Assembly (NCBI GenBank): GCA_016935315.1
Contig: JAFGRD010000141.1
Span: forward strand, 12,616-76,615
Direction: 5' to 3'
Length of the DNA stretch: 64,000 nt
DNA from: Pirellulales bacterium
Lineage (GTDB): Bacteria; Planctomycetota; Planctomycetia; Pirellulales; Thermoguttaceae
Below the pieces are notes generated by a model. That model was not told the origin of the DNA. It worked only from the letters and a program-made list of their open reading frames with translations, and did not search any database. Made by a program: the position numbers and the translations under genes. Shown here piece after piece: positions 1-64,000 of the stretch (position 1 is the stretch's first letter; every line of letters starts with the position of its first letter).

Positions 1-2225
1 CCAAACTCCCCCCGAACGTAGAAATAGATGCGGCTGTCGTCGCGGCTCCACAGGGTGTGGTTGATGAAGAGGTCGCGGCCCTTGGTGTCCATCGTGCGCG
101 CCAGGTCGGCGAAGGAGACGAGCAGGCGCTTCTCGCCGGTGGCCATGTCCACGAGGAACACGCCGTCGTTGGCGGGCGCCGCCTCGGCCGAATTCCAGTC
201 GAAGGCGCCGGGATAGCCCGTAACCGGGCGAAGCCGCGCCAAACGTCCATAATTGACCCCGAGGAAATAACCGCCGCACTGGGCGACGCCGGAGTTGCCC
301 AAGGGCGTGTCGTCGAATCGGTATTCGCGGACACGCTTGCGGGCAACGACGTCGTAAACAACGGTGAAGATCTTGTGCGTCTCGGGGTCGCGGTCATTGA
401 AGATCAACTCCCGCGAGGCGGCCGCGGGATTCCAGTAGAACATCGTGCCCTGCTGAGAATTCCACGCACGCGACTCGTCGACCTTTTCGATGCGGTTGCC
501 GTTTTGCGTGTCGATGAGAACGACATCGGCCGGCTCGGCGGGATTCGGCATGCGGTCTTGAAATGAAGTACGCAGGGCGACGATGTAACGGCAATCCCCG
601 CTCCACGGGATGTTCTGCACGTGGCCGATGTAGCCGAAGAAGTGGTGGCTGGGGCCGTGCGTAAGCTGGCGGATTTGCACATGGAACTCGGCTGCCGCGG
701 CGGGAGGCCGACAGAACCGGGCTCCCGTTGGTCGCCCTCGCGCATTGACTGTGCAAGCGTCCATGGAGCCCTGCGCACGTTGCAGGCTGAGGGTTTTTGA
801 AAGGCGTTTGACCACGTCCGGGTGCCGTGCGGAGACGTCCTCGGTTTCGCCGAGGTCGTTTTGAAGGTTGTACAGTTGCGGTTTGAACTGATTCGCTCTG
901 GGGCCTTGATTTCCAGGGGGCTTCCTTCCGGGCCGTGCGAGTGGCACACCCTCGATCCATTTCCACGGCCCACTGCGGATGGCGTAAACGCCGTTGGCAC
1001 TCTGAAACAGCAGGTCTGTGCGCACCGGCTGGTCCGGCGTGCCGATGAAGGTGGACAAGACATTGACGCTGTCCGGCGCGGTGGTGGTGCGGTCGAGATG
1101 GGTTTCCCCGACTGCGGCCGCCACCGTCGCAAAGATGTCCACCACGCCGATCATCTGGTCGCTGGTGCTGCCGGCGGGGATTCTGTCGGGCCACCGCGCG
1201 ATGAACGGCACACGGAAACCGCCGTCCCACACGTCGTGTTTTCCGCCACGCAGCGCGCCGTTGATCTTCAGCCCGGCGTCCATGGCCTGCTTCTGCGTGT
1301 TGCTCTTGCTGCGCTCGGCGACCACGCCGCCGTTGTCGCTGGTGAAGATGACCAGCGTGTTCTCGACAGCCTCGATGTTCTCCAGCGCGCCCAGGATGCG
1401 GCCGACGCTGAGATCGAGGTCATGGATGAAATCACCGTAGGGGCCGGCTGGACTGGTGCCGCTGGTCCGTGCCGACGGCGTGACAAGTTCATGCACCGCC
1501 ACCGGAGCAAAGTAGAGAAAGAACGGCGCACTTTGCCCCTGCTGCTTCTCCAGCCACGCCACGGCGCGATCGGTCAGCTGTTCCATTGTCTTCGGGTCGT
1601 CGCGCTCGGGTGCATCGAGGCCGAGCTTGCCGGGGGACGGCGTGAGTTTATCCGACCGCAGGCCGAAGACCTTGTGATTCTCGACGAACACGCGCGTGAT
1701 GTCGTTGTGGTTTTGCGGCACGGCGAACTGATAGTCGAAACCGAGTTCCAACGGGCCTGGCTTCAGTTCCTTGGTATAATCCACGCGGCTTTCCGTCCCG
1801 TATCCGAGGTGCCACTTGCCCACCATCGCCGTGGCGTAGCCATGTTTCCCAAGCAGCGAGGCAATCGTCGGGCGGCTGGTCTCGATCAGCAGCGGGTCCA
1901 TTGTGTTCGCCACGCCGCCGTGATTCAGCCGGGTCCGCCAGCAGTAGCGGCCGGTCAACAGGGCATAACGCGTCGGCGTGCAGACCGACGACGGCGTGCT
2001 GGCGTCCGTGAACCGGCGGCCTTCGCGGGCAAGGCGGTCAAGGTTCGGCGTGCGGATGAGCCCCGGGGCCGCGCCGTAACAGCCGGCGCTGCCGTAGCCG
2101 TAGTCGTCGCTGAGGATGATCACAATGTTGGGCTTGGACGAGTCCGCAGTGGCAGGCGATGTCGCAGATCCGGCCCACACCGCGACGATCGCGAGACAAC
2201 TGGCGATTCGTAGAACGGTCTTCAT
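1..2225 (-). CDS. Sulfatase (N-terminal, formylglycine-dependent) continuing in frame, with no stop, through a repeat-element copy into a C-terminal beta-propeller region (TolB-like or oligogalacturonide-lyase-like). Partial: runs off the window start.
   Basis: Minus-strand ATG at 2225 overlaps the upstream stop (ATGA). Translation gives MKTVLRIASCLAIVAVWAGSATSPATADSSKPNIVIILSDDYGYGSAGCYG...SSVCTPTRYALLTGRY, i.e. a signal peptide and the CxPxR sulfatase signature. The frame is open for 741 codons to position 1. It is absent from the ORF track because no stop occurs inside the window. The C-terminal region reads ...LTHGPSHHFFGYIGHVQNIPWSGDCRYIVAL...LVDMATGEKRLLVSF.... Confidence 0.7.
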   Translation of the reverse strand, partial: MKTVLRIASCLAIVAVWAGSATSPATADSSKPNIVIILSDDYGYGSAGCYGAAPGLIRTPNLDRLAREGRRFTDASTPSSVCTPTRYALLTGRYCWRTRLNHGGVANTMDPLLIETSRPTIASLLGKHGYATAMVGKWHLGYGTESRVDYTKELKPGPLELGFDYQFAVPQNHNDITRVFVENHKVFGLRSDKLTPSPGKLGLDAPERDDPKTMEQLTDRAVAWLEKQQGQSAPFFLYFAPVAVHELVTPSARTSGTSPAGPYGDFIHDLDLSVGRILGALENIEAVENTLVIFTSDNGGVVAERSKSNTQKQAMDAGLKINGALRGGKHDVWDGGFRVPFIARWPDRIPAGSTSDQMIGVVDIFATVAAAVGETHLDRTTTAPDSVNVLSTFIGTPDQPVRTDLLFQSANGVYAIRSGPWKWIEGVPLARPGRKPPGNQGPRANQFKPQLYNLQNDLGETEDVSARHPDVVKRLSKTLSLQRAQGSMDACTVNARGRPTGARFCRPPAAAAEFHVQIRQLTHGPSHHFFGYIGHVQNIPWSGDCRYIVALRTSFQDRMPNPAEPADVVLIDTQNGNRIEKVDESRAWNSQQGTMFYWNPAAASRELIFNDRDPETHKIFTVVYDVVARKRVREYRFDDTPLGNSGVAQCGGYFLGVNYGRLARLRPVTGYPGAFDWNSAEAAPANDGVFLVDMATGEKRLLVSFADLARTMDTKGRDLFINHTLWSRDDSRIYFYVRGEF
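671..763 (-). mobile_element. MITE/REP-like interspersed element, copy A. Its 3' half has diverged. It lies in frame inside the sulfatase/propeller ORF.
   Basis: The plus strand carries the reverse complement of TTGACGCTTGCACAGTCAATGCGCGAGGGCGACCAACGGGAGCCCG...CCTCCCG shared with the copies at 5681, 29346, 31107, 35988, 46409 and 54424. A single base change makes ATGGACGC in place of ATTGACGC. Confidence 0.75.
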
Positions 2226-2514
2226 TTGGCTGCTTTCCTTTTGCGGAGTTTTTTCTTCGACTGCACTTTCTGAAGGCGGTGCCAGTGTTTCTCCGGGCGT
2301 TTTTCATCCCCGAGGCCCGCCCGGCCGTCGAGAATGTCGCCCGGCGACCGCAACCGGCCGTCTGCAGACAATCCATCAAGCGTCCGAAGTCGCGTCCACG
2401 TGATTGCACCATCGGTACTCGCGTGCTGCATGATCGTGAACATCCGGTTTGTTCGGCAAGTGCGTCACCGATACGCTCTGCACCGGAAACGCTAGACCAA
2501 GTGGCGCTGTCCCA

Positions 2515-5511
2515 TTACTTCTCGTCCGGCAGAACCGCCGAGAGTGGCGCGTCGCTAAGTGTGCTGCATGGCGGCATCACGAAGCCCGGCATGTCGGCTC
2601 GGGGCCGGTCTCTGAGCAAGTTCTGTACCGGTACGAACACCGAGAGGAGCTTCTGATAGTCGTCGTCGCCTTTGTCGGCGAAGACGGCCTTGCCGCACGC
2701 CTCGGTGCCACCGGCCGACTTGGCAAGCGGGGCTAACATGAAGTTGTTTCTCTCGGGCTTGAGCATCCGCGTGTAGAACTTTCGGGGCACGCCATTCTCG
2801 TGGCACTCGACACAACGGCCGGAGGCGATTTCGTTGAGAGTCGCATCGAGATCCTCGGGCATCATTCGCCGGCTGCCGAGGTGGCGTTTGTGGTTCGAGG
2901 ACGAGGTGCCGTAGTAGGGCACGTTCAAATCGAGCCAGTTGTAGACGCGGCGGCGATCGGCGTCGGGCACGTTGACCCGGGGCTTGCCGTCTTGGTCCGG
3001 ATGCCCGGTGCGAATGATGTCGGCCAGCAGGCTCGCGGGCGAACCCCAGCGGCGCGGGGCGATCTCCAGCACGTTATGCCCGGAGCCATTGATCGTCCAG
3101 ATCCACTCGGCATAAGGGCTCATGCCGCGCACGGCGTCGCCGCCCGGCCCAACCGGGCTGCCGTGGTGGATCCAGCCGTTCTCGGATTGTGTGCCGGTTC
3201 GTGCCAGAACGTCGTACGAGACGTTGAAGAAGTCCGTCTTATCGCCGGTCAGATCGACGCCGTTGGGCTGGGTGCGCTCGTTGTGGCACTCGATACAATT
3301 CCGGTCCAGCACCGGTTGTACCACGGCGGGGTAGCTGAACCCGACAACCCCCCACTCGGGCGGAATCAGTTCCTGGGGAGTGCCACGCATCCCCGCCCGA
3401 CTGGCGGGGCGCGACACGGCCGCGTTGCGGTCGGCGTGGCAACCGACGCAGCCCTGCACTTCGCCCGGCATCATGTGCGTGAAGCTTCTCATCCGCTGCA
3501 GGGCCCGGCCCTCGGCATCAAGCGCCATGAAATAGATCGGGACCTCGGCGGGGACCTTGAAAGCGGCGGCCCCGTTCTCGTCCACGTCGGCGAAGCCCCA
3601 GAGCTTCTTTGGTGCGTAAGTCGCTCCACACGAGACGACAGGAAACTGGAATCCGAACACCGCGACATTCCGCATGCGTTTCCCGTCGGGTGTCAGGTTG
3701 TTTTGCGGCGAGTGCGTGCTCTTCTCAAGTTCTTGCACCACGGCAATCTGCTTGATCTCGCCCCGCTTCACGTGCGGTTCGAGCCCGTGGTAAACGTCCC
3801 GCATGAAGACCGTGGCCCAGGCCCCCGAAACGCTGCCGTCCTCGGGCAGCACGGCCAACCGATCCATCGTGGCGCCGGCAACCACCGGGGGCGGCGGCGT
3901 CTTGCGAATCGGCTGCGCGCTGTAATAGCCCATGCCGTCTTGCGGAAACAAGAGCGTAATGGCGGTGGTGTCGAAGCCGCGCAGTTGAACGGCTCCGTTG
4001 TTGGCCACGAGGAACTTGTTGTTCCCCACGGCGAACGGTTTTTCGTACGGACCGCGTAGCCCGTTGCCGTAGACCCCGGAAATCCCATAGAGTTCGATCT
4101 CGGGTGTCAGGTTGGTTATGGCCTCCTTGGAGTTGGCACCCTTGGTCGGATCGATCAGGACGATTCCACCCCGACACGGCCCGTTGTGGTTGGTCGCCGT
4201 GGCGACGATCTTGTTCGTCCCGGGAACCGGCTGGGCGTCCATGAACGTACCAGGCGCCAAGACGCGATTGCCAAAGAACCCCGACAGGCCCGTGCCGTCG
4301 GGGTTGATCGCCCAAAGGCTCTGGATGGGGCAGGCGGCCCGATCGACGTATTCCCAGCGGGTAAAGACGATGCGGCCGTCGTTTAGGACCGACGGCGTGA
4401 AGTCCATCAGGTAATTGGCCGAGAGCCGTTTCTGGTCGGTCCCGTCGGCCTTCATGCGATAAACGACCGGCGAGGTGACGACGTAACAATAGGCGTAGGC
4501 GGGTTTGCGGTCGGAGATAAACGCGATGCCGCCATCCGGCAACCAACACGGATCGAGGTTGTTAAACGTGCCTCGCGTCAGTTGCTTCAGGCCGGTGCCG
4601 TCGATGTTGATCGTGAAGACGTGGTAGTTGCTGGCTTCGTCCGCGTAGCGCGAGATGTCTTCGATATGGGCGACCGGGTTGGAACCGACGTGCCCGCCTC
4701 GTCGCATGGCAAAAACCACTTCCTTGCCGTCGTACGACAGATCGGCTGTGGTGATCATGCCTTCGCCGGCGTCGAAGATGCACTTCAACTGGCCGCCGGA
4801 TTCGTTGGGCGAAAAGACGTACAACCCTCCACCGGGGCGAAACCCCTCGACGTGGTAGACGTAAACGTGCGAGATGTCCAGTGGCTTGCGCTTCACCAGC
4901 AGGATGTCCGTGAATCCCAACTTGCCGTCGAGCAATTCGCGCCGCAGCGCCCGAGCCTCGAGCGTCTTCTCCTGCGGCGGAATCCGCATCGCGGCCAACT
5001 GCTTCTCCGTCACCGGCGAGGCGAACACGGCAATCTCCGCTGCTCCCGGGTTCGGCGAGGTGGGATGCGAGGAGAGGAATTCAATGCGAATCTTGGTGAC
5101 CTGCCGTTTCGGGAAATCGATCCTCTGCGGTCCTCGCCGATGCTCCAGGGCGCCCCGCACGGTCGGTTTCTCTTCGTCGTTCAGGTAGACCTCGTAGTCC
5201 TTGAAGGACTCCAGTAACGCGCTGGTCCGGCGGGCGTAGTAGATGATCTGGGCCGCCTCGACCGGTTTGTCCCATTCAAGTGTGAACCACCCCGTCTGCG
5301 TCGCCTTGACCGCCCAGTCGTCGTCCTGAAGGAACTCCGACGGGACGGCGCCGCCGATAGCCATTTCCGCACGAAACTCATTGCTGAACTCGCTGCTGGC
5401 CGAAACCGTCGCCCTAGGCGCCAGGTTGATCGGCTCTGCGGCGTGAATTGCCGTTGTCGCGAGCACGACGATGGCACCATAGAGCGCGCGTGCCGTCCGC
5501 GTCTCGGTCAT
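2515..5511 (-). CDS. Secreted multidomain protein: F5/8-type-C (discoidin)-like N-terminal region, PD40/TolB-like beta-propeller, and a C-terminal c-type cytochrome region with three CxxCH motifs.
   Basis: ORF 2515..5661; the likely start is the internal ATG at 5511 (MTETRTARALYGAIVVLATTAIHAAEP, a signal peptide). NPDGTG-type PD40 repeats are present. Haem motifs: GCVGCHAD, NCIECHNE, RCVECHEN. Confidence 0.8.
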   Translation of the reverse strand: MTETRTARALYGAIVVLATTAIHAAEPINLAPRATVSASSEFSNEFRAEMAIGGAVPSEFLQDDDWAVKATQTGWFTLEWDKPVEAAQIIYYARRTSALLESFKDYEVYLNDEEKPTVRGALEHRRGPQRIDFPKRQVTKIRIEFLSSHPTSPNPGAAEIAVFASPVTEKQLAAMRIPPQEKTLEARALRRELLDGKLGFTDILLVKRKPLDISHVYVYHVEGFRPGGGLYVFSPNESGGQLKCIFDAGEGMITTADLSYDGKEVVFAMRRGGHVGSNPVAHIEDISRYADEASNYHVFTINIDGTGLKQLTRGTFNNLDPCWLPDGGIAFISDRKPAYAYCYVVTSPVVYRMKADGTDQKRLSANYLMDFTPSVLNDGRIVFTRWEYVDRAACPIQSLWAINPDGTGLSGFFGNRVLAPGTFMDAQPVPGTNKIVATATNHNGPCRGGIVLIDPTKGANSKEAITNLTPEIELYGISGVYGNGLRGPYEKPFAVGNNKFLVANNGAVQLRGFDTTAITLLFPQDGMGYYSAQPIRKTPPPPVVAGATMDRLAVLPEDGSVSGAWATVFMRDVYHGLEPHVKRGEIKQIAVVQELEKSTHSPQNNLTPDGKRMRNVAVFGFQFPVVSCGATYAPKKLWGFADVDENGAAAFKVPAEVPIYFMALDAEGRALQRMRSFTHMMPGEVQGCVGCHADRNAAVSRPASRAGMRGTPQELIPPEWGVVGFSYPAVVQPVLDRNCIECHNERTQPNGVDLTGDKTDFFNVSYDVLARTGTQSENGWIHHGSPVGPGGDAVRGMSPYAEWIWTINGSGHNVLEIAPRRWGSPASLLADIIRTGHPDQDGKPRVNVPDADRRRVYNWLDLNVPYYGTSSSNHKRHLGSRRMMPEDLDATLNEIASGRCVECHENGVPRKFYTRMLKPERNNFMLAPLAKSAGGTEACGKAVFADKGDDDYQKLLSVFVPVQNLLRDRPRADMPGFVMPPCSTLSDAPLSAVLPDEK

Positions 5512-5680
5512 TTGTTCGGCTCCCGTCACCATGAAGTTGTGTTGCGGCAGGAAACGGCGGTAGCTACGCTTTGTGCGACACACCCTCCGCACTTGCAGGC
5601 GGCAAGACGCACCCATTCCGCCTCTTCCGTTCCGCTCAAGAACCGCGCACACGCGGAACATGACCTTCAGTATAGTCGTT

Positions 5681-5730
5681 TATTGACGCTTGCACAATCA
5701 ATGCGCGAGGGCGATCACTTGAACGTCAAT
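5681..5730 (+). mobile_element. Truncated copy B of the MITE-like element (5' half only).
   Basis: tattgacgcttgcacaatcaatgcgcgagggcgatcac matches the 5' TIR and first hairpin of the element; the 3' half is missing. Confidence 0.6.
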
Positions 5731-5979
5731 CTGATGCCACCAGTCGTCACCGTAGTCGAACCAATAGCCGAAGGGCTGGTCGACCTCGAAGATAACGTGG
5801 TGCCGATCTCCAAGCGTCTGATCGCTGCGGATCTGGATCGTCCGGCTGGTCTCCTTGCCGGCGAACTTCTGCGGCACCGGCCCGCCGATTCGAGACACCT
5901 CAAACGTGTACAGCCGGGTCTCTGTTGTCCAGCCGGCTCGCTGCGGATCGAAGACCGCCGCTGCCTCGCATTCGTCATC
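5698..5979 (-). pseudogene. Remnant of a plasmid pRiA4b ORF-3-like (PRiA4_ORF3) domain protein. Only the C-terminal part is present and there is no ATG.
   Basis: The frame opens immediately after the methyltransferase stop. It reads ...RLYTFEVSRIGGPVPQKFAGKETSRTIQIRSDQTLGDRHHVIFEVDQPFGYWFDYGDDWWHQIDVQVIALAH. The YxFDYGDDWxHxI block is the family's conserved motif. The first start is GTG at 5898. The stop codon lies inside repeat copy B. Confidence 0.4.
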
Positions 5980-6703
5980 TCATTTTCCGCGAGATGCACA
6001 TTCCCCAGCGCGACGCATCCACAAAAGCCGTCTCCAGGCTCGGATTCGATGTGATTGCCTGGAAGTAGTCGTGCATCATGTGAGCTTGGCCCGAGGAATC
6101 GTGGGCGATAATCAGCCCGCCGGTACGTACCAGCGGCAAGAGTCTGTCGAGATAGTCCGTGAAGCCTTCCTTCTCGGCGTCGAGCAGCAGCAGGTCGATC
6201 GGGCCGGCCAATTTCTTGATGGTCTGGTGTGCGTCTCCCTCGACCAACGTCACCAGGTCTTCGACCTCCGCGCGCTTGAAGTTATCCTTGGCCAAGGCGA
6301 TTCGCGTCGGATTGATCTCATGACTCGTGAGCGTGCCGCCCGTGGACCGCAACGCCAAGGCGAACCACATTGCTGAATAGCCGTTGGCTGTGCCGACTTC
6401 CACGACCTGCTTTGCCCCCAGAGTCTCGGTTAGCATCCTCATCAGCCGGCCATCCTCCGGCAGAATGTTGCCCATCCCGCGCGACTGATTCGCGTACATG
6501 CCTTCCATGACGGCAATGATCTTCTCTTCGGCTGCATCCCTGGGCTTTGGATGGCGCGAAAGGAATTGGCGCGACACTTCCTCCGCCGTCGGGTGCCTCG
6601 CTTGCGCCGTCTTCGCAGGGGCTTGGGCCAGAAGCGACGGAACAAGAAGTCCGAAGGTAACAAGCGTTCCGGTTCCACATGACAACCATCGTGGTACTTG
6701 CAT
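5975..6703 (-). CDS. Class I SAM-dependent O-methyltransferase (caffeoyl-CoA OMT-like, family 3) with a signal peptide.
   Basis: MQVPRWLSCGTGTLVTFGLLVPSLLAQA signal; VVEVGTANGYSAMWFALAL SAM-binding motif; LLLLDAEKEGF...LLPLVRTGGLIIAHD typical of OMT family 3. Confidence 0.8.
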   Translation of the reverse strand: MQVPRWLSCGTGTLVTFGLLVPSLLAQAPAKTAQARHPTAEEVSRQFLSRHPKPRDAAEEKIIAVMEGMYANQSRGMGNILPEDGRLMRMLTETLGAKQVVEVGTANGYSAMWFALALRSTGGTLTSHEINPTRIALAKDNFKRAEVEDLVTLVEGDAHQTIKKLAGPIDLLLLDAEKEGFTDYLDRLLPLVRTGGLIIAHDSSGQAHMMHDYFQAITSNPSLETAFVDASRWGMCISRKMR

Positions 6704-6858
6704 GATTTGCTCCTGTGTTCAAGAATCGATAGCCTCCATCGACGAAGGCACACGACGACGCCTTGGCCCGTAAGACCGCACGCCATCGAGTGTCTACCCA
6801 GCGCCGACAACGCGTCCTTCGTCATTCGCCACTCGCCGTTTCTCCTGGGTCCGCAGCC

Positions 6859-7050
6859 TCACTCGCTGCGGCCCTCAATGATGTCTATGAGCTCGAAGGG
6901 CTGGTCGTAGCCGTTGATCTCCTCTGTATCGACCTCCAGGAAATCGACCAGTGCCTCCTGTTGCTCGTCGTCAAGAAGCTGCAAAACGTTGGCCAAGGTC
7001 GGTGGGTCGAAAATGGAGAATCTCTGCTTCTCTCGGTCGGTATTGGGCAT
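6859..7050 (-). CDS. Hypothetical small acidic protein (63 aa).
   Basis: ORF MPNTDREKQRFSIFDPPTLANVLQLLDDEQQEALVDFLEVDTEEINGYDQPFELIDIIEGRSE. No homology recognised. It lies in a lower-GC stretch. Confidence 0.3.
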   Translation of the reverse strand: MPNTDREKQRFSIFDPPTLANVLQLLDDEQQEALVDFLEVDTEEINGYDQPFELIDIIEGRSE

Positions 7051-7257
7051 GATATGCCCCGGCTACACGAACGACCCGTTGTGCGGTTGGCAATCGTCGT
7101 AAGAACCTGGAGCCCGCCTCTCGCATACACCACACTAATACCACAGCCGCCGCCAATCTGCAACCAGGGCCGGCTGACGATTGACAGGAATCGGTAACCA
7201 AGGGTGATCCAACTCGAATCGGTGCCTCGCATTGGTGTTCGGCCGACCTTCCTAGCC

Positions 7258-7611
7258 TTACGGGATTCGGAAGGCGCGGGCCGGCCCTCTCGCTGTATCA
7301 TGTCCGTTGACGTCTGCTCGTTGCCAACTTGGGGACAGGGCGGCCTGGTTTGGCTCGGCGCAAAGCATCTCAGCATTGTCATCAGGCCAACCCATTGCCA
7401 AGGCAGTAAGCTCAGCGGCGAACGCGCTTTGGCCCTCACGGATCGCGCGCGGCAGCGGATCGCCAAAGGCGTTAACCGCGAGTGCGAAGTGATCCCGAAG
7501 ATTGGGCGTCAGAAGAAGGTCAACGCCTAGTTGCAGGCTTTCTGGATGGATCACGGCTACCCGAGAGCATGTCGATTGCCGGGCGGGCAGCCTTGCTGTT
7601 GCGGGGGCCAA
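7258..7611 (-). CDS. Hypothetical protein, possibly a gene fragment. Third-codon positions are atypical for this genome.
   Basis: ...PNLRDHFALAVNAFGDPLPRAIREGQSAFAAELTALAMGWPDDNAEMLCAEP.... Many A/T-ending codons. A CCTTCC...GGAAGG hairpin follows the stop. Confidence 0.2.
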   Translation of the reverse strand: MAPATARLPARQSTCSRVAVIHPESLQLGVDLLLTPNLRDHFALAVNAFGDPLPRAIREGQSAFAAELTALAMGWPDDNAEMLCAEPNQAALSPSWQRADVNGHDTARGPARAFRIP

Positions 7612-7632
7612 CGTGTACAGTGGCCTTGGACA

Positions 7633-7902
7633 TCACTGGATCCTCCTTGTTCTCTCGATGGCCGGAGACTCGCCATTGGTGACAACGATTCGTGCGGCCG
7701 GAAGCCGGGCGGGCTGGGACTGTTGGCCGGGAGCCGGCACAACCGGCTCACCATCAGCCAATAGGGGCCCGAACCCCGAAATGATCCTGCCGCCTCTCTG
7801 TACCAGCCCCAGGATCTGCCGCCGGACCGTCTCTGGCAGTGTTGCCCACACCTCGATGACAGCCCGCAGATCGGCCTCGATCCGGCCCGCTTTGTGCGCC
7901 AA
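7633..7902 (-). CDS. Hypothetical small protein (89 aa), followed by an overlapping 37-aa ORF (TGATG).
   Basis: MAHKAGRIEADLRAVIEVWATLPETVRRQILGLVQRGG... reads as a natural protein. The codon usage is AT-richer than the surrounding genes. Confidence 0.3.
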   Translation of the reverse strand: MAHKAGRIEADLRAVIEVWATLPETVRRQILGLVQRGGRIISGFGPLLADGEPVVPAPGQQSQPARLPAARIVVTNGESPAIERTRRIQ

Positions 7903-8098
7903 CTGTGCCGGATTCTGCGCCGCCCGTTTCAGAAGGTGCTGTTTTTCCCGAGGCTTTCCGGCTTTCTTCGAGTCCTGCCTCGGCTACCGAGCGGGTCGGA
8001 ACGTGGAGCATTCTCGTGGGTCGAGGGGCGCCGCCTGATCCTGCAACGCAAAACTCGCATACCCTTGATGACAGACTTTTTCCGGGAGATCTAGCCAG

Positions 8099-9097
8099 AT
8101 GAGTCAGCACTTTCAGGTGTTAATCGCCGATTTTCTCAACGACGAGCTCGAGCCGGAGCGGCGTGTGCTTGAGGGTGTGGCCGACGTGGCGGCGCTGGGG
8201 GCCCGGAGCGAGGACGCCCTTCTCGGCCGTATCGACCGGGCCGACGCGATCATTCTCTACCACGAGGTGTCGCTCTCACGCAGGTCGATCGAGCGTCTGA
8301 AACGCTGCAAGCTGATCGTTCGCGGCGGCGTGGGAGTCGACAACGTCGACGGCCCGTTCGCCCGGACGCAAGGAATCCCTGTGGCCAACGTGCCCGACTA
8401 TGGGTCGGAAGAGGTGGCCGATTCGGCAATCGCCTTGGCGCTCTCGTTGGCGAGGGGGCTTCACTACGTCAACTCGCGCCTCAGGGCGGGGCAGGGGAAC
8501 TGGTCGTATCGGCAGGTCGTTCCGCTCGCCCGGTTGCGGGGGAGCACGTTCGGTGTCGTCGGCTTGGGACGCATCGGCACAGCCGTGGCCCTGCGGGCGA
8601 AGGCCTTGGGAATGGACGTGGCTTTCTACGACCCCTACAAGCCCGACGGCTACGACAAGGCCTTGGGAATCCGTCGCGTCGAGACGTTGGCCGAACTGCT
8701 GGACCGGTCGCTGATCGTCAGCCTGCACTGCCCGCTCACCGACGAGACGCGGCACTTGATCGACGCCGCGGCGATTGCCCGAATGCGCCGGGGCTCGTAC
8801 CTGGTCAACACGGCCCGGGGTGGCGTGGTCGACGTGGCGGCGCTGCCGGAGGCCTTGGCGTCGGGGCATCTGGGCGGCGCGGGCATCGACGTGCTGGAGC
8901 ACGAGCCCCCGCCCCAGGATCACCCGCTGCTGGTCGCCTGGCGAGACCCGAACCATCCGGCCCACCACCGGTTGATCCTCAACCCACACGTGGCCTTCTA
9001 CAGCGAAGCGGGACTGATGGACATCCGCTTGAAGACGGCCGAGGCCTGCCGGCGGGCGCTGGTCGGCTTGCCGCTGAGGAACGTGGTCAACGATTGA
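8099..9097 (+). CDS. D-isomer-specific 2-hydroxyacid dehydrogenase (CtBP/PGDH-like, NAD-binding).
   Basis: GVVGLGRIGTAVALRAKALGMDV Rossmann motif; ...LVNTARGGVVD...; the catalytic H/E/R pattern is typical of the D-2-HADH family. Confidence 0.85.
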   Translation: MSQHFQVLIADFLNDELEPERRVLEGVADVAALGARSEDALLGRIDRADAIILYHEVSLSRRSIERLKRCKLIVRGGVGVDNVDGPFARTQGIPVANVPDYGSEEVADSAIALALSLARGLHYVNSRLRAGQGNWSYRQVVPLARLRGSTFGVVGLGRIGTAVALRAKALGMDVAFYDPYKPDGYDKALGIRRVETLAELLDRSLIVSLHCPLTDETRHLIDAAAIARMRRGSYLVNTARGGVVDVAALPEALASGHLGGAGIDVLEHEPPPQDHPLLVAWRDPNHPAHHRLILNPHVAFYSEAGLMDIRLKTAEACRRALVGLPLRNVVND

Positions 9098-9121
9098 TGC
9101 CCAACTTCCATGGGCGAGCCG

Positions 9122-9349
9122 CTACGCCCAATCGAGACCGGTTTCCCTCTTGATCCGCTCTTCGAAGTTGCCGAGCAGCCCGCCGATAACGTCCCAGCTT
9201 GCGGCCCGGCGGATCTCGATGTCGCCTTGGCGATTGACCCGTACCACGCTGTCGTCGGCCAGTCCCACGCTGGCCAGGTCTTCCGCGGTCAGTTCGTTGT
9301 CGCTGACCACCCGCCGCAGGGTCTTGCCCGACATCTCGATGAATCTCAT
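9122..9349 (-). CDS. Hypothetical small protein (start uncertain; the longer ORF runs to 9397).
   Basis: MRFIEMSGKTLRRVVSDNELTAEDLASVGLADDSVVRVNRQGDIEIRRAASWDVIGGLLGNFEERIKRETGLDWA. Same strand as, and immediately downstream of, ksgA. Confidence 0.35.
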   Translation of the reverse strand: MRFIEMSGKTLRRVVSDNELTAEDLASVGLADDSVVRVNRQGDIEIRRAASWDVIGGLLGNFEERIKRETGLDWA

Positions 9350-9428
9350 GATCTTTTGCCCACCGCGGTGGGTTCCTCCGGGACGCGTCTCCGCCAACCC
9401 CCATTGTAGTCACCGATCGGCAACGGGG

Positions 9429-10337
9429 TCAATCGCCTAGCTGGGCCCGGACGACCTCGCACAACTCCAGCATCTTTTCGACGTCAAGCTGCTCGGCTCG
9501 AGCCGTCGGCTCCAGGGCTGCTTGGACAAGAATCGCGTCGACCTCCGGCTTGCCCAGCCGCTTTTTGAAGGCGCTGAGTAACTCGCTGCGGAGGAATTTG
9601 CGGCGGTGGAAGAACATCGAGCGGACGAAGGTGTGGAAGAAGGAGCGGTCCGGGATGCGGCCGCTGAGGACCTCGTCGAACGTGATGCGGAGAATTGCCG
9701 AGGAGACCTTCGGCCGGGGCCAGAAAACGGTCGGCGGCAGAATCCGCACCGTTTCCACCCGACACTGGCTCTGGACCCAGATACTCAGCGCCCCGTAGTC
9801 TCTGCATCGCGGCGGGGCCGCGATCCGGTCGGCCAGCTCCTTCTGGATAGTCACGGTCATGCAGTGGGGAGGGCGATCCAAGGCCAGCAGATTGGTCAGG
9901 ATTGGCGTGGCCACGTTGTAGGGCAGGTTGGCCACCAGCTTCAGCCGCCGGTTGGGGGCGACGTCGAGCTGCCGGGCGATCGCCTCGAGGAGTTCGGAAT
10001 TCAACCGGTTCTTATTCTTCAGCGCATCCAACTCGAGCATCATCACGTTGTCGAGCTGGAACAGCTCTTCGCCGGCCAACTGGAACAACCGGTGGTCGAT
10101 TTCCACGGTGACCACGACGGCGGCCTTTTGGGCCATGAGCGCCGTCAACGATCCGGTGCCGGTACCCACTTCCAGCACCACGTCGTCTGCACCCAGCTCG
10201 GCGGCGTCCAGCAGCACACGTTGAAGATTCAGGTCGATCAGGAAGTTCTGCCCGAAACGCGTATGGGGCCGGATGCCCGACTCCTCGAAGCGCCGCATCA
10301 GGAATGAGAGCGTCTGGTTGGTCGAGGAACCGGTCAT
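9429..10337 (-). CDS. rsmA: 16S rRNA (adenine1518/1519-N6)-dimethyltransferase RsmA/KsgA.
   Basis: FGQNFLIDLNLQRVLLDAAELGADDVVLEVGTGTGSLTALMAQKAAVVVTVEIDHRL...ANLPYNVATPILTNLL. Start taken at the internal ATG 10337 (MTGSSTNQTLSFLMRRFEESGIRPHTRFGQNFL). Confidence 0.9.
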   Translation of the reverse strand: MTGSSTNQTLSFLMRRFEESGIRPHTRFGQNFLIDLNLQRVLLDAAELGADDVVLEVGTGTGSLTALMAQKAAVVVTVEIDHRLFQLAGEELFQLDNVMMLELDALKNKNRLNSELLEAIARQLDVAPNRRLKLVANLPYNVATPILTNLLALDRPPHCMTVTIQKELADRIAAPPRCRDYGALSIWVQSQCRVETVRILPPTVFWPRPKVSSAILRITFDEVLSGRIPDRSFFHTFVRSMFFHRRKFLRSELLSAFKKRLGKPEVDAILVQAALEPTARAEQLDVEKMLELCEVVRAQLGD

Positions 10338-10366
10338 GGCAGCAGCGGTGTGGGAGGCCTTGTGGT

Positions 10367-10966
10367 TTAACCCCAGTTTTCCGCTTCCGCCAGCCGCTGG
10401 ACGTATTTTGCCAGCATATCGGTTTCCAGATTCACCGTGTCGCCGACCTTCAGCGGCCCCAGGGTCGTCACGGCGAGCGTGTAGGGGATCAGCGCCACGC
10501 TGAACCGGTCGGGCTCGCTGTCGACAATCGTCAGGCTCACTCCGTCCACGGCAATCGAGGCCTTGGAGGCCATCTGCGCGGCCAGTTCGCGGGGGACCGA
10601 GAACCAGAAATTGGACCACTCGCCCATGTCCTCGCGTTTCAGCAGCTTGCCGGTGCCGTCGATGTGGCCGCTGACAAAGTGGCCCCCAAGCCGGTCGCCC
10701 ACCGCCAACGCCCGCTCCAGGTTCACCGGACTTTCCGGCCGAAGCTCGCCGAGATTCGTCCGCTTCAGCGTCTCCGGACCGGCCTCGAAATGCATGGTCT
10801 GGTCGTCGGTCTCGACGACGGTCAGACAGCAGCCGTTGACCGAGATGCTGTCGGCGACGGCCGTCTCGCGGGCGATCTTCGGCTCGCGGATGATCAACCG
10901 GCAGCCGGGCGGCTCATTGCGGAGTTCCGCGACGCGGCCCAACGCTTCCACGATTCCAGAAAACAT
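10367..10966 (-). CDS. ribE: Riboflavin synthase alpha subunit.
   Basis: MFSGIVEALGRVAEL...SISVNGCCLTV...HFVSGHIDGTG...SIAVDGVSLTIV. The two lumazine-binding repeats are present. Confidence 0.9.
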   Translation of the reverse strand: MFSGIVEALGRVAELRNEPPGCRLIIREPKIARETAVADSISVNGCCLTVVETDDQTMHFEAGPETLKRTNLGELRPESPVNLERALAVGDRLGGHFVSGHIDGTGKLLKREDMGEWSNFWFSVPRELAAQMASKASIAVDGVSLTIVDSEPDRFSVALIPYTLAVTTLGPLKVGDTVNLETDMLAKYVQRLAEAENWG

Positions 10967-11010
10967 GGCTTCTGCCTCTTACTTCCTTAGGGCCTTTCTA
11001 ACGATCTGTT

Positions 11011-11826
11011 TTAGAACAGCGGATCTTCCTGATGCCGCCGCTGGATCACCTTGGCCCAACCCAGACGCACCGGGCCGCAGAGTGCGAAAACGCAGCAGAT
11101 GATCGGCACCGAGTATCCGCGAATGACCATCACCGCCACCAACGCAAACACCACACCCACCACGTGCCCGAAGCTGCGCTGTCCGCGGAAGATCTGGTTG
11201 ACCACGTGCGGATAGGGAATCCGGGAAACCATCAACAGGGCCACCATCACGGCAAAACAGGGCAAGGCCGTTTGCAGCACAACCTCGATCTGATGCGCGT
11301 ATCGCAACGGCATTTCCGCGTTGCGCAGCGTGTGGAACATGATGCCAAAGCCGGCGATGGCGGCGGCGGCAGCCGGAGCGGGCAAGCCGCTGAACGAAAG
11401 ATGCTCGTCTTCGTCGCTGGTCTCCACGGTAAATCGGGCCAGCCGCAACGCCGCACATGCCGCGAACGCCGCGGCAATCACCCACACCGCTTCCTTGTGC
11501 AGGTACGTGAACCGCGGGCACATCTTCACCAGCAGAAAGCCCGGAGCGACGCCAAAGGTCACCAGATCGCAGAGACTGTCGAGCTGGGCGCCGAAATCGC
11601 TGGCCGTGCCCGAGAGCCGGGCAACGTAGCCGTCCAACGCGTCGAAGACCATGGCCAGGAAGATCAACCATCCGCTGAGCATCACGTTCTCGATGTCCAC
11701 CAGATTCATCAGTGCTGAATCGGGCTTGTCGACCCGGGCCGCCACCACGATGGCGAAAAACCCGCAAACCAGGTTCCCCAGCGTGAGCATGGTCGGAAAA
11801 ACGGCGATCGTTCGAGCCGGCCGCAT
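11011..11826 (-). CDS. pssA: CDP-diacylglycerol--serine O-phosphatidyltransferase (CDP-alcohol phosphatidyltransferase family).
   Basis: Multi-TM protein with DALDGYVARLSGTASDFGAQLDSLCD (the D-x2-DG-x2-AR...G-x3-D-x3-D motif). Confidence 0.85.
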   Translation of the reverse strand: MRPARTIAVFPTMLTLGNLVCGFFAIVVAARVDKPDSALMNLVDIENVMLSGWLIFLAMVFDALDGYVARLSGTASDFGAQLDSLCDLVTFGVAPGFLLVKMCPRFTYLHKEAVWVIAAAFAACAALRLARFTVETSDEDEHLSFSGLPAPAAAAAIAGFGIMFHTLRNAEMPLRYAHQIEVVLQTALPCFAVMVALLMVSRIPYPHVVNQIFRGQRSFGHVVGVVFALVAVMVIRGYSVPIICCVFALCGPVRLGWAKVIQRRHQEDPLF

Positions 11827-11842
11827 AGGTTGTGTCTTCCGA

Positions 11843-12844
11843 TCAGGATCCTTGATAACTGGCCATTGTCGTGGCTCCCGCTCTGACGCGCTGCCCCAGC
11901 TTCACCTCGATCTTCAGATCGGCGGTCTCGGGCAGAATCAACTCGGTACGGGAACCCAGTTTAATCATGCCGAACTTGTGCCCCCGGACAACCACCTCGC
12001 CGGGCCGTAGGTTACAGACGATCCGTCGCGCAATGGCGCCGGAAATCTGCCGGACCACCAGCTTCCGGTGCGGCGGGGCCTCTTCTTCCAGGCCGATCCA
12101 CGTGTTCTCGTTCCGCAGCGCGCTCTGCGGGTTCAGCGCGTTGAGAAACTCCCCGGGCGAGTAGCGCAAGCCGATCACCCGCGACCGGGACGGAGCCCGA
12201 TTCAGATGCACGTTGAAGATCGACAGGAAGATCCCGATGCGCACGGCCGGCCCGCCGATGAATTCGTCGTGCTCCAGGCGGGTGATCTCGGCGATCTTCC
12301 CGTCGGCCGGCGAAACCAGCAGGCCCGGCCCCTGCGGCACCCGCCGGGGCGGATCGCGGAAGAAATAGACGATCAGCCCCAGCACGATCCCGGGGACTAC
12401 CGCCAGATACGACCACGGGGCTGGAAGCAGCCACGCCGGCAACACGGTCAGCCCCAGCAACGGCCAACCCATCAACTGCAGCTCGGCCAGCCCCCATCGG
12501 GCAAAGGGCAATCGCTCGCGCCAACGGAACGGATCGCAATCCTCGTCCCACCCACAAGAACATCGGTTTCGGCAGTACTTCAGATCGCGGGGATCGAGGA
12601 CTTCGTGGGGCGCGGCCTCCGGTTCACCCCGGCGCAGTTCGGCCATCCGTCGCACGTAGCCCGGCCGAAACCGCTTCAGCCACCATCGTCGCCACCTACC
12701 CCAGGCAAGCTCGATCCGATAGCAGACCCCGCCGCCGGGCTGGACGCTGACAAACCCCTCCGGAAGGGGTCGTGGTTGGGATCTACTCTGGGAGGCCTCG
12801 GCAGTGCTCATGGTCGGGGTCAAAAGTCTGGCGGCGGCTGGCAA
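11843..12844 (-). CDS. psd: Phosphatidylserine decarboxylase-related proenzyme (archaeal-type, Asd-like) with an N-terminal Cys-rich or membrane extension.
   Basis: C-terminal ...VVRGHKFGMIKLGSRTELILPE... (GS[S/T] self-cleavage region). Adjacent to, and co-oriented with, pssA. Confidence 0.75.
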   Translation of the reverse strand: MPAAARLLTPTMSTAEASQSRSQPRPLPEGFVSVQPGGGVCYRIELAWGRWRRWWLKRFRPGYVRRMAELRRGEPEAAPHEVLDPRDLKYCRNRCSCGWDEDCDPFRWRERLPFARWGLAELQLMGWPLLGLTVLPAWLLPAPWSYLAVVPGIVLGLIVYFFRDPPRRVPQGPGLLVSPADGKIAEITRLEHDEFIGGPAVRIGIFLSIFNVHLNRAPSRSRVIGLRYSPGEFLNALNPQSALRNENTWIGLEEEAPPHRKLVVRQISGAIARRIVCNLRPGEVVVRGHKFGMIKLGSRTELILPETADLKIEVKLGQRVRAGATTMASYQGS

Positions 12845-12876
12845 ACCTTCAATTTAGCTCGTCCGGCTCGAATTGA

Positions 12877-14451
<1,575 letters not shown>

Positions 14452-14587
14452 GTGTTTCGCGGAGACCACGCAAGTCTCGGACCGAGGGTAGGCCCCGGCC
14501 GCCCTCGGCCCTGCTTGGGCAGGCCTCGCCTCGGCCGAGCCGAGAGAGAGCCGCAGAACATCCTGAAGAACCCTTTGCTGTGCCGCT

Positions 14588-15142
14588 TTGCGGAGTCGCT
14601 TTCCAATGACCACGCTCCTGGAAACCCCCATGCCCATCATCCTCTTCGGCATCGTCGCCGAAGCCGTGTTGGGTATTCTCCTGCTACGCACCGGGCGCGG
14701 CGTGCTGCTGGCCGCGATGCTCGGCGTGCTGGTGCTGGTGCTGGCCGGCGTGGGACTGGAATGGCTGGTGGTGACCGAGACCGAACGCATCGAGCAGACG
14801 CTCTTCGAGGCCGCCGCCGCCGTCGAGGCAAACCGGCAAGAGGACGTGCTGCGGTTGATCGACCCAGCGAACACGGAAAGCCAAAGGCTCATCCGTTGGG
14901 CCCTTGGGCGGTTCACCTTCACCAAGGCCAAGATCACGCACCTGGAAGTCAAGAACATCAATCGCCTGACCAGCCCGCCCACGGCCGAGGTGGAACTGGT
15001 CGGGTCAGTCTCCGTCCGGGGCGGCCCAAGCGACATCCCCTACGAGAGCCGCCCGATCAAGTTCGACGTCAAGCTGCGGCGGCAGCAGGATCGTTGGGTG
15101 ATTTCCGGGCACGTCTGGCACGACGCCCCGGGCATTCGCTGA
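14588..15142 (+). CDS. Hypothetical membrane-anchored protein.
   Basis: N-terminal TM helix PIILFGIVAEAVLGILLL plus a second TM; no homology recognised. Confidence 0.5.
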   Translation: MRSRFPMTTLLETPMPIILFGIVAEAVLGILLLRTGRGVLLAAMLGVLVLVLAGVGLEWLVVTETERIEQTLFEAAAAVEANRQEDVLRLIDPANTESQRLIRWALGRFTFTKAKITHLEVKNINRLTSPPTAEVELVGSVSVRGGPSDIPYESRPIKFDVKLRRQQDRWVISGHVWHDAPGIR

Positions 15143-15147
15143 CGCTC

Positions 15148-15816
15148 TCAGGGCTCCGCTGTCTGCGCCGGCGACGGATCGCCGGGCGGTCCTTGGGGCG
15201 CCTGGCCGGAGAAGCCGTGCGGCGAGTAGCCGGGAGCCTGTTGCGGCGGACGCGTGACACCCGGCGGCCGGCTCGGCAGCGGCGAGGACTCGGGATAGGG
15301 CGGATAGCCGGGCCGGCTTCCAGGGCCATTTCCGGGTGGATAGGATGGCGGCAGATATCCGGGGCCCCACGGGTAATAGGGCGGAAAGGGAAGCTGCCCC
15401 AGGCCGTACGGGTTCGACCACGACTGGAACGGCATCGTCCACGGTCCTTGCGGATTTCCCCAAGGGCCGTAGGGCGTGGCCCCCGCGCGGTACGGATAGA
15501 GCCATTCGCCATAGGGCCGGATCGAGTCGCCCGCTCCCCACGTCTGCACCACGTGCAGATGATCGGCACCGCTTCCCTTGGCGCGAATCGTCGAGCGGAC
15601 GTGGCGGTAGCCGCTTTGCATATACGTCGGGTCGGAGGGGGCGTACGCCGGGGCCTTGGCGGCGAATTGGTCCACCCGGGCGCCGGTCGCCGGATCGTGG
15701 CTGTAGGTCGAGCGCTGGAAGATCCAACTGGCCGCGGGCGAGGCCCCGCCGGTCTCCGCCCGGGCGGTCAAGGCCGCCGCCAAGATGGCGATCGCAAGTG
15801 CAAGCTGCCGTTTCAT
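15148..15816 (-). CDS. Secreted Pro/Gly/Tyr/Trp-rich low-complexity protein.
   Basis: Internal ATG at 15816 gives the signal peptide MKRQLALAIAILAAALTARA. The C-terminus is PYGPWGNPQGPW...PYYPWGPGYLPPSYPPGNGPGSRPGYPPYP. Confidence 0.55.
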   Translation of the reverse strand: MKRQLALAIAILAAALTARAETGGASPAASWIFQRSTYSHDPATGARVDQFAAKAPAYAPSDPTYMQSGYRHVRSTIRAKGSGADHLHVVQTWGAGDSIRPYGEWLYPYRAGATPYGPWGNPQGPWTMPFQSWSNPYGLGQLPFPPYYPWGPGYLPPSYPPGNGPGSRPGYPPYPESSPLPSRPPGVTRPPQQAPGYSPHGFSGQAPQGPPGDPSPAQTAEP

Positions 15817-15955
15817 GGGGAGTTCAATCTGCTGCCGGCAAGGCCGCCACGCCGCCGAATCGCGACGCGGTGCAGCGTTGCCTGATTCACGATGCGCACA
15901 ATCCGTCCCAACTGCTCCTTTCCACAGCCCCAATGCTGACCGCCCAGCGTCGGTC

Positions 15956-16600
15956 CTACTGGGCCGATTCCACCATCAGCACTCCCTTTTCCGGATCGTA
16001 GACGTACCGGTCGTCTTGTCGGAAGAGTTCGGGAAGCCTGATGGAGTTGGCCTCGATGACTTTTTCCATGAACTCTTCGTGCGATTTCGGCCCCCGGCCG
16101 TGCTCGGCCTTGAACATCTTCAGGCTGTCCTCGACCTGCAGCATCACGATCCGATCCTTCACGGTGAAATAGGTCGAGATGGGCTGGGTGATGATTCCTC
16201 CGCCGTAACCGCGCCCCTTCCGCCCGACGTTGTCACCCACCACGGCCTCTCTACGCTCGCCCTGGTCGGCCGGCGCCGCGGCCGGCTTGGCCCCGCCCGG
16301 CTCCTGGGTCTTGGACGGCGGAGGGGGAGGCGGCGGTGGCGGAACTCCTTGCTTGTCGGCCTGCGAATTTCCGTCGGCAGTCGCTGGCGGTGGCGGTGGC
16401 GGCGCCTTGCCGCCCATGCCGTTGTCCGTCTGCATTTCGACCGGGGCCAATCCCGCCACGCCGTCGGCGACGTTTCGCCGAGGCTTGTTGGGATCGAACG
16501 GGTCGTTCTCGCCGCAACCGGCCAGCGTCACGCCAGCCAGCAACGCGGCGCTCAAGAGGGTCTCCACTGTCCATCGCATGATTCGCCCCTCCTTACTCAA
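15956..16600 (-). CDS. Proline-rich lipoprotein.
   Basis: Lipobox LLAGVTLAGCGE; two poly-Pro tracts (PPPPPPP, PPPPPPPPPP); its start overlaps the surE stop (translational coupling). Confidence 0.6.
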   Translation of the reverse strand: MSKEGRIMRWTVETLLSAALLAGVTLAGCGENDPFDPNKPRRNVADGVAGLAPVEMQTDNGMGGKAPPPPPPATADGNSQADKQGVPPPPPPPPPSKTQEPGGAKPAAAPADQGERREAVVGDNVGRKGRGYGGGIITQPISTYFTVKDRIVMLQVEDSLKMFKAEHGRGPKSHEEFMEKVIEANSIRLPELFRQDDRYVYDPEKGVLMVESAQ

Positions 16601-17496
16601 TCCTGATGAGATGACTCCGGATCGCCCGCGAGGCAGTCGTCCTGGTCGCTGGGAACCACCTGCTGCATCCGCCGTTGGGTCCTCACGACCGTCCCCCGCG
16701 CTCGATCATCCTCCGAATCGTCTTCCGACTGCAAACCGCCAAGGTCAAACTGCCATGGCTGCATGGCCGCCAGGACCGGTGTTCGGGTCATATTGTAATC
16801 CAACGGCGTCAGCGTCACGTGGCCCTTGGCCAAGGCCGACAGGTCGGTTTCGTGTCCTTCGGTCGCCACCGGCGGGGCGCCGGTGATCCAATAGTATTCA
16901 CGCCCCCAGGGATCAATCCGTTTCTCGTACCGATCGCCGTAACGGGTCACGTCCATCGGCACCACGCTCACCGCCGGCGTCTCGCCCAGTGCCGTGGTGG
17001 GAATGTTCATGTTGTACAGTTGCGGTTCGGGTCCCTTCCGGTCGAGGATTTGTTCGATGATTCTGCGGACCAGCCGGGCGGCCTTGTCGAAGCGGGCGTG
17101 CTCGTCGAACTGCAGCGACACGGCCACGCTGGTGACGCCGAAGAACGCGCCCTCGATCGCCGCCGCCACCGTGCCCGAGTACAGCACGTTGATGCCGGCG
17201 TTCAGCCCGCCGTTGATGCCGCTGACGATCAGGTCCGGCTGCCGGGGACACAACTCGGTGATGCCGATTTTCACGCAGTCGGCCGGACTTCCTTCGACCG
17301 CCCAGCCCCAACGCGTCTCACCTTGGTACACCTCTTTGACAATCAGGGGGGTGAGGTACGTGATCGAGTGGCCCACACCACTCTGCTCGGTGGCGGGCGC
17401 CACGACACAGACCTCACCGAGCCGTCGCAATTCTCGCTCGATGGCCGCCAGCCCGGGGGCGTACACGCCATCGTCGTTTGTCAGCAGAATCAGCAT
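16597..17496 (-). CDS. surE: 5'/3'-nucleotidase SurE with an acidic C-terminal extension.
   Basis: MLILLTNDDGVYAPGLAA...GSPADCVKIG...DLIVSGINGGLNAG...SGTVAAAIEGAF. Start at the internal ATG 17496. Confidence 0.9.
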   Translation of the reverse strand: MLILLTNDDGVYAPGLAAIERELRRLGEVCVVAPATEQSGVGHSITYLTPLIVKEVYQGETRWGWAVEGSPADCVKIGITELCPRQPDLIVSGINGGLNAGINVLYSGTVAAAIEGAFFGVTSVAVSLQFDEHARFDKAARLVRRIIEQILDRKGPEPQLYNMNIPTTALGETPAVSVVPMDVTRYGDRYEKRIDPWGREYYWITGAPPVATEGHETDLSALAKGHVTLTPLDYNMTRTPVLAAMQPWQFDLGGLQSEDDSEDDRARGTVVRTQRRMQQVVPSDQDDCLAGDPESSHQD

Positions 17497-17919
17497 AAGA
17501 GATGGTGGATCGCAAAAACGGTTCCTTCCGCCGTGCATTATAGTCGAAGCTGCCAACCACCGCAACGATCTGTGATGCAAACTTTTGCGACAAAATGGGT
17601 TGCGAGAATTCCAGACGGCCTCCGCTGCATTACTCCCCGGTTTCTCGCCCGGAGAGGCATACCTCCGGGTGTTGGCTTTTCGCCACGTCCAGGCCACGGC
17701 CGTGTTGATCGGAGGCACCGTCGGCCTTACAGGCGACCGCTGACATTCAGCGAGCCACGAGGCCTGCCCGCGCCCAAGACCGGCCATCAACAGCCCCCAG
17801 CCCCCTCTGCGGAGTAGTAAACGTCCCACCCACAACGCCGCCCTTGCACCACATGCCAAGTACTGGTGGGACTGGCGGCCCGTTCCTATAATCCAAGGTT
17901 TCCCTCAGGGAGGATCTCG

Positions 17920-19470
17920 ATGAGCAAGATCGCCGATGAGAAGGTGCTGGTACTGGATTTCGGCTCCCAGTATGCGCAACTGATCGCACGCCGCGTCCGG
18001 CAGCAGCACGTCTATTGCGAGATCGTCCGCCACGACCTTACGGCCGAGCGGATCCGCGAGTTGGCCCCGATGGGTTTGATTCTCTCCGGCGGTCCGTCCA
18101 GCGTTTACCAGGAAGGGGCGCCGAAGTGCGACCCCGGGATCTTCGACCTCGGGCTGCCTGTGCTGGGGATCTGTTACGGCATGCAATTGGCCTGCGAGGC
18201 GATGGGCGGCGAAGTGGAAAACACCCCCGCCCGCGAGTATGGCCGGGCCCAATGCCGGATCACCCGCCCGGACCGCCTCTTTGCCGACCTGCCTGAGCAG
18301 ACGCAGGTCTGGATGAGTCACGGCGATCGGGTGTCCCGGGTCTCCGAGGATTTCCTCCCGTTGGCCGCCACCGACTCCTGTCCGTTCGCCGCGGTCAAGC
18401 ACCGCCGGGTGCCCGTCTATGGTCTGCAATTCCATCCCGAAGTGACCCACACGCCGCTAGGCACGAGGATTCTGGGCAATTTCCTGCAGTCGATCTGCCG
18501 GTGTTCCCGCACCTGGAAGCTGGGCGATTTCGCTCGCGAAACAATCGAGGCCGTGCGGCAGCGGGTGGGCAGCGGTCGCGTGATTTGCGGGCTTTCCGGC
18601 GGGGTCGATTCGTCGGTTGTCGCGGCGTTGCTCGCGCAGGCCATCGGCGAGCAGCTTTCCTGCATCCTGGTCGACAACGGGCTGCTGCGCAAGGGCGAAA
18701 CGGAATCGGTCATCGGCGAGTTCACCAACCACTTTCAGACCGATCTGCACGTGATCCACGCCGAGGCCAAGTTCTTGGATGCGCTGGCCGGAGTGATTGA
18801 TCCCCAGGAGAAGCGGCGCCGCATCGGTCATGCGTTCATCGAGTGTTTTTCCGAAGAGGCCGCGCGGATCAAGGGGGCCCGATTTCTGGCCCAGGGAACG
18901 CTCTACCCCGACGTGATCGAAAGCGGCGGCTCGATCGACGGCCCGGCGGCGACGATCAAGCTGCACCACAACGTCGGCGGGCTGCCCAAGGACCTGGACT
19001 TCGAGCTGATCGAACCGCTGCGCGACCTGTTCAAGGACGAGGTCCGCAGCCTCGGCCTCCAGTTGGGACTGCCGGAAGACATCGTCTGGCGCCACCCGTT
19101 CCCCGGTCCGGGGCTGGCCGTGCGGTGCCTGGGCGAGGTGACCAGAGAGCGGCTGGCCAAGCTCCGCGAGGCGGACGCCCTGGTCGTCGAGGAGATCAAG
19201 GCGGCCGGGTTGTATCGGAAGACGGCCCAGTCGTTCGCCGTGCTACTGCCGGTGCAGAGCGTCGGCGTGATGGGCGACGCGAGGACCTACGAAGACGTGG
19301 TCGCCGTCCGGTCAATCGACACCGAGGACTTCATGACGGCCGATTGGAGCCAATTGCCCCACGAGTTGCTCGGCCGCATCGCCACGCGGATGATCAACGA
19401 GGTGCCCGGCGTGAACCGAGTCGTCTACGACATCAGCTCCAAGCCGCCGGCGACAATCGAGTGGGAGTAG
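17920..19470 (+). CDS. guaA: GMP synthase (glutamine-hydrolysing).
   Basis: [27 protein letters not shown]...GICYGMQL...SGGVDSSV...; full GATase plus ATP-PPase. Confidence 0.97.
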
Positions 19471-19505
19471 GTCTTTTCGTCTGCCGCCCCCCTGCTTGAC
19501 ACAAG

Positions 19506-19535
19506 GTCTCGCCCTGCGGTAAAATGGCGACGATC
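19506..19535 (+). promoter_or_regulatory. Sigma70-like promoter: TTGACA, 18-nt spacer, TAAAAT. Located upstream of the vWA gene.
   Basis: cTTGACAcaaggtctcgccctgcggTAAAATgg. A near-consensus -35/-10 is rare in this GC-rich sequence. It lies about 85 bp upstream of the 19621 start. Confidence 0.45.
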
Positions 19536-19620
19536 ACCGTGGCTGCCGTCGTGGGCCCGTCGGGGCCCTCCTCTCGGGCGAGGTAGCGTTTGCAGAAGCC
19601 GCTAACCGTCGCGGTCCGCC

Positions 19621-20886
19621 ATGTTGCCAGCAGCAGCGCCCAACGCGATGTGTGACGCCCCGACCGCCGCGCCGCCGAGAGCGCCCCGACACGAAGTCGC
19701 CGATTGGCGCGATCATCTTCGCCGCTGTCGTCGGGAACCCCTTTGGACCGGCTGGAGCATTTCGGCCGTGCTCCATTTGGCATTGGTGTTGGTTCTAGCC
19801 GCCTTGTTGATGCCGATGCACCTCGGCGAGTTCGGATTGCTGGAATTCCAAACGGAGCTTCAGCCGGAGCAAGCACCGTTGGAGACGTTCAGCATGGCGG
19901 CCGAGGAAGGAGACGACCCGTTGGTCTCGGACCTGGACGAGGCCATTCTGGAGCTCGCCGACCAAACGCTCTTGGCGGTCGCCGAACCGGGCGCCGGCGG
20001 AAGGCGGGGGACCGGCTCCAACGGATCGCAGGAGGCATCGGCCGGTCGGCGCGGCCAGGGCCGGGGACGCTCGGGAGGCCACGCCGAGTTCTTCGGCACC
20101 GTCGCCCCGGGCGACCGGTTCGTCTATGTGCTGGATATCTCCGGCAGCATGAACAACGGCGCCCGAGGCAGGCCGATCAAGGGCTGTCGCTTCCAGCGGG
20201 CGTGCGCCGAGCTGCTCGAATCGATCGATCAACTCCGGGAGGATCAGTACTTCTACGTGGTCCTTTTCTCGTTCAAGACCTTGCGGATGTTTGACGATGA
20301 TTCGCCGCTGCCGCAATTGGCTCCGGCCACCTACGAGAACAAGCAGAGGCTCAAAGACTGGCTCGCGGACGTCGTGCTGGGCGGCGGAACCGATCCCCGA
20401 GAGGCCTTGCGGCTGGGATTGCAGCTGGAACCCAGTGCGATCTTCCTGCTTTCCGATGGCGAGTTCAACGGACAGAAGGAGCCCAGCCGCAACGGCGTAT
20501 TCACGGGGAACCAGGACGTGTTTGAAGTCGTCCAGCAGAACAATGCCGCCCGGATGCCGATCCACACCTTCGCCTACGAAGACCCCCAAGGTTGTGACAA
20601 CATGTACGATCTCTCGACGCAGACTGACGGGCTGTACCGCTTCATTCCGCGAGGGGCCGGCAGCACCTCGGGAACGCGCCGCGACCGCGCGACCGGACGG
20701 GCGACTCCAATCGTGTTGCGGACGTCGCCCGAGGAGCGGGCGGAGTCCCTGTACCGCCTGGCCCGAGTTCTGGAAACCAGCGGCCATCGCCAAGAGGCGA
20801 TCGCGCGATACGAGAAGATTCTCCGGGATTATCCCAATACCGACGCGGCCGACGAAGCACGCCAACGGATCGAGCGCCGCGAATGA
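19621..20886 (+). CDS. von Willebrand factor A (vWA) domain protein with an N-terminal TM anchor and a C-terminal TPR-like tail.
   Basis: TM WSISAVLHLALVLVLAALLM; MIDAS motif VYVLDISGSM...; ...IFLLSDGEF.... Confidence 0.75.
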   Translation: MLPAAAPNAMCDAPTAAPPRAPRHEVADWRDHLRRCRREPLWTGWSISAVLHLALVLVLAALLMPMHLGEFGLLEFQTELQPEQAPLETFSMAAEEGDDPLVSDLDEAILELADQTLLAVAEPGAGGRRGTGSNGSQEASAGRRGQGRGRSGGHAEFFGTVAPGDRFVYVLDISGSMNNGARGRPIKGCRFQRACAELLESIDQLREDQYFYVVLFSFKTLRMFDDDSPLPQLAPATYENKQRLKDWLADVVLGGGTDPREALRLGLQLEPSAIFLLSDGEFNGQKEPSRNGVFTGNQDVFEVVQQNNAARMPIHTFAYEDPQGCDNMYDLSTQTDGLYRFIPRGAGSTSGTRRDRATGRATPIVLRTSPEERAESLYRLARVLETSGHRQEAIARYEKILRDYPNTDAADEARQRIERRE

Positions 20887-20953
20887 CGCGCGAGGGGCCC
20901 AGCGCGCAGTGACCCGGCTGGCCGGCTCATCGGCAAAGGTATCGACGGTATCG

Positions 20954-21838
20954 ATGGCCGCAGACAACAGCGACAACATCCTGACGACGGCTTCGTCGCG
21001 CGGCGTGCTCTACCTCCTGCTGGCGGTCCACGTGCTGGTGGATCTCGTCCTGGTACTCGTTCCCTGGCAATTTACGCACCGGCTGACGACCGTGGTGGTC
21101 GCCTTTCCGATGAGCCAAAACGGCCTGGTGGCACTCGGGGCGGCCGGAGGCAGGGTATCGGCTTGGCTGCGGTTTGTGGTGGCCGTGGTGGGGTTTTCGG
21201 GAACCAGCCTGGTGGCGATCGCCGTGATCCCCGATATCAACATCCATAGCCGCGAAGCCGCGGGCTGGGCTGCCGCGTTTGCCAGCCAGTCGGTGCTGAT
21301 CCTCCTGGTCGTTCCGCTCTGCCGATCGTTGCGGCGCCGGATTCACCGGCCCAATCGCGGCACGGTCGGCGCCCGGCGCCTGCAATTCGGCATCGGGATC
21401 ATGTTGCTCTGGACGGCCCTGATTGCCGCAGTACTCGGGCTGGGCAAGACCAGCTTTCAGCAGTTCGGCTGGACCGAGAACGTAGTCCAGTGGGAATTCT
21501 TCGCCTGCATGCCCCTGATCGGCACCTGCAACGCGGTCTACGCGCTGGTGGTCTTCTTCTCGCTGGCCGGCGGTCGGTGGTTGCCGGGGCGGGTGGCCGC
21601 GGCAGTCGCAGCCAATGGGTTGCTCGCCTATTTCCAGCCGTCCATGCTGCAATGGGTCTCCGCACGGCCGGGGCTCTCGGTAACCGAAGCTGTGGTCATG
21701 GCCGGATCGCAAACGGCCTATCTGTACGGGGCACTGTTGCCGTTGTATCTCGTGTGGCCCGGGAGGCGAACAGGGGGCCCCGGCGGGCGAGCTGCCACCG
21801 AGCACGACACCGAGCAGCCCGCGTCCGCAACTCGATGA
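20954..21838 (+). CDS. Hypothetical polytopic membrane protein.
   Basis: At least six hydrophobic helices. Start at ATG 20954 (MAADNSDNILTT...). The upstream part of ORF 20291..21838 overlaps the vWA gene and is rejected. Confidence 0.55.
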   Translation: MAADNSDNILTTASSRGVLYLLLAVHVLVDLVLVLVPWQFTHRLTTVVVAFPMSQNGLVALGAAGGRVSAWLRFVVAVVGFSGTSLVAIAVIPDINIHSREAAGWAAAFASQSVLILLVVPLCRSLRRRIHRPNRGTVGARRLQFGIGIMLLWTALIAAVLGLGKTSFQQFGWTENVVQWEFFACMPLIGTCNAVYALVVFFSLAGGRWLPGRVAAAVAANGLLAYFQPSMLQWVSARPGLSVTEAVVMAGSQTAYLYGALLPLYLVWPGRRTGGPGGRAATEHDTEQPASATR

Positions 21839-21904
21839 GCCCGAGAAGAGAGGCTCCCCGAAACGTGAGTCGCGTTGGACGGCAAGGCACAGTGCCGGGA
21901 ACCC

Positions 21905-21955
21905 CGGGTGTCTGGTGTGCCCGGGTGTCTGGTATGCCCGCGTGTCTGGTATGAT
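21905..21955 (+). repeat. Three tandem 17-bp direct repeats upstream of xseB.
   Basis: cccgggtgtctggtgtg / cccgggtgtctggtatg / cccgcgtgtctggtatg, then atggtct. The last unit overlaps a TATGAT -10-like hexamer. About 75 bp upstream of the xseB ATG. Confidence 0.7.
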
Positions 21956-22030
21956 GGTCTCGTGCGGGCGGCGGCTTGTGTGTGCTGATTCCGTCTCCCC
22001 CGAGCCCGGCAAACTGACGGAGACCGACCA

Positions 22031-22426
22031 TTGGCCAAGAAAGCACCGAAAGAGAAAGCTCCAGACCAGCCGACTTTTGAAGAGGCCCTCGCCAGACTGG
22101 AGGGGATCGTCTACCTTCTGGAGGATGGTGACATCGGGCTCAACGAGTCCCTGACCCGATACGAGGAGGGCGTACGGATTCTCAGGCAGGCGTACGAGTT
22201 GCTACAGCACGTCGAACGGCGGATCGAGTTGCTCAGCGGTGTGGACGCGGATGGCAACCCCATCGTCCGGCCCTTTGCGACCGACAATGCGGAATTGCCG
22301 GACCAACCGCCCCGGCCCCCGCTCCGGTCGGGACTTCCCCCCAGAGACATCGAGGGTTCCCAGGAAGGACGGAAAGATCGGCAGCCCGGGAATAACGGCG
22401 TGGACTCGCCCGGGGGGCTATTATAG
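22031..22426 (+). CDS. xseB: Exodeoxyribonuclease VII small subunit with a Pro-rich C-terminal tail.
   Basis: TFEEALARLEGIVYLLEDGDIGLNESLTRYEEGVRILRQAYELLQHVERRIELL. Classic XseB. Confidence 0.85.
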   Translation: MAKKAPKEKAPDQPTFEEALARLEGIVYLLEDGDIGLNESLTRYEEGVRILRQAYELLQHVERRIELLSGVDADGNPIVRPFATDNAELPDQPPRPPLRSGLPPRDIEGSQEGRKDRQPGNNGVDSPGGLL

Positions 22427-22511
22427 AATAGGTTTTCGGTTCATCGACCAAGCTGGGCAGAGTGGCAAAACCCCTTGAACCTGAACACCTTCTGCGAATC
22501 GCCAAGCCGGC

Positions 22512-23429
22512 GTGCCCATGGTAGAAACCTCTTCGCCCCCGTTCACCGAGCACACCGAGCAACTCCGGCGGGATATCGACACAGCACTGGAGGCATGCGT
22601 CAGGCAGCCCGACGGATGCCCGTCGCATCTCGCCCAGGCCATCGCCTACAGCCTGCTGGCCCGCGGCAAACGTCTCCGGCCGCTGCTGGTGCTGATGGCC
22701 GCCGAGGCGTGTGGCGGAACGGCCAAAGCGGCCATGCCCGCTGCTTGTGCCGTGGAAATGGTCCACGCCTATTCGCTGGTCCATGACGATTTGCCGGCGA
22801 TGGACGATGACGATCTGCGACGGGGTCGGCCGACCTGCCACAAGGCCTTCGGCGAGGCGACGGCGATTCTGGCTGGCGACGCTCTGTTGACGATGGCGTT
22901 CGAGACGATGGCCACCGGCGTGCATCCGCCACAGGTGGCGGCCCAGTGTTGTGCTGCACTTGCGAGGGCAGCAGGACCTGCTAACATGGTGGGAGGCCAG
23001 GCCGACGATATTGCCGCACAAGAAGGTCCGTCGCGGGGCGGCCGGCAGACGCTGGCGGCGCTGGAGTCGATCCACAACCGGAAAACCGGGGCCATGATCC
23101 GCGTATCGCTCGAACTGGGAGCGTTGGTCGCCGGCGCCGATCGTGTCCAGCAGGATGCTCTGGACCGGTATGGACGGCGACTCGGCCTGGCGTTCCAGAT
23201 TACCGACGATCTGCTCGACGTGTGCAGCCACGAGGCCACCGCCGGAAAGCGGGTGGGCAAAGACGCGGAGCGCGGGAAACTCACCTTTCCCGGTCTGATG
23301 GGCGTCGATCCAAGCACCCGTCGAGTCGAACAGTTGATCCAAGAAGCGTGCGAGGCGTTGAACCCCTTGGCCACACCCACCGACCATCTGGAAACGCTCG
23401 CCCGATACGTCCTCGAAAGGAATCGATAA
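22512..23429 (+). CDS. ispA: Polyprenyl diphosphate synthase (farnesyl/geranylgeranyl diphosphate synthase).
   Basis: First and second Asp-rich motifs: LVHDDLPAMDDDDLRRGRPT and FQITDDLLD. Confidence 0.9.
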   Translation: MPMVETSSPPFTEHTEQLRRDIDTALEACVRQPDGCPSHLAQAIAYSLLARGKRLRPLLVLMAAEACGGTAKAAMPAACAVEMVHAYSLVHDDLPAMDDDDLRRGRPTCHKAFGEATAILAGDALLTMAFETMATGVHPPQVAAQCCAALARAAGPANMVGGQADDIAAQEGPSRGGRQTLAALESIHNRKTGAMIRVSLELGALVAGADRVQQDALDRYGRRLGLAFQITDDLLDVCSHEATAGKRVGKDAERGKLTFPGLMGVDPSTRRVEQLIQEACEALNPLATPTDHLETLARYVLERNR

Positions 23430-25348
23430 TGGACGCATTGCTTTCGACCATTCACTCGCCTCGCGACTTGCGAACCCTCTCGGCCGGACAACTGAAGCAG
23501 TTGGCCGGCGAGATGCGCGAGGCCCTTTGCCGGTTGGCGGGCAGAAGGACCGCTCATTTTGCGTCGAACCTGGGCGTGATCGAGTTGACCTTGGCCCTGC
23601 ACACCACCTTCGATTTCAGCCGCGACCGCCTGATCTGGGACACCGGCCACCAAGTCTATCCGCACAAAATGATCACCGGCCGGTATGACGAGTTCACCAC
23701 GATGCGGACCAAGGGCGGCCTGATGGGCTATCCCAATCCGGCCGAAAGCGAGTACGACCTGTTCATGACCGGGCACGCGGGGTGCAGCGTGGCCACGGCG
23801 CTGGGGCTGAAATGCGGCGACGACCTGCTCCGGCCCGACGACCCCCGGCAGGTGGTGGCCGTGGTCGGCGACGGCGCATTCGTCTCGGGCGTCGTGTTCG
23901 AGGCCATGAACAACGCCGGCGGGCTGAAGAAGAATATGACCGTCGTGCTCAACGACAACAAAATGTCGATCTGCCCCCGCGTGGGCGGATTGGCCGATTC
24001 GCTCGACGGGCTGCGCATGGCCCCGTTTTACACGGGCCTGAAGGTCGAGGTCCAGAGGCTGCTGAACAAACTCCCCGTGATCGGCGACCCGGTCGAACGC
24101 TTCCTCACCCAGGTGAAGGACGCCGTGAAAGCCGGTCTGCTGGGCGGCATGCTCTTCGAGGATCTGGGTTTCCGCTACATCGGACCGGTCGACGGGCACA
24201 ATATCGCCCAGTTGCAGAAGTACCTGACGATGGTGCAGAAATTCGACGGCCCGGTGCTTCTGCACGTGGTCTCGGAGAAAGGCCACGGCTTTCAGCCCGC
24301 CGCCGAAGATCCCGCTTCGTTCCACGCCCCGGCGCCCTTCTCGCACGCCAACGGGTCGGTCGTCTCGTTCAAGATCAGCTCCTCGCGGCCGTATACACAG
24401 GTCGTCCGCGACGAGATCCTTAAGCAGATGCGATCGGATCGGCGCGTGGTGGCCATTACGGCAGCCATGTGCCAGGGAAACATGCTGGAGCCGGTGCGCG
24501 ACGCGTTTCCCGACCGCTTTTTCGACGTGGGCATTTGCGAGTCGCACGCGGTGGCCTTTGCGGCCGGACTGGCCAAGGCCGGCTTGCGACCGATCGTCGA
24601 CATCTATAGCACGTTCCTGCAGCGGAGCTACGATCAGATCTTCCAGGAAGTGGCCCTGCAAAACCTGCCGGTTACGATGCTGCTGGATCGGGCCGGGTTG
24701 GTCGGGCCCGACGGACCGACCCACCACGGCGTCTTCGACCTGACCTACCTGCGGCCGCTTCCCAACGTGGTGGTCATGGCCCCGGGCGACGAGCTGGACG
24801 TGGCGCCGATGCTCGAGCTGGCGATGGCACACGACGGCCCGACCGCCATCCGCTATCCCAAAACCCACGCCGAGACGGTCCCACGCGATCCGGCCCCCGT
24901 AAAGCTGGGAGTCGCCGAGGTGGTGCGGACCGGCGGCGACGGAATGATCGTCGCTTGCGGCGGCGTGCTCAGCGCCTGCATGGAAGCGGCGGAACGGTTG
25001 ACCGACGACGGTCTGGAAATCGGCGTGATCAACGCCCGGTTCGTCAAGCCGCTCGATAAGGCCACCTTGCTCGGGGCGATTCGACAGCACCCGTTCGTGG
25101 TCACGGTGGAAGAGGGTGCCTTGATGGGCGGGTTCGGCAGCGCGGTGTTGGAGGCCGCCTGCGACGCCGGCGTGGACGCCAGCCGGCTGCGCCGCCTCGG
25201 GATCCCCGACCGGTTCATCGAGCACGCCAGCCGCAAGGAACTGCTGGCCGACTTGGGACTTGACGGCCAGGGTATCGCCGCCACCTGCCGCCAATTGGTC
25301 GCGGAATTGCCGCGAAACGAGGGAGTGGATCGGTTGCAGGCGAGCTAA
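23429..25348 (+). CDS. dxs: 1-deoxy-D-xylulose-5-phosphate synthase.
   Basis: MDALLSTIHSPRDLR...HFASNLGVIELTLALH...WDTGHQVYPHKMITGR...GHAGCSVATALG.... Start overlaps the ispA stop (TAATG). The xseB-ispA-dxs order matches the E. coli operon. Confidence 0.95.
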   Translation: MDALLSTIHSPRDLRTLSAGQLKQLAGEMREALCRLAGRRTAHFASNLGVIELTLALHTTFDFSRDRLIWDTGHQVYPHKMITGRYDEFTTMRTKGGLMGYPNPAESEYDLFMTGHAGCSVATALGLKCGDDLLRPDDPRQVVAVVGDGAFVSGVVFEAMNNAGGLKKNMTVVLNDNKMSICPRVGGLADSLDGLRMAPFYTGLKVEVQRLLNKLPVIGDPVERFLTQVKDAVKAGLLGGMLFEDLGFRYIGPVDGHNIAQLQKYLTMVQKFDGPVLLHVVSEKGHGFQPAAEDPASFHAPAPFSHANGSVVSFKISSSRPYTQVVRDEILKQMRSDRRVVAITAAMCQGNMLEPVRDAFPDRFFDVGICESHAVAFAAGLAKAGLRPIVDIYSTFLQRSYDQIFQEVALQNLPVTMLLDRAGLVGPDGPTHHGVFDLTYLRPLPNVVVMAPGDELDVAPMLELAMAHDGPTAIRYPKTHAETVPRDPAPVKLGVAEVVRTGGDGMIVACGGVLSACMEAAERLTDDGLEIGVINARFVKPLDKATLLGAIRQHPFVVTVEEGALMGGFGSAVLEAACDAGVDASRLRRLGIPDRFIEHASRKELLADLGLDGQGIAATCRQLVAELPRNEGVDRLQAS

Positions 25349-25373
25349 ACGAGGTTGCGTAATCCTCGGCGAC

Positions 25374-26255
25374 ATGAGCGAGAAACCTCAGGACGATCCG
25401 GCCGGCGCGACGTTGCGCGCCATCCTGCTCGGTTCCGGCGACCGGCCCGATGTGCTGGCCGCCGCCGAGCAACTGCGACCGCTGGTCGAGCGCTACGCCC
25501 GCATCGTCGTCTCCGATTTCGACTTCTCCGAGGATCTCTCGGCCATTCAGGCGGATCTGGCGATCGTGTTTGGGGGCGACGGGTCGATTCTCCGGGCAGC
25601 CCATCAGATGGGAAGCCGTCAACTGCCCGTGATTGCAGTGAACCTGGGAAAGCTGGGGTTCCTGGCGGATCTGAATCCCGCAGAACTGGGCCACGTGCTG
25701 CGAGATTTCCGGGCGGGAGAGTTGCCGGTGATCGAGCACCTGATGTTCGAGTGCTGCGTGTTGCGTCAGGGTCAGGTCCACTGCCGCCAACTCGGACTCA
25801 ATGAAGTAGCCGTCCAGGCCGGCCCGCCGTTTGCCATCATGGGCGTCGATCTTTACGTTGACTCGGAGCTGGTAACTACCTATAGTTGCGACGGTCTGAT
25901 TGTCAGCACGCCGGTGGGTTCCACGGCACACAGCCTTTCGGCGGGCGGACCGATCCTGCGGAAGGCCTTGCAGGCGTTCGTCATTTTGCCGATCAGCCCC
26001 CACACGTTGACCAATCGCCCGGTGGTCGATTCGGCCGATCGCGTGTACGAGTTGGTGGTCGCGAGGCCCAACGCCGGCACTTCGGTGGTGGTCGATGGTC
26101 GAGTGACCTGTGCGCTGAAGCCGGGCGACCGCGTCCGCGTGGAGAAGGCCGCCGCCCGTTTCAAGCTGGTGGCTGCGCCCGGCCACAGCTACTACCGCAC
26201 GTTGCGCGAGAAGCTCGGTTGGGGCGGGCGGCTGCAACGGAACGACGGATCGTAG
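25374..26255 (+). CDS. nadK: NAD(+) kinase.
   Basis: ...ADLAIVFGGDGSILRAAHQM...NLGKLGFLAD...YSCDGLIVSTPVGSTAHSLSAGGPIL. Confidence 0.9.
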   Translation: MSEKPQDDPAGATLRAILLGSGDRPDVLAAAEQLRPLVERYARIVVSDFDFSEDLSAIQADLAIVFGGDGSILRAAHQMGSRQLPVIAVNLGKLGFLADLNPAELGHVLRDFRAGELPVIEHLMFECCVLRQGQVHCRQLGLNEVAVQAGPPFAIMGVDLYVDSELVTTYSCDGLIVSTPVGSTAHSLSAGGPILRKALQAFVILPISPHTLTNRPVVDSADRVYELVVARPNAGTSVVVDGRVTCALKPGDRVRVEKAAARFKLVAAPGHSYYRTLREKLGWGGRLQRNDGS

Positions 26256-26295
26256 CCGCCGCAATTTCTCCGAACAAACTCGAAAGGAAGCGAGT

Positions 26296-27171
26296 ATGAG
26301 AAAAGCCGTTTCTTGCCTGTTGGCTGGGCTGAGCATTTGGGCAGCCGGTGCTGCAACCCGGGCCGACGACGCCTCGACGTATACGCTCCGCTATCGGTTC
26401 CATCCCGGCGAGACGCTTCGCTGGGCCGTGGAGCACCGCTCGATGATCGACACGACGGTCTCGGGCAGCTCGCAGACGGCCGAGACGTTCAGCAGGTCGC
26501 TCAAGGCGTGGCGCGTGCAAGACGTGCAGCCCGACGGTTCGGCGACCTTCGTCCATTCCGTCGAAAGCGTCGAGATGCGTCAGAAGCTGGCCGGCTGCGA
26601 GGAGGTCCGCTACAACAGCCGCACCGATCCGCAGCCGCCGGTCGGATTTCGGCAGGTCGCCCGGTCGGTCGGCGTGCCGTTGTCCACGGTCACCCTGGAC
26701 GCCCGCGGCAACATCCTCCGCCGCACTCGAGAGCAAGTCAAGGCCGCCGCCAGCGAAGGCCAGATTACCGTGCCCTTGCCCCAGCAGCCCGTCCCCGTCG
26801 GCTACACCTGGTCCTTCCCCCACGAAATCGACGTGAAGACCAACACCGGACTGATTCGCAAGGTAAAGGCGAGGCAGACGTTCACGCTGCAGAGCGTCAA
26901 GACGGGCGTGGCCACCATCGGCGTGGCGACGCAGATCCTCACGCCGGTGGATGATCCGGCAATCGAGTCCCAACTGATCGAACGGGCGTCTTCCGGAACG
27001 GTGCGGTTTGACATCGACGCCGGCCGGGTCATCGCCCAGCAGATGGACCTCGACAAGCGCCTGGTGGGATATCCCAACCCGGCCAGCAGCATCCACTATC
27101 TCACCCGGTTCACCGAAAAGCTGCTGCCGGCCGAGGTCGAAACGGCAAGCCGCTCGGAAGAGTTGCGTTAG
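26296..27171 (+). CDS. Secreted hypothetical protein.
   Basis: Signal peptide MRKAVSCLLAGLSIWAAGAATRA; no homology recognised. Confidence 0.55.
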   Translation: MRKAVSCLLAGLSIWAAGAATRADDASTYTLRYRFHPGETLRWAVEHRSMIDTTVSGSSQTAETFSRSLKAWRVQDVQPDGSATFVHSVESVEMRQKLAGCEEVRYNSRTDPQPPVGFRQVARSVGVPLSTVTLDARGNILRRTREQVKAAASEGQITVPLPQQPVPVGYTWSFPHEIDVKTNTGLIRKVKARQTFTLQSVKTGVATIGVATQILTPVDDPAIESQLIERASSGTVRFDIDAGRVIAQQMDLDKRLVGYPNPASSIHYLTRFTEKLLPAEVETASRSEELR

Positions 27172-27329
27172 GCTGCGCCGGTTGGCCTGGTCCAATCGCG
27201 ACGATCCTCCGTCCTGCAAGCGATGCACCTGTTGGGTAGTCTGCGTCGGCAGCTTTCGACGGTGGCAAGCCGGGCGGCCGGCGTTGCCGATGCTTGTCGA
27301 CGGCCCCAGGGATCTCAGAGGAACCTGCC

Positions 27330-27983
27330 ATGTTCTCGAAGCTTCTGTCCGGCAAGATGGCACTGCGGGCGTTGATCCTCGCAGCCGCAATCGGCGGCCC
27401 GATCGCCTATTTCTCGCCCCCCGAGTCCTGGAAAGACCTTGCCACCAGGTGGTTTGCCTCCGGGAGCAAGGCCATTGCGGGCGACGCCGGCGCGACGGCT
27501 TCCGACGCCGAACAGCCCGTCGACCCCGGAACCCCGACGGGAGTAGAAGGGCCCCGAGTGCAGGATCTCGCCGAAGTCCTGCGGTTCGACGTGACCTCCG
27601 ACTGGATCTTGCGGCGATGGCCTCGCGTATCCACGGGCCTGGCCCATCTGCGATATCAGGGCTATCGCGTGCCGCTGGTGACGGGCACGCAGGCAACCGA
27701 CCTGGCCGGATCGCTGACCTACTACTTCGATCCGCAGCAGAAAGTACAGCGGATCACGTTCTACGGAACGACCGGCGACGCGCGCCAACTGGTCAATCTG
27801 CTGACGACCCGCTATCGGTTCACGCACCGGCTGGCCAACGACCCGGGGCTGGCGCTCTACGAGGCCAAGTCAGCCAGCGGCCGTCCGAGCGGCGTCTTGT
27901 CGGTCACCTCGGCCGGGATCATCAAGGCGAGCGATCCCCACCGGAAATTTGAGGTCGAGCTGGTGATCGAGCGGCCGTCGTAG
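27330..27983 (+). CDS. Hypothetical secreted or membrane-anchored protein.
   Basis: ATG at 27330 gives MFSKLLSGKMALRALILAAAIGGPIAYFS, a hydrophobic N-terminus. Confidence 0.5.
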   Translation: MFSKLLSGKMALRALILAAAIGGPIAYFSPPESWKDLATRWFASGSKAIAGDAGATASDAEQPVDPGTPTGVEGPRVQDLAEVLRFDVTSDWILRRWPRVSTGLAHLRYQGYRVPLVTGTQATDLAGSLTYYFDPQQKVQRITFYGTTGDARQLVNLLTTRYRFTHRLANDPGLALYEAKSASGRPSGVLSVTSAGIIKASDPHRKFEVELVIERPS

Positions 27984-28022
27984 CCGGCAAGCCGGCCCGG
28001 TCTTCCGCGGGCGGTCTGAGGA

Positions 28023-28985
28023 CTACCCGCCGTCGCCTTTCGCCTTCCCTTTGCCCTCGACGGCAGGCGGTTCGTATTCGAACTCCTTCCACACCATGGG
28101 GCGCCGCAGGTAGGGTTCGATCCGCAACACGACTTCGCCGCTCTGGAAGATCCGTACCGTGCCGTTGGTCTGGCTAACGGTAACGGCCACCGCATTGGTC
28201 GCCCGGCTGACGGCGGCGGCGGCCCAGTGGCGGGCCCCCAGCCCTTTCGAGAGCGTTACCTCGGCGGCCGAGCAGTCCAGGTATCGACAGGCCGCTTCCA
28301 CCGTGCCGTCGGCCGAGACGATGATCGCCCCATCCATCTGGGCGATCTCCTTAACGCCCTCCCGCACCCGGACGTCAGCCAGGGTCCGTTCCTTGCGGTT
28401 GTAGCCCTTAACCGGGTCGAAACCGGCTGGACGGCTGCAGGCCAGGACCTTTCGGGCGTCGCCGACGACGAACAGCGTGCCGACCGGCTTGCCCTCGCGA
28501 CCCTCGCGGCCGATCTCCACGGCCAGATCGACCACCATCTTCAGCGTATCCAGGGGCACGCGGGTCTCCAACTGCCGCAGATCGCGCCCGGTGAGCCGGT
28601 TGAGGTGTTCGTCGAGGCTGATCAGGCTGACCGAATCGAGTGAATCGGCGTCGAACCCGCTGTAAAGGGCCACCACGCACGCGCCCGGGGCCAAGAGATC
28701 GTCGGCCACCGCCTCCAGCACCGACTGGGTCAGCCGCTCGTAGATGGGGCTGCCCGGCATGTCGATCTCGACCGTCTCCAATCCGGCTTGCCTGGCGCCT
28801 TCGAGCTCGTCGGCCGCGCCGCCGGATACCAGCACTTTTTCGTCGCCACTGAGCTTCTTCAACCGCTGCCAATCGGCCGGCCCCTCCAGCAGCAAGAGAA
28901 TCACGTCGGCCCCGGCCGATTCCGTCAACCCGACCGCCAGATTGAAGAGGGTCTTGAATTGTTCGGTGAATCGTAACGGCTGCAT
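28023..28985 (-). CDS. Diadenylate cyclase (DisA_N / DAC domain; makes c-di-AMP) with an N-terminal regulatory domain.
   Basis: DAC core ...IAQMDGAIIVSADGTVEAACRYL...LGARHWAAAAVSRATNAVAVTVSQTNGTVRIF (DGA[IV]I and GxRHRAA-like motifs). Start at the internal ATG 28985. Confidence 0.75.
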   Translation of the reverse strand: MQPLRFTEQFKTLFNLAVGLTESAGADVILLLLEGPADWQRLKKLSGDEKVLVSGGAADELEGARQAGLETVEIDMPGSPIYERLTQSVLEAVADDLLAPGACVVALYSGFDADSLDSVSLISLDEHLNRLTGRDLRQLETRVPLDTLKMVVDLAVEIGREGREGKPVGTLFVVGDARKVLACSRPAGFDPVKGYNRKERTLADVRVREGVKEIAQMDGAIIVSADGTVEAACRYLDCSAAEVTLSKGLGARHWAAAAVSRATNAVAVTVSQTNGTVRIFQSGEVVLRIEPYLRRPMVWKEFEYEPPAVEGKGKAKGDGG

Positions 28986-29345
28986 CCGCGTTCGGCCTGT
29001 CGGTTGCCGGGTGTCCTCTTCAGGTTGATGGTGGCGGGGTTGAATGCCAGAACCGCGATGCAGTTTGTGCCAGCGCTTTCCCGCCGAGGCCGTGCGAGCA
29101 GCCCCCGATCCGTCTGAATGTGCTCGCGCGGCACTCACGCCGGAACCACCCCCTTCGGCAACGCGTCTGCCCCACTCGCGTAACAACCCACATATCCACT
29201 GTATATTACGGTTTTTTCCGTGCCAGAGCAACGCTAAATAACGCTGCGCGATGGTGGGAACTGGCCGGTTTCCGGGAGCCGCCTCCCGGAGGGTGGCAGC
29301 GGCGCTGGAGATTTCCCGAATCGTGCAGGCCTGTCCATTGGCGTT

Positions 29346-29449
29346 TGTACGGTCAATGCGCGAGGGCGACCAACGGGGGCCCGATTCTTCCGGGCCCCCG
29401 TTGGTCGGCCTTGATCATTCCCGATGCAGACATCAATAGAACATTTGTC
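29346..29449 (+). mobile_element. MITE-like element copy C, full length, closest to consensus.
   Basis: cattggcgtttgtacggtcaatgcgcgagggcgaccaacgggggcccgattcttccgggcccccgttggtcggccttgatcattcccgatgcagacatcaatag. The TCA of the 3' TIR, read on the other strand, is the TGA stop of the HEAT gene. Confidence 0.85.
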
Positions 29450-30137
29450 GCAGACGTTCGGCGATCGAAAGCGACCTGGCCGGCTCGGGCGTCTCGCCCC
29501 CAACATACTGTTGCCAGCGATTCACGTCGTTGCCGAGATCCTTGCCTGTGATCTGACGCAGGGATTTCATCGCCCGAACCTGCATCGCCGGATCCTCATC
29601 GCCGAGGACCTCCCCCAAGGCCGCCACGGCGGACGGGTCTTTCGACCGGCCCAGCGCTCGGGCGGCGGCCAACCGCACGTCGATATCGACGTCGCCACCC
29701 AGAGTTCTGCCCAACAGGGCGGCCGACTGCGGACCGTCACGTTTCCCCCACGCCTCGCAGGCGGTCATCCGTACCTCCGGGTCCAGGTCCTCCAGCGCGG
29801 CGCGCAGCACGTCCTCGGCCTGTTGGCAGCGATACGCGCCCAGAGTGCGGACAATCTCCGCCCGGATCAAAGGGTCGCCCTCGTTCTCGAATCCTTGGGC
29901 CAGCCGGGCTGCGACTTGTTGTTGCGAAGCAGAATCGCCGCTCGATCCCTTCTTCGCCAACTCCTTCAACTCGGCAATTCTTTCGCATGGAGCTTGCACC
30001 CCCTTTACCATGGGCTTCTTAGAGCTACCAAATAGACCCCAAGAGGGTGCCATGTCCATTTCGGCGCAACCCGCCAGCCAAAAGGCCAACAGCCAACCGA
30101 GCCAACCCCAACGCCGTGATCCGTTCGCGCTGTCCAT
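29433..30137 (-). CDS. HEAT-repeat (PBS-lyase-type) lipoprotein.
   Basis: Lipobox LAFWLAGCAE. Repeated ...EVRMTACEAWGK..., ...VDIDVRLAAARALGR..., ...DEDPAMQVRAMKSL... HEAT-like units. Confidence 0.65.
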   Translation of the reverse strand: MDSANGSRRWGWLGWLLAFWLAGCAEMDMAPSWGLFGSSKKPMVKGVQAPCERIAELKELAKKGSSGDSASQQQVAARLAQGFENEGDPLIRAEIVRTLGAYRCQQAEDVLRAALEDLDPEVRMTACEAWGKRDGPQSAALLGRTLGGDVDIDVRLAAARALGRSKDPSAVAALGEVLGDEDPAMQVRAMKSLRQITGKDLGNDVNRWQQYVGGETPEPARSLSIAERLRQMFY

Positions 30138-30538
30138 AGATGGTCTTTGCCTTGCAGTGGCCCGCGGGCGGAGTGCATCGCACAGATGAGAGGCGAGACT
30201 ATAGCAGGGGTGCCCTTCAATGCCAAGATGAGTCGTGGCAAGCGGCAGAAGGTCTGTACACGTTTCATAAAGCTACACAAACGGCGCAGATCAGGAAATA
30301 ATCTCGGCCCGTTGATCGACGATTTGCGGCCTCAGGCGGCAATAGCCGCAGCCCGCCGACGAATAGCCATTGGCGGAAGCCGGCGGCCGGCGGAAGCCTG
30401 CCCGAGGGGCGGAGGCTCTCACGACGCCCGGCCAGAGGCGTCCCCAGCCGCCCGTATCCCACGCCGTCGGCTTCCGCCCTCGTCCATCTCTGGCTATGAT
30501 GCACGAAACGACCCCACCGCCCTAACAGGGAGGCCCAG

Positions 30539-31048
30539 ATGCCCGAGCCACGAGACCATACCGAGGATCGTAACTGGATCGAAACCATCTTGCGGTATAT
30601 TCCCGGTTTTCGGGGCTACCTCGAGAAGGAATACCGCCGCGAAAGCGACGACCTGCAGCGGGACTGGCTGGCCGATCGCCTGCAGCGGTCGAAACGGGCG
30701 ATCGACGATTTGAGCCGGCCGTTGGCCGACGCGGGGCAGATCGACCTGTTGCCCCAGGTCGACCGGTTGCGTGGAAGGCTCGACAAGCTGATTGGGCGCA
30801 TCCGCGGCGCGATGCAAGGCTACAGCGGCTTTTTCGACCTGGTCCGGGTCCGCGAGGACCTGTTGGACCGCGTCTACGAGCACGACGTGGCGTTGATGAG
30901 GCAAGTCGACACCTTGGCCGAGGCCATCGAAGACCTGCCCAATCAGCAGGAACAACTCGTCGGCGCGCTCTCCGAACTGCTCCGCCAGACCGACGACCTG
31001 GACGACGCGTGGGACCAGCGTGAAGACATGCTCAAGGGGCTTCAATAG
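30539..31048 (+). CDS. Hypothetical coiled-coil protein.
   Basis: 169 aa, charged, with heptad-like pattern; directly upstream of the SPFH gene. Confidence 0.5.
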   Translation: MPEPRDHTEDRNWIETILRYIPGFRGYLEKEYRRESDDLQRDWLADRLQRSKRAIDDLSRPLADAGQIDLLPQVDRLRGRLDKLIGRIRGAMQGYSGFFDLVRVREDLLDRVYEHDVALMRQVDTLAEAIEDLPNQQEQLVGALSELLRQTDDLDDAWDQREDMLKGLQ

Positions 31049-31106
31049 ATGGACTCGCACGATTCAGGCAGTTTCCAACTCCGCCGCCATCGTTCCGAAG
31101 GCGGCT

Positions 31107-31213
31107 TTATTGACGCTTGCACACTCAATGCGCGAGGGCGACTAACTTGGAGCCCGACTTGTCCGGCCTCCCATTGGTCGGCCTGGGTTATTCACAATGC
31201 GAACATCAGTAAG
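31107..31213 (+). mobile_element. MITE-like element copy D.
   Basis: ttattgacgcttgcacactcaatgcgcgagggcgactaacttggagcccgacttgtccggcctcccattggtcggcctgggttattcacaatgcgaacatcagtaag. Intergenic, between 31048 and 31305. Confidence 0.8.
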
Positions 31214-31304
31214 GCACAGGATCCCTCTCAGAATCACGCGACCCCATTTGGCTGGCGCATCCCATCGGTAATTCAATTCTCCAAGCAGACCAAAGGACCC
31301 CATC

Positions 31305-32696
31305 ATGGCCATCCGTTTGGAAGTCATCAAGTTTTTCGATGAGACGAACCGGTCGATCGTCCATCGCGAGCCGCCACAGGGCTCGGCCGACATCAAGCTC
31401 GGCGCCCAGTTGATCGTCCAGGAGAACCAGGAGGCGATCTTCTTCCGCGACGGCAAGGCGATGGACTCCTTCAGCCCCGGCCGGCATACGCTGACCACCC
31501 AGAACGTCCCGATCCTCACGCGCCTGCTGACGATCCCCTGGCAGGAATCTCCCTTCCAGGCCCAGGTCTACTTCATCGGGAAGCAGACGTTTCTCGACCA
31601 GAAATGGGGCACCCGGCAGCCGATCACCTTCCGCGACGCCGAGTTTGGCATGGTGCGGCTGCGGAGTTTCGGCAAATACTCCTTCCGCGTGATCGACAGC
31701 CCGCTGCTGTTGAACACGCTGGTGGGGACACAGGGCAAATACACTACCGATGAAATCAGCTCGTACCTGAAGGACCTGATCGTCTCCCGGCTGACCGACC
31801 TGCTGGGCACGTTGGGGACCAGCCTGCTGGACTTGCCGGCGAAGTACGACGAAGTGGCCGCCGGGACCCGGGCCAAAGTAAGCGAGGAGTTCGGCAAGTA
31901 CGGCCTCGAGCTGGTCGACTTCTTCATCAACGCGATCACCCCGCCCGAGGAAGTGCAAAAGGCCATCGACGCCCGAAGCGCCATGGGGGCGGTGGGCGAT
32001 CTGAACGCTTTCATGAAGTTCCAGGCCGCCAACAGCATGGCCAAGCTGGCCGAGCAGGGCGGCGGCGGGGCAGGGGCCGGCATGGGGGCCGGTGCCATGG
32101 GTATGGGTATGGGGGCCGGCTTCGGCATGATGATGCCCGGCATGATCCAACAGGCCATGGCCGGAGGCGCACATCCCGCCCCCGGCGCTCCCCGACCCGC
32201 GACCCCGGCGCCCGGCGCGGCCGCGGTCGCGGGCGCTGCGGCCGGCGCCGCTGCCGCGGGCCCCGACTTCGCCAACCTGGCCCCCGTCACCACCGACCCG
32301 AAAGCCATGGTCCGCTCCGTGGCCGGCGCGGCCGGCCACGCGATTGCCGAATCGGGCGACACCCTGCAGATTACAGTCCCCATCGGCGAACTGCGAAAAC
32401 AGCTGGTCACCGTCGAGTTCGGCAAGACCGACAAATCGGGCCATTCGATGGTCAACTACTGGTCGATCTGTGGTCCGGTGACCGAGCAAAACGCCATGAA
32501 CCTGTTGCGCTACAACACCGAGATGGTCCACGGTGCCTTCGCCGCCAGGAATATCGGCGGCACCGAGATGCTGGTCATCCAGGCCAACCAAATGGCCGAA
32601 ATGCTCGACCCTCTGGAAGTCAGCCGCGTGCTCTCGGCGGTCGCCTGGCAGGCCGACCAAGTGGAGCAGAAGCTGGTCGGCAGCGACGAGTACTGA
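31305..32696 (+). CDS. SPFH/band-7 domain protein fused through a Gly/Ala/Met-rich linker to a C-terminal YbjN-like (T3SS-chaperone-fold) domain.
   Basis: N-terminus [51 protein letters not shown] (COG4260-type SPFH). Linker [30 protein letters not shown]-terminus ...[47 protein letters not shown].... Confidence 0.65.
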
Positions 32697-32697
32697 C

Positions 32698-33042
32698 ATG
32701 GACGAGACGAACCCTTATCGGTCGCCGAGGTACGGCGGTTACGCGTCCGCCGGCGACCGTTTTGATCGCACACCGGCAGAGCGCGCGGGGGGATACCGTC
32801 CGGCGATCTGCTGGGCGGTCGTGCAACAGGCCGTGATCCTGGGTTTTACCGGCCTGCTGCTGGACGGTGGGGCCACGTTTCGGCTATTCCTGTTGCCCGC
32901 CATCGGGTTCTGGCCGATCGTCTTGATGTTTGTGCTCCGGCGTCCCGAGTCGCCCACCCGCACGGATCTCGACTTCGTGAAGTTGGGCTATTGGCTGATC
33001 GCGGCACCGCTGGTGTTCGTGCGGGTGCTGGGCATCGCCTGA
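32698..33042 (+). CDS. Small membrane protein (114 aa), translationally coupled to the SPFH gene.
   Basis: MDETNPYRSPRYGGY..., three TM helices; the start abuts the upstream stop. Confidence 0.5.
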   Translation: MDETNPYRSPRYGGYASAGDRFDRTPAERAGGYRPAICWAVVQQAVILGFTGLLLDGGATFRLFLLPAIGFWPIVLMFVLRRPESPTRTDLDFVKLGYWLIAAPLVFVRVLGIA

Positions 33043-33124
33043 TTGGCCCCTCGGACGCGGTTTCCTTTCGGAACCAAGGACCTGACAGCAGACAAGTTGA
33101 GCACCTTTCCCGATCCGAAGCCCT

Positions 33125-34639
33125 GTGGATACGCGGACACTGACGCTGCTGCTGAACACCCTGCTGCTCTGCGGGGCCGCCTGCGGGATCAGCCTGCCGC
33201 TGGGGACCGCGCTGGCTTGGCTGCTGGTGCGGACCGACCTTCCGGGCCGCCGCGTCGGGCTGATTCTGCTGGGCCTGATGCTCTTCGTGCCGCTCTATTT
33301 GCAGACGGCCGCCTGGCAGGCCGGCTTCGGCATTCAGGGGTGGTACACGCTGGTGGCCGACGCCCCGGCCTGGCTCGACGGCTTCCGGGGAGCCGTCTGG
33401 GTCCACGCCATGGCGGCCGTGCCCTGGGTCGTGCTGATCGTGGGCGTCGGGCTGTGGCTGGTCGAGCCCGAGTTGGAGGAACAGACGCTGCTGGACGGCT
33501 CTTCGCGTCAGGTTTTCCTGCGGGTGACGCTTCGCGGCGCGGCGCCGGCCGTGGGCGTGGCCGCGCTCTGGGTGGCGATCGTCGCGGCCGGGGAAATGAC
33601 AGTCACCGACCTGTTCATGGTGCGAACCTACGCCGAGGAACTCTACACCCAGTTCGCCATCGGACCGGACGTGGACGCCGCGCCGCTGGGGGTTTGGCCC
33701 GGCGTCGTGCTGACCGTGCTGCTGGTCGCAGCCGGCCTGACGGTCTGCTCGGAACTGGCCCCGCGCAACCGTCCGCTCACTCTCCGCCGCCGTTGGGTGT
33801 TCCCGCTGGGACCCTGGAAGATTCCGGCGGCCGTTCTTGCGGCCGCGGTTCTGGCGTTGCTGGTGGGCCTGCCGCTGCTGAACCTCTGCTACAAGGCCGG
33901 CGTGCAGGTCACGCAGCTCGATGTCGAACGGGTGCGGACCTTCTCACCGGGCAAATGCTTCTCAATCGTGATCACCAGCCCCTGGCAGTACCGGCGGGAG
34001 CTCGGCTGGTCGCTGGCCATCGGCACGTTGGCGGCCACGGCCGCAGTCGGGGCGGCGACCCCCCTGGCCTGGTTCGCCCGAAGCGGGAAGCGCCGCGGCG
34101 TGCCCGTGTTAGTGGTTATGGCCGTTTGTCTGGCGCTGCCCGGGCCGCTGGTCGCCTTGGGGTTGATCCGGCTGCTGAATCGGCCGGAGTTTCCGCTACT
34201 GGTCTTTCTCTACGACCGATCGGTTTTGGCCCCTTGGCTAGCGCTTCTGGTGCGCAGCCTTCCACTGGCCACACTGGTGATGTGGCACGCGCTGAGGACC
34301 GTGCCCGAAGAGATGCTCGATAGCGCGGCCGTCGACGGGGCCGGCCCGCTGGGACGGCTGTGCCGGGTCGCGCTGCCGTGTCGCCTCTCGGCGGTGGCGC
34401 TGGCCTGGGTCGTGGCGTTGGCGGTTGCCCTGGGCGACCTGGCCGCCAGTATCCTGGTCGTTCCGCCCGGGGTGACGACGCTGTCGATCCAGATCTTCGA
34501 CCTGCTGCACTCGGGCGTGGAGGACCAGGTTGCCGGCATCTCGTTGGCCCTGGTCGTTCTGTTTGCCGTCTCGGCCGCCGTGGCAGCAGGCCTGGTGCGT
34601 CGCCTGAGCCGGCAGCCGCACCCCGCGATAAAGGGATGA
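33125..34639 (+). CDS. ABC transporter permease with two MetI-like domains (iron(III)/thiamine-type, FbpB/ThiP-like).
   Basis: About 12 TM helices. Each half carries an EAA-like loop (...DGSSRQVFLRVTLRGAAPA..., ...DSAAVDGAGPLGRLCRVALP...). Confidence 0.7.
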   Translation: MDTRTLTLLLNTLLLCGAACGISLPLGTALAWLLVRTDLPGRRVGLILLGLMLFVPLYLQTAAWQAGFGIQGWYTLVADAPAWLDGFRGAVWVHAMAAVPWVVLIVGVGLWLVEPELEEQTLLDGSSRQVFLRVTLRGAAPAVGVAALWVAIVAAGEMTVTDLFMVRTYAEELYTQFAIGPDVDAAPLGVWPGVVLTVLLVAAGLTVCSELAPRNRPLTLRRRWVFPLGPWKIPAAVLAAAVLALLVGLPLLNLCYKAGVQVTQLDVERVRTFSPGKCFSIVITSPWQYRRELGWSLAIGTLAATAAVGAATPLAWFARSGKRRGVPVLVVMAVCLALPGPLVALGLIRLLNRPEFPLLVFLYDRSVLAPWLALLVRSLPLATLVMWHALRTVPEEMLDSAAVDGAGPLGRLCRVALPCRLSAVALAWVVALAVALGDLAASILVVPPGVTTLSIQIFDLLHSGVEDQVAGISLALVVLFAVSAAVAAGLVRRLSRQPHPAIKG

Positions 34640-34693
34640 CGCCATGCTATAATCAAAGCATACAGCCAGTCGCGGCCTTGTGAAGGAGAAACG

Positions 34694-35851
34694 ATGCCGA
34701 CGGAGCAAACCCGCGTCTACAGCCTGCTGATTCTCATCGCATTGTGCTCGGCTGTGGCCGGTCCGGCCTCGGCCCTGGACCACGTGACGTTGCGCCGCGA
34801 TGGCCGGGAGATCCAGGTCGATGGACGGCTGCTGGTCACTGCCCAGGACGGAGGGTTGCTGATGCTGGCCGCCGACGGCGTGCTCTGGGCCGTCCCACCG
34901 GAAGAGCAGATCCACCACACGGCCGACGACACGCCGTTTGAGCCGCTTTCGCCCGAGGCCATGGCCGAGCGGCTGCTGGACGAGTTGCCCGACGGGTTCG
35001 ACGTCCACCACACGGCCCACTATGTGATCGGTCACGACACTTCGCGGGTCTACGCGCAGTGGTGCGGGGCGTTGTTCGAGCGGCTGTATCGGGGATTCAC
35101 CAACTACTGGAGCCGCAGAGGATTCAAGCTCCACGAGCCCGAGTTTCCCCTGGTGGCCATCGTGTTTGCCGACCGCAACGCCTACGCGAAGTTCTCGCAA
35201 CCGGAATTGGGCGACGCGGCCGGTTCAATCATCGGTTACTTCAGTCTCCGCACCAACCGAATGACGATGTACGACCTGACGGGCATCGAGACGTTGAACC
35301 GCTACGGCACCGCCCGCGGCACGACCGCCCAAATCAGCCAGATCCTCGCTCAGCCCGACGCCCAGCGAACCGTTGCGACCGTGGTGCACGAGGCCACGCA
35401 CCAGATTGCGTTCAACTGCGGGCTGCACACGCGCTACAGCGATTGTCCGGTGTGGTTCAGCGAAGGGATCGCCGTCTATTTCGAGACGCCCGACCTGGGG
35501 AGCACCAAGGGCTGGCGGAGCATCGGCACGGTGAACGGACCGCGGCTGCTGCGTTTTCACCAGTACCTTGCCGGCCGGCCGGCGAACTCGCTGGAGACGC
35601 TGATCGCCGACGACAAGCGGTTCCGCGACCCCGACCAGGCCCAGGACGCCTACGCCGAGGCCTGGGCACTGACCTACTTCCTCATCCGGCAGCGCCCCTC
35701 GCAGTACGTAGCCTATCTTGAGCTGCTCTCGCAGAAGAAACCGTTACTCAACGACGGTCCGCAGGGCCGGCTGAAGGAGTTCCAGAAGACCTTCGGCGAC
35801 TGGAGGAAGCTGGACGCCGAGTTCCTGCGGTACATGACGCGGGTCCGCTGA
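34694..35851 (+). CDS. DUF1570-family secreted protein (putative HExxH metallopeptidase-like).
   Basis: Signal peptide; VVHEATHQIAFN HExxH motif; the architecture is common in Planctomycetes. Confidence 0.6.
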   Translation: MPTEQTRVYSLLILIALCSAVAGPASALDHVTLRRDGREIQVDGRLLVTAQDGGLLMLAADGVLWAVPPEEQIHHTADDTPFEPLSPEAMAERLLDELPDGFDVHHTAHYVIGHDTSRVYAQWCGALFERLYRGFTNYWSRRGFKLHEPEFPLVAIVFADRNAYAKFSQPELGDAAGSIIGYFSLRTNRMTMYDLTGIETLNRYGTARGTTAQISQILAQPDAQRTVATVVHEATHQIAFNCGLHTRYSDCPVWFSEGIAVYFETPDLGSTKGWRSIGTVNGPRLLRFHQYLAGRPANSLETLIADDKRFRDPDQAQDAYAEAWALTYFLIRQRPSQYVAYLELLSQKKPLLNDGPQGRLKEFQKTFGDWRKLDAEFLRYMTRVR

Positions 35852-35987
35852 TCCCGCACCCCGGCCGCTTGCTCCCCCAGCGGGCTTCGGCTATGCTGTA
35901 CAGGACGGCTTCAGGGTCGCGACCGACGGCGCCCGCACCGGGCGGGACCCCGTGACGCGTGTTGAAGACGCCTCCCGCAATCGGTGC

Positions 35988-36091
35988 CTGATTGGCGTTT
36001 GCACAGTCGATGCGCGAGGGTGACCAACAAGAGCCCGATTCTTCCGGCCTCCCGTTGGTCGGCCTTGATCACCAGCACTGCAGACATCAAT
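35988..36091 (+). mobile_element. MITE-like element copy E.
   Basis: gattggcgtttgcacagtcgatgcgcgagggtgaccaacaagagcccgattcttccggcctcccgttggtcggccttgatcaccagcactgcagacatcaatag. Intergenic, between 35851 and 36227. Confidence 0.8.
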
Positions 36092-36226
36092 AGCGCCTAT
36101 CCCGGAACGTTCTCCCCTAGCCCTGCTTGCGGGGAAAGGAACCGGGGGGAGGGGTTTTGGAACAGGCTCTTTCGCCACCGCCACCAAAAGCACACTCCCA
36201 CCTGCCCCAGTTTCAAGGAGCCCACC

Positions 36227-37552
36227 ATGTCGCAGAACGATCCCTCGCAAGCTTCCTCGCAGTCTTCCCGACGCCAGTTCCTCAAGGCCTCGACGGCGGT
36301 GGCCGCCGGTGCGCTGGCCGGCGGTCTGGCGATCGGCCGCAGCGCCCACGCCGCAGGCGACGACACGCTGAAAGTCGGCCTGGTCGGCTGTGGCGGTCGC
36401 GGAACCGGTGCGGCGGTCAACGCGTTGAGCGCCGACAAGAACTGCAAGCTGACGGCCATGGCCGATGCCTTCGAGGACCGGCTGCAAGGCAGTCTCAACA
36501 GCCTGAGGAATTCCGCGGTCGGCGCCCAGGTGGCGGTGGCCGACGAACAGTGTTTTGTGGGATTCGACGCCTACCAGAAGCTGATCGACAGCGGCGTCGA
36601 CGTGGTGTTGCTCTGCACGACGCCTCACTTCCGCCCGAGGCAACTGAAGGCCTGCATCGACGCCGGCAAGCACGTCTTCTGCGAGAAGCCCGTCGCGGTC
36701 GACGCCCCCGGCATCCGCAGCATCCTCGCCTCCAGCGAAGCGGCCAAGCAGAAGAACCTGTGCATCGTATCCGGGTTGTGCTGGCGCTACCACTACGGCG
36801 TTCGCGAGACGATGCAACGGGTCCTCGACGGCGCCATCGGCGACATCCTGGCCATGCAGGAAACCTACTTGACCGGTGCGCTCTGGACCCGCCCGCGCCG
36901 GCCGGAACAGACCGAAATGGAGTACCAGATGCGCAACTGGTACAACTACACCTGGCTCTCCGGCGACCACAACGTCGAGCAGCACGTCCACAGCCTGGAC
37001 AAGGCCTCGTGGGCCATGGGCGACCAGCCGCCCGTGAGGGCCTGGGGCCTGGGCGGACGCCAGGCACGCGACCGGGATCCCCAATACGGCACGATCTTCG
37101 ACCATCACGCCGTGGTCTACGAGTACGCCAACGGCGTGAAGTTCTCCGCGTTCTGCCGCCAACAGCGGGAATGCTACAACGACACGTCCGATCAGTTCGT
37201 CGGAACCAAGGGCCGGGCCGACATCCTCAAGCACCGCATCGATGGGGAAAACGAGTGGCGCTTCCGCGGCAACGGCGGCAACATGTACGACATCGAGCAC
37301 CACGAGCTGTTCGCGGCGATCCGTTCCGGCAAGCCGATCAACAACGGTCGCTACATGGCCGTCAGCACGATGCTGGCGATTCTCGGCCGCATGGTCACCT
37401 ACACCGGCCAGACGATCACCTGGGACGCGGCGATCAATTCCAAGGAAGACCTCTCGCCCTCCAGCTACGCCTGGGACGCCGATCCGCCGACGCTGCCCGA
37501 CGAGCAGGGACATTACGAAGTCGCCGTGCCGGGTGTGACGACGTTCGTGTAG
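36227..37552 (+). CDS. Gfo/Idh/MocA-family NAD(P)-dependent oxidoreductase with a Tat signal.
   Basis: SRRQFLKASTAVAAGALAG twin-arginine motif; KVGLVGCGGRG Rossmann motif; ...EKPVAVD... catalytic region. Confidence 0.85.
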   Translation: MSQNDPSQASSQSSRRQFLKASTAVAAGALAGGLAIGRSAHAAGDDTLKVGLVGCGGRGTGAAVNALSADKNCKLTAMADAFEDRLQGSLNSLRNSAVGAQVAVADEQCFVGFDAYQKLIDSGVDVVLLCTTPHFRPRQLKACIDAGKHVFCEKPVAVDAPGIRSILASSEAAKQKNLCIVSGLCWRYHYGVRETMQRVLDGAIGDILAMQETYLTGALWTRPRRPEQTEMEYQMRNWYNYTWLSGDHNVEQHVHSLDKASWAMGDQPPVRAWGLGGRQARDRDPQYGTIFDHHAVVYEYANGVKFSAFCRQQRECYNDTSDQFVGTKGRADILKHRIDGENEWRFRGNGGNMYDIEHHELFAAIRSGKPINNGRYMAVSTMLAILGRMVTYTGQTITWDAAINSKEDLSPSSYAWDADPPTLPDEQGHYEVAVPGVTTFV

Positions 37553-37646
37553 ACGACGTTCGACACAAGGGAAACGTTATGGGTAGCAAGGCGTCTGCGC
37601 CGCCTTTACGCCCATAAGAATGCCCAAACTGTTCTTCTGCGAGTAC

Positions 37647-38060
37647 CTAGGGAGTCATCGCGGCGTCGAGCATGCCGGTCAAACCGCTCTTCGACGTGGA
37701 GCCGACGATTCGATCGACAACCTGACCGTCCTTAAAGACAAGGAACGTGGGAATGGAAGCGATGCCGTACCGATCGGCGATCGACGGATTCTGGTCCACG
37801 TCCAACTGGCCCACGACGGCCCGGCCTTCGTAGTCGCCGGCCACATCGGCCACCACCGGCGCCATCGTCTGGCACGGCCCGCACCAGGTGGCGTAGAAGT
37901 CGACCAGCACCGGCTGGTCGCTGTCGAGCACCTCGGTCTGGAAGTTGGCGTCGGTCAACACGAAGTGGGCGGCGGCCGTCCCGCCGACCTGCCCCGCCGG
38001 GCCGCCACAACCGGCCAGCAGCAAGAGAACCACACAGGTTGCGATGAGCCTGCCTTGCAC
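37647..38060 (-). CDS. Thioredoxin, lipoprotein-anchored.
   Basis: GTG start gives MQGRLIATCVVLLLLAGCGG (lipobox); WCGPCQ active site; ...IPTFLVFKDG.... Confidence 0.8.
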   Translation of the reverse strand: MQGRLIATCVVLLLLAGCGGPAGQVGGTAAAHFVLTDANFQTEVLDSDQPVLVDFYATWCGPCQTMAPVVADVAGDYEGRAVVGQLDVDQNPSIADRYGIASIPTFLVFKDGQVVDRIVGSTSKSGLTGMLDAAMTP

Positions 38061-38203
38061 GGCTTGGATTCTCCTGGAAGCGAATACTGACTTCAACCAA
38101 GGTTCCCGTCGAAGAAAGCCCCCCCGAAAGGAAGCCTCGGAATTATACGCCGGCCCCACACGGGGGCAAGTCGATTCAACGCCTGTCGGTGGGAAACGCC
38201 CGT

Positions 38204-39655
38204 CTATCCGGCCCGCAACTGCCGCTCGACCTGCCGGATCGCTTCATCCACGTCCAACGTGCCCGCGGCCAATCGGAGCGGTTGCCCGCCGGCCATCCAG
38301 CCGTCGACCCGCTTCTGGGCCGAAATCACGGTGCTGTGGCTGCGGCGCCCGAAGAACCGACCGATCTCGCTCAGCGCGGCCCGCGTGTGCTTCCGGGCGA
38401 GCCACATCGCCAACATCCGCGGATGGCTGACCCGCTTCGCCTTGCCGCCCGTCTGCAAACTGGCCGGCTCCAGCCCGAACACGTCGCAAACCGCCTTCTC
38501 GATATCCGGCAGCCGCACCGGGCGGGCGCTCTGGCGGATCATTTCGGCCAGCGCCTCCTCGGCCAGCGAAACCGTGATCGGGCGGCCCAGGGCTTCGCTG
38601 GTCGCCTGGAGGCGGCACAACGCCCCGGCCAGCTCCCGGGCGTGATTCGTCAAACGCGAGGCGACGAAATTTCGCACGTCCTCCGACAGGCTCATCTCTC
38701 GCCGCTGGGCCATCTGGCCGACAATTTGCAGCCGGGTCTCGTAGTCGGGCGGTTCGATCCGGCAAACCATGCCGCTTTGCAGTCGCGTGACCAACTCGGG
38801 CCCGAGCTCGACCAGTTCGGCGGGCGGGCGATCGGACGCAAACACCAATTGCCGCCCGTCGCGAAGCAACGCTTCGGCCGTGTGCAACAGTTCGACCTGC
38901 GTGGCCCGTTTGCCCGCAAGGAACTGGAGATCGTCGAGAATCAACAAGCCCACGCCCCGGCAGCGGCGACGAAACATCGGCAGCCCGCTGCCGCGGAGGG
39001 CCTCGAGAAACTCGGTCGTGAACTGCTCGGCCGAGAGATAGATCGCCGAGGTTTGACGGTGCAAACGTCGCGACGCCGTGAAAACGCCCTCCAGCAAATG
39101 GGTCTTGCCGACGCTGGTGGGGCCATAGATCAACAGCGGGTTCATCTCCCCCGGCCGCCGCGCCACCATGGCGGCCGAAGCAGCCGCCAAGGCGTTGCTC
39201 GGCCCCGACACGAACGAGTTGAGCGTGGCAAACTTGCGCCGCGACGTGCCGTTGACGGCCGCCGGCGAGGAGGATTGCGCCGGGCGTTGCTGCGGCCCGA
39301 TGCGCTGGGCGCCCGCACGCGGCTTGGCCGTTCCGTTCGACCCGTTCTTGGCGGCCGTGGGACCTGGAGCACTAGCCAAGGTGGCATCGATGCGAAACTC
39401 CAACTCGACGCTGGCTCCCAGCGTGTCGAGACACGCCTGCTGGATCTGCTGGCGGAAGTTCGCGCGGATCCAGTCGAGAAAGAAGCGGTTTGGTACGCCG
39501 ATGCGCAGCACATCACCGCCGAAATCGAGCCGCGTGCTGGCGCCGAACCAGAGTTCGAATCGCTCCTTGCCGACCCTTTCGGCCAATGCGTCACGCATTG
39601 CCGAAACGACTTCCATATCGTCCGTGGTCACGTCCGATCCATCCCCGGCGCGCAC
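38204..39655 (-). CDS. dnaA: Chromosomal replication initiator protein DnaA.
   Basis: ...LLIYGPTSVGKTHLLEG... Walker A; ...LLILDDLQFLAGK... Walker B; C-terminal DNA-binding ...RMLAMWLARKHTRAALSEIGRFFGRRSHSTVISAQKRV.... Start may be GTG 39655 or ATG 39616. Confidence 0.93.
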   Translation of the reverse strand: MRAGDGSDVTTDDMEVVSAMRDALAERVGKERFELWFGASTRLDFGGDVLRIGVPNRFFLDWIRANFRQQIQQACLDTLGASVELEFRIDATLASAPGPTAAKNGSNGTAKPRAGAQRIGPQQRPAQSSSPAAVNGTSRRKFATLNSFVSGPSNALAAASAAMVARRPGEMNPLLIYGPTSVGKTHLLEGVFTASRRLHRQTSAIYLSAEQFTTEFLEALRGSGLPMFRRRCRGVGLLILDDLQFLAGKRATQVELLHTAEALLRDGRQLVFASDRPPAELVELGPELVTRLQSGMVCRIEPPDYETRLQIVGQMAQRREMSLSEDVRNFVASRLTNHARELAGALCRLQATSEALGRPITVSLAEEALAEMIRQSARPVRLPDIEKAVCDVFGLEPASLQTGGKAKRVSHPRMLAMWLARKHTRAALSEIGRFFGRRSHSTVISAQKRVDGWMAGGQPLRLAAGTLDVDEAIRQVERQLRAG

Positions 39656-39995
39656 CTTCCCCGCCAGTATCTGCCGTCTTGGTCAAATCTTGTCGGCTCC
39701 GGAAGAGTCCGCAGCCCTATGGCGAAAAAGGGACGCCTGCTTCGACGGCCGACGCCGCCTTGGTCCTTGGTTGTGTCACCCGGTTAGACCTGATTTTAGC
39801 GTTGCTGGCTGTGCTGTCAAACCGGGTCCCGGCCGGGCGTGAAAGATTTCTCGATTCCGGCGGCAACGCCTGTGGAATCATCGGAAAATCTCACGCACCC
39901 GGCCGCGGCAACGCAGTGGATTCCCCGCCGACGCTACCGACCTGAAGTGGAAAAACTGTTCAGATTCGGTTGGGCGATCTGCCGACGCCGCACGC

Positions 39996-40928
39996 CTAAC
40001 TGGAACGACCAAACACCTTTAGATAGACGCCGCGCCGTTCCCACGCCCGAAACCCGACGGCCGCGTACATCCGAGTCGCCGGCTCGTTCTCGGCGTCAAC
40101 CGCCAACACCAGCCGCCGCCGCCCCGCCTGACGGGTGAGCCATTGGGCATGCCGGGCGATGTCCAGCCCCCAACCGTGACCTCGATGCGCCGCCGCCACG
40201 CCCATATAAACCAGCTCCCAGTTGTCGTGTTCCGCATGGTCGGCCAACAGCAAACAGCCCACGTCCTCGTCCGCGTGGCGGGCAATCAACCAGCGGGCGG
40301 GGTCAAACTGTCCAGTGGCCCGATAGCCGGCCAACACGTCTTCGGTTTCGCGCACACCATCGAGCTCCGGACAGTCGCGAGTCTGTTCATAGGTGGCCTC
40401 TACCATGCGAGCCAGCCGCTGGTGATTGGCCACACTGTAGGCCTCGAACTGAAGCGGTGATGTCGGCAAATGCGAAGGGAACTGGTCTTCTGCGCAGGCC
40501 AGGTAAAGCAGGTCGGTCAGGCGGTCGAATCCCCCGGCACGCAACAACCCGTCGTCCGCATGGCGCTCCGACGGCAAATGAACCTGCGCCACGCAGACAC
40601 GGTGGTTGGCCAGCCAGTCGGCCGCGGCGTCCAGAAGCTGCCTCGCAATCGTGGCCGCCTCGTCGGGCACAACTCGTGGGACCCAGACCGTGGCCGTCCG
40701 CCCAGGCTGCAACTGTGCAAGCACCGCCCCCACCAGTCGTCCGGACTGATAGGCCCCCAACAACCCCTGCCGCGAGAGTTCGCCGGAGGCAACCGCCGCC
40801 AGCCACGCCGCAACCTGCTGCTGCCGTTGGGCAACCGGCAACCTGGAGCACACCAATGCGAAGGCGTCGGCGCGTCGGTCGGCAGAAACGGCACGAATCT
40901 CCGTAGGCTGATCGTCGGTCACACTCAT
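39996..40928 (-). CDS. Tandem GNAT-family N-acetyltransferase (mycothiol-synthase-like, two acyl-CoA acyltransferase domains).
   Basis: ...LVYMGVAAAHRGHGWGLDIARHA... and ...RMYAAVGFR... GNAT motifs. Confidence 0.65.
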   Translation of the reverse strand: MSVTDDQPTEIRAVSADRRADAFALVCSRLPVAQRQQQVAAWLAAVASGELSRQGLLGAYQSGRLVGAVLAQLQPGRTATVWVPRVVPDEAATIARQLLDAAADWLANHRVCVAQVHLPSERHADDGLLRAGGFDRLTDLLYLACAEDQFPSHLPTSPLQFEAYSVANHQRLARMVEATYEQTRDCPELDGVRETEDVLAGYRATGQFDPARWLIARHADEDVGCLLLADHAEHDNWELVYMGVAAAHRGHGWGLDIARHAQWLTRQAGRRRLVLAVDAENEPATRMYAAVGFRAWERRGVYLKVFGRSS

Positions 40929-40995
40929 AAGACAGAAGATACACCAATTGCGAAGAACCGGTTAGGTCGATTTGTCACCGCCCGGGGGGCAACGG

Positions 40996-42180
40996 CTATC
41001 GTGCGAGACGCGGGGTGAATTCGGCCCTGATCTGCCGCGTGGCGGCAAAGTCGATTCGGCCGGCGTCCAGATCGGGCAGGCCCTGGTGCTGGAAGATGAC
41101 GCGGTGCGTTTCTGCCGAGACGTTTTCGATCGTGCAGGGCGTGGTGCAGGGTGTTCCGTCGGGTCGCAGTTGCCGTACGCCGTCCAGCAGAATCGTGGCC
41201 TCGTACGGCTCGGTGATGAAATTGACCTGCACCCGCGGCGGATTGCCGGGCCAGAAGCAGACGGCGGCCAACGCGGCCGCGGCGGCCAACGCTGCGATCG
41301 AAACCGCGATCCAGCGCCGCCGGCCATGGCTTTCCGCCGCCGGCTTGCGGGGCTCCGCAATCTCGCGGAGCATCGCGTCGGCATCGGCGAATCGCTGCTG
41401 GGGATCCGGCTGGCAGGCCCCCAGGGCCAATCGCACCAGCAGGCACAGGGTCGGGTCGGCCGCTACGTCGGCGGCCCTCTCGCCCAGCCGCGGAAAACTG
41501 TCGGCCGGCAGCCCCGTAACCATCTCGTAAATGGCCAATCCGGCCGCGTACACGTCGGCCCGGGCGTCCATCCGCCCGTCGGGAGGCATGTATTTTTGGG
41601 TACCCACGCGGGAAATCTGCGGATTGGCCTCGGTCAGCAGGCCGAAGTCGGCCAGCTTCAATTGCCCGTCGACAAACAGGCAGTTGGCCGGCTTCACGTC
41701 GCGGTGGACCATGCCGGCCTCGTGCAGCGATGCCAGGCCGGCCAACAATTGGCGGGCACAGCGGAGGCAGTCATTGACGGGCAAGGGACCGTCGCCCAAG
41801 CGGTTCAGCAGAGTGGCCGCTCGATAATCGGCGTCGGGCGACGCCGGCCTTCCGGTCGCATCGTCGGCCAGATCCATCACGTAAAACAGATGCTCGGCCG
41901 TTTGGCCCACGTGGTGAATGGTCAGCAGATTCGCGTGTTGGCGGCGGAGGTTGGCTTCCAGCCGCGTGATCGACGTGATTTCCCGTCCGGCCGGATCGGT
42001 GGTGCCCCGGCGGCGCAGCGAGATCACCTTCACGGCGCGCAGATGCCCCGTGGTCCGATTCGTGGCCAGCCAAACCCGACCGAACCCCCCCTGTCCGATC
42101 GGCCGAATCAACTCGAAGTCGGGCACTTCCGGAACGGTCTCGTCGTCGTCCAGCCGGAATGGTACTGTGGGATCGCACAC
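40996..42180 (-). CDS. Ser/Thr protein kinase with a C-terminal TM helix and an extracytoplasmic PEGA domain.
   Basis: GTG start right after the sigma gene. IGQGGFGRVWLA; HRDVKPANCL; DFGL; TM WIAVSIAALAAAAALAAVCFW; C-terminal ...ATILLDGVRQLRPDGTPCTTPCTIENVSAETHRVIF.... Confidence 0.8.
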   Translation of the reverse strand: MCDPTVPFRLDDDETVPEVPDFELIRPIGQGGFGRVWLATNRTTGHLRAVKVISLRRRGTTDPAGREITSITRLEANLRRQHANLLTIHHVGQTAEHLFYVMDLADDATGRPASPDADYRAATLLNRLGDGPLPVNDCLRCARQLLAGLASLHEAGMVHRDVKPANCLFVDGQLKLADFGLLTEANPQISRVGTQKYMPPDGRMDARADVYAAGLAIYEMVTGLPADSFPRLGERAADVAADPTLCLLVRLALGACQPDPQQRFADADAMLREIAEPRKPAAESHGRRRWIAVSIAALAAAAALAAVCFWPGNPPRVQVNFITEPYEATILLDGVRQLRPDGTPCTTPCTIENVSAETHRVIFQHQGLPDLDAGRIDFAATRQIRAEFTPRLAR

Positions 42181-42191
42181 GGGGCGGAGTC

Positions 42192-42884
42192 CTAGCGTGA
42201 ACGCATGGTTTTCTCGATTCGGGTGGCGACCGACCGCTGAACGGCGGCCGAGGGCTGCAACCGCACGGCCTGTTTGACGCGTTGGTCGAGCCGCCCTTCG
42301 TCGGCGTAGCTTCCGCCGAGCTCCTGCAGCCGCCGAAGCACGCGCCGCCGCGCCTTGTAGGCCGCGTTGCGCGAGAGCCCTGTGATCCTGGCGACCTCGA
42401 AGCCCGACAGCTCGTGGAGCGTCAGCAGCTCGAACGCCAAATACGCTTCGGGACTCGTCTCGCGGCGGACGACGTCCAGCAGCGACATCAGCAAAACGCT
42501 CTCGAAGGCCTGTTCCCAGGCAGCTTCGGGCGCGGGATCGTCGGCAGGCGGCTCGGGCGGCCGATCGTCGCTGTTGCCGCCGCGCGGCCGCACCCGTTCC
42601 GACGGCCGGCGGCGATACTCGGCCACCTTGTTGCGGACCACCATGCCCAGCCAATCGCGAAAACGGCCCCGCTGCGGGTCGTAGCGAAACACGTCGCGGT
42701 GCTCGAAGATCCGGAGCATCACGTCTTGAACCACCTCCTCGGCGGTGTGGTCCGAGCAGCCGCGGTGCCGGGCATAGGCATGAATCAGCGGCCAATAGCG
42801 GTGGAAAAACTCGTCCCACGCCAGCGCGTCGGCTCCGTCGCGGAGTCGTTGAATCAGGGTCACCCTCGTTTTGCCGCTCATCAC
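42192..42884 (-). CDS. ECF-type RNA polymerase sigma factor (sigma-70 family, region 2 + region 4).
   Basis: ...DEFFHRYWPLIHAYARHRGCSDHTAEEVVQDVMLRIFE... region 2; ...LLTLHELSGFEVARITGLSRNAAYKARRRVLRRL... region 4. Immediately upstream of the kinase, like the ECF-STK pairs of Planctomycetes. Confidence 0.8.
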   Translation of the reverse strand: MMSGKTRVTLIQRLRDGADALAWDEFFHRYWPLIHAYARHRGCSDHTAEEVVQDVMLRIFEHRDVFRYDPQRGRFRDWLGMVVRNKVAEYRRRPSERVRPRGGNSDDRPPEPPADDPAPEAAWEQAFESVLLMSLLDVVRRETSPEAYLAFELLTLHELSGFEVARITGLSRNAAYKARRRVLRRLQELGGSYADEGRLDQRVKQAVRLQPSAAVQRSVATRIEKTMRSR

Positions 42885-43009
42885 GTCGGGATTCTACCGC
42901 AGATCGGATGGTTTTCAAGAAAGCCGGGCCGATTTTCCCGCTTCGGCGCATATCTCTATCGGCGGCGGACGGTCCGCCGCACCATCGCAACGGAGTAGCC
43001 GCCTCTCAA

Positions 43010-43065
43010 ACAACTACGCAGACGCCGGCAACTACGCAGACGCCGGCAACTACGCAGACGCCGCC
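43010..43065 (+). repeat. Three tandem 18-bp direct repeats in the divergent promoter region.
   Basis: caactacgcagacgccgg repeated three times. Lies between the sigma factor (minus) and the 43282 gene (plus). Confidence 0.75.
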
Positions 43066-43281
43066 TCTCCTTCCATGGTAAACTGAAACGTCACCGCCTG
43101 ATAGCCGCTTCGCCTCGCGCACAACGATCTTGGAGCCCGTCGGAAACAAGACGGGCGCGCGGGAAAGATAGCGGCGCGATGCGACCGTGCCGGGAAACCC
43201 CCGTCGCGGCGGCCGGACGATGCATCGCCGGCCGGCGTACCGCATCAGGCGGGCAGAAAACAGACAGCAAAGGTTAAAACG

Positions 43282-46200
43282 ATGAAAGCCGCCTTCTGGT
43301 CGTGGGTCCTCTGGTGCGCCGTCGCTCCCCAGGTGCAAACATCCCAGACGCCCGAAACCCTGCTCTATATCCGCACCACGCCCTCCGGGGCCGAAATCTC
43401 CCTGGACGGCAAGCCGCTGGGCACGTCCGACGGGCTGTTTCCAGTCAAGCCGGGAACCTACAAGATCGTCGTCGACTTGCAGGACCACCAGCCCAAGCAG
43501 CAAAGCATCACTCTCCGCGACGGGCAAATCACGCGGATCGAGTTGGAATTGCAGGCCACAGCCGGACGGCGCCGCGCGACGGCGCGCCCGCTGATTCCAC
43601 GGCCTGCCTTCGGCCGCTTCGACGTTCGCCTCGAGCTGCGGGTCGCCCCGGCAGCGCCCGGATGCGAGTTCGCCACACTTGCCAAGGAACACGTCGCCCG
43701 GTACCGGAAGGACCTCCAAACAAAGGGGCCGCTTGCCGGCCGCGTGCCCGAGGCGCTTTACGCCTGGTTCGAGCTGCGGGTCGAGCCGTCGCCGGAACTG
43801 ATCACCGCCGAGTATCAGGGGGCGACCTACGTCCTGCTGTCGAACCGCCCCGACGAGGTCATGCTGGCCTCGCGCGACGGTGCCGACGCCTGGGGACTGA
43901 CGTCGGTCGACGTGACGGCCGACGGTCGCGGAGCGCCGGCCATCGGCGCAGAGATGGACGAGGCCGGCGCGAGGCTTCTGGCGGCCTTGAGCGGGTCGCA
44001 CCTCGGCCAGCGCGTGGCGATACTGCTGTGCGACCAGGTACTGGCAGCGCCGGTCGTCCGCGGCAAGATCTCCGAGAGGATTGCGATCACCGGACAGTTC
44101 GAGCGCCGCGAGGTCGAAGAGCTGGTCGCGGCGTTGAGGGCCAGCCTGGCCCGGCCCGGCGCCGGTGCGCCGACCGCCACAGTCGAGAGCCGCGTGTTGG
44201 CCGACGCCTGTGCCCAAATGTTGGGCGACTTTGTCGCTGCGCGGAAGCAGGCCGGCGGCAAGATCCCCGACGATTGGGATTCTCCGCAGTTCGTTCCCCG
44301 AACGATCGAGCAGTGTAAGCGGCAGTATCCCGGCCCGTTTGCCGTGACGCCGGAAGAGGAACGCCGGTTCACCGCGGGCGAGTTTGATGACGCGGCTGCT
44401 TCGCGACGCGCCGGCGAGGCCATCCAATCGTTGACCAAGGACAAGGTCGAGTTGCCCGCCGGAGCCCAGTACCTCATCGACGAATTCCAGACGGGAAGGC
44501 TCCAAGGGGCCCGGCTGGAACTGGCCGCGCGGTTACTTGCGGCACAGCTCCAGGACACCGCTCAAATGCAGCACCGCTCTGTCCAGACGGCCCTCAAGCT
44601 CCTTGAGACCTCCTTGGCGTGCTATCAGCTCGACCTGGGAGTGTATCCGACGACTGACGAGGGCTTGGCCGCGCTGACCAGCAAGCCGGCCACCGCCGGG
44701 ACCCAAGAGAAATGGCAAGGTCCCTATGCCAGCGAGTTGCCCCGAGATCCTTGGGGCCACGACTATCGATACCGCCGGCCCGGCAAGCACCAGCCGGATT
44801 CGTTCGACCTCTGGTCGGTCGGCCCGGACGGCCTCGACGGCACGGCGGACGACGTGGGCAATTGGCCCGAGCACGACGATGCCGCGGACGACAACCGGCC
44901 GGCCGACCCGAACCGCCGCCCGCGATACTTCGTGCGTCTGGTGTTGGGCGACGACACCATGACCTTGGAAGGTGCCACGACCACGTGGGAGGAGTTGCCC
45001 GAGTTGCTGGAGCGAGTCCCCAACCGCGGACAGACCGTGTTGGAGATTGCGGTCGCGGCGGAGAAGCCAAGCGACAAGCAGCGTGCCGACGCGATGCGTC
45101 GGGCCAGCGGCCTGGCCCGGCGTTTCGGGTTTGAATACCCCAGTATCGTCGGTGTGCATCCCCTGGGGTCAAGGGGGGCGCCGCCCCAGACCGACTCCCC
45201 CAAAGCGGCCCCAGCGCCGGAGACGTCGGACGGAGCGGCCAAGGAGGTCTTGCGGCGCTACAGCCAGGCCGTTTGGGCCGAGGCATTGCCCCGGCTCGAA
45301 TCCGCGTCGGGGCCCGAGGCCACGGAGATGATCCAACAGGTCGCCATGGAGGCGGCGCAGCGCCACATTCTACCGCAGAAAGACCTCGTTGCCCGATACG
45401 CCCTGAGTCGAATGCCCGACGCCGAGCCGGTCGATGCTTCGCAATGGACGGAGAAAGTGGTGTTCCGCCCCGAGGACGATGCGGCCGATTCCCCGCGGCA
45501 ACCGACGGCCTTCTGGCATCCGATCGTGGTGGCAGCCGGACTGCAGCAACAGGTGATGGTCAAGGACATGTCGGCGAAGCGTTTCGGCACGTTTGCCATG
45601 TCGCGCTTCTACGCCCCTGCGCCGACCACCGTCTTGGATCGCAACCTGGACCATCCGGTGATCGCGACGGCCTTCGGCGACCAGTTGCTGGTGGCTCATC
45701 TGCGCCGGGCCGACGACGGTCTTTACCACGGCGAGCAGGTCCGCTGGCTGACAAAGCGGCCCGCGGCCACGCAGGATTACTTCCTGCTGCCGGTCGGCGC
45801 CACGCCGGCGCAGCGGCTCGTTCACACCTTCAGCAAGATCGTCTGGAACGACTTGCTGCCACGGTTGGCCGGGCAGGAGCCGGAAGTCCTCGCAAAGGAA
45901 TTGGGGAGGTTTTCCCGTCGCTTTTTCGTCAAACACCACGAGCTGCTGAAGGCCGAAGGCGAGCGGCTCCTGGCCGAATTGCCGAAGTCGGAACCCATCG
46001 ACTTCTCGCAATGGACATCCCGCTTCCCGGAAACCACCGACGAAATGTCTGAGGCGATGCGGCACGCGATGGCCTCGGAGCGGGCTGATATCGGTATCGG
46101 CGATGTGCACCTGTGCTTCAACCCGGTCCAGATGGCGGCCATGATGCAGCAAACCACGCTGGCCAGGCTGGCCGGCCCGGGAATGCTCGGGCTGCGTTCG

Positions 46201-46410
46201 ATGGTGCGGGCGGCGGCCGTGTATCCCTTGGACGCGATCCTCGACGGCGATCCCCAACGGCCCGCCATTGCCACACGGATGGGCGACGAGCTGTCCATCG
46301 TCCGCTTGCGTCGCCAGCCCAACGGTGCCTACGAATTCGACCGGATTGAGTGGCTGGTCCGTGCGAAGGCCGATTCGAAAGCGACTAAGGCGGCGCCCCG
46401 TCGCAAGTGA
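43282..46410 (+). CDS. Large secreted chimeric protein: N-terminal PEGA domain, SecD-P1-head-like domain, internal GspG (T2SS pseudopilin)-like domain, ExbD/TolR-like domain, and a C-terminal region of unknown function.
   Basis: PEGA: LLYIRTTPSGAEISLDGKPLGTSDGLFPVKPGTYKIVV. SecD-like: ...QRVAILLCDQVLAAPVVRGKISERIAITGQFERREVEELVAALRA. GspG-like: ...YQLDLGVYPTTDEGLAALTSKP...WQGPYASELPRDPWGHDYRYRRPGKHQPDSFDLWSVGPDGLDGTADDVGNW. ExbD-like: ...YFVRLVLGDDTMTLEGATTTWEELPELLERVPNRGQTVLEIA.... Confidence 0.7.
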   Translation: MKAAFWSWVLWCAVAPQVQTSQTPETLLYIRTTPSGAEISLDGKPLGTSDGLFPVKPGTYKIVVDLQDHQPKQQSITLRDGQITRIELELQATAGRRRATARPLIPRPAFGRFDVRLELRVAPAAPGCEFATLAKEHVARYRKDLQTKGPLAGRVPEALYAWFELRVEPSPELITAEYQGATYVLLSNRPDEVMLASRDGADAWGLTSVDVTADGRGAPAIGAEMDEAGARLLAALSGSHLGQRVAILLCDQVLAAPVVRGKISERIAITGQFERREVEELVAALRASLARPGAGAPTATVESRVLADACAQMLGDFVAARKQAGGKIPDDWDSPQFVPRTIEQCKRQYPGPFAVTPEEERRFTAGEFDDAAASRRAGEAIQSLTKDKVELPAGAQYLIDEFQTGRLQGARLELAARLLAAQLQDTAQMQHRSVQTALKLLETSLACYQLDLGVYPTTDEGLAALTSKPATAGTQEKWQGPYASELPRDPWGHDYRYRRPGKHQPDSFDLWSVGPDGLDGTADDVGNWPEHDDAADDNRPADPNRRPRYFVRLVLGDDTMTLEGATTTWEELPELLERVPNRGQTVLEIAVAAEKPSDKQRADAMRRASGLARRFGFEYPSIVGVHPLGSRGAPPQTDSPKAAPAPETSDGAAKEVLRRYSQAVWAEALPRLESASGPEATEMIQQVAMEAAQRHILPQKDLVARYALSRMPDAEPVDASQWTEKVVFRPEDDAADSPRQPTAFWHPIVVAAGLQQQVMVKDMSAKRFGTFAMSRFYAPAPTTVLDRNLDHPVIATAFGDQLLVAHLRRADDGLYHGEQVRWLTKRPAATQDYFLLPVGATPAQRLVHTFSKIVWNDLLPRLAGQEPEVLAKELGRFSRRFFVKHHELLKAEGERLLAELPKSEPIDFSQWTSRFPETTDEMSEAMRHAMASERADIGIGDVHLCFNPVQMAAMMQQTTLARLAGPGMLGLRSMVRAAAVYPLDAILDGDPQRPAIATRMGDELSIVRLRRQPNGAYEFDRIEWLVRAKADSKATKAAPRRK

Positions 46411-46509
46411 TGTCCGCATTGCGAATGATCCAGGCCGGCCCACGGGAGGCCGGGAAAGTCGGGCTCCCGTGGGTCGCCGTCGCGCATTGACGGTGCCCAC
46501 GTCAATAAG
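46409..46509 (-). mobile_element. MITE-like element copy F (reverse orientation).
   Basis: The plus strand carries gtgatgtccgcattgcgaatgatccaggccggcccacgggaggccgggaaagtcgggctcccgtgggtcgccgtcgcgcattgacggtgcccacgtcaataag. The TGA stop of the 43282..46410 gene lies inside the element terminus. The element sits between convergent genes. Confidence 0.8.
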
Positions 46510-46516
46510 ATGCCGG

Positions 46517-48160
46517 CTACGGCTGTTGCTTGATGGCAATCAAGTGACTTCGCGTGGCGATGTAGAGCACGTCGTCGACCACCACGCCGGCACTGTAGAT
46601 CGAATCGCCCACGCTGTTCTCGGCCAGCAGCTTCATTTGGGGCGAGAGCTCGAAGACCGCCACGTCGCCGTCCTCGTCGCCGATGTAGACCTTCCCGTCA
46701 ACGACCAGCGGCGAGCCCCACATGGTCGCCAGCATGTCATAGGTCCAGTGGACCTTGCCGGTCCTGGCGTCCAGACAGTGGAACAACCCGGCCAGGTCGG
46801 CGATCACCAGCAAGTTGTCCCGGATTGCCGCCATGCCCAACGTGCGGTGCATCGTCTCCTCGAAATCAAACCGGCCGTCGCCGTTGGCGTCGTGGCCCGT
46901 GTAGTGCCAGATGGCCGCCGATTTGGGGTTCGGCCGGACTACGTCGCCGGCCTCCTTGTCGGCCGCCAGAATCCGCCGCGGCGGGATCGGCTTGCCATCT
47001 TCGTCAAAGACGAGCTCCGGGCTGACGTCGCCCCGCTTGGTGGGGTCGATGCACCAAAGGTGCCCTTGCCCTTCGCCGTGCTCGGGATCCTGACCGGTGG
47101 CGATGTACACCTTGCCCTCGCAGACCACCGGCGTGGCGATCAGGTTGCTCCGGTCGCCCGCTCCGGCTTCCCTCCACTTCGACTCCTTGGGATTGCAGTC
47201 GAACTTCCAGAGCAGTTCCGGCTTGCCGGTGTCGGTTCGCTCGGCGCGGAAGCTGTAGAGCCAGCCGTCGCCGCCGGGGAAAATCGCCTGGGGTACGTCG
47301 CCGAGGACGGCAAACGCCGGCGAGCCCCACTGCCCGTGCAAGAGGTTGCGGCCCGGCGAGTTGTCGGCCCAAACCAGCTCGCCGGTCTTCTTGTCCAGCG
47401 CGATAAAGCTGGGGGCGTCCGGGGCCGGGATCCTCTTGTGCGACTCGTCTACGCCGTTGGACGTATTGACCAGCAGCAGGTCGCCCGCCGCCGTGACCGA
47501 GCAACTGGCCATGTTGTGTTGCACGCTGCCGAGCTGCCTCATCATGTCGAACAGCCAGACGACATCGGCCTCGTTGTGGGCGTTGTTCGGTTCGGAGGTG
47601 TACGGCCCGTCGTTCTCGCCGTCGTAGAACCCGTCGGCGTCCAGACAGGCCACCTCGCCGCGGTTGGTCACCACCCAGAGCCGCTCGTCCTCGACCACCG
47701 GGGAACAGCAGATACCCTGGTCGGGCCAATCGACCGCACGCCCGGCCTCGAGCTTCTCGCGGGAAAGCTGCCAACCGAACCGCCCGTCGCGCTGGCGGAA
47801 ACAGAGCAGACAGCCCAGATCAACGTCGCTGGGATATCGCGGCAGGTATCCGGCACCGTTGTTGGTAGCGCAATAAACGCGGCCGCCGGCGATCACGGGG
47901 CTGCCGTAGCTCTGCGAGCCGAGCTGGGCGACCCACAGAATGTTCTTCGCCCCTTCGGGCAGCCATTTCCCGGTCCGGTAGTCGAAATCGCCGACATTCC
48001 ACTCCACCGGAATGTCCTTTCCGTCGGGCGTGTTGTTGCGTGCGGGTGATCCGCCCCATTGGGGCCAGTCGGCGGCTCGCCCCAAACAGGTACAACCGAG
48101 CAAAACCGTCAACAACAGGGCGCGAACCATCCACTCGGATCGGGGAGCAATACGTTTCAT
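46517..48160 (-). CDS. PQQ-repeat beta-propeller protein (BamB/PQQ-enzyme-repeat-like), secreted.
   Basis: Signal MKRIAPRSEWMVRALLLTVLLGCTCLGRAADWPQWGG. Repeated ...G.VY.....G.L.A.DA.TG...W blades. Confidence 0.7.
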   Translation of the reverse strand: MKRIAPRSEWMVRALLLTVLLGCTCLGRAADWPQWGGSPARNNTPDGKDIPVEWNVGDFDYRTGKWLPEGAKNILWVAQLGSQSYGSPVIAGGRVYCATNNGAGYLPRYPSDVDLGCLLCFRQRDGRFGWQLSREKLEAGRAVDWPDQGICCSPVVEDERLWVVTNRGEVACLDADGFYDGENDGPYTSEPNNAHNEADVVWLFDMMRQLGSVQHNMASCSVTAAGDLLLVNTSNGVDESHKRIPAPDAPSFIALDKKTGELVWADNSPGRNLLHGQWGSPAFAVLGDVPQAIFPGGDGWLYSFRAERTDTGKPELLWKFDCNPKESKWREAGAGDRSNLIATPVVCEGKVYIATGQDPEHGEGQGHLWCIDPTKRGDVSPELVFDEDGKPIPPRRILAADKEAGDVVRPNPKSAAIWHYTGHDANGDGRFDFEETMHRTLGMAAIRDNLLVIADLAGLFHCLDARTGKVHWTYDMLATMWGSPLVVDGKVYIGDEDGDVAVFELSPQMKLLAENSVGDSIYSAGVVVDDVLYIATRSHLIAIKQQP

Positions 48161-48215
48161 TATGTCTCGTTCCTGGGTCGTCTTGTTCTGGAGGTAGAAA
48201 GCCAACGGCGGGCTG

Positions 48216-48581
48216 CTACTGGTGCACGATTACTTCGTCCTGCGGGTCGAACTTCGGCAGGACGACAATCAGCACGGTCATGCGACCGACGGCACGGTGC
48301 CGAACGCCGGGGGGAATGTAGATGCACGTGCCGGGGCGAATCGGCACCAACTCGTCGTCGAGTTGCATCTTGGCCTCCGGCGTGCACTGAAGCACATAGT
48401 ACGTCTCGCTAAGCCGCCGGTGGTAGTGCAATTGGGCGTCGGTGCTGATTTCGGTCCGATGGATCGTTCCCGGAAACTCCGCCACGTCGGCCAGCGCCCG
48501 CCGGGCGGTGCCGCAAGGGCAGGAAACGCCGGGGAGCCGGTCAAAGTCGACGATCCGATAGCGTCGGGGGCCGCAGTCCAT
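48216..48581 (-). CDS. Cupin-domain protein.
   Basis: ...GTIHRTEISTDAQLHYHRRLSETYYVLQCTPEAKMQLDDELVPIRPGTCIYIPPGVRHRA..., a two-His cupin motif. Confidence 0.6.
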   Translation of the reverse strand: MDCGPRRYRIVDFDRLPGVSCPCGTARRALADVAEFPGTIHRTEISTDAQLHYHRRLSETYYVLQCTPEAKMQLDDELVPIRPGTCIYIPPGVRHRAVGRMTVLIVVLPKFDPQDEVIVHQ

Positions 48582-49202
48582 CCGGGAGGTCCTTGAGGCG
48601 AGTATGCACGTCCGGCCATCTTAACAGATTGTGCCGCCGGTGGCCACAACGGGCCACTTGGACAAGGTAGGGATCGCCGGTAGGTTCCGTGGGTGCAGCC
48701 ATGGGCTGTTAACCTTGGCAGGGTCTGCCGATTACTGCAACCTACACGGCCTCAAGCAGGCTGCGGGACCGCCGGATAATCGGCAAACCTTCGCTGCCTT
48801 ACGCGCGCGCAAATGTTTGCGCATCAAGAGCGGTAAACCTTTTGCTGAAAATGGTTTCCGTACACTCAAGCGCCCTTCCCGGGCCGACCGATATCGTATG
48901 CTGACCCTTAGCGAATACCGCGTGCCTCGGTGGCACGCTCCCTAGGGCGCGTCAGGTAACCGGATCGGCATTAATCGAGTCAAGGAATGGCTCGACGGTC
49001 CTGGCGCAGTACACCGTGCGAACTGCGGGCACCGACCCACCCTGCCCGCCCGCAGCCAAAGACCCCGCCTTGGCCGGTTCTTGCCCATGGGAGAACCCGC
49101 GGGCGCCGCGCCCTGACAACGCGTTGATCGGGCGTTCGGGAATCTGGCTGCGGCAGCGAGAGTCGCGTTGACCGCAGTTGATTGTAAAGGAGTTGTTGCT
49201 CA

Positions 49203-50012
49203 ATGAAAGGGAAGACCATTTTTGGGGCGCTCCTGGTGAGCGTCGCCCTATGCAGCCAGGGGTTCGGTTTCGAGCTTCTGGACCGGATGCTAGGGCTGAA
49301 CTGCGGTGGCTGCGGCAGTTGTGCTACCTGCTGCGAGCCCGCATGCTGCGAGGCGCCGAAGTGCTGCGCGCCGGAACCCGCTTGCTGCGAAGAGCCTGCT
49401 TGCTGCGAGCCCTCGTGTTGCGATCCGTGCTGCAAGCCGAAGTGCGACCTGTTCGGCGGACTTAAGGGACTGCTCGCCTGCAAGAGTTGCTGCGATCCGT
49501 GCTGCCAACCGAGTTGTTGCGAGCAACCCACGTGCTGTGCAGAGCCTGCTTGCTGCGAGGAACCGGCTTGCTGTGAGAAGCCGGCCTGCTGCGACCCGTG
49601 CTGCAAGCCGAAGCTCAGGGACCTGCTGGGTATCTGCAAGCCGAAATGCTGCCAGCCCACGTGCTGTGCAGAGCCGGCTTGCTGCGAGGAACCGGCTTGC
49701 TGTGAGAAGCCGGCCTGCTGCGACCCGTGCTGCAAGCCGAAGTGCAACCTGCTGGGGCTGCTCGACGGCCTGTTCTGCTGCAAGAAGAAGTGCTGCCAGC
49801 CCGCTTGCTGTGAACCGGCCTGCTGCGAGGCGGCATGCACCTCGTGCAGCGGCTGCGGCGGCGGTACGGTTGAGCAAGCCGCGCCTGCGGCGGCCCCCGC
49901 GGCCGGCGAAGAGGCCCCCGTGCCCGATCCCCCGGCTCCGCCCGATCAGTCGGCTTCGGTGAGGCCCAGCCGCAGCATCCTGCAGGCTAGCCGCATCATC
50001 GTCCGGCGCTAA
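49203..50012 (+). CDS. Secreted ultra-cysteine-rich repeat protein (about 70 Cys; CCxPxCC / CC[EKQD]P[AST]CC repeats; keratin-associated-protein-like).
   Basis: Signal [20 protein letters not shown]. Then ...[39 protein letters not shown]... repeated three times. C-terminal Ala/Pro-rich tail. An AGGAG Shine-Dalgarno precedes the ATG. An internal 120-bp near-perfect tandem duplication spans about 49535-49745. Confidence 0.7.
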
Positions 50013-50233
50013 ACCCCGCCGGCATTGTGGAAACGCAAGACGGGCCTGTCCATCCTCATGGGACGGACAGGCCCGTTGTCTTTTCTTGCCTGTGGCTTTT
50101 CTCGCGTCCGGTGTCGGCCCCTGGACAAATCGGCCGTCATCCGGCATCATCACGAGTTCAGGGATTCGCAATGGGACGAGTTCTCCCCTCGTTGCCGTTG
50201 CCATCTCCACCCCAAACGCGAGACGCCCCTCCC

Positions 50234-51283
50234 ATGACCGCCCCGCCCCCGCCGTGGCATGACGGCCCGCTGATGAAGGCCACCCGCCGCGAGCCGGCCG
50301 ATCGCGTGCCGATCTGGCTGATGCGCCAGGCCGGCCGCTACCTGGCCGAGTATCGAGAACTCCGCCGGCAGACCGGCTTCCTCGAGCTGTGCAAGAACCC
50401 GGACCTCTGTGCCGAGGTGATGCTGACGACCGTCGAGCGATTGGGGGTCGACGCGGCGATCATCTTCTCCGATCTGCTGTTGATCCTGGAGCCGCTGGGG
50501 CTCGATCTGGAATACACCCCGGGCGGAGGCCCCGTGTTGCACAACCCCGTTTGCGAGCCGCGCGACGTCGACCGGCTCGGCGAATTGGAGAATATCGAGC
50601 CGTTGGACTACGTGGTGCAAACGGTCCGCAAGACCCGGGCGGGCCTGGCGCCGGAGTTGCCGGTGATCGGTTTTGCCGGCGCCCCGTTCACCTTGGCCGC
50701 CTATGCCGTCGAGGGAGGCTCCAGCCGCCACTACCGGCGGGTCAAGTCGCTGATGTATCGCGACGCCGGCGCGTGGCACGCGTTGATGGGGCGGCTGTGC
50801 AGGGCGATTACCCTTTATCTAAACGCCCAGATCGACGCGGGTGCCCAGGTCGTGCAGCTTTTCGACAGTTGGGTCGGCTGCCTGGGCGTGGATGACTATC
50901 GCCGCTACGTGCTGCCGCATACGCGGTCGATCTTTGAGGGCCTCCGGTCCGGCGTGCCGGCGATCCACTTCGGCACCGGCAACCCGGCCCTGCTGCCGCT
51001 GCAGCGCGAGGCGGGCGGCGATGTGATCGGCGTCGATTGGCGCATTCGGCTCGACGACGCCTGGGACGCGATTGGCCCCGACCGGGCGATTCAAGGAAAC
51101 CTCGACCCGGTCGTGCTGCTGGGCCAGCCGGCCGAGATCCGTCGCCGGGCCAAGGAGCTTCTCGACCAGGCGGCCGGACGGCCTGGCCACATCTTTAACC
51201 TCGGCCACGGCGTGCTGCCGCAGACACCAGTCGAAAACGTCATTGCCCTGATCGACGCCGTGCACGAAATGGGAAGTCGCTAG
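50234..51283 (+). CDS. hemE: Uroporphyrinogen decarboxylase.
   Basis: ...[21 protein letters not shown]...; full URO-D fold. Confidence 0.93.
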
Positions 51284-51317
51284 CCGGGCGAAGCAACGGA
51301 GATTCTGCCGGCGGCGG

Positions 51318-52121
51318 TCAGAGTCTCACGCGTCGTCGCCAGATCAGCCGGTAGCCCGCCAGGCGAACTGCCCACAACGATGCCGTGATCCAGACCACCT
51401 GGGCAATACAGAACACGGAGAGGGCGTACATCTCGCCGGAGCCAAGTGCCAGGAACATCAACGCGACGGCGACCACCGCGGCCGCCGCCCAACCCGCGTA
51501 TCGCGCCCGCGACCAGCGGGTGCCCAACGTGATCCAGATCGCCCCCAGGCCGATCAGTGCGTTGCCGCCGAGGATCGCTGCCAGCACGCCGAGGGCTTCA
51601 ACGCTGGAGATGAGATCGCCAATCGCGTCGGAGGGCAGGTAGTGGAGCGATCCCAGCACGATTGCGGTTGCCGCCGTCCAAGAGAGCAGGCTTCGCAGCG
51701 AGAACTGCTCCCAGCGCCCTTCGACCGGCGACTCCCGGGTGGCGCCCTCGGTGGCATCGCCTGTCAGCTCCGCGCCGAGAAACCGCACGGTCATCAGCAG
51801 GATGCTTCCCAGACACGTAGCCACAAAAAGCAGGAACGTCAAAGCCAAGGAGCCGGGTCCTGGCCGTTGCAGACTGGCCGATAGCCGGACCCAGGCTACC
51901 AGCCCAACCACGGCGACCACCAGCCGCCACGGATTCGCTCTTCCTCCCAGCGAGGCCCAAACGGCCAGCAGGATTCCGTGAGCGGGAAAGACGGCAAGTA
52001 ACGAGTAATGAATCCACTCCGCCTGTCCGTGAATCCGCTCGATCACACAAAGACAGCACAGCAGCTGGGCCGCCACGTTGACCGCGACCATGCATCCGAT
52101 CGGCACCCAGCGTCGCTGCAT
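51318..52121 (-). CDS. Hypothetical polytopic membrane protein (start uncertain; the ORF runs to 52307).
   Basis: About 7 TM helices. Start chosen at MQRRWVPIGCMVAVNVAA.... No homology recognised. Confidence 0.45.
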   Translation of the reverse strand: MQRRWVPIGCMVAVNVAAQLLCCLCVIERIHGQAEWIHYSLLAVFPAHGILLAVWASLGGRANPWRLVVAVVGLVAWVRLSASLQRPGPGSLALTFLLFVATCLGSILLMTVRFLGAELTGDATEGATRESPVEGRWEQFSLRSLLSWTAATAIVLGSLHYLPSDAIGDLISSVEALGVLAAILGGNALIGLGAIWITLGTRWSRARYAGWAAAAVVAVALMFLALGSGEMYALSVFCIAQVVWITASLWAVRLAGYRLIWRRRVRL

Positions 52122-52358
52122 CTGCTGCGCTTTCTTCGTTCTCTCGCGAGACAGACCTCGATCCAAGCCCATTGGATTATGCCCGGTCGATCTGCTATGA
52201 TCAAGGGCCTGCGGTTTTCTGCCCGGAAGCCGAGAGCAAGCATTGGCGGTGGAACCGGGAACAGACGCGTCGTCGCGGGAGTCGCCAGACTCCAACGTGG
52301 TCGCCAAAGCACTGCGAAGGACGACGACCGCAGGAAAACCGGCTTGCCCAGGAGCCCT

Positions 52359-54428
52359 ATGATGCCACGCAGTAGCCTGCTTCCTCTCCTGCTTTCGGCC
52401 ATCCTCTCAGCCGCGGCGTTCTCTCGCCCGAGTGCCGTTGCCGACGACGCGCGCGAATCCGGGGCGTTTACGCTCCATACCCGCAGCCGGCCGGAGATGA
52501 ACAAGGGAACGTTCCATTTCCCGCTGGTCTACCAGACCGTGCAGTGGGACCCGCGGAAGACGGCCGTGGTGATCTGCGACATGTGGGACCAGCACTGGTG
52601 CAAGTCGGCGACCGCGCGGGTGGCCGAGATGGCGCCGCGGATGAACGCTCTGATCTCGGTGGCTCGCGAGCAGGGCGCGCTGATCGTCCATTGCCCCAGC
52701 GGCACGCTCGATTTCTACAAGGACACGCCCGGCCGAAAGCTGGCCCGGCAGGCCCCTGCGGTCGAGCCGAGGGTGCCGCTGCAGGGCTGGTGCTCCCTGG
52801 ATGTGCAGCGCGAGGGCCAGCGTCTGCCGATCGACGATTCCGACGGCGGCTGCCCCTGCCAACCGCCGTGCCCCGGCGGACACCCGTGGACCCGTCAGAT
52901 CGCAACGATCGAGATCAAGCCGGGCGACGCGATCACCGACAACGCCGAGGCTTATTACCTGATGCAGCAGCGCGGCATCGAGAACGTGATCGTGATGGGC
53001 GTGCATACCAACATGTGCGTGCTGGGCCGGCCGTTCTCCATCCGCCAGATGGTCTACCAGGGCAAGAACGTCGTGCTGGTCCGCGACCTGACCGACAGTA
53101 TGTACAACCCCCGCCGCGAACCGTTCGTCAGCCACTTCCGCGGCACGGAGATGGTCGTCGAGCACATCGAGAAGTACTGGTGCCCCACGATCACCAGCAG
53201 CGATTTCCTGGGCGGGCCGGCCTTCCGGTTCCGCGAGGACACGCGGGCGCACGTCGTCTTGCTGGCCAACGAGGACGAGTATGGGGCCAGGCAGACGCTG
53301 CCGGATTTCGCCCAACTGCTGCGAGACTGCTTCGGCTATCGCTGCACGGTGATCCAGGGATACGCCCCGCACGATCTGTCGGGCATCGAGGCCCTCGAAT
53401 CGGCCGACGTGGCGGTGCTGTTCGTGCGTCGCCGGGCCTTGCCGCAGCAGCAAATGGCCGTGCTGCGGAAGTACCTGGAGGCCGGCAAGCCGCTGGTGGC
53501 GCTGCGGACCGCGTGCCACGCCTTCGACGTCCGCGGCGACGCCCCGGCCGGCTCGCAGCAATGGCCGGCGTTCGACCGCGAGGTGCTCGGCTGCAACTAC
53601 CGTGGGCACGGCCCGAACCAGTTGGGCACCGACGTGGCGTTGGTGCCGGAGATGGCCGATCACCCGATTCTCTCCGGCGTCAAGCCGGCGCAGTGGCACA
53701 GCCCCGGCTCGATCTACCTGGTCAGGCCGGTCGACGAGGAGGCCGAGGTGCTGGCGGTCGGCACGGCGTTGAATCTGACCGAGCCGATCGCTTGGGCCCG
53801 CCGCTACCGGGGCGGCCGCGTATTCTACACGTCGCTGGGACACCGCAGCGACTTCATGCAGCCGCAGTTTCGGGTGCTGTTGATCAACGCCGTGCACTGG
53901 GCGATGGGCCGGCCGGTGCCGCCGCTACCGGGCGACGCCTCGCCCGACTTCTCCGCCGGGTGGCACACCCTGGCCGTGCCCGGCACCTGGGACGCCCGCT
54001 CCGGCGGTTACCTGATCGGCTACGACGGCTACGCCTGGTACCGTTGCCTGGTCACCGTGCCCGAGGCCTGGCGCGACAACGACCTCACACTTTCGGTGCC
54101 CGAGGTGGATAATTGCCACGAGGTGTTTTTCAACGGCTTGAAGGTCGGTTCCGCCGGCTCGATGCCGCCGGACTACGTCAACGGGCTCGGCAGCGAGAAG
54201 CCTTGCACGGTGCCGGCGTCGCGCGTGCGTTCTGGGCAAAAGAACCTCGTGGCACTGCGCGTCTACGACCACGACGGCCGTGGCGGCTTCAAAGGCAAGG
54301 CCCCGAGTCTCGGCTTCGGCCAGCAGGTCATTTCCCTGGAAGGCAAGTGGCAATTTCGCACGGGCGACGACGCGAGGTGGGCGCAGCCCGACGAAGAGAC
54401 ACCGCCCGCGGAGGCATTTTCCTATTGA
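52359..54428 (+). CDS. Secreted three-domain protein: isochorismatase-like cysteine hydrolase, ThuA-like (class-I glutamine-amidotransferase fold), and a GH2-type sugar-binding beta-sandwich.
   Basis: Signal MMPRSSLLPLLLSAILSAAAFS. AVVICDMWDQHW...VIVMGVHTNMCVLG (isochorismatase). ...GGRVFYTSLGHRSDF... (ThuA). ...LTLSVPEVDNCHEVFFNGLKVGS... (GH2 N-terminal-like). Confidence 0.7.
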   Translation: MMPRSSLLPLLLSAILSAAAFSRPSAVADDARESGAFTLHTRSRPEMNKGTFHFPLVYQTVQWDPRKTAVVICDMWDQHWCKSATARVAEMAPRMNALISVAREQGALIVHCPSGTLDFYKDTPGRKLARQAPAVEPRVPLQGWCSLDVQREGQRLPIDDSDGGCPCQPPCPGGHPWTRQIATIEIKPGDAITDNAEAYYLMQQRGIENVIVMGVHTNMCVLGRPFSIRQMVYQGKNVVLVRDLTDSMYNPRREPFVSHFRGTEMVVEHIEKYWCPTITSSDFLGGPAFRFREDTRAHVVLLANEDEYGARQTLPDFAQLLRDCFGYRCTVIQGYAPHDLSGIEALESADVAVLFVRRRALPQQQMAVLRKYLEAGKPLVALRTACHAFDVRGDAPAGSQQWPAFDREVLGCNYRGHGPNQLGTDVALVPEMADHPILSGVKPAQWHSPGSIYLVRPVDEEAEVLAVGTALNLTEPIAWARRYRGGRVFYTSLGHRSDFMQPQFRVLLINAVHWAMGRPVPPLPGDASPDFSAGWHTLAVPGTWDARSGGYLIGYDGYAWYRCLVTVPEAWRDNDLTLSVPEVDNCHEVFFNGLKVGSAGSMPPDYVNGLGSEKPCTVPASRVRSGQKNLVALRVYDHDGRGGFKGKAPSLGFGQQVISLEGKWQFRTGDDARWAQPDEETPPAEAFSY

Positions 54429-54526
54429 CGCTTGCACACTCAATGCGCGAGGGCGGCCAATGCGAGCCCGACTTGTCCGGCCTCCCGTTGGTCGGCCTGG
54501 GTCATTCACAATGCAAGCATCAATAG
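54424..54526 (+). mobile_element. MITE-like element copy G.
   Basis: tattgacgcttgcacactcaatgcgcgagggcggccaatgcgagcccgacttgtccggcctcccgttggtcggcctgggtcattcacaatgcaagcatcaatag. The TGA within the 5' TIR is the stop of the upstream gene. The element sits between convergent genes. Confidence 0.85.
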
Positions 54527-54615
54527 GCGACCCACCACCGCGTAGCCAGCGACCGGGTAGCGAGCCGGCGGCGTCCCGGCGCACATGGCGAGTCGCCGAG
54601 TTCCGCCCGGTGCGG

Positions 54616-55734
54616 CTACTGAATCCACCCACCGCCGACCACGCGCTGGCCCCGGTAACACACGGCCGCCTGTCCGGGAGCCACGCCGTAACAGGGCTCG
54701 GCAAACCTGACGCGAAACCGGCCGCCCGGCAGGGGCTCGACTGTCGCTTCCGCCGGGCGGCTGCGATAGCGAATCTTCACCCGGCACGGCAGCGGTCCGG
54801 CCGGCTCGTCGATCAGCCAGTTGGCTTCGGCCGCGGTCAGTTCCGTCCGGGCCAGCTCGTCGTGGGTGCCGACCACAACGCGACGCGTCGTCGGCTCGAT
54901 CCGCACGACGTAGCGCGGCTCGCCAAAGGCAATGCCCAGGCCTTTCCGCTGACCGATCGTGAAACGTTCATAGCCGTCGTGGCGGCCCACCACGGTCCCG
55001 TCCGTGGCGACGATCTTGCCGGAGGTCTGCCGGGGATCGCGATGCTCGCGGACGAACCGTGCATGATCCTGGTCGGGCACGAAGCAGATCTCCTGGCTGT
55101 CGCGCTTCTCGGCCACTTTCAAACCCAACCGGCCGGCGATTCGGCGGATCTCCGCCTTGTGGTGGTCGCCGATGGGAAACATCAACCGCGGTAGCAAATG
55201 CCGCTCGATGCCGAACAGCACGTACGACTGGTCCTTCGACGCGTCCAGCCCCTGGCAGAGGGCAATCTCATCGGTGCACAAGGCCCCGGGTTCGCCCGGC
55301 GGCACGGAAACCAGCCGGGCGTAATGGCCGGTGGCCACGAATTCGGCCCCCACGCTGTCGGCGTACTCGAACAGCTTGCCGAACTTCAGCCACGTGTTGC
55401 AAACGATGCACGGATTGGGCGTGCGCCCGGCCGTGTAGGTCTCGACGAAGTACTCGACGATCCGGCCGAACTCCCGCTCGAAGTTCAGCACGTAGCAGGG
55501 CACGCCCAGCCGCTCGGCCACCCGGCGGGCGTCGGCCGCGTCGGCCTCGCTGCAACAGCCCTGCTTGTGTCGGGCCGCCTCGCCGCCGGGCAGCGTGCAG
55601 GCCGGCTGAAGCGCTTGCCCGTGCCGCATGAACAGCCCTACAATTTCATGACCGGACTCGCGCAGCAGCCAGGCGGCCACGCTGCTATCGACTCCGCCGG
55701 ACATCGCCAGGACGACACGTGCCACGAACCTCAC
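54616..55734 (-). CDS. mnmA: tRNA-specific 2-thiouridylase MnmA.
   Basis: ...[19 protein letters not shown]... PP-loop; ...CIVCN...; C-terminal ...GQAAVCYRGQRVVGGGWI. GTG start at 55734 preceded by AAGGTGAGG; alternative ATG at 55704. Confidence 0.9.
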   Translation of the reverse strand: MRFVARVVLAMSGGVDSSVAAWLLRESGHEIVGLFMRHGQALQPACTLPGGEAARHKQGCCSEADAADARRVAERLGVPCYVLNFEREFGRIVEYFVETYTAGRTPNPCIVCNTWLKFGKLFEYADSVGAEFVATGHYARLVSVPPGEPGALCTDEIALCQGLDASKDQSYVLFGIERHLLPRLMFPIGDHHKAEIRRIAGRLGLKVAEKRDSQEICFVPDQDHARFVREHRDPRQTSGKIVATDGTVVGRHDGYERFTIGQRKGLGIAFGEPRYVVRIEPTTRRVVVGTHDELARTELTAAEANWLIDEPAGPLPCRVKIRYRSRPAEATVEPLPGGRFRVRFAEPCYGVAPGQAAVCYRGQRVVGGGWIQ

Positions 55735-55804
55735 CTTTTCTGAATCGCGGGATAGGATATAATAGAAGGTTTGCGTTGTTCCACCCCACCGTTGGAGGAA
55801 TGCC

Positions 55805-56903
55805 ATGGACAGAGAACTCATCGACCGGGCCGAAGTGATCCAGCAGCGGATCCTCCAGCTAAGGGACTCCCTTTGACTACCCCGCCAAGTTGGTGCGGGC
55901 GCAGGCCATCGAAAAAAACATGGCATCCGCCGGCTTCTGGGACAACCAAGAGAAGGCGCAGCAGACCGTCGCCGAGCTGAAAGGCCTTAAGTCACTCATT
56001 AGGCCGCTGGAGGACCTCACCGGAGCGTGCGAGGACCTCTCGGCCATGGTCGAGATGGCCGCCGAGGACGCCGGTTTTGCGGCGGAGGTGCCCCACGAGT
56101 TGAAGCGGCTCGAAGCGGCCACCGAAGAGCTGGAAACCAAGGCCCTGCTCAGCGGCCCGCTGGACGCCAACGCGGCCATTCTGACGATCAACGCCCGCGA
56201 CGGCGGCACCGATGCCAACGATTGGGCGGAGATGCTGCTGCGGATGTACGTGAGTTGGGCGCAGAAGAGCGACTACGATACGGAGTTGCTCGACCGCCAG
56301 GACAACGAGGAGGCCGGCATCAACAGCGCGTCGATCGCGGTCCGCGGGCCGATGGCCTACGGCTACCTCAAGGGCGAGACCGGCACGCACCGGCTGATCC
56401 GTATCAGCCCCTTCAACGCCGAAGGCAAGCGCCAGACCAGCTTCGCCTCGGTCGACGTGACGCCGGAAGTCAACGACACGATCGACATCGAGATCGACTG
56501 GGAGCGGGACGTTCGCGAAGACACGTTTCGGGCCAGCGGCGCCGGCGGCCAGCACGTCAACAAGACATCCAGCGCCATCCGTCTGACCCACGTGCCCACC
56601 AGCACGGTCGTGCAATGCCAGAACGAGCGGAGCCAGCACAAGAACCGGGCGACAGCGCGGAAAATGCTCTTGGCCCAACTGGCCCGGCGGGAGGAACAGC
56701 GCCGCGAGGCCGAGCAGGCCGCCCGCTACGGCCAGAAACCCAAGGTCGGCTTCGGCTCACAGATCCGCAGCTACTTCCTCCACCCCGACCAGCGCGTCAA
56801 GGACGCCCGAACCGGCTACTTGATGGGCAATTTCCATAGCGTGCTCGACGGAAACATCCAGGGGTTTCTGGATGCCTACCTGCACTCGCGAGCGGAGAAG
56901 TAG
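55805..56903 (+). CDS. prfB: Peptide chain release factor 2 with programmed +1 ribosomal frameshift.
   Basis: Frame 0 gives MDRELIDRAEVIQQRILQLRDSL then stop at CTT TGA C (55871-55877). The +1 frame continues DYPAKLVRAQAIEKN...GGQHVNKTSSAIRLTHVPT... (GGQ motif), ending at 56903. An AGGGAC Shine-Dalgarno-like element lies just upstream of the shift site, as in canonical prfB. Confidence 0.9.
55871..55877 (+). other. prfB +1 frameshift site, CTT TGA C.
   Basis: In-frame UGA after the CUU slippery codon, followed by C; internal SD-like AGGGAC about 3 nt upstream. Confidence 0.85.
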
Positions 56904-56968
56904 CGGGCCGCGCTCCGAGCAGAGGGAAACGACGGCAATCCCGATGGCTTCTGTGCGGTTTGGGCAGG

Positions 56969-58750
56969 TTACTCTGACTTCCGACGCAGCGCAAAGGCCG
57001 TGTAGTGAAGGCCGGTCTCGTCGTCAATGACCAGCGCCCCGCCGGGGGCAAGGTATTGGCGCAACACCTCGAACGGCGGCAGCGGGTTCTCGTTCAAGGC
57101 CGTGTTGACCGATCGAAAGAACGGGTTGTTCTCGGCCTGTTGCTGCAGATTCTGTCGGGTCCGCTCCGCGTTGACCAGATCGTAGAGGAACCGCATGATC
57201 TCCTCCGGGCGATCGAAACTGATCATGGCCGCCTCCCGGCTACCGCAGACTCGGCGGATTTTGCTGGCGATCAGCTTGTAGTCCAACTCGTCGGCCAAGG
57301 ACTCGGTCCCGTCGGCCCACGTGGTAACGGCCTTCTGATAGAGGGCCTGGCTGTTGCCCACCAGCAGGTAATCGTCCAACACGCCGAAGCACGGCAGCGG
57401 CGGGCGCTCTTCCGGCGGCCGCTCCTCCAGTTGCGGCACGCGGACCCGGTAATACTGCTTCCCGGCAAACGACTCCTTGGCCAGCGGCGCCCTTTCCAGC
57501 TTGGCAAGCTTCTCCAGGGCCGCCTCCAGCGCCGCAGGGTCCTTCAACTTGAACCCCAGCATGGAACGTTGGCTCTGGATGCCGATCGGGCGCTCGATCC
57601 AAACGACCAGGCTCACACGACCCTCGAGCGACTTGATGACTTCCGCTTCCAGATCGATGCCCGTCGGCCCGAGAATGCGGCGCTGCAGCGCCTTGGCCAG
57701 CGCCCCTTCGCCCCGGAACCCGTCGTACACCGTCGCCAGGCTGGAATAGGTCTTCTCGACGTTCCAGTGCAGGGTCATGTAGCTGGCCGTGTCGATCGGA
57801 ACCCAGCGCTCGGGCGTCACGTCGCCCGACTCGAACGCAATCATCTTGAGGATGCCCGCCCGAGGATTGTCCAGGAGCAAATGGGCGTGCATCACCGAGT
57901 CGAACTGCGGCGTGTCGAAGGTCATGCTTCCGCCGACGCCCAACAACCCGTCGAGCCCCAACACGGGCAACAGCGCCAGCGCCACCCGGGCACTGGCGTT
58001 CTGCTGGCTGACCGCGTGGACGATGCCGATCGGGTCGACGTACCAGAACGCATGGGGCCGCTCGTTCTTGGCGCCGCGACAGCGCTGCATGATGGCGGCG
58101 AAATTCGGATTGTCGACCAGTGTCTTCCCTTCGCCGCCGTTCCACGCGGAGAGAATCTGCTTCAGCACGTTGGGATCCGAGCCGAGCACGATCGTGTTGT
58201 CCTTCTCGAAATAGACTCCCTTCCGGCCCCGGGGACCCAGGCCTTCGTAGATCACCAGCTTCGTGCCCGCGACGGTCTCCTCCTTCTTGGAACTCGCCTG
58301 CCGCTCGAGCTCGACCGTGGCCCGCTCCAGCAGTTTCCGGGCGTTGGAGAGTTGGTTGCCGGCGTCCAAGAGGGCCACCACCGCCGGGTCGCCCTCTTCC
58401 GGCAAGACCAGCGCTACGGTCAACTCGCCCTGGGGAATCGCCAGGATCTCCGGCAGCGACAGTCCAATTTCGTCCTTCAACTGCGAAGTGGCTTCCAGCA
58501 CCGAACCGTACAATTGACCAATCAGTGGTTTCAGTTGCGGGTCCTGCCCCATCCGCCCCACCGACGTGTTCATGAATCGCTCGGCCAACTCCGGGGCGCT
58601 GGGCACCGAGATGACGGCCAGGGTCTTCGTGGGAAGCAGCCGGGGTGCGGACGGCCGCTGGGCCCACACGGCCGGTGTCGAACCGGCCAGACAAAGCAGC
58701 ACGGCGAACAGGGCGAGACATCCAGAGACGGGTCTTCGAGGCAGGACCAT
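56969..58750 (-). CDS. Secreted hypothetical protein (593 aa).
   Basis: Internal ATG at 58750 gives the signal MVLPRRPVSGCLALFAVLLCLAGSTPAVWAQ. The upstream part of the long ORF overlaps the 58983 gene and is rejected. Confidence 0.55.
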   Translation of the reverse strand: MVLPRRPVSGCLALFAVLLCLAGSTPAVWAQRPSAPRLLPTKTLAVISVPSAPELAERFMNTSVGRMGQDPQLKPLIGQLYGSVLEATSQLKDEIGLSLPEILAIPQGELTVALVLPEEGDPAVVALLDAGNQLSNARKLLERATVELERQASSKKEETVAGTKLVIYEGLGPRGRKGVYFEKDNTIVLGSDPNVLKQILSAWNGGEGKTLVDNPNFAAIMQRCRGAKNERPHAFWYVDPIGIVHAVSQQNASARVALALLPVLGLDGLLGVGGSMTFDTPQFDSVMHAHLLLDNPRAGILKMIAFESGDVTPERWVPIDTASYMTLHWNVEKTYSSLATVYDGFRGEGALAKALQRRILGPTGIDLEAEVIKSLEGRVSLVVWIERPIGIQSQRSMLGFKLKDPAALEAALEKLAKLERAPLAKESFAGKQYYRVRVPQLEERPPEERPPLPCFGVLDDYLLVGNSQALYQKAVTTWADGTESLADELDYKLIASKIRRVCGSREAAMISFDRPEEIMRFLYDLVNAERTRQNLQQQAENNPFFRSVNTALNENPLPPFEVLRQYLAPGGALVIDDETGLHYTAFALRRKSE

Positions 58751-58982
58751 GGCAGGACTCCTGTCAGAAAAAAAGTCTTGGTTTTGGGCGTGCTGCGTTA
58801 TCCGCAGCCTCGATGCTATTCGCCGGCAGGCCGCACTTCTTTTTGCCGACGGACAGCGATCTGACCGCCGATCGGCCAGAGATCCGGAGATTGCCTTTTG
58901 CGGCCGGTTCCGACAAACTAGACTATTACACAATACACGATGGCAGCCGGTTTGGATACCACTGCGAAAGGGGGGAGGAACG

Positions 58983-60071
58983 ATGCCGATCGAGACTCGC
59001 TGTGGAAAGTGTGGTGGAAGGTTTCGCGTGGCCGACAAGTATGCCGGCAAGCGGATCAAATGCCCCAAGTGCCAGCAGGGAACGATCGAGGTCCCGGCCA
59101 CGGCGGAATCGAAACCCGCGCCCCCCGGCGAGCCGGCCAAGGCGTCCATGACTCCCCAGCGGCCCATGGCCGCCGAGAAGCCGTCTTCACCTGCACCGCC
59201 CACGACACCGTCCGTGCCCTCCGCGCCGTCCGTGGTGCCCTCCGCGCCGTCGGAGCCTTCCGCGCCGTTGGTGGCCGCCGCACCGCCCACGTCCTCTCCG
59301 TCGTCCGTGGGCTCGCCGTCGAAATGGTATCTCCAGACCGAAGAGGGCGACCAGTACGGGCCCGTTTCCCGGGAAGAGCTGGACGAGTGGCTCGGCGAAG
59401 GACGCATCGACGCTTCCTGCCAACTGCTCCGGGAAGACTGGAGCCAGTGGAAGTGGGCCGAAGATGTCTTTGCCGAGTTGGGCGGGGCGGCCGCCGAACC
59501 GCAACAGGCGGCTGCGGCCCAAGGGCAACCGTTTGCAGGCATCGGCAAGACCACGCCGCAGGAAAGCGAACCTGGCCCCTATGCCTCTCCCCAGGTCTCC
59601 ACCGGCGACGCGACGCCCGTCGGAGGAGGTCCAGCAGGAGGGCTCGGCGTTCGCGGGCGTCGGGCGCTGAGCGAAACGAAGCCGTGGGTGGTCTTTCTGG
59701 CCATCCTCGGGTTTGTGATTGGCGGGATCGGGGTGCTTACCGGTCTGCTCTTTTTGGCGGCAAGTGCAGTCGGTGCAGGCCTGCCCGGTATCCTCATAGG
59801 GCTCTGTGCGTTCGTCGGGCCGGTCATCACGCTGGTGCTGGCCTACTACCTTTTCTCATACGGCCAGCGCATTGCCGCCTATCTGCGGACCGATCGGCCC
59901 GCCGACCTCGAGGCCGCCCTGACGGCGCAGAAGTCGTTCTGGAAACTGGCGGGCCTCGTAACGGCGGTCTACCTGGGCTTCTGCGTGCTGGTGATGGTGG
60001 CCGTGATGGCTCTGGGCGGTCTGGGGGCCATCCTTCTACAGAATGCCGCCGGTGGGCCACCGGGGCCATAG
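58983..60071 (+). CDS. Zinc-ribbon + Pro/Ser-rich linker + DUF4339 (GYF-like) domain + C-terminal four-TM domain protein.
   Basis: CGKCGGRF...CPKCQQG zinc ribbon. PTTPSVPSAPSVVPSAPSEPSAP repeats. ...WYLQTEEGDQYGPVSREELDEWLGEGRIDASCQLLREDWSQWKWAEDVF (DUF4339). GGGGAGGAAC Shine-Dalgarno before the ATG. Confidence 0.6.
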   Translation: MPIETRCGKCGGRFRVADKYAGKRIKCPKCQQGTIEVPATAESKPAPPGEPAKASMTPQRPMAAEKPSSPAPPTTPSVPSAPSVVPSAPSEPSAPLVAAAPPTSSPSSVGSPSKWYLQTEEGDQYGPVSREELDEWLGEGRIDASCQLLREDWSQWKWAEDVFAELGGAAAEPQQAAAAQGQPFAGIGKTTPQESEPGPYASPQVSTGDATPVGGGPAGGLGVRGRRALSETKPWVVFLAILGFVIGGIGVLTGLLFLAASAVGAGLPGILIGLCAFVGPVITLVLAYYLFSYGQRIAAYLRTDRPADLEAALTAQKSFWKLAGLVTAVYLGFCVLVMVAVMALGGLGAILLQNAAGGPPGP

Positions 60072-60345
60072 CCCGGTGCGACCGCGCTTGCCCGCCTTGC
60101 ACGACTCCCCCAGGCGTTAAAACCGGGCCGCCGACTCGCGGAAGCCCTCTGATTCCGTGAGTCGATCGGTCGAAAACGGCCGAATTCAAATTATAGTGAG
60201 TTTTTAGCAGACTCTGTCCCGGGTGGCAGCTTGCGCGAACCACGTGACCCGCAGCACCCGTATCCACCTATAGGGTGATGGCGGCATTGGCGGCAGGTGT
60301 CCTATAATTGACCTCGATGGGCAAATCAGATCTCGAAGCACGACT

Positions 60346-63300
60346 ATGGTAAAGCATCGCTCTTGCCGAGGCCGGCAACCTTCACTCGGCCTCCTTCGGT
60401 CCCCCGGCTCGCAACGTCTTTTCCGCAACGCCCGATTTGAACCGCTCGAGGAGCGTCGTCTGCTGGCGGCCCCGCAGTTGGTCGTGGAGCAGGACGTAGT
60501 CCTGTACGCCGGCGCCGCCTTGCACATCACGTTGGATGGCTTCGACGCCGACGGCGACGCCCTGACCTACTCGGTCGTGAGCGACAACCCGGACCTGACC
60601 GCCACGATCCCCCAGGGCAACCAGAGCCTGCGGCTTTCGGTGCAGGACCACGGCGACATGGTGTTCGAGCTGTTCGAGGACCGTGTGCCCCACACCACGG
60701 CGCGGATCATCGAGCTGGTCGATTCCGGGTATTACGACGGCAAGACCTTCCACCGGATCATCGACGATTTCATGATCCAGGGCGGCAGCTCCGACGGCCA
60801 AGGCTACGAAGGCTCGGGCGTGACGTTCGACGACGAGTTCCACCTCGACCTGCAGCACACCAACGCCGGCGTGCTGTCGATGGCCAACAGCGGCCCCGAC
60901 ACCAACGACGCCCAATTCTTCATTACCGACGCGGCCACGCGCTGGCTGGATTTCGAGCACACGATCTTCGGCCACCTGACCGACGGGGACGACGTGCGGC
61001 AGGCGATCACCCAGGTGCCGACCACCGACAACACGCCCGACACGCCGGTAGTGATCGACTCGGCCGAGGTTTTCACCGACACCGAGAACGCCGTGCTGAT
61101 GCTCTCGGCGCCCGAGGGAACCTTCGACCAGGCCACTGTCACGGTGACGGTCAGCGACGGCCAGAACACGGTCCAGCGCCATCTCCAGGTTTCCATTCTG
61201 CCCGACACGTTCAACACCGACTACGGCAACAGCGAGCCCTTCTTGCTGCCGATCGAGGACATCCACACGACGGTCGATACACCGATTACGGTCAACTTGC
61301 CCGCGGCCGACGCCGAGGGCGATCCGATCTTCTACCGGGGCACGCCGAGCCCCTGGGACCCCGAGGTGGCGATCGAGGTTTCCCAGAGCACCGGGGTGGC
61401 CACGATCACGCCCAGCGGCGGCCTGGTGGGCGTGTACGAGGTCTACATCGAGGTCTTCGCCAGCGCCGACGACCTGGCCTCCGATCTGGCGTCCGACTCG
61501 CAAGTGGTGCCCGTGATGATCCACCCGGCCGCGCCTACCGGCCTCGAGCTGCTCGCCAGCTCCGATACCGGCCCCAAGTACCCCAACGAAACCGACGGGA
61601 TCACCAATCCGGCGAACACCGACGCAGAGGCCCTGAAGTTCCGCGTCTACGGCGTCCTGGAGGATGCGGTGGTAACGCTCTACGCCAACGGCGCGGCGAT
61701 CGGCGAGGGAACCGTCACGGGCGACGCCGTTCCCGCCGACTCGATCGTGATTACCGCAAGCGGGGCCGCCGATCTGGCCGACGGACTCTACTCGATCACG
61801 GCCGTCCAGACCTTGTCCGATCAGGCGGTCGACGTCGGCAATCGCAACGATACCGTCGACTTGGCCAGCGAGGCCTCCGGCGCGATCCAGATCACGCTCG
61901 ACACGGTCGCGCCGCAGTTCCTTTCCGATCCGGTCGAAACGGCCCAGTTGGGCATGCCATACGTCTACGACGTGCAGACGTCCGAAGAGGCCGGCGGCCG
62001 CGTGACCTATAGCCTGACGGGGTCTCCATCGCCGACCGGCATGCAGATCAACGCGACCACGGGCAGGATCACGTGGACGCCGCAGTCCGGCCAGGGCCCC
62101 TCGCAGACGATCACCGTGCTGGCCGTCGATGCGGCCGGAAACGAGGCCCGGCAAGAGCTGACGATCCAGGTCAAGAGTGCCCCCATCTTCGATCCGATCG
62201 GCAACCAAACGGTCCAGGAGGGCTCGTGGCTGGCCTTCACCGTCTCGGCGACCGATCCGGCCGATCCCACCGCGGTGCTGCAATACGGCGTCGCGCCGCC
62301 CGCTCCCGAAGGTTCCTGGATCGACCCGGCCACGGGTGTTTTCCAATGGAAGCCCGCCGAAGCACAGGGCCCCGGCACCTACCCGGTCACGTTGCAGGTC
62401 ACCAACCCCGACACCGACACCCAGACGACCAAGACGATCCAGATCACCGTGGAGGAAGTCAACACGGCGCCGGTTCTCGATCCGATCGCCGATCGCGAAG
62501 TCTCCGAAGGGGAATTGCTGCAGTTCACGGTCGGCGTCACCGATCCGGACGTTCCCGAGAATCAGCTTACGTTCAGCCTGCACGGCAACGTACCTGCCGG
62601 CGCGGTGATCGATCCGGCCACCGGCCGTTTCACCTTCACACCCAGTGAGTTGCAGGGCGGTGAGAGTTACAGCCTGATGGTCCGAGTGACCGATGCGGCC
62701 GACTCGGGCGACCCGAACTCGTTCGACGAGCAAACCTTCGCGATCACCGTCAAGGAAGTCGACCACCCGCCGGTCTTCGACGCCATCGGCAAACAGTTCC
62801 TCGCTCCCGGCGACGAGCTGCGTCTGGAAATTCGGGCGTTCGATCCCGACGTGCCGACCCATCCGGTCGTGCTCAGCCTCGATCCCGGTGCTCCGGAAGG
62901 GGCGGCCCTCGATCCGCAGACCAACGTGCTGACCTGGCATGTGCCCGAAGACATCGCCATGGGCAACTTCCGGCTGGTCGTCCACGCCACGGAACTGATC
63001 GACGGCCAACCGGGGCTGTCCAGCGAGACGGCGATCGAGGTGTCGGTGTTCGACGCCCGGGCGGTGGCCGTGGTCGAGGACCTGTTCACTCCCGCAACAG
63101 CGGCCCGCTCGACGCCCTCGGCGACCGACGTCCTGCTGGCCTCCTTGGACGCGCCGGTCGAGCGGCCGGCGGAGACACCCCGGCCCAACGTCGCCTCGCC
63201 GACCGGTTCGGCCGACATCCTGGGCGAGGGCGAGCTGTTCGGCGTCCACATCGGTCCCTGGACCGGTCTGGGCGGAGGTCTGCGGCAGCCGCAGGAAAAT

Positions 63301-63441
63301 CAGGACGGCGGCAACTCGGACAGAAACGAGAAGGCCAACGACCGGCAGAACGACGAGAGGGGGGGACAGTCTCATCGCCGGGCGCCCGCCGCCAACGATG
63401 CCGTGCTGGCGTCGCTTGTGCCCTCGCGGGGACGACAGTGA
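60346..63441 (+). CDS. Large secreted protein: N-terminal FEPLEERRLLAA motif, cyclophilin-type peptidyl-prolyl isomerase domain, multiple cadherin-like/Ig-like repeats, and an acidic C-terminal tail.
   Basis: ...RFEPLEERRLLAAPQ.... Cyclophilin ...FHRIIDDFMIQGG...GVLSMANSGPDTNDAQFFIT.... Repeated ...VTDPD... / ...ATDPADP... cadherin-like units. Confidence 0.7.
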   Translation: MVKHRSCRGRQPSLGLLRSPGSQRLFRNARFEPLEERRLLAAPQLVVEQDVVLYAGAALHITLDGFDADGDALTYSVVSDNPDLTATIPQGNQSLRLSVQDHGDMVFELFEDRVPHTTARIIELVDSGYYDGKTFHRIIDDFMIQGGSSDGQGYEGSGVTFDDEFHLDLQHTNAGVLSMANSGPDTNDAQFFITDAATRWLDFEHTIFGHLTDGDDVRQAITQVPTTDNTPDTPVVIDSAEVFTDTENAVLMLSAPEGTFDQATVTVTVSDGQNTVQRHLQVSILPDTFNTDYGNSEPFLLPIEDIHTTVDTPITVNLPAADAEGDPIFYRGTPSPWDPEVAIEVSQSTGVATITPSGGLVGVYEVYIEVFASADDLASDLASDSQVVPVMIHPAAPTGLELLASSDTGPKYPNETDGITNPANTDAEALKFRVYGVLEDAVVTLYANGAAIGEGTVTGDAVPADSIVITASGAADLADGLYSITAVQTLSDQAVDVGNRNDTVDLASEASGAIQITLDTVAPQFLSDPVETAQLGMPYVYDVQTSEEAGGRVTYSLTGSPSPTGMQINATTGRITWTPQSGQGPSQTITVLAVDAAGNEARQELTIQVKSAPIFDPIGNQTVQEGSWLAFTVSATDPADPTAVLQYGVAPPAPEGSWIDPATGVFQWKPAEAQGPGTYPVTLQVTNPDTDTQTTKTIQITVEEVNTAPVLDPIADREVSEGELLQFTVGVTDPDVPENQLTFSLHGNVPAGAVIDPATGRFTFTPSELQGGESYSLMVRVTDAADSGDPNSFDEQTFAITVKEVDHPPVFDAIGKQFLAPGDELRLEIRAFDPDVPTHPVVLSLDPGAPEGAALDPQTNVLTWHVPEDIAMGNFRLVVHATELIDGQPGLSSETAIEVSVFDARAVAVVEDLFTPATAARSTPSATDVLLASLDAPVERPAETPRPNVASPTGSADILGEGELFGVHIGPWTGLGGGLRQPQENQDGGNSDRNEKANDRQNDERGGQSHRRAPAANDAVLASLVPSRGRQ

Positions 63442-63446
63442 ACAGT

Positions 63447-63471
63447 AGCCAGGCGTCTGCGACGCCTGGCT
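63447..63471. terminator. Perfect 11-bp-stem hairpin between convergent genes, a candidate bidirectional intrinsic terminator.
   Basis: AGCCAGGCGTC tgc GACGCCTGGCT. It starts 5 bp after the 63441 stop and lies before the hslU stop at 63508. No U-tract follows. Confidence 0.5.
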
Positions 63472-63507
63472 GCCCGGGAGAATGCCCGGCTTGTTCTTCC
63501 GCAAGTC

Positions 63508-64000
63508 CTAAAGGATGAACTTGCTGAGATCTTCGTCCTGCGACACCTCGGCCAGGCGTTGGCGGACGTAGGCCGCGTTGATCTGGACGCGTCCCGTTTT
63601 CATCTCCGGGGCCTCGAAGCTCAACTCCTCCAACATCCGCTCCATGATCGTATAGAGCCGCCGGGCCCCAATGTTCTGGGTCGTCTGGTTCACCCGGAAG
63701 GCAAAGTCCGCCAGCGATTCCACGGCGTCGTCCTCGAACACCAGCTCCACGCCTTCGGTCCGCAACAGGGCCTGATACTGCTTGGTCAGCGCCCCCTTCG
63801 GTTCCGTGAGTATCCGCACGAAGTCGTCCTTGGTCAGGTCGTTGAGCTCGACGCGGATGGGGAACCGGCCCTGGAGCTCGGGCATCAGGTCGCTGGGCTT
63901 GGCGCGGTGGAACGCCCCGGCGGCGATGAACAGAATGTGGTCCGTCTTGACGAACCCGTATCGCGTCTGCACCGTGGTCCCTTCGACAATCGGCAGCAGA
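63508..64000 (-). CDS. hslU: ATP-dependent protease ATPase subunit HslU, C-terminal part. The gene continues beyond the window end.
   Basis: ...[19 protein letters not shown]...[21 protein letters not shown].... The frame is open to position 64000. Confidence 0.85.

What the first reader, a model, noticed from the sequence alone, without database searches (positions are those of the whole stretch)
54424..54526. Element termini supply the stop codons of adjacent genes (TTGA / TCAA in the TIRs)
In copy G, the TGA inside the 5' TIR (tat TGA cgc) is the stop of the 52359..54428 gene. In copy F (46409-46509), the TGA stop of the 1042-aa gene is the reverse complement of the TCA in the 3' terminus (GACATCA). 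In copy C, the same TCA of CATCAATAG is the TGA stop of the HEAT lipoprotein gene (29433) on the opposite strand. Three of six full copies therefore overlap a stop codon by exactly their terminal TTGA/TCAA. This suggests target preference for, or selection at, stop-codon-proximal TGA/TCA sites, as in some MITE and Correia-like elements. It also implies insertion can remodel C-termini.
Basis: seen in the sequence. Interest (0 to 1): 0.65.

Follow-up and report, generated by a model that had tools for sequence, protein, structure and literature searches.

The report
Mobile repeat landing in stop codons
A 99-base mobile repeat in a Pirellulales (planctomycete) genome inserts at TA dinucleotides, often the TA of a gene's TAG or TAA stop codon, and its own first bases (TTGA) rebuild a stop at once, so the host protein gains only one tyrosine; this is a new example of a known kind of element, not a new mechanism.

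Summary
Three real genes end in a TGA that lies inside the terminus of a ~100-nt palindromic repeat: ThuA-like 52362..54428 (+), HEAT lipoprotein 29433..30137 (-), and T2SS-like 43282..46410 (+). The window has 5 full copies and 2 truncated ones, not six full.

TTGA and TCAA are reverse complements, so they are the terminal inverted repeat, not a target duplication. Every copy is flanked Y-TA|TTGAYG...CRTCAA|TA-R, which fits a TA duplication in a YTAR target.

Removing the element plus one TA restores an in-frame TAG or TAA exactly where the TA sits. Orthologues without the element support this:
- 107 of 119 HEAT orthologues end in ...F. Five element-free loci, carrying four different orthologous proteins, read TTY TAG or TTC TAA. 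The window protein ends ...FY.
- The closest ThuA orthologue ends GCA TTT CCG TAG, against GCA TTT TCC TA|T TGA in the window.

So the element landed in the old stop codon and its TTGA gave TAT-TGA, adding one Tyr.

Stop codons make up about 40-50% of the tolerated YTAR sites, so 3 of 5 copies at stops needs no extra selection.

This is an undescribed TA-duplicating MITE family. Its transposase is unidentified.

The parts
54425..54523 (+). Copy G, element proper (99 nt, TTGACGC...GCATCAA). It is an imperfect palindrome folding into one long hairpin.
   Evidence: Repeat family D1/D2/D4, alignment, nhmmer E=9e-31. RNA fold -50.8 kcal/mol, z=-4.85.
54423..54428 (+). Junction TA|TTGA read as TAT TGA. 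The added Tyr codon is 54423-54425. The new stop of the ThuA-like gene is 54426-54428.
   Evidence: The closest orthologue (L099) ends GCA TTT CCG TAG with no element.
54524..54526 (+). Second TA copy plus G. This is the displaced relic of the ancestral TAG stop, now 99 nt downstream of the first TA.
   Evidence: Direct reading of the sequence. TA-R follows CRTCAA in nearly all copies.
52362..54428 (+). Isochorismatase/ThuA-family gene (688 aa as annotated in NCBI). Its last codon and its stop come from the insertion junction.
   Evidence: Pfam. P0001 is 100% identical over 688 aa. C-terminal alignment.
29338..29436 (+). Copy C, element proper (99 nt). Its 3' terminus faces the HEAT gene.
   Evidence: RNA fold -55.2 kcal/mol, z=-7.1.
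29433..29438 (-). On the minus strand this reads TAT TGA. The added Tyr codon is 29436-29438 and the new stop of the HEAT lipoprotein gene is 29433-29435.
   Evidence: 107 of 119 orthologues end in F, against FY here. Five element-free loci carrying four different orthologous proteins read TTY TAG or TTC TAA.
29433..30137 (-). HEAT-repeat lipoprotein gene, followed on the minus strand by a DacZ-type diadenylate cyclase gene (28023..29231).
   Evidence: Pfam HEAT_2 5e-24 and DacZ_P/DAC. The same HEAT-then-DacZ gene order occurs in the orthologous loci.
46407..46505 (-). Copy F, the most diverged full copy (99 nt, collinear with C, E and G). It almost fills the spacer between two convergent genes. 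The reconstructed pre-insertion spacer is only 8 nt.
   Evidence: RNA fold -57.4 kcal/mol.
46405..46410 (+). AAG TGA at the end of the 1042-aa T2SS-like gene. It aligns without gaps to the consensus TAT TGA with 2 substitutions. TGA is 46408-46410.
   Evidence: There is no orthologue with a comparable C-terminus, so the ancestral state is inferred only.
43282..46410 (+). PEGA/SecDF_P1_head/T2SSG-domain gene whose stop lies in copy F.
   Evidence: Pfam. P0241 is 100% identical.
31110..31209 (+). Copy D. It is intergenic between two + strand genes (30539..31048 and 31305..32696), flanked TTA|...|TAA. It touches no real stop codon.
35992..36090 (+). Copy E. It is intergenic, upstream of a TAT-signal GFO/IDH/MocA oxidoreductase gene, flanked TGA|...|TAG. 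It touches no real stop codon.
   Evidence: (TAT signal at residues 95-113 of the long ORF).
700..767 (-). Copy A, truncated (5' arm and loop only, with a degenerate terminus CATGGAC). It lies inside an open frame that runs from a sulfatase gene into the next gene without a stop.
5681..5718 (+). Copy B, truncated to the first 38 nt (TA|TTGACGC...). Its internal TCAATG supplies the last codons and the TGA (5698-5700, minus strand) of a truncated PRiA4_ORF3-like gene fragment.

Best explanation
The repeat is a non-autonomous DNA transposon (a MITE): 99 nt, palindromic over its whole length, with termini 5'-TTGAYG...CRTCAA-3'. A transposase acting in trans, not identified here, inserts it at a TA dinucleotide within a YTAR context and duplicates the TA.

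TAG and TAA stop codons preceded by a pyrimidine are themselves YTAR sites. When the element lands in one, the upstream TA copy is followed by the element's TTGA. The gene then reads TAT TGA: one extra C-terminal tyrosine, then a new stop. The old third base (G or A) ends up behind the second TA, 99 nt downstream. The protein is barely changed, so such insertions survive. Insertions in coding sequence do not survive. In this compact, 65% G+C genome, stop codons therefore make up a large share of the sites where the element can persist. That is why 3 of 5 full copies overlap a stop.

Shown here: the element's anatomy, its hairpin, the Y-TA/TA-R flanks, the TAT-TGA register, and the ancestral TAG/TAA for the HEAT gene (copy C). 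The ancestral TAG for the ThuA-like gene (copy G) rests on one orthologue and is supported rather than shown.

Inferred: the transposase family, the ancestral state at copy F, and any effect of placing the stop codon at the base of a hairpin of about -50 kcal/mol in the mRNA.
For: 1. Anatomy. Five full and two partial copies share one architecture. Each folds into a single long hairpin of -38 to -57 kcal/mol, z -3.2 to -7.1. The consensus structure has 33 pairs, 6 of them with compensatory changes, including the terminal pair in L096 (TTACTGAC...CTCAGTAG).

2. Mobility. Related copies sit in unrelated flanks in a Thermoguttaceae MAG (L052) and in metagenome loci (L091-L098; five distinct metagenome sites, plus one shared with L052). 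Two copies about 97% identical have different flanks in one metagenome (L095, L098).

3. Flanks. All copies read Y-TA|TTGAYG...CRTCAA|TA-R. No longer direct repeat is present.

4. Empty sites for copy C. 107 of 119 HEAT orthologues end ...F, and the window protein ends ...FY. Five element-free loci with the same gene order (L101, L105, L106, L107, L108), carrying four different orthologous proteins, read TTC TAG, TTT TAG, TTC TAG and TTC TAA (L107 and L108 carry the same protein), against the window's TTC TA|T TGA.

5. Empty site for copy G. The closest orthologue (68% identity, L099) ends GCA TTT CCG TAG with no element, against the window's GCA TTT TCC TA|T TGA.

6. An independent fourth case. 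In L094 a 429-codon PQQ beta-propeller gene ends GAC TAT TGA at the element's 3' terminus.

7. Numbers. In 3.8 kb of short spacers there are 75 TA and 11 YTAR sites. Nine present stops plus three reconstructed ones lie in YTAR context. The expected share of insertions at stops is about 0.41-0.52, giving P(>=3 of 5) of 0.34-0.54.
Against: - No autonomous element with these termini was found, and no transposase gene was seen among the window ORFs scanned. The transposase family and the cut-and-paste chemistry are therefore assumed.
- The Y and R next to the TA are so constant that they could be element bases rather than a target preference.
- The copy G test rests on one orthologue at 68% identity, with a 2-residue indel near the end.
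- Copy F has AAG TGA, not TAT TGA, and no orthologue is available to test it.
- Only about 12 independent copies were available, so the genome-wide statistics are thin.
Confidence: 0.8

Rival explanations
1. The element targets TGA/TCA (TTGA) sites at or near stop codons. The ancestral stop was already TGA, and TTGA is a target-site duplication.
For: TTGA or TCAA sits at every junction, and three genes stop there.
Against: TTGA and TCAA are inverted relative to each other, not direct repeats, so they are the inverted-repeat termini. Orthologous empty sites carry TAG or TAA one codon upstream, with no TGA at that position. The window proteins carry one extra Tyr relative to their orthologues: 107 of 119 HEAT orthologues end in F.
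Confidence: 0.04
2. The hairpins are host-selected 3'-end modules, such as terminators, mRNA stabilisers or translation-termination modulators. Selection keeps them abutting ORF ends, and their position is not a by-product of insertion-site choice.
For: The hairpin is very stable and conserved, with compensatory changes. Copies F and G lie between convergent genes, and copy C lies between two genes in tandem. Hairpin repeats close to stop codons are reported to affect expression in other bacteria (discussed in PMC5896051).
Against: No U-tract or terminator-like match is present at copy G, the only copy scanned. There is no Rfam family match. Either element end can face the gene: G uses the 5' end, while C, F and L094 use the 3' end. 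Copies D and E, and most metagenome copies, are not at gene ends, and some lie upstream of genes. The exact one-codon register is explained by TA insertion without invoking any function. This idea is compatible with the main explanation as a secondary effect.
Confidence: 0.1
3. The element is mobilised as single-stranded DNA by an IS200/IS605-type or RAYT-type (Y1/HUH) enzyme. It inserts 3' of a fixed short motif without any duplication. The TA...TA would then be part of the element or of the target motif.
For: The element is strongly palindromic. Its right end finishes in TCAA and its left flank is often TTA/TTAT or TTAC. From memory, this recalls IS608, with a TTAC target and a TCAA right-end cleavage site.
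Against: The two termini are true inverted repeats of each other over the whole element, with co-varying terminal bases, as in elements moved by DDE transposases. Ends of the IS200/IS605 family are not inverted repeats. The left flank varies (CTAT, CCAT, TGAT, CTGT, TTAC). Without a TA duplication, the reconstructed HEAT and ThuA genes would lack a stop codon, contrary to what the orthologues show.
Confidence: 0.04
4. Coincidence. The repeats merely lie in short spacers, and the TGA overlaps are accidental.
For: Spacers are short and only five full copies exist in the window.
Against: The same register occurs at four independent genes: C, F, G and L094. Random placement gives P of about 3.5e-5. 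The orthologues' stops fall exactly on the duplicated TA.
Confidence: 0.02

Closest known systems
RUP (repeat unit of pneumococcus), a 107-bp MITE thought to be mobilised by IS630-Spn1 (PMC2229807)
   Same: About 100 bp, with terminal inverted repeats, insertion at TA-containing targets, non-coding, dispersed and mostly intergenic.
   Different: There is no sequence relationship. RUP's link to a transposase rests on inverted-repeat similarity to a known IS, and no such partner was found here. RUP is described as having stops in all six frames and as targeting IS elements. It is not described as landing in host stop codons.
IS630 and IS870 (IS630 family): insertion into the TA of 5'-CTAG-3'. 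IS870 uses the target's TAG as the stop codon of its own ORF (Tenzen & Ohtsubo 1991, cited in PMC6811581; Fournier et al. 1993, cited in PMC13630536).
   Same: TA duplication within a CTAG/YTAR target. There is an interplay between the target's TAG and translation termination. The two best-supported sites here reconstruct to CTAG.
   Different: IS870 borrows the target's stop for its own transposase. Here the element gives a stop back to the host gene whose stop it split. Membership of the IS630 family is not shown.
Coxiella burnetii QMITE1 and QMITE2 (PMC5896051)
   Same: MITEs whose copies overlap the 3' ends of functional genes by 1-50 bp, altering C-terminal residues without much change in protein length. 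They form stable stem structures.
   Different: The QMITE overlaps vary in length. [quoted passage not shown] Here the overlap is always the same 4 nt, and it is explained by TA-in-stop-codon insertion plus a TTGA terminus.
Correia/NEMIS elements of Neisseria (PMC2229807)
   Same: Elements of 100-155 bp with inverted-repeat ends, forming a hairpin when transcribed. One size class is found fused to ORFs. From memory, they have TA flanks.
   Different: The sequence is unrelated and the host is AT-richer. Correia termini do not regenerate a stop immediately. The IHF site and RNase III processing known for Correia were not tested here.
MITEPsy1 of Pseudomonas syringae, IS5-like (PMC3189936)
   Same: 100 nt long, with a target of CTAG or YTAA, essentially the same YTAR consensus.
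   Different: MITEPsy1 duplicates all 4 nt. Here only TA is repeated: the flanks are YTA|...|TAR, not YTAR|...|YTAR.

Membership tests
MITE (non-autonomous transposon with terminal inverted repeats) | Small size (<~300 bp) and no coding capacity | tested here: met
   The element proper is 99-100 nt in all full copies. No ORF is confined to it.
MITE (non-autonomous transposon with terminal inverted repeats) | Terminal inverted repeats | tested here: met
   5'-TTGAYGC... and ...GCRTCAA-3' are reverse complements. The whole element is an imperfect palindrome (I9, 47, 65).
MITE (non-autonomous transposon with terminal inverted repeats) | Multiple dispersed copies in unrelated flanks, present or absent at orthologous sites | tested here: met
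   Seven copies in the window, plus copies in L052 and L091-L098 with different flanks. The orthologous HEAT and ThuA sites lack it.
MITE (non-autonomous transposon with terminal inverted repeats) | Target-site duplication | tested here: met
   TA is present on both sides in most copies. Removing the element plus one TA reproduces the TAG/TAA seen in the orthologues. TA is palindromic and always present, so this rests on the empty-site comparison.
MITE (non-autonomous transposon with terminal inverted repeats) | A cognate autonomous element with the same termini that encodes the transposase | tested here: inconclusive
   None was found in the window or in the fetched loci. L091 has two element pieces 1.7 kb apart, but the ORFs between them were read by eye only, not scanned against any protein-family library, and the two pieces are a truncated 5' end and a complete separate copy, not the two ends of one element. 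The rest of the genome could not be searched.
IS630/Tc1-mariner-derived MITE | 2-bp TA duplication, with a preference for CTAG/NTAN targets | tested here: met
   The flanks are Y-TA...TA-R in all copies. Sites C and G reconstruct to CTAG, F and L094 to CTAA, D to TTAA and E to TTAG.
IS630/Tc1-mariner-derived MITE | Termini similar to those of an IS630-family IS, and a DDE transposase of that family in the genome | not testable with these tools
   There is no IS reference library or whole-genome access.
IS5-family-derived MITE (MITEPsy1 type) | 4-bp duplication of the YTAR target | tested here: not met
   The base after the left TA is the invariant T of TTGA, and the base before the right TA is the A of TCAA. 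No copy has YTAR on both sides. From memory, some IS5 subgroups duplicate only 2-3 bp; that was not tested.
REP / RAYT-associated palindromes | 20-40 bp GC-rich palindrome with a GTAG or CGTC head (PMC3733652) | tested here: not met
   The element is 99 nt and has no GTAG or CGTC head. A separate GTAG-headed palindrome does occur twice elsewhere in the window.
IS200/IS605-derived palindrome-associated elements | Non-identical ends with subterminal hairpins, insertion 3' of a fixed tetra- or pentanucleotide, and no duplication | tested here: not met
   The ends are inverted repeats of each other, the left flank varies, and the empty-site reconstructions require a TA duplication.
Any curated RNA family (Rfam 15) | Match at or above the family's gathering score | tested here: not met
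   There were no matches over the whole window. The only sub-threshold match was a chance miRNA-precursor hit, E=0.35.

The most novel reading that the evidence does not exclude
The TTGA terminus is not an accident but an adaptation. On this reading, the MITE family is specialised to colonise TAG/TAA stop codons, the most reliable harmless TA sites in a compact, GC-rich genome that uses TAG heavily. It heals each stop with its own TGA. As side effects it drives TAG/TAA-to-TGA stop-codon turnover, tags proteins with a C-terminal Tyr, and places each new stop at the foot of a hairpin of about -50 kcal/mol that could tune termination or mRNA 3'-end stability.

A weak hint comes from the variant sub-family in L092/L096 (TA|CTGAC ... 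CTCAG|TA). It has changed both termini in step yet still reads TAC TGA.
Probability: 0.15. Interest if true: 0.6.

Novelty: new member of a known kind. Interest (0 to 1): 0.35.

Why it matters
- It gives a concrete, checkable reason why small mobile repeats so often overlap the last few bases of bacterial genes. For Coxiella MITEs this pattern was noted and called unexplained (PMC5896051). The reason proposed here is that the target motif contains a stop codon and the element's first bases rebuild one.
- It is useful for annotation. Genes ending ...TAT TGA followed by this repeat have a one-residue artefactual extension and a swapped stop codon.
- It adds a repeat family for Pirellulales/Thermoguttaceae. 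No description of it turned up in the full-text searches run here (and the reviews checked).
- It is not a new mechanism of transposition or of gene regulation.

Tried and rejected
Only L052 held a real copy; the rest were chance matches.
- Two viral-contig scans with longer element patterns found nothing.
- A homologue search for the copy F gene returned no protein sharing its C-terminal region, so F's ancestral stop could not be tested.
- Extending the window along its 111-kb contig failed. One look-up returned only a 4.9-kb Logan contig lying inside the window, and the other protein was not on record.
- Exact look-up of the L094 protein, with and without the terminal Tyr and with two candidate starts, found nothing.
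- L091 was examined as a possible autonomous parent because two element pieces lie 1.7 kb apart. They turned out to be a truncated copy and a separate full copy. The ORFs between them were read by eye only and were not scanned against any protein-family library.
- A 3-nt deletion model for copy F was rejected in favour of two substitutions. F is collinear with the other copies at 99 nt, and only the substitution model gives a YTAR target (CTAA).
- Copy D's overlap with ORF 31206..32699 (-) was rejected as a fourth case, because that ORF is the antisense of a Band7 gene.
- The intrinsic-terminator scan at copy G found no match in the element, and Rfam had no family match.
Full report
**Observation.**
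- Copy G: the + strand reads ...GCA TTT TCC TAT TGA CGC..., with TGA at 54426-54428.
- Copy C: the minus strand reads ...CAA ATG TTC TAT TGA TGT..., with TGA being the reverse complement of 29433-29435.
- Copy F: the + strand reads ...CGT CGC AAG TGA TGT CCG..., with TGA at 46408-46410.

The three ORFs are genuine genes. They show the codon-position G+C pattern of coding sequence in this 65% G+C window. They carry Pfam domains: Isochorismatase+ThuA, HEAT_2, and PEGA+SecDF_P1_head+T2SSG. They are identical to proteins annotated on a 111,288-nt contig of an NCBI Pirellulales MAG (P0001, P0121, P0241).

The copy count needs correcting. A profile search finds five full copies (C, D, E, F, G) and two truncated ones (A 700-764, B 5681-5717). 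Copy D's terminal TCA also closes a long ORF, but that ORF is the antisense shadow of the Band7 gene 31305..32696.

**What the repeat is.** Each full copy is 99-100 nt. It is an imperfect palindrome from end to end, with termini 5'-TTGAYGC...GCRTCAA-3'.
- As a single strand it folds into one long hairpin of -38 to -57 kcal/mol, z-scores -3.2 to -7.1.
- Across 11 copies the consensus fold has 33 pairs, 6 of them with compensatory double changes. One is the near-terminal pair in L096 (TTACTGAC...CTCAGTAG).
- It matches no Rfam family, and copy G, the only copy scanned, has no terminator-like T-run.
- Related copies occur in a Thermoguttaceae MAG (L052) and in metagenome contigs (L091-L098), in unrelated flanks. 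Two copies about 97% identical have different flanks in one metagenome.

It therefore behaves as a mobile, non-coding element with inverted-repeat ends, that is, a MITE.

**Junctions.** In every copy the element is bracketed as Y-TA|TTGAYG...CRTCAA|TA-R. No longer direct repeat is present. TTGA on the left and TCAA on the right are reverse complements, so they belong to the inverted repeat and cannot be a target duplication. The only direct repeat is TA. This gives a specific prediction: delete the element and one TA, and the pre-insertion site appears.
- G gives TTT TCC TAG GCG.
- C gives ATG TTC TAG ACA.
- L094, a fourth and independent case in a 429-codon PQQ-propeller gene, gives TCG GAC TAA GGG.
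- F, aligned without gaps, gives CGT CGC TAA GAT.

In each case an in-frame TAG or TAA falls exactly on the TA, in a CTAR context. Because the neighbouring Y and R are nearly invariant, this outcome is partly built in. It needed an outside test.

**Outside test with orthologues.**
- HEAT lipoprotein (copy C). The family has a conserved C-terminus...SIAERLR(Q/R)(M/L)F. Of 119 homologues, 107 end in F, and the window protein ends ...RLRQMFY. Five element-free loci that keep the same HEAT-then-DacZ gene order, carrying four different orthologous proteins (L107 and L108 carry the same one), read ATT TTC TAG (L101), ATG TTT TAG (L105), CCG TTC TAG (L106) and ATG TTC TAA (L107, L108). The window reads ATG TTC TA|T TGA.
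- ThuA-like gene (copy G). The only close full-length orthologue (P0002, 68% identity) ends ...CCC GCA TTT CCG TAG with no element downstream. The window reads ...GAG GCA TTT TCC TA|T TGA. More distant orthologues have unalignable tails.
- F gene. No homologue shares the C-terminal region, so its history is inferred only. The no-gap alignment (TAT to AAG, two substitutions in the most diverged copy) is preferred over a 3-nt deletion. It keeps F at the family length of 99 nt and gives a CTAA target.

The ancestral stops were therefore TAG or TAA one codon upstream of the present TGA. The proteins gained a single tyrosine.

**Is the stop-codon association more than chance?** Against random placement in spacers of about 131 nt, yes: P is about 3.5e-5 for 3 of 5. 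Against the element's own site preference, no.
- The 3.8 kb of confidently non-coding short spacers hold 75 TA but only 11 YTAR sites.
- Nine present stop codons plus the three reconstructed ones lie in YTAR context. TAG is the commonest stop here (19 TAG, 15 TGA, 5 TAA among 39 called genes).
- Stops are thus about 41-52% of the YTAR sites outside coding sequence. Seeing 3 of 5 copies at stops in the window, or 4 of about 12 counting the extra loci, is unremarkable (P 0.34-0.95).
- With TA alone as the target, the expected share would be 19-26% (P 0.05-0.12 for the window).

No selection for stop-proximal position needs to be invoked beyond the removal of insertions that damage genes. Copy F makes the point. 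Its reconstructed spacer between two convergent genes was only 8 nt, so the stop codons held the only TA available.

**Mechanism.** The best-supported account has four steps.
- Step 1 (inferred): a transposase supplied in trans recognises the inverted-repeat ends and integrates at TA in YTAR, duplicating the TA.
- Step 2 (shown for C; supported for G; consistent for F and L094): when that TA is the first two bases of a stop codon, the junction TA+TTGA reads TAT TGA.
- Step 3 (shown): the displaced G or A remains after the second TA, for example TAG at 54524-54526.
- Step 4 (inferred): the near-silent outcome lets such copies persist.

A consequence worth testing is that the new stop sits within the first base pairs of a very stable mRNA hairpin. 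Authors of a Coxiella MITE study raised similar ideas about translational effects and RNase III processing (PMC5896051). Nothing here tests this.

**Other copies.**
- D and E are intergenic and touch no stop.
- B is a 38-nt stump fused to a truncated PRiA4_ORF3-like fragment. Its internal TCAATG, read on the minus strand, supplies ...VIALAH and the TGA of that fragment.
- A is a 65-nt stump with a degenerate terminus. It lies in a frame that stays open from a sulfatase gene (Pfam domains end near residue 508) through the stump into the next gene. These two show the messier outcomes of decay and deletion.

**Comparison with known systems.** The element works like the TA-duplicating MITEs and their parents.
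- RUP/IS630-Spn1 targets TA (PMC2229807).
- IS630 inserts at the TA of CTAG (reference 19 of PMC6811581).
- IS870 inserts at CTAG and uses the target's TAG as the stop of its own ORF (PMC13630536, reference 31).
- MITEPsy1 shares the CTAG/YTAA consensus but duplicates 4 nt (PMC3189936). That is not seen here.
- Overlap of MITEs with the last 1-50 bp of genes has been catalogued in Coxiella, where the authors called the reason unknown (PMC5896051).
- A 2024 review of prokaryotic MITEs does not contain the term 'stop codon'.

Membership of the IS630 family cannot be claimed. The TA/CTAG signature is met, but no cognate transposase or matching IS termini could be sought. REP/RAYT and IS200/IS605-type elements were considered, and their defining features were not met.

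**Verdict.** The thing itself is an undescribed member of a familiar class. The tidy TA+TTGA = Tyr-stop arithmetic is a useful explanatory detail, and possibly an adaptation of the element (about 15% likely). It is not a new kind of system.

**Limits.** Only about 12 independent copies were available. There was one orthologue for G and none for F. No transposase was identified.

Noticed in passing
window 1-2303 (minus strand), element stump at 700-767: No stop codon separates a sulfatase gene (Pfam domains end near residue 508) from the next gene. The frame runs through truncated copy A, which has a degenerate terminus CATGGAC. Coding-type GC3 is found on both sides (0.78 and 0.83). This could be a gene fusion, a lost stop, or an assembly or frameshift artefact.
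   Followed up: partly
window 5681-5979: Truncated copy B (38 nt) is joined to a fragment of a PRiA4_ORF3-like gene (profile positions 40-108 of 173). Read on the minus strand, the stump supplies the last residues ...VIALAH and the TGA stop (5698-5700). This looks like a deletion scar.
   Followed up: partly
L100 1339-1351 (protein P0146): One HEAT orthologue ends ATG TTC TAC TGA (...MFY) with no element downstream. This is the same Tyr-stop reading that the variant terminus TA|CTGA would give. It could be an excision or deletion scar, or simply a TAG-to-TAC mutation running into a nearby TGA.
   Followed up: no
L101 2561-2577: In the closest HEAT orthologue the TAG stop is followed by TACTGATGACC. 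This matches 8 of 10 bases of the element terminus TATTGATGTC. It may be a remnant of an old insertion or a chance match.
   Followed up: no
window 9092-9121: Gene 8099..9097 (+) ends AAC GAT TGA TGC C, which shares ATTGATGC with the element terminus. It sits in a 24-nt spacer between convergent genes. No further similarity to the element is present, so this is a possible solo-terminus relic or a chance match.
   Followed up: no
window 37583-37653 and 63445-63515: A second, unrelated 71-nt repeat (73% identity) occurs twice. It begins with a GTAG-headed GC-rich palindrome (GTAGCNAGGCGTCTGCGNCGCCT) of the REP type. Both copies lie between convergent genes and overlap the TAG stop of the minus-strand gene. 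The two minus-strand proteins are not homologous.
   Followed up: partly
window 49203-50012 (+): This ORF has a signal-peptide-like start followed by tandem cysteine-rich repeats (CC-E/K-P-A/T-CC...; DNA repeat families D3, D5, D6 and D18). It has no Pfam match.
   Followed up: no
window, all called genes: TAG is the most frequent stop codon (19 TAG, 15 TGA, 5 TAA among 39 called genes) despite 65% G+C. Three of the TGA stops were created by the element. Heavy use of TAG enlarges the pool of YTAR stop-codon targets.
   Followed up: partly
L091 443-510: A truncated copy of the element is followed directly by a different small palindrome, TAGGGTGCGTGAAACGCACC...GGTGCGTTTCACGCACCCTA. This may be another short mobile repeat nested in or abutting the first.
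   Followed up: no
L099 38-121: There is a weak, degenerate match to the element (nhmmer E=0.002) upstream of the ThuA orthologue whose stop codon is unoccupied. This suggests that lineage has also carried the family.
   Followed up: no
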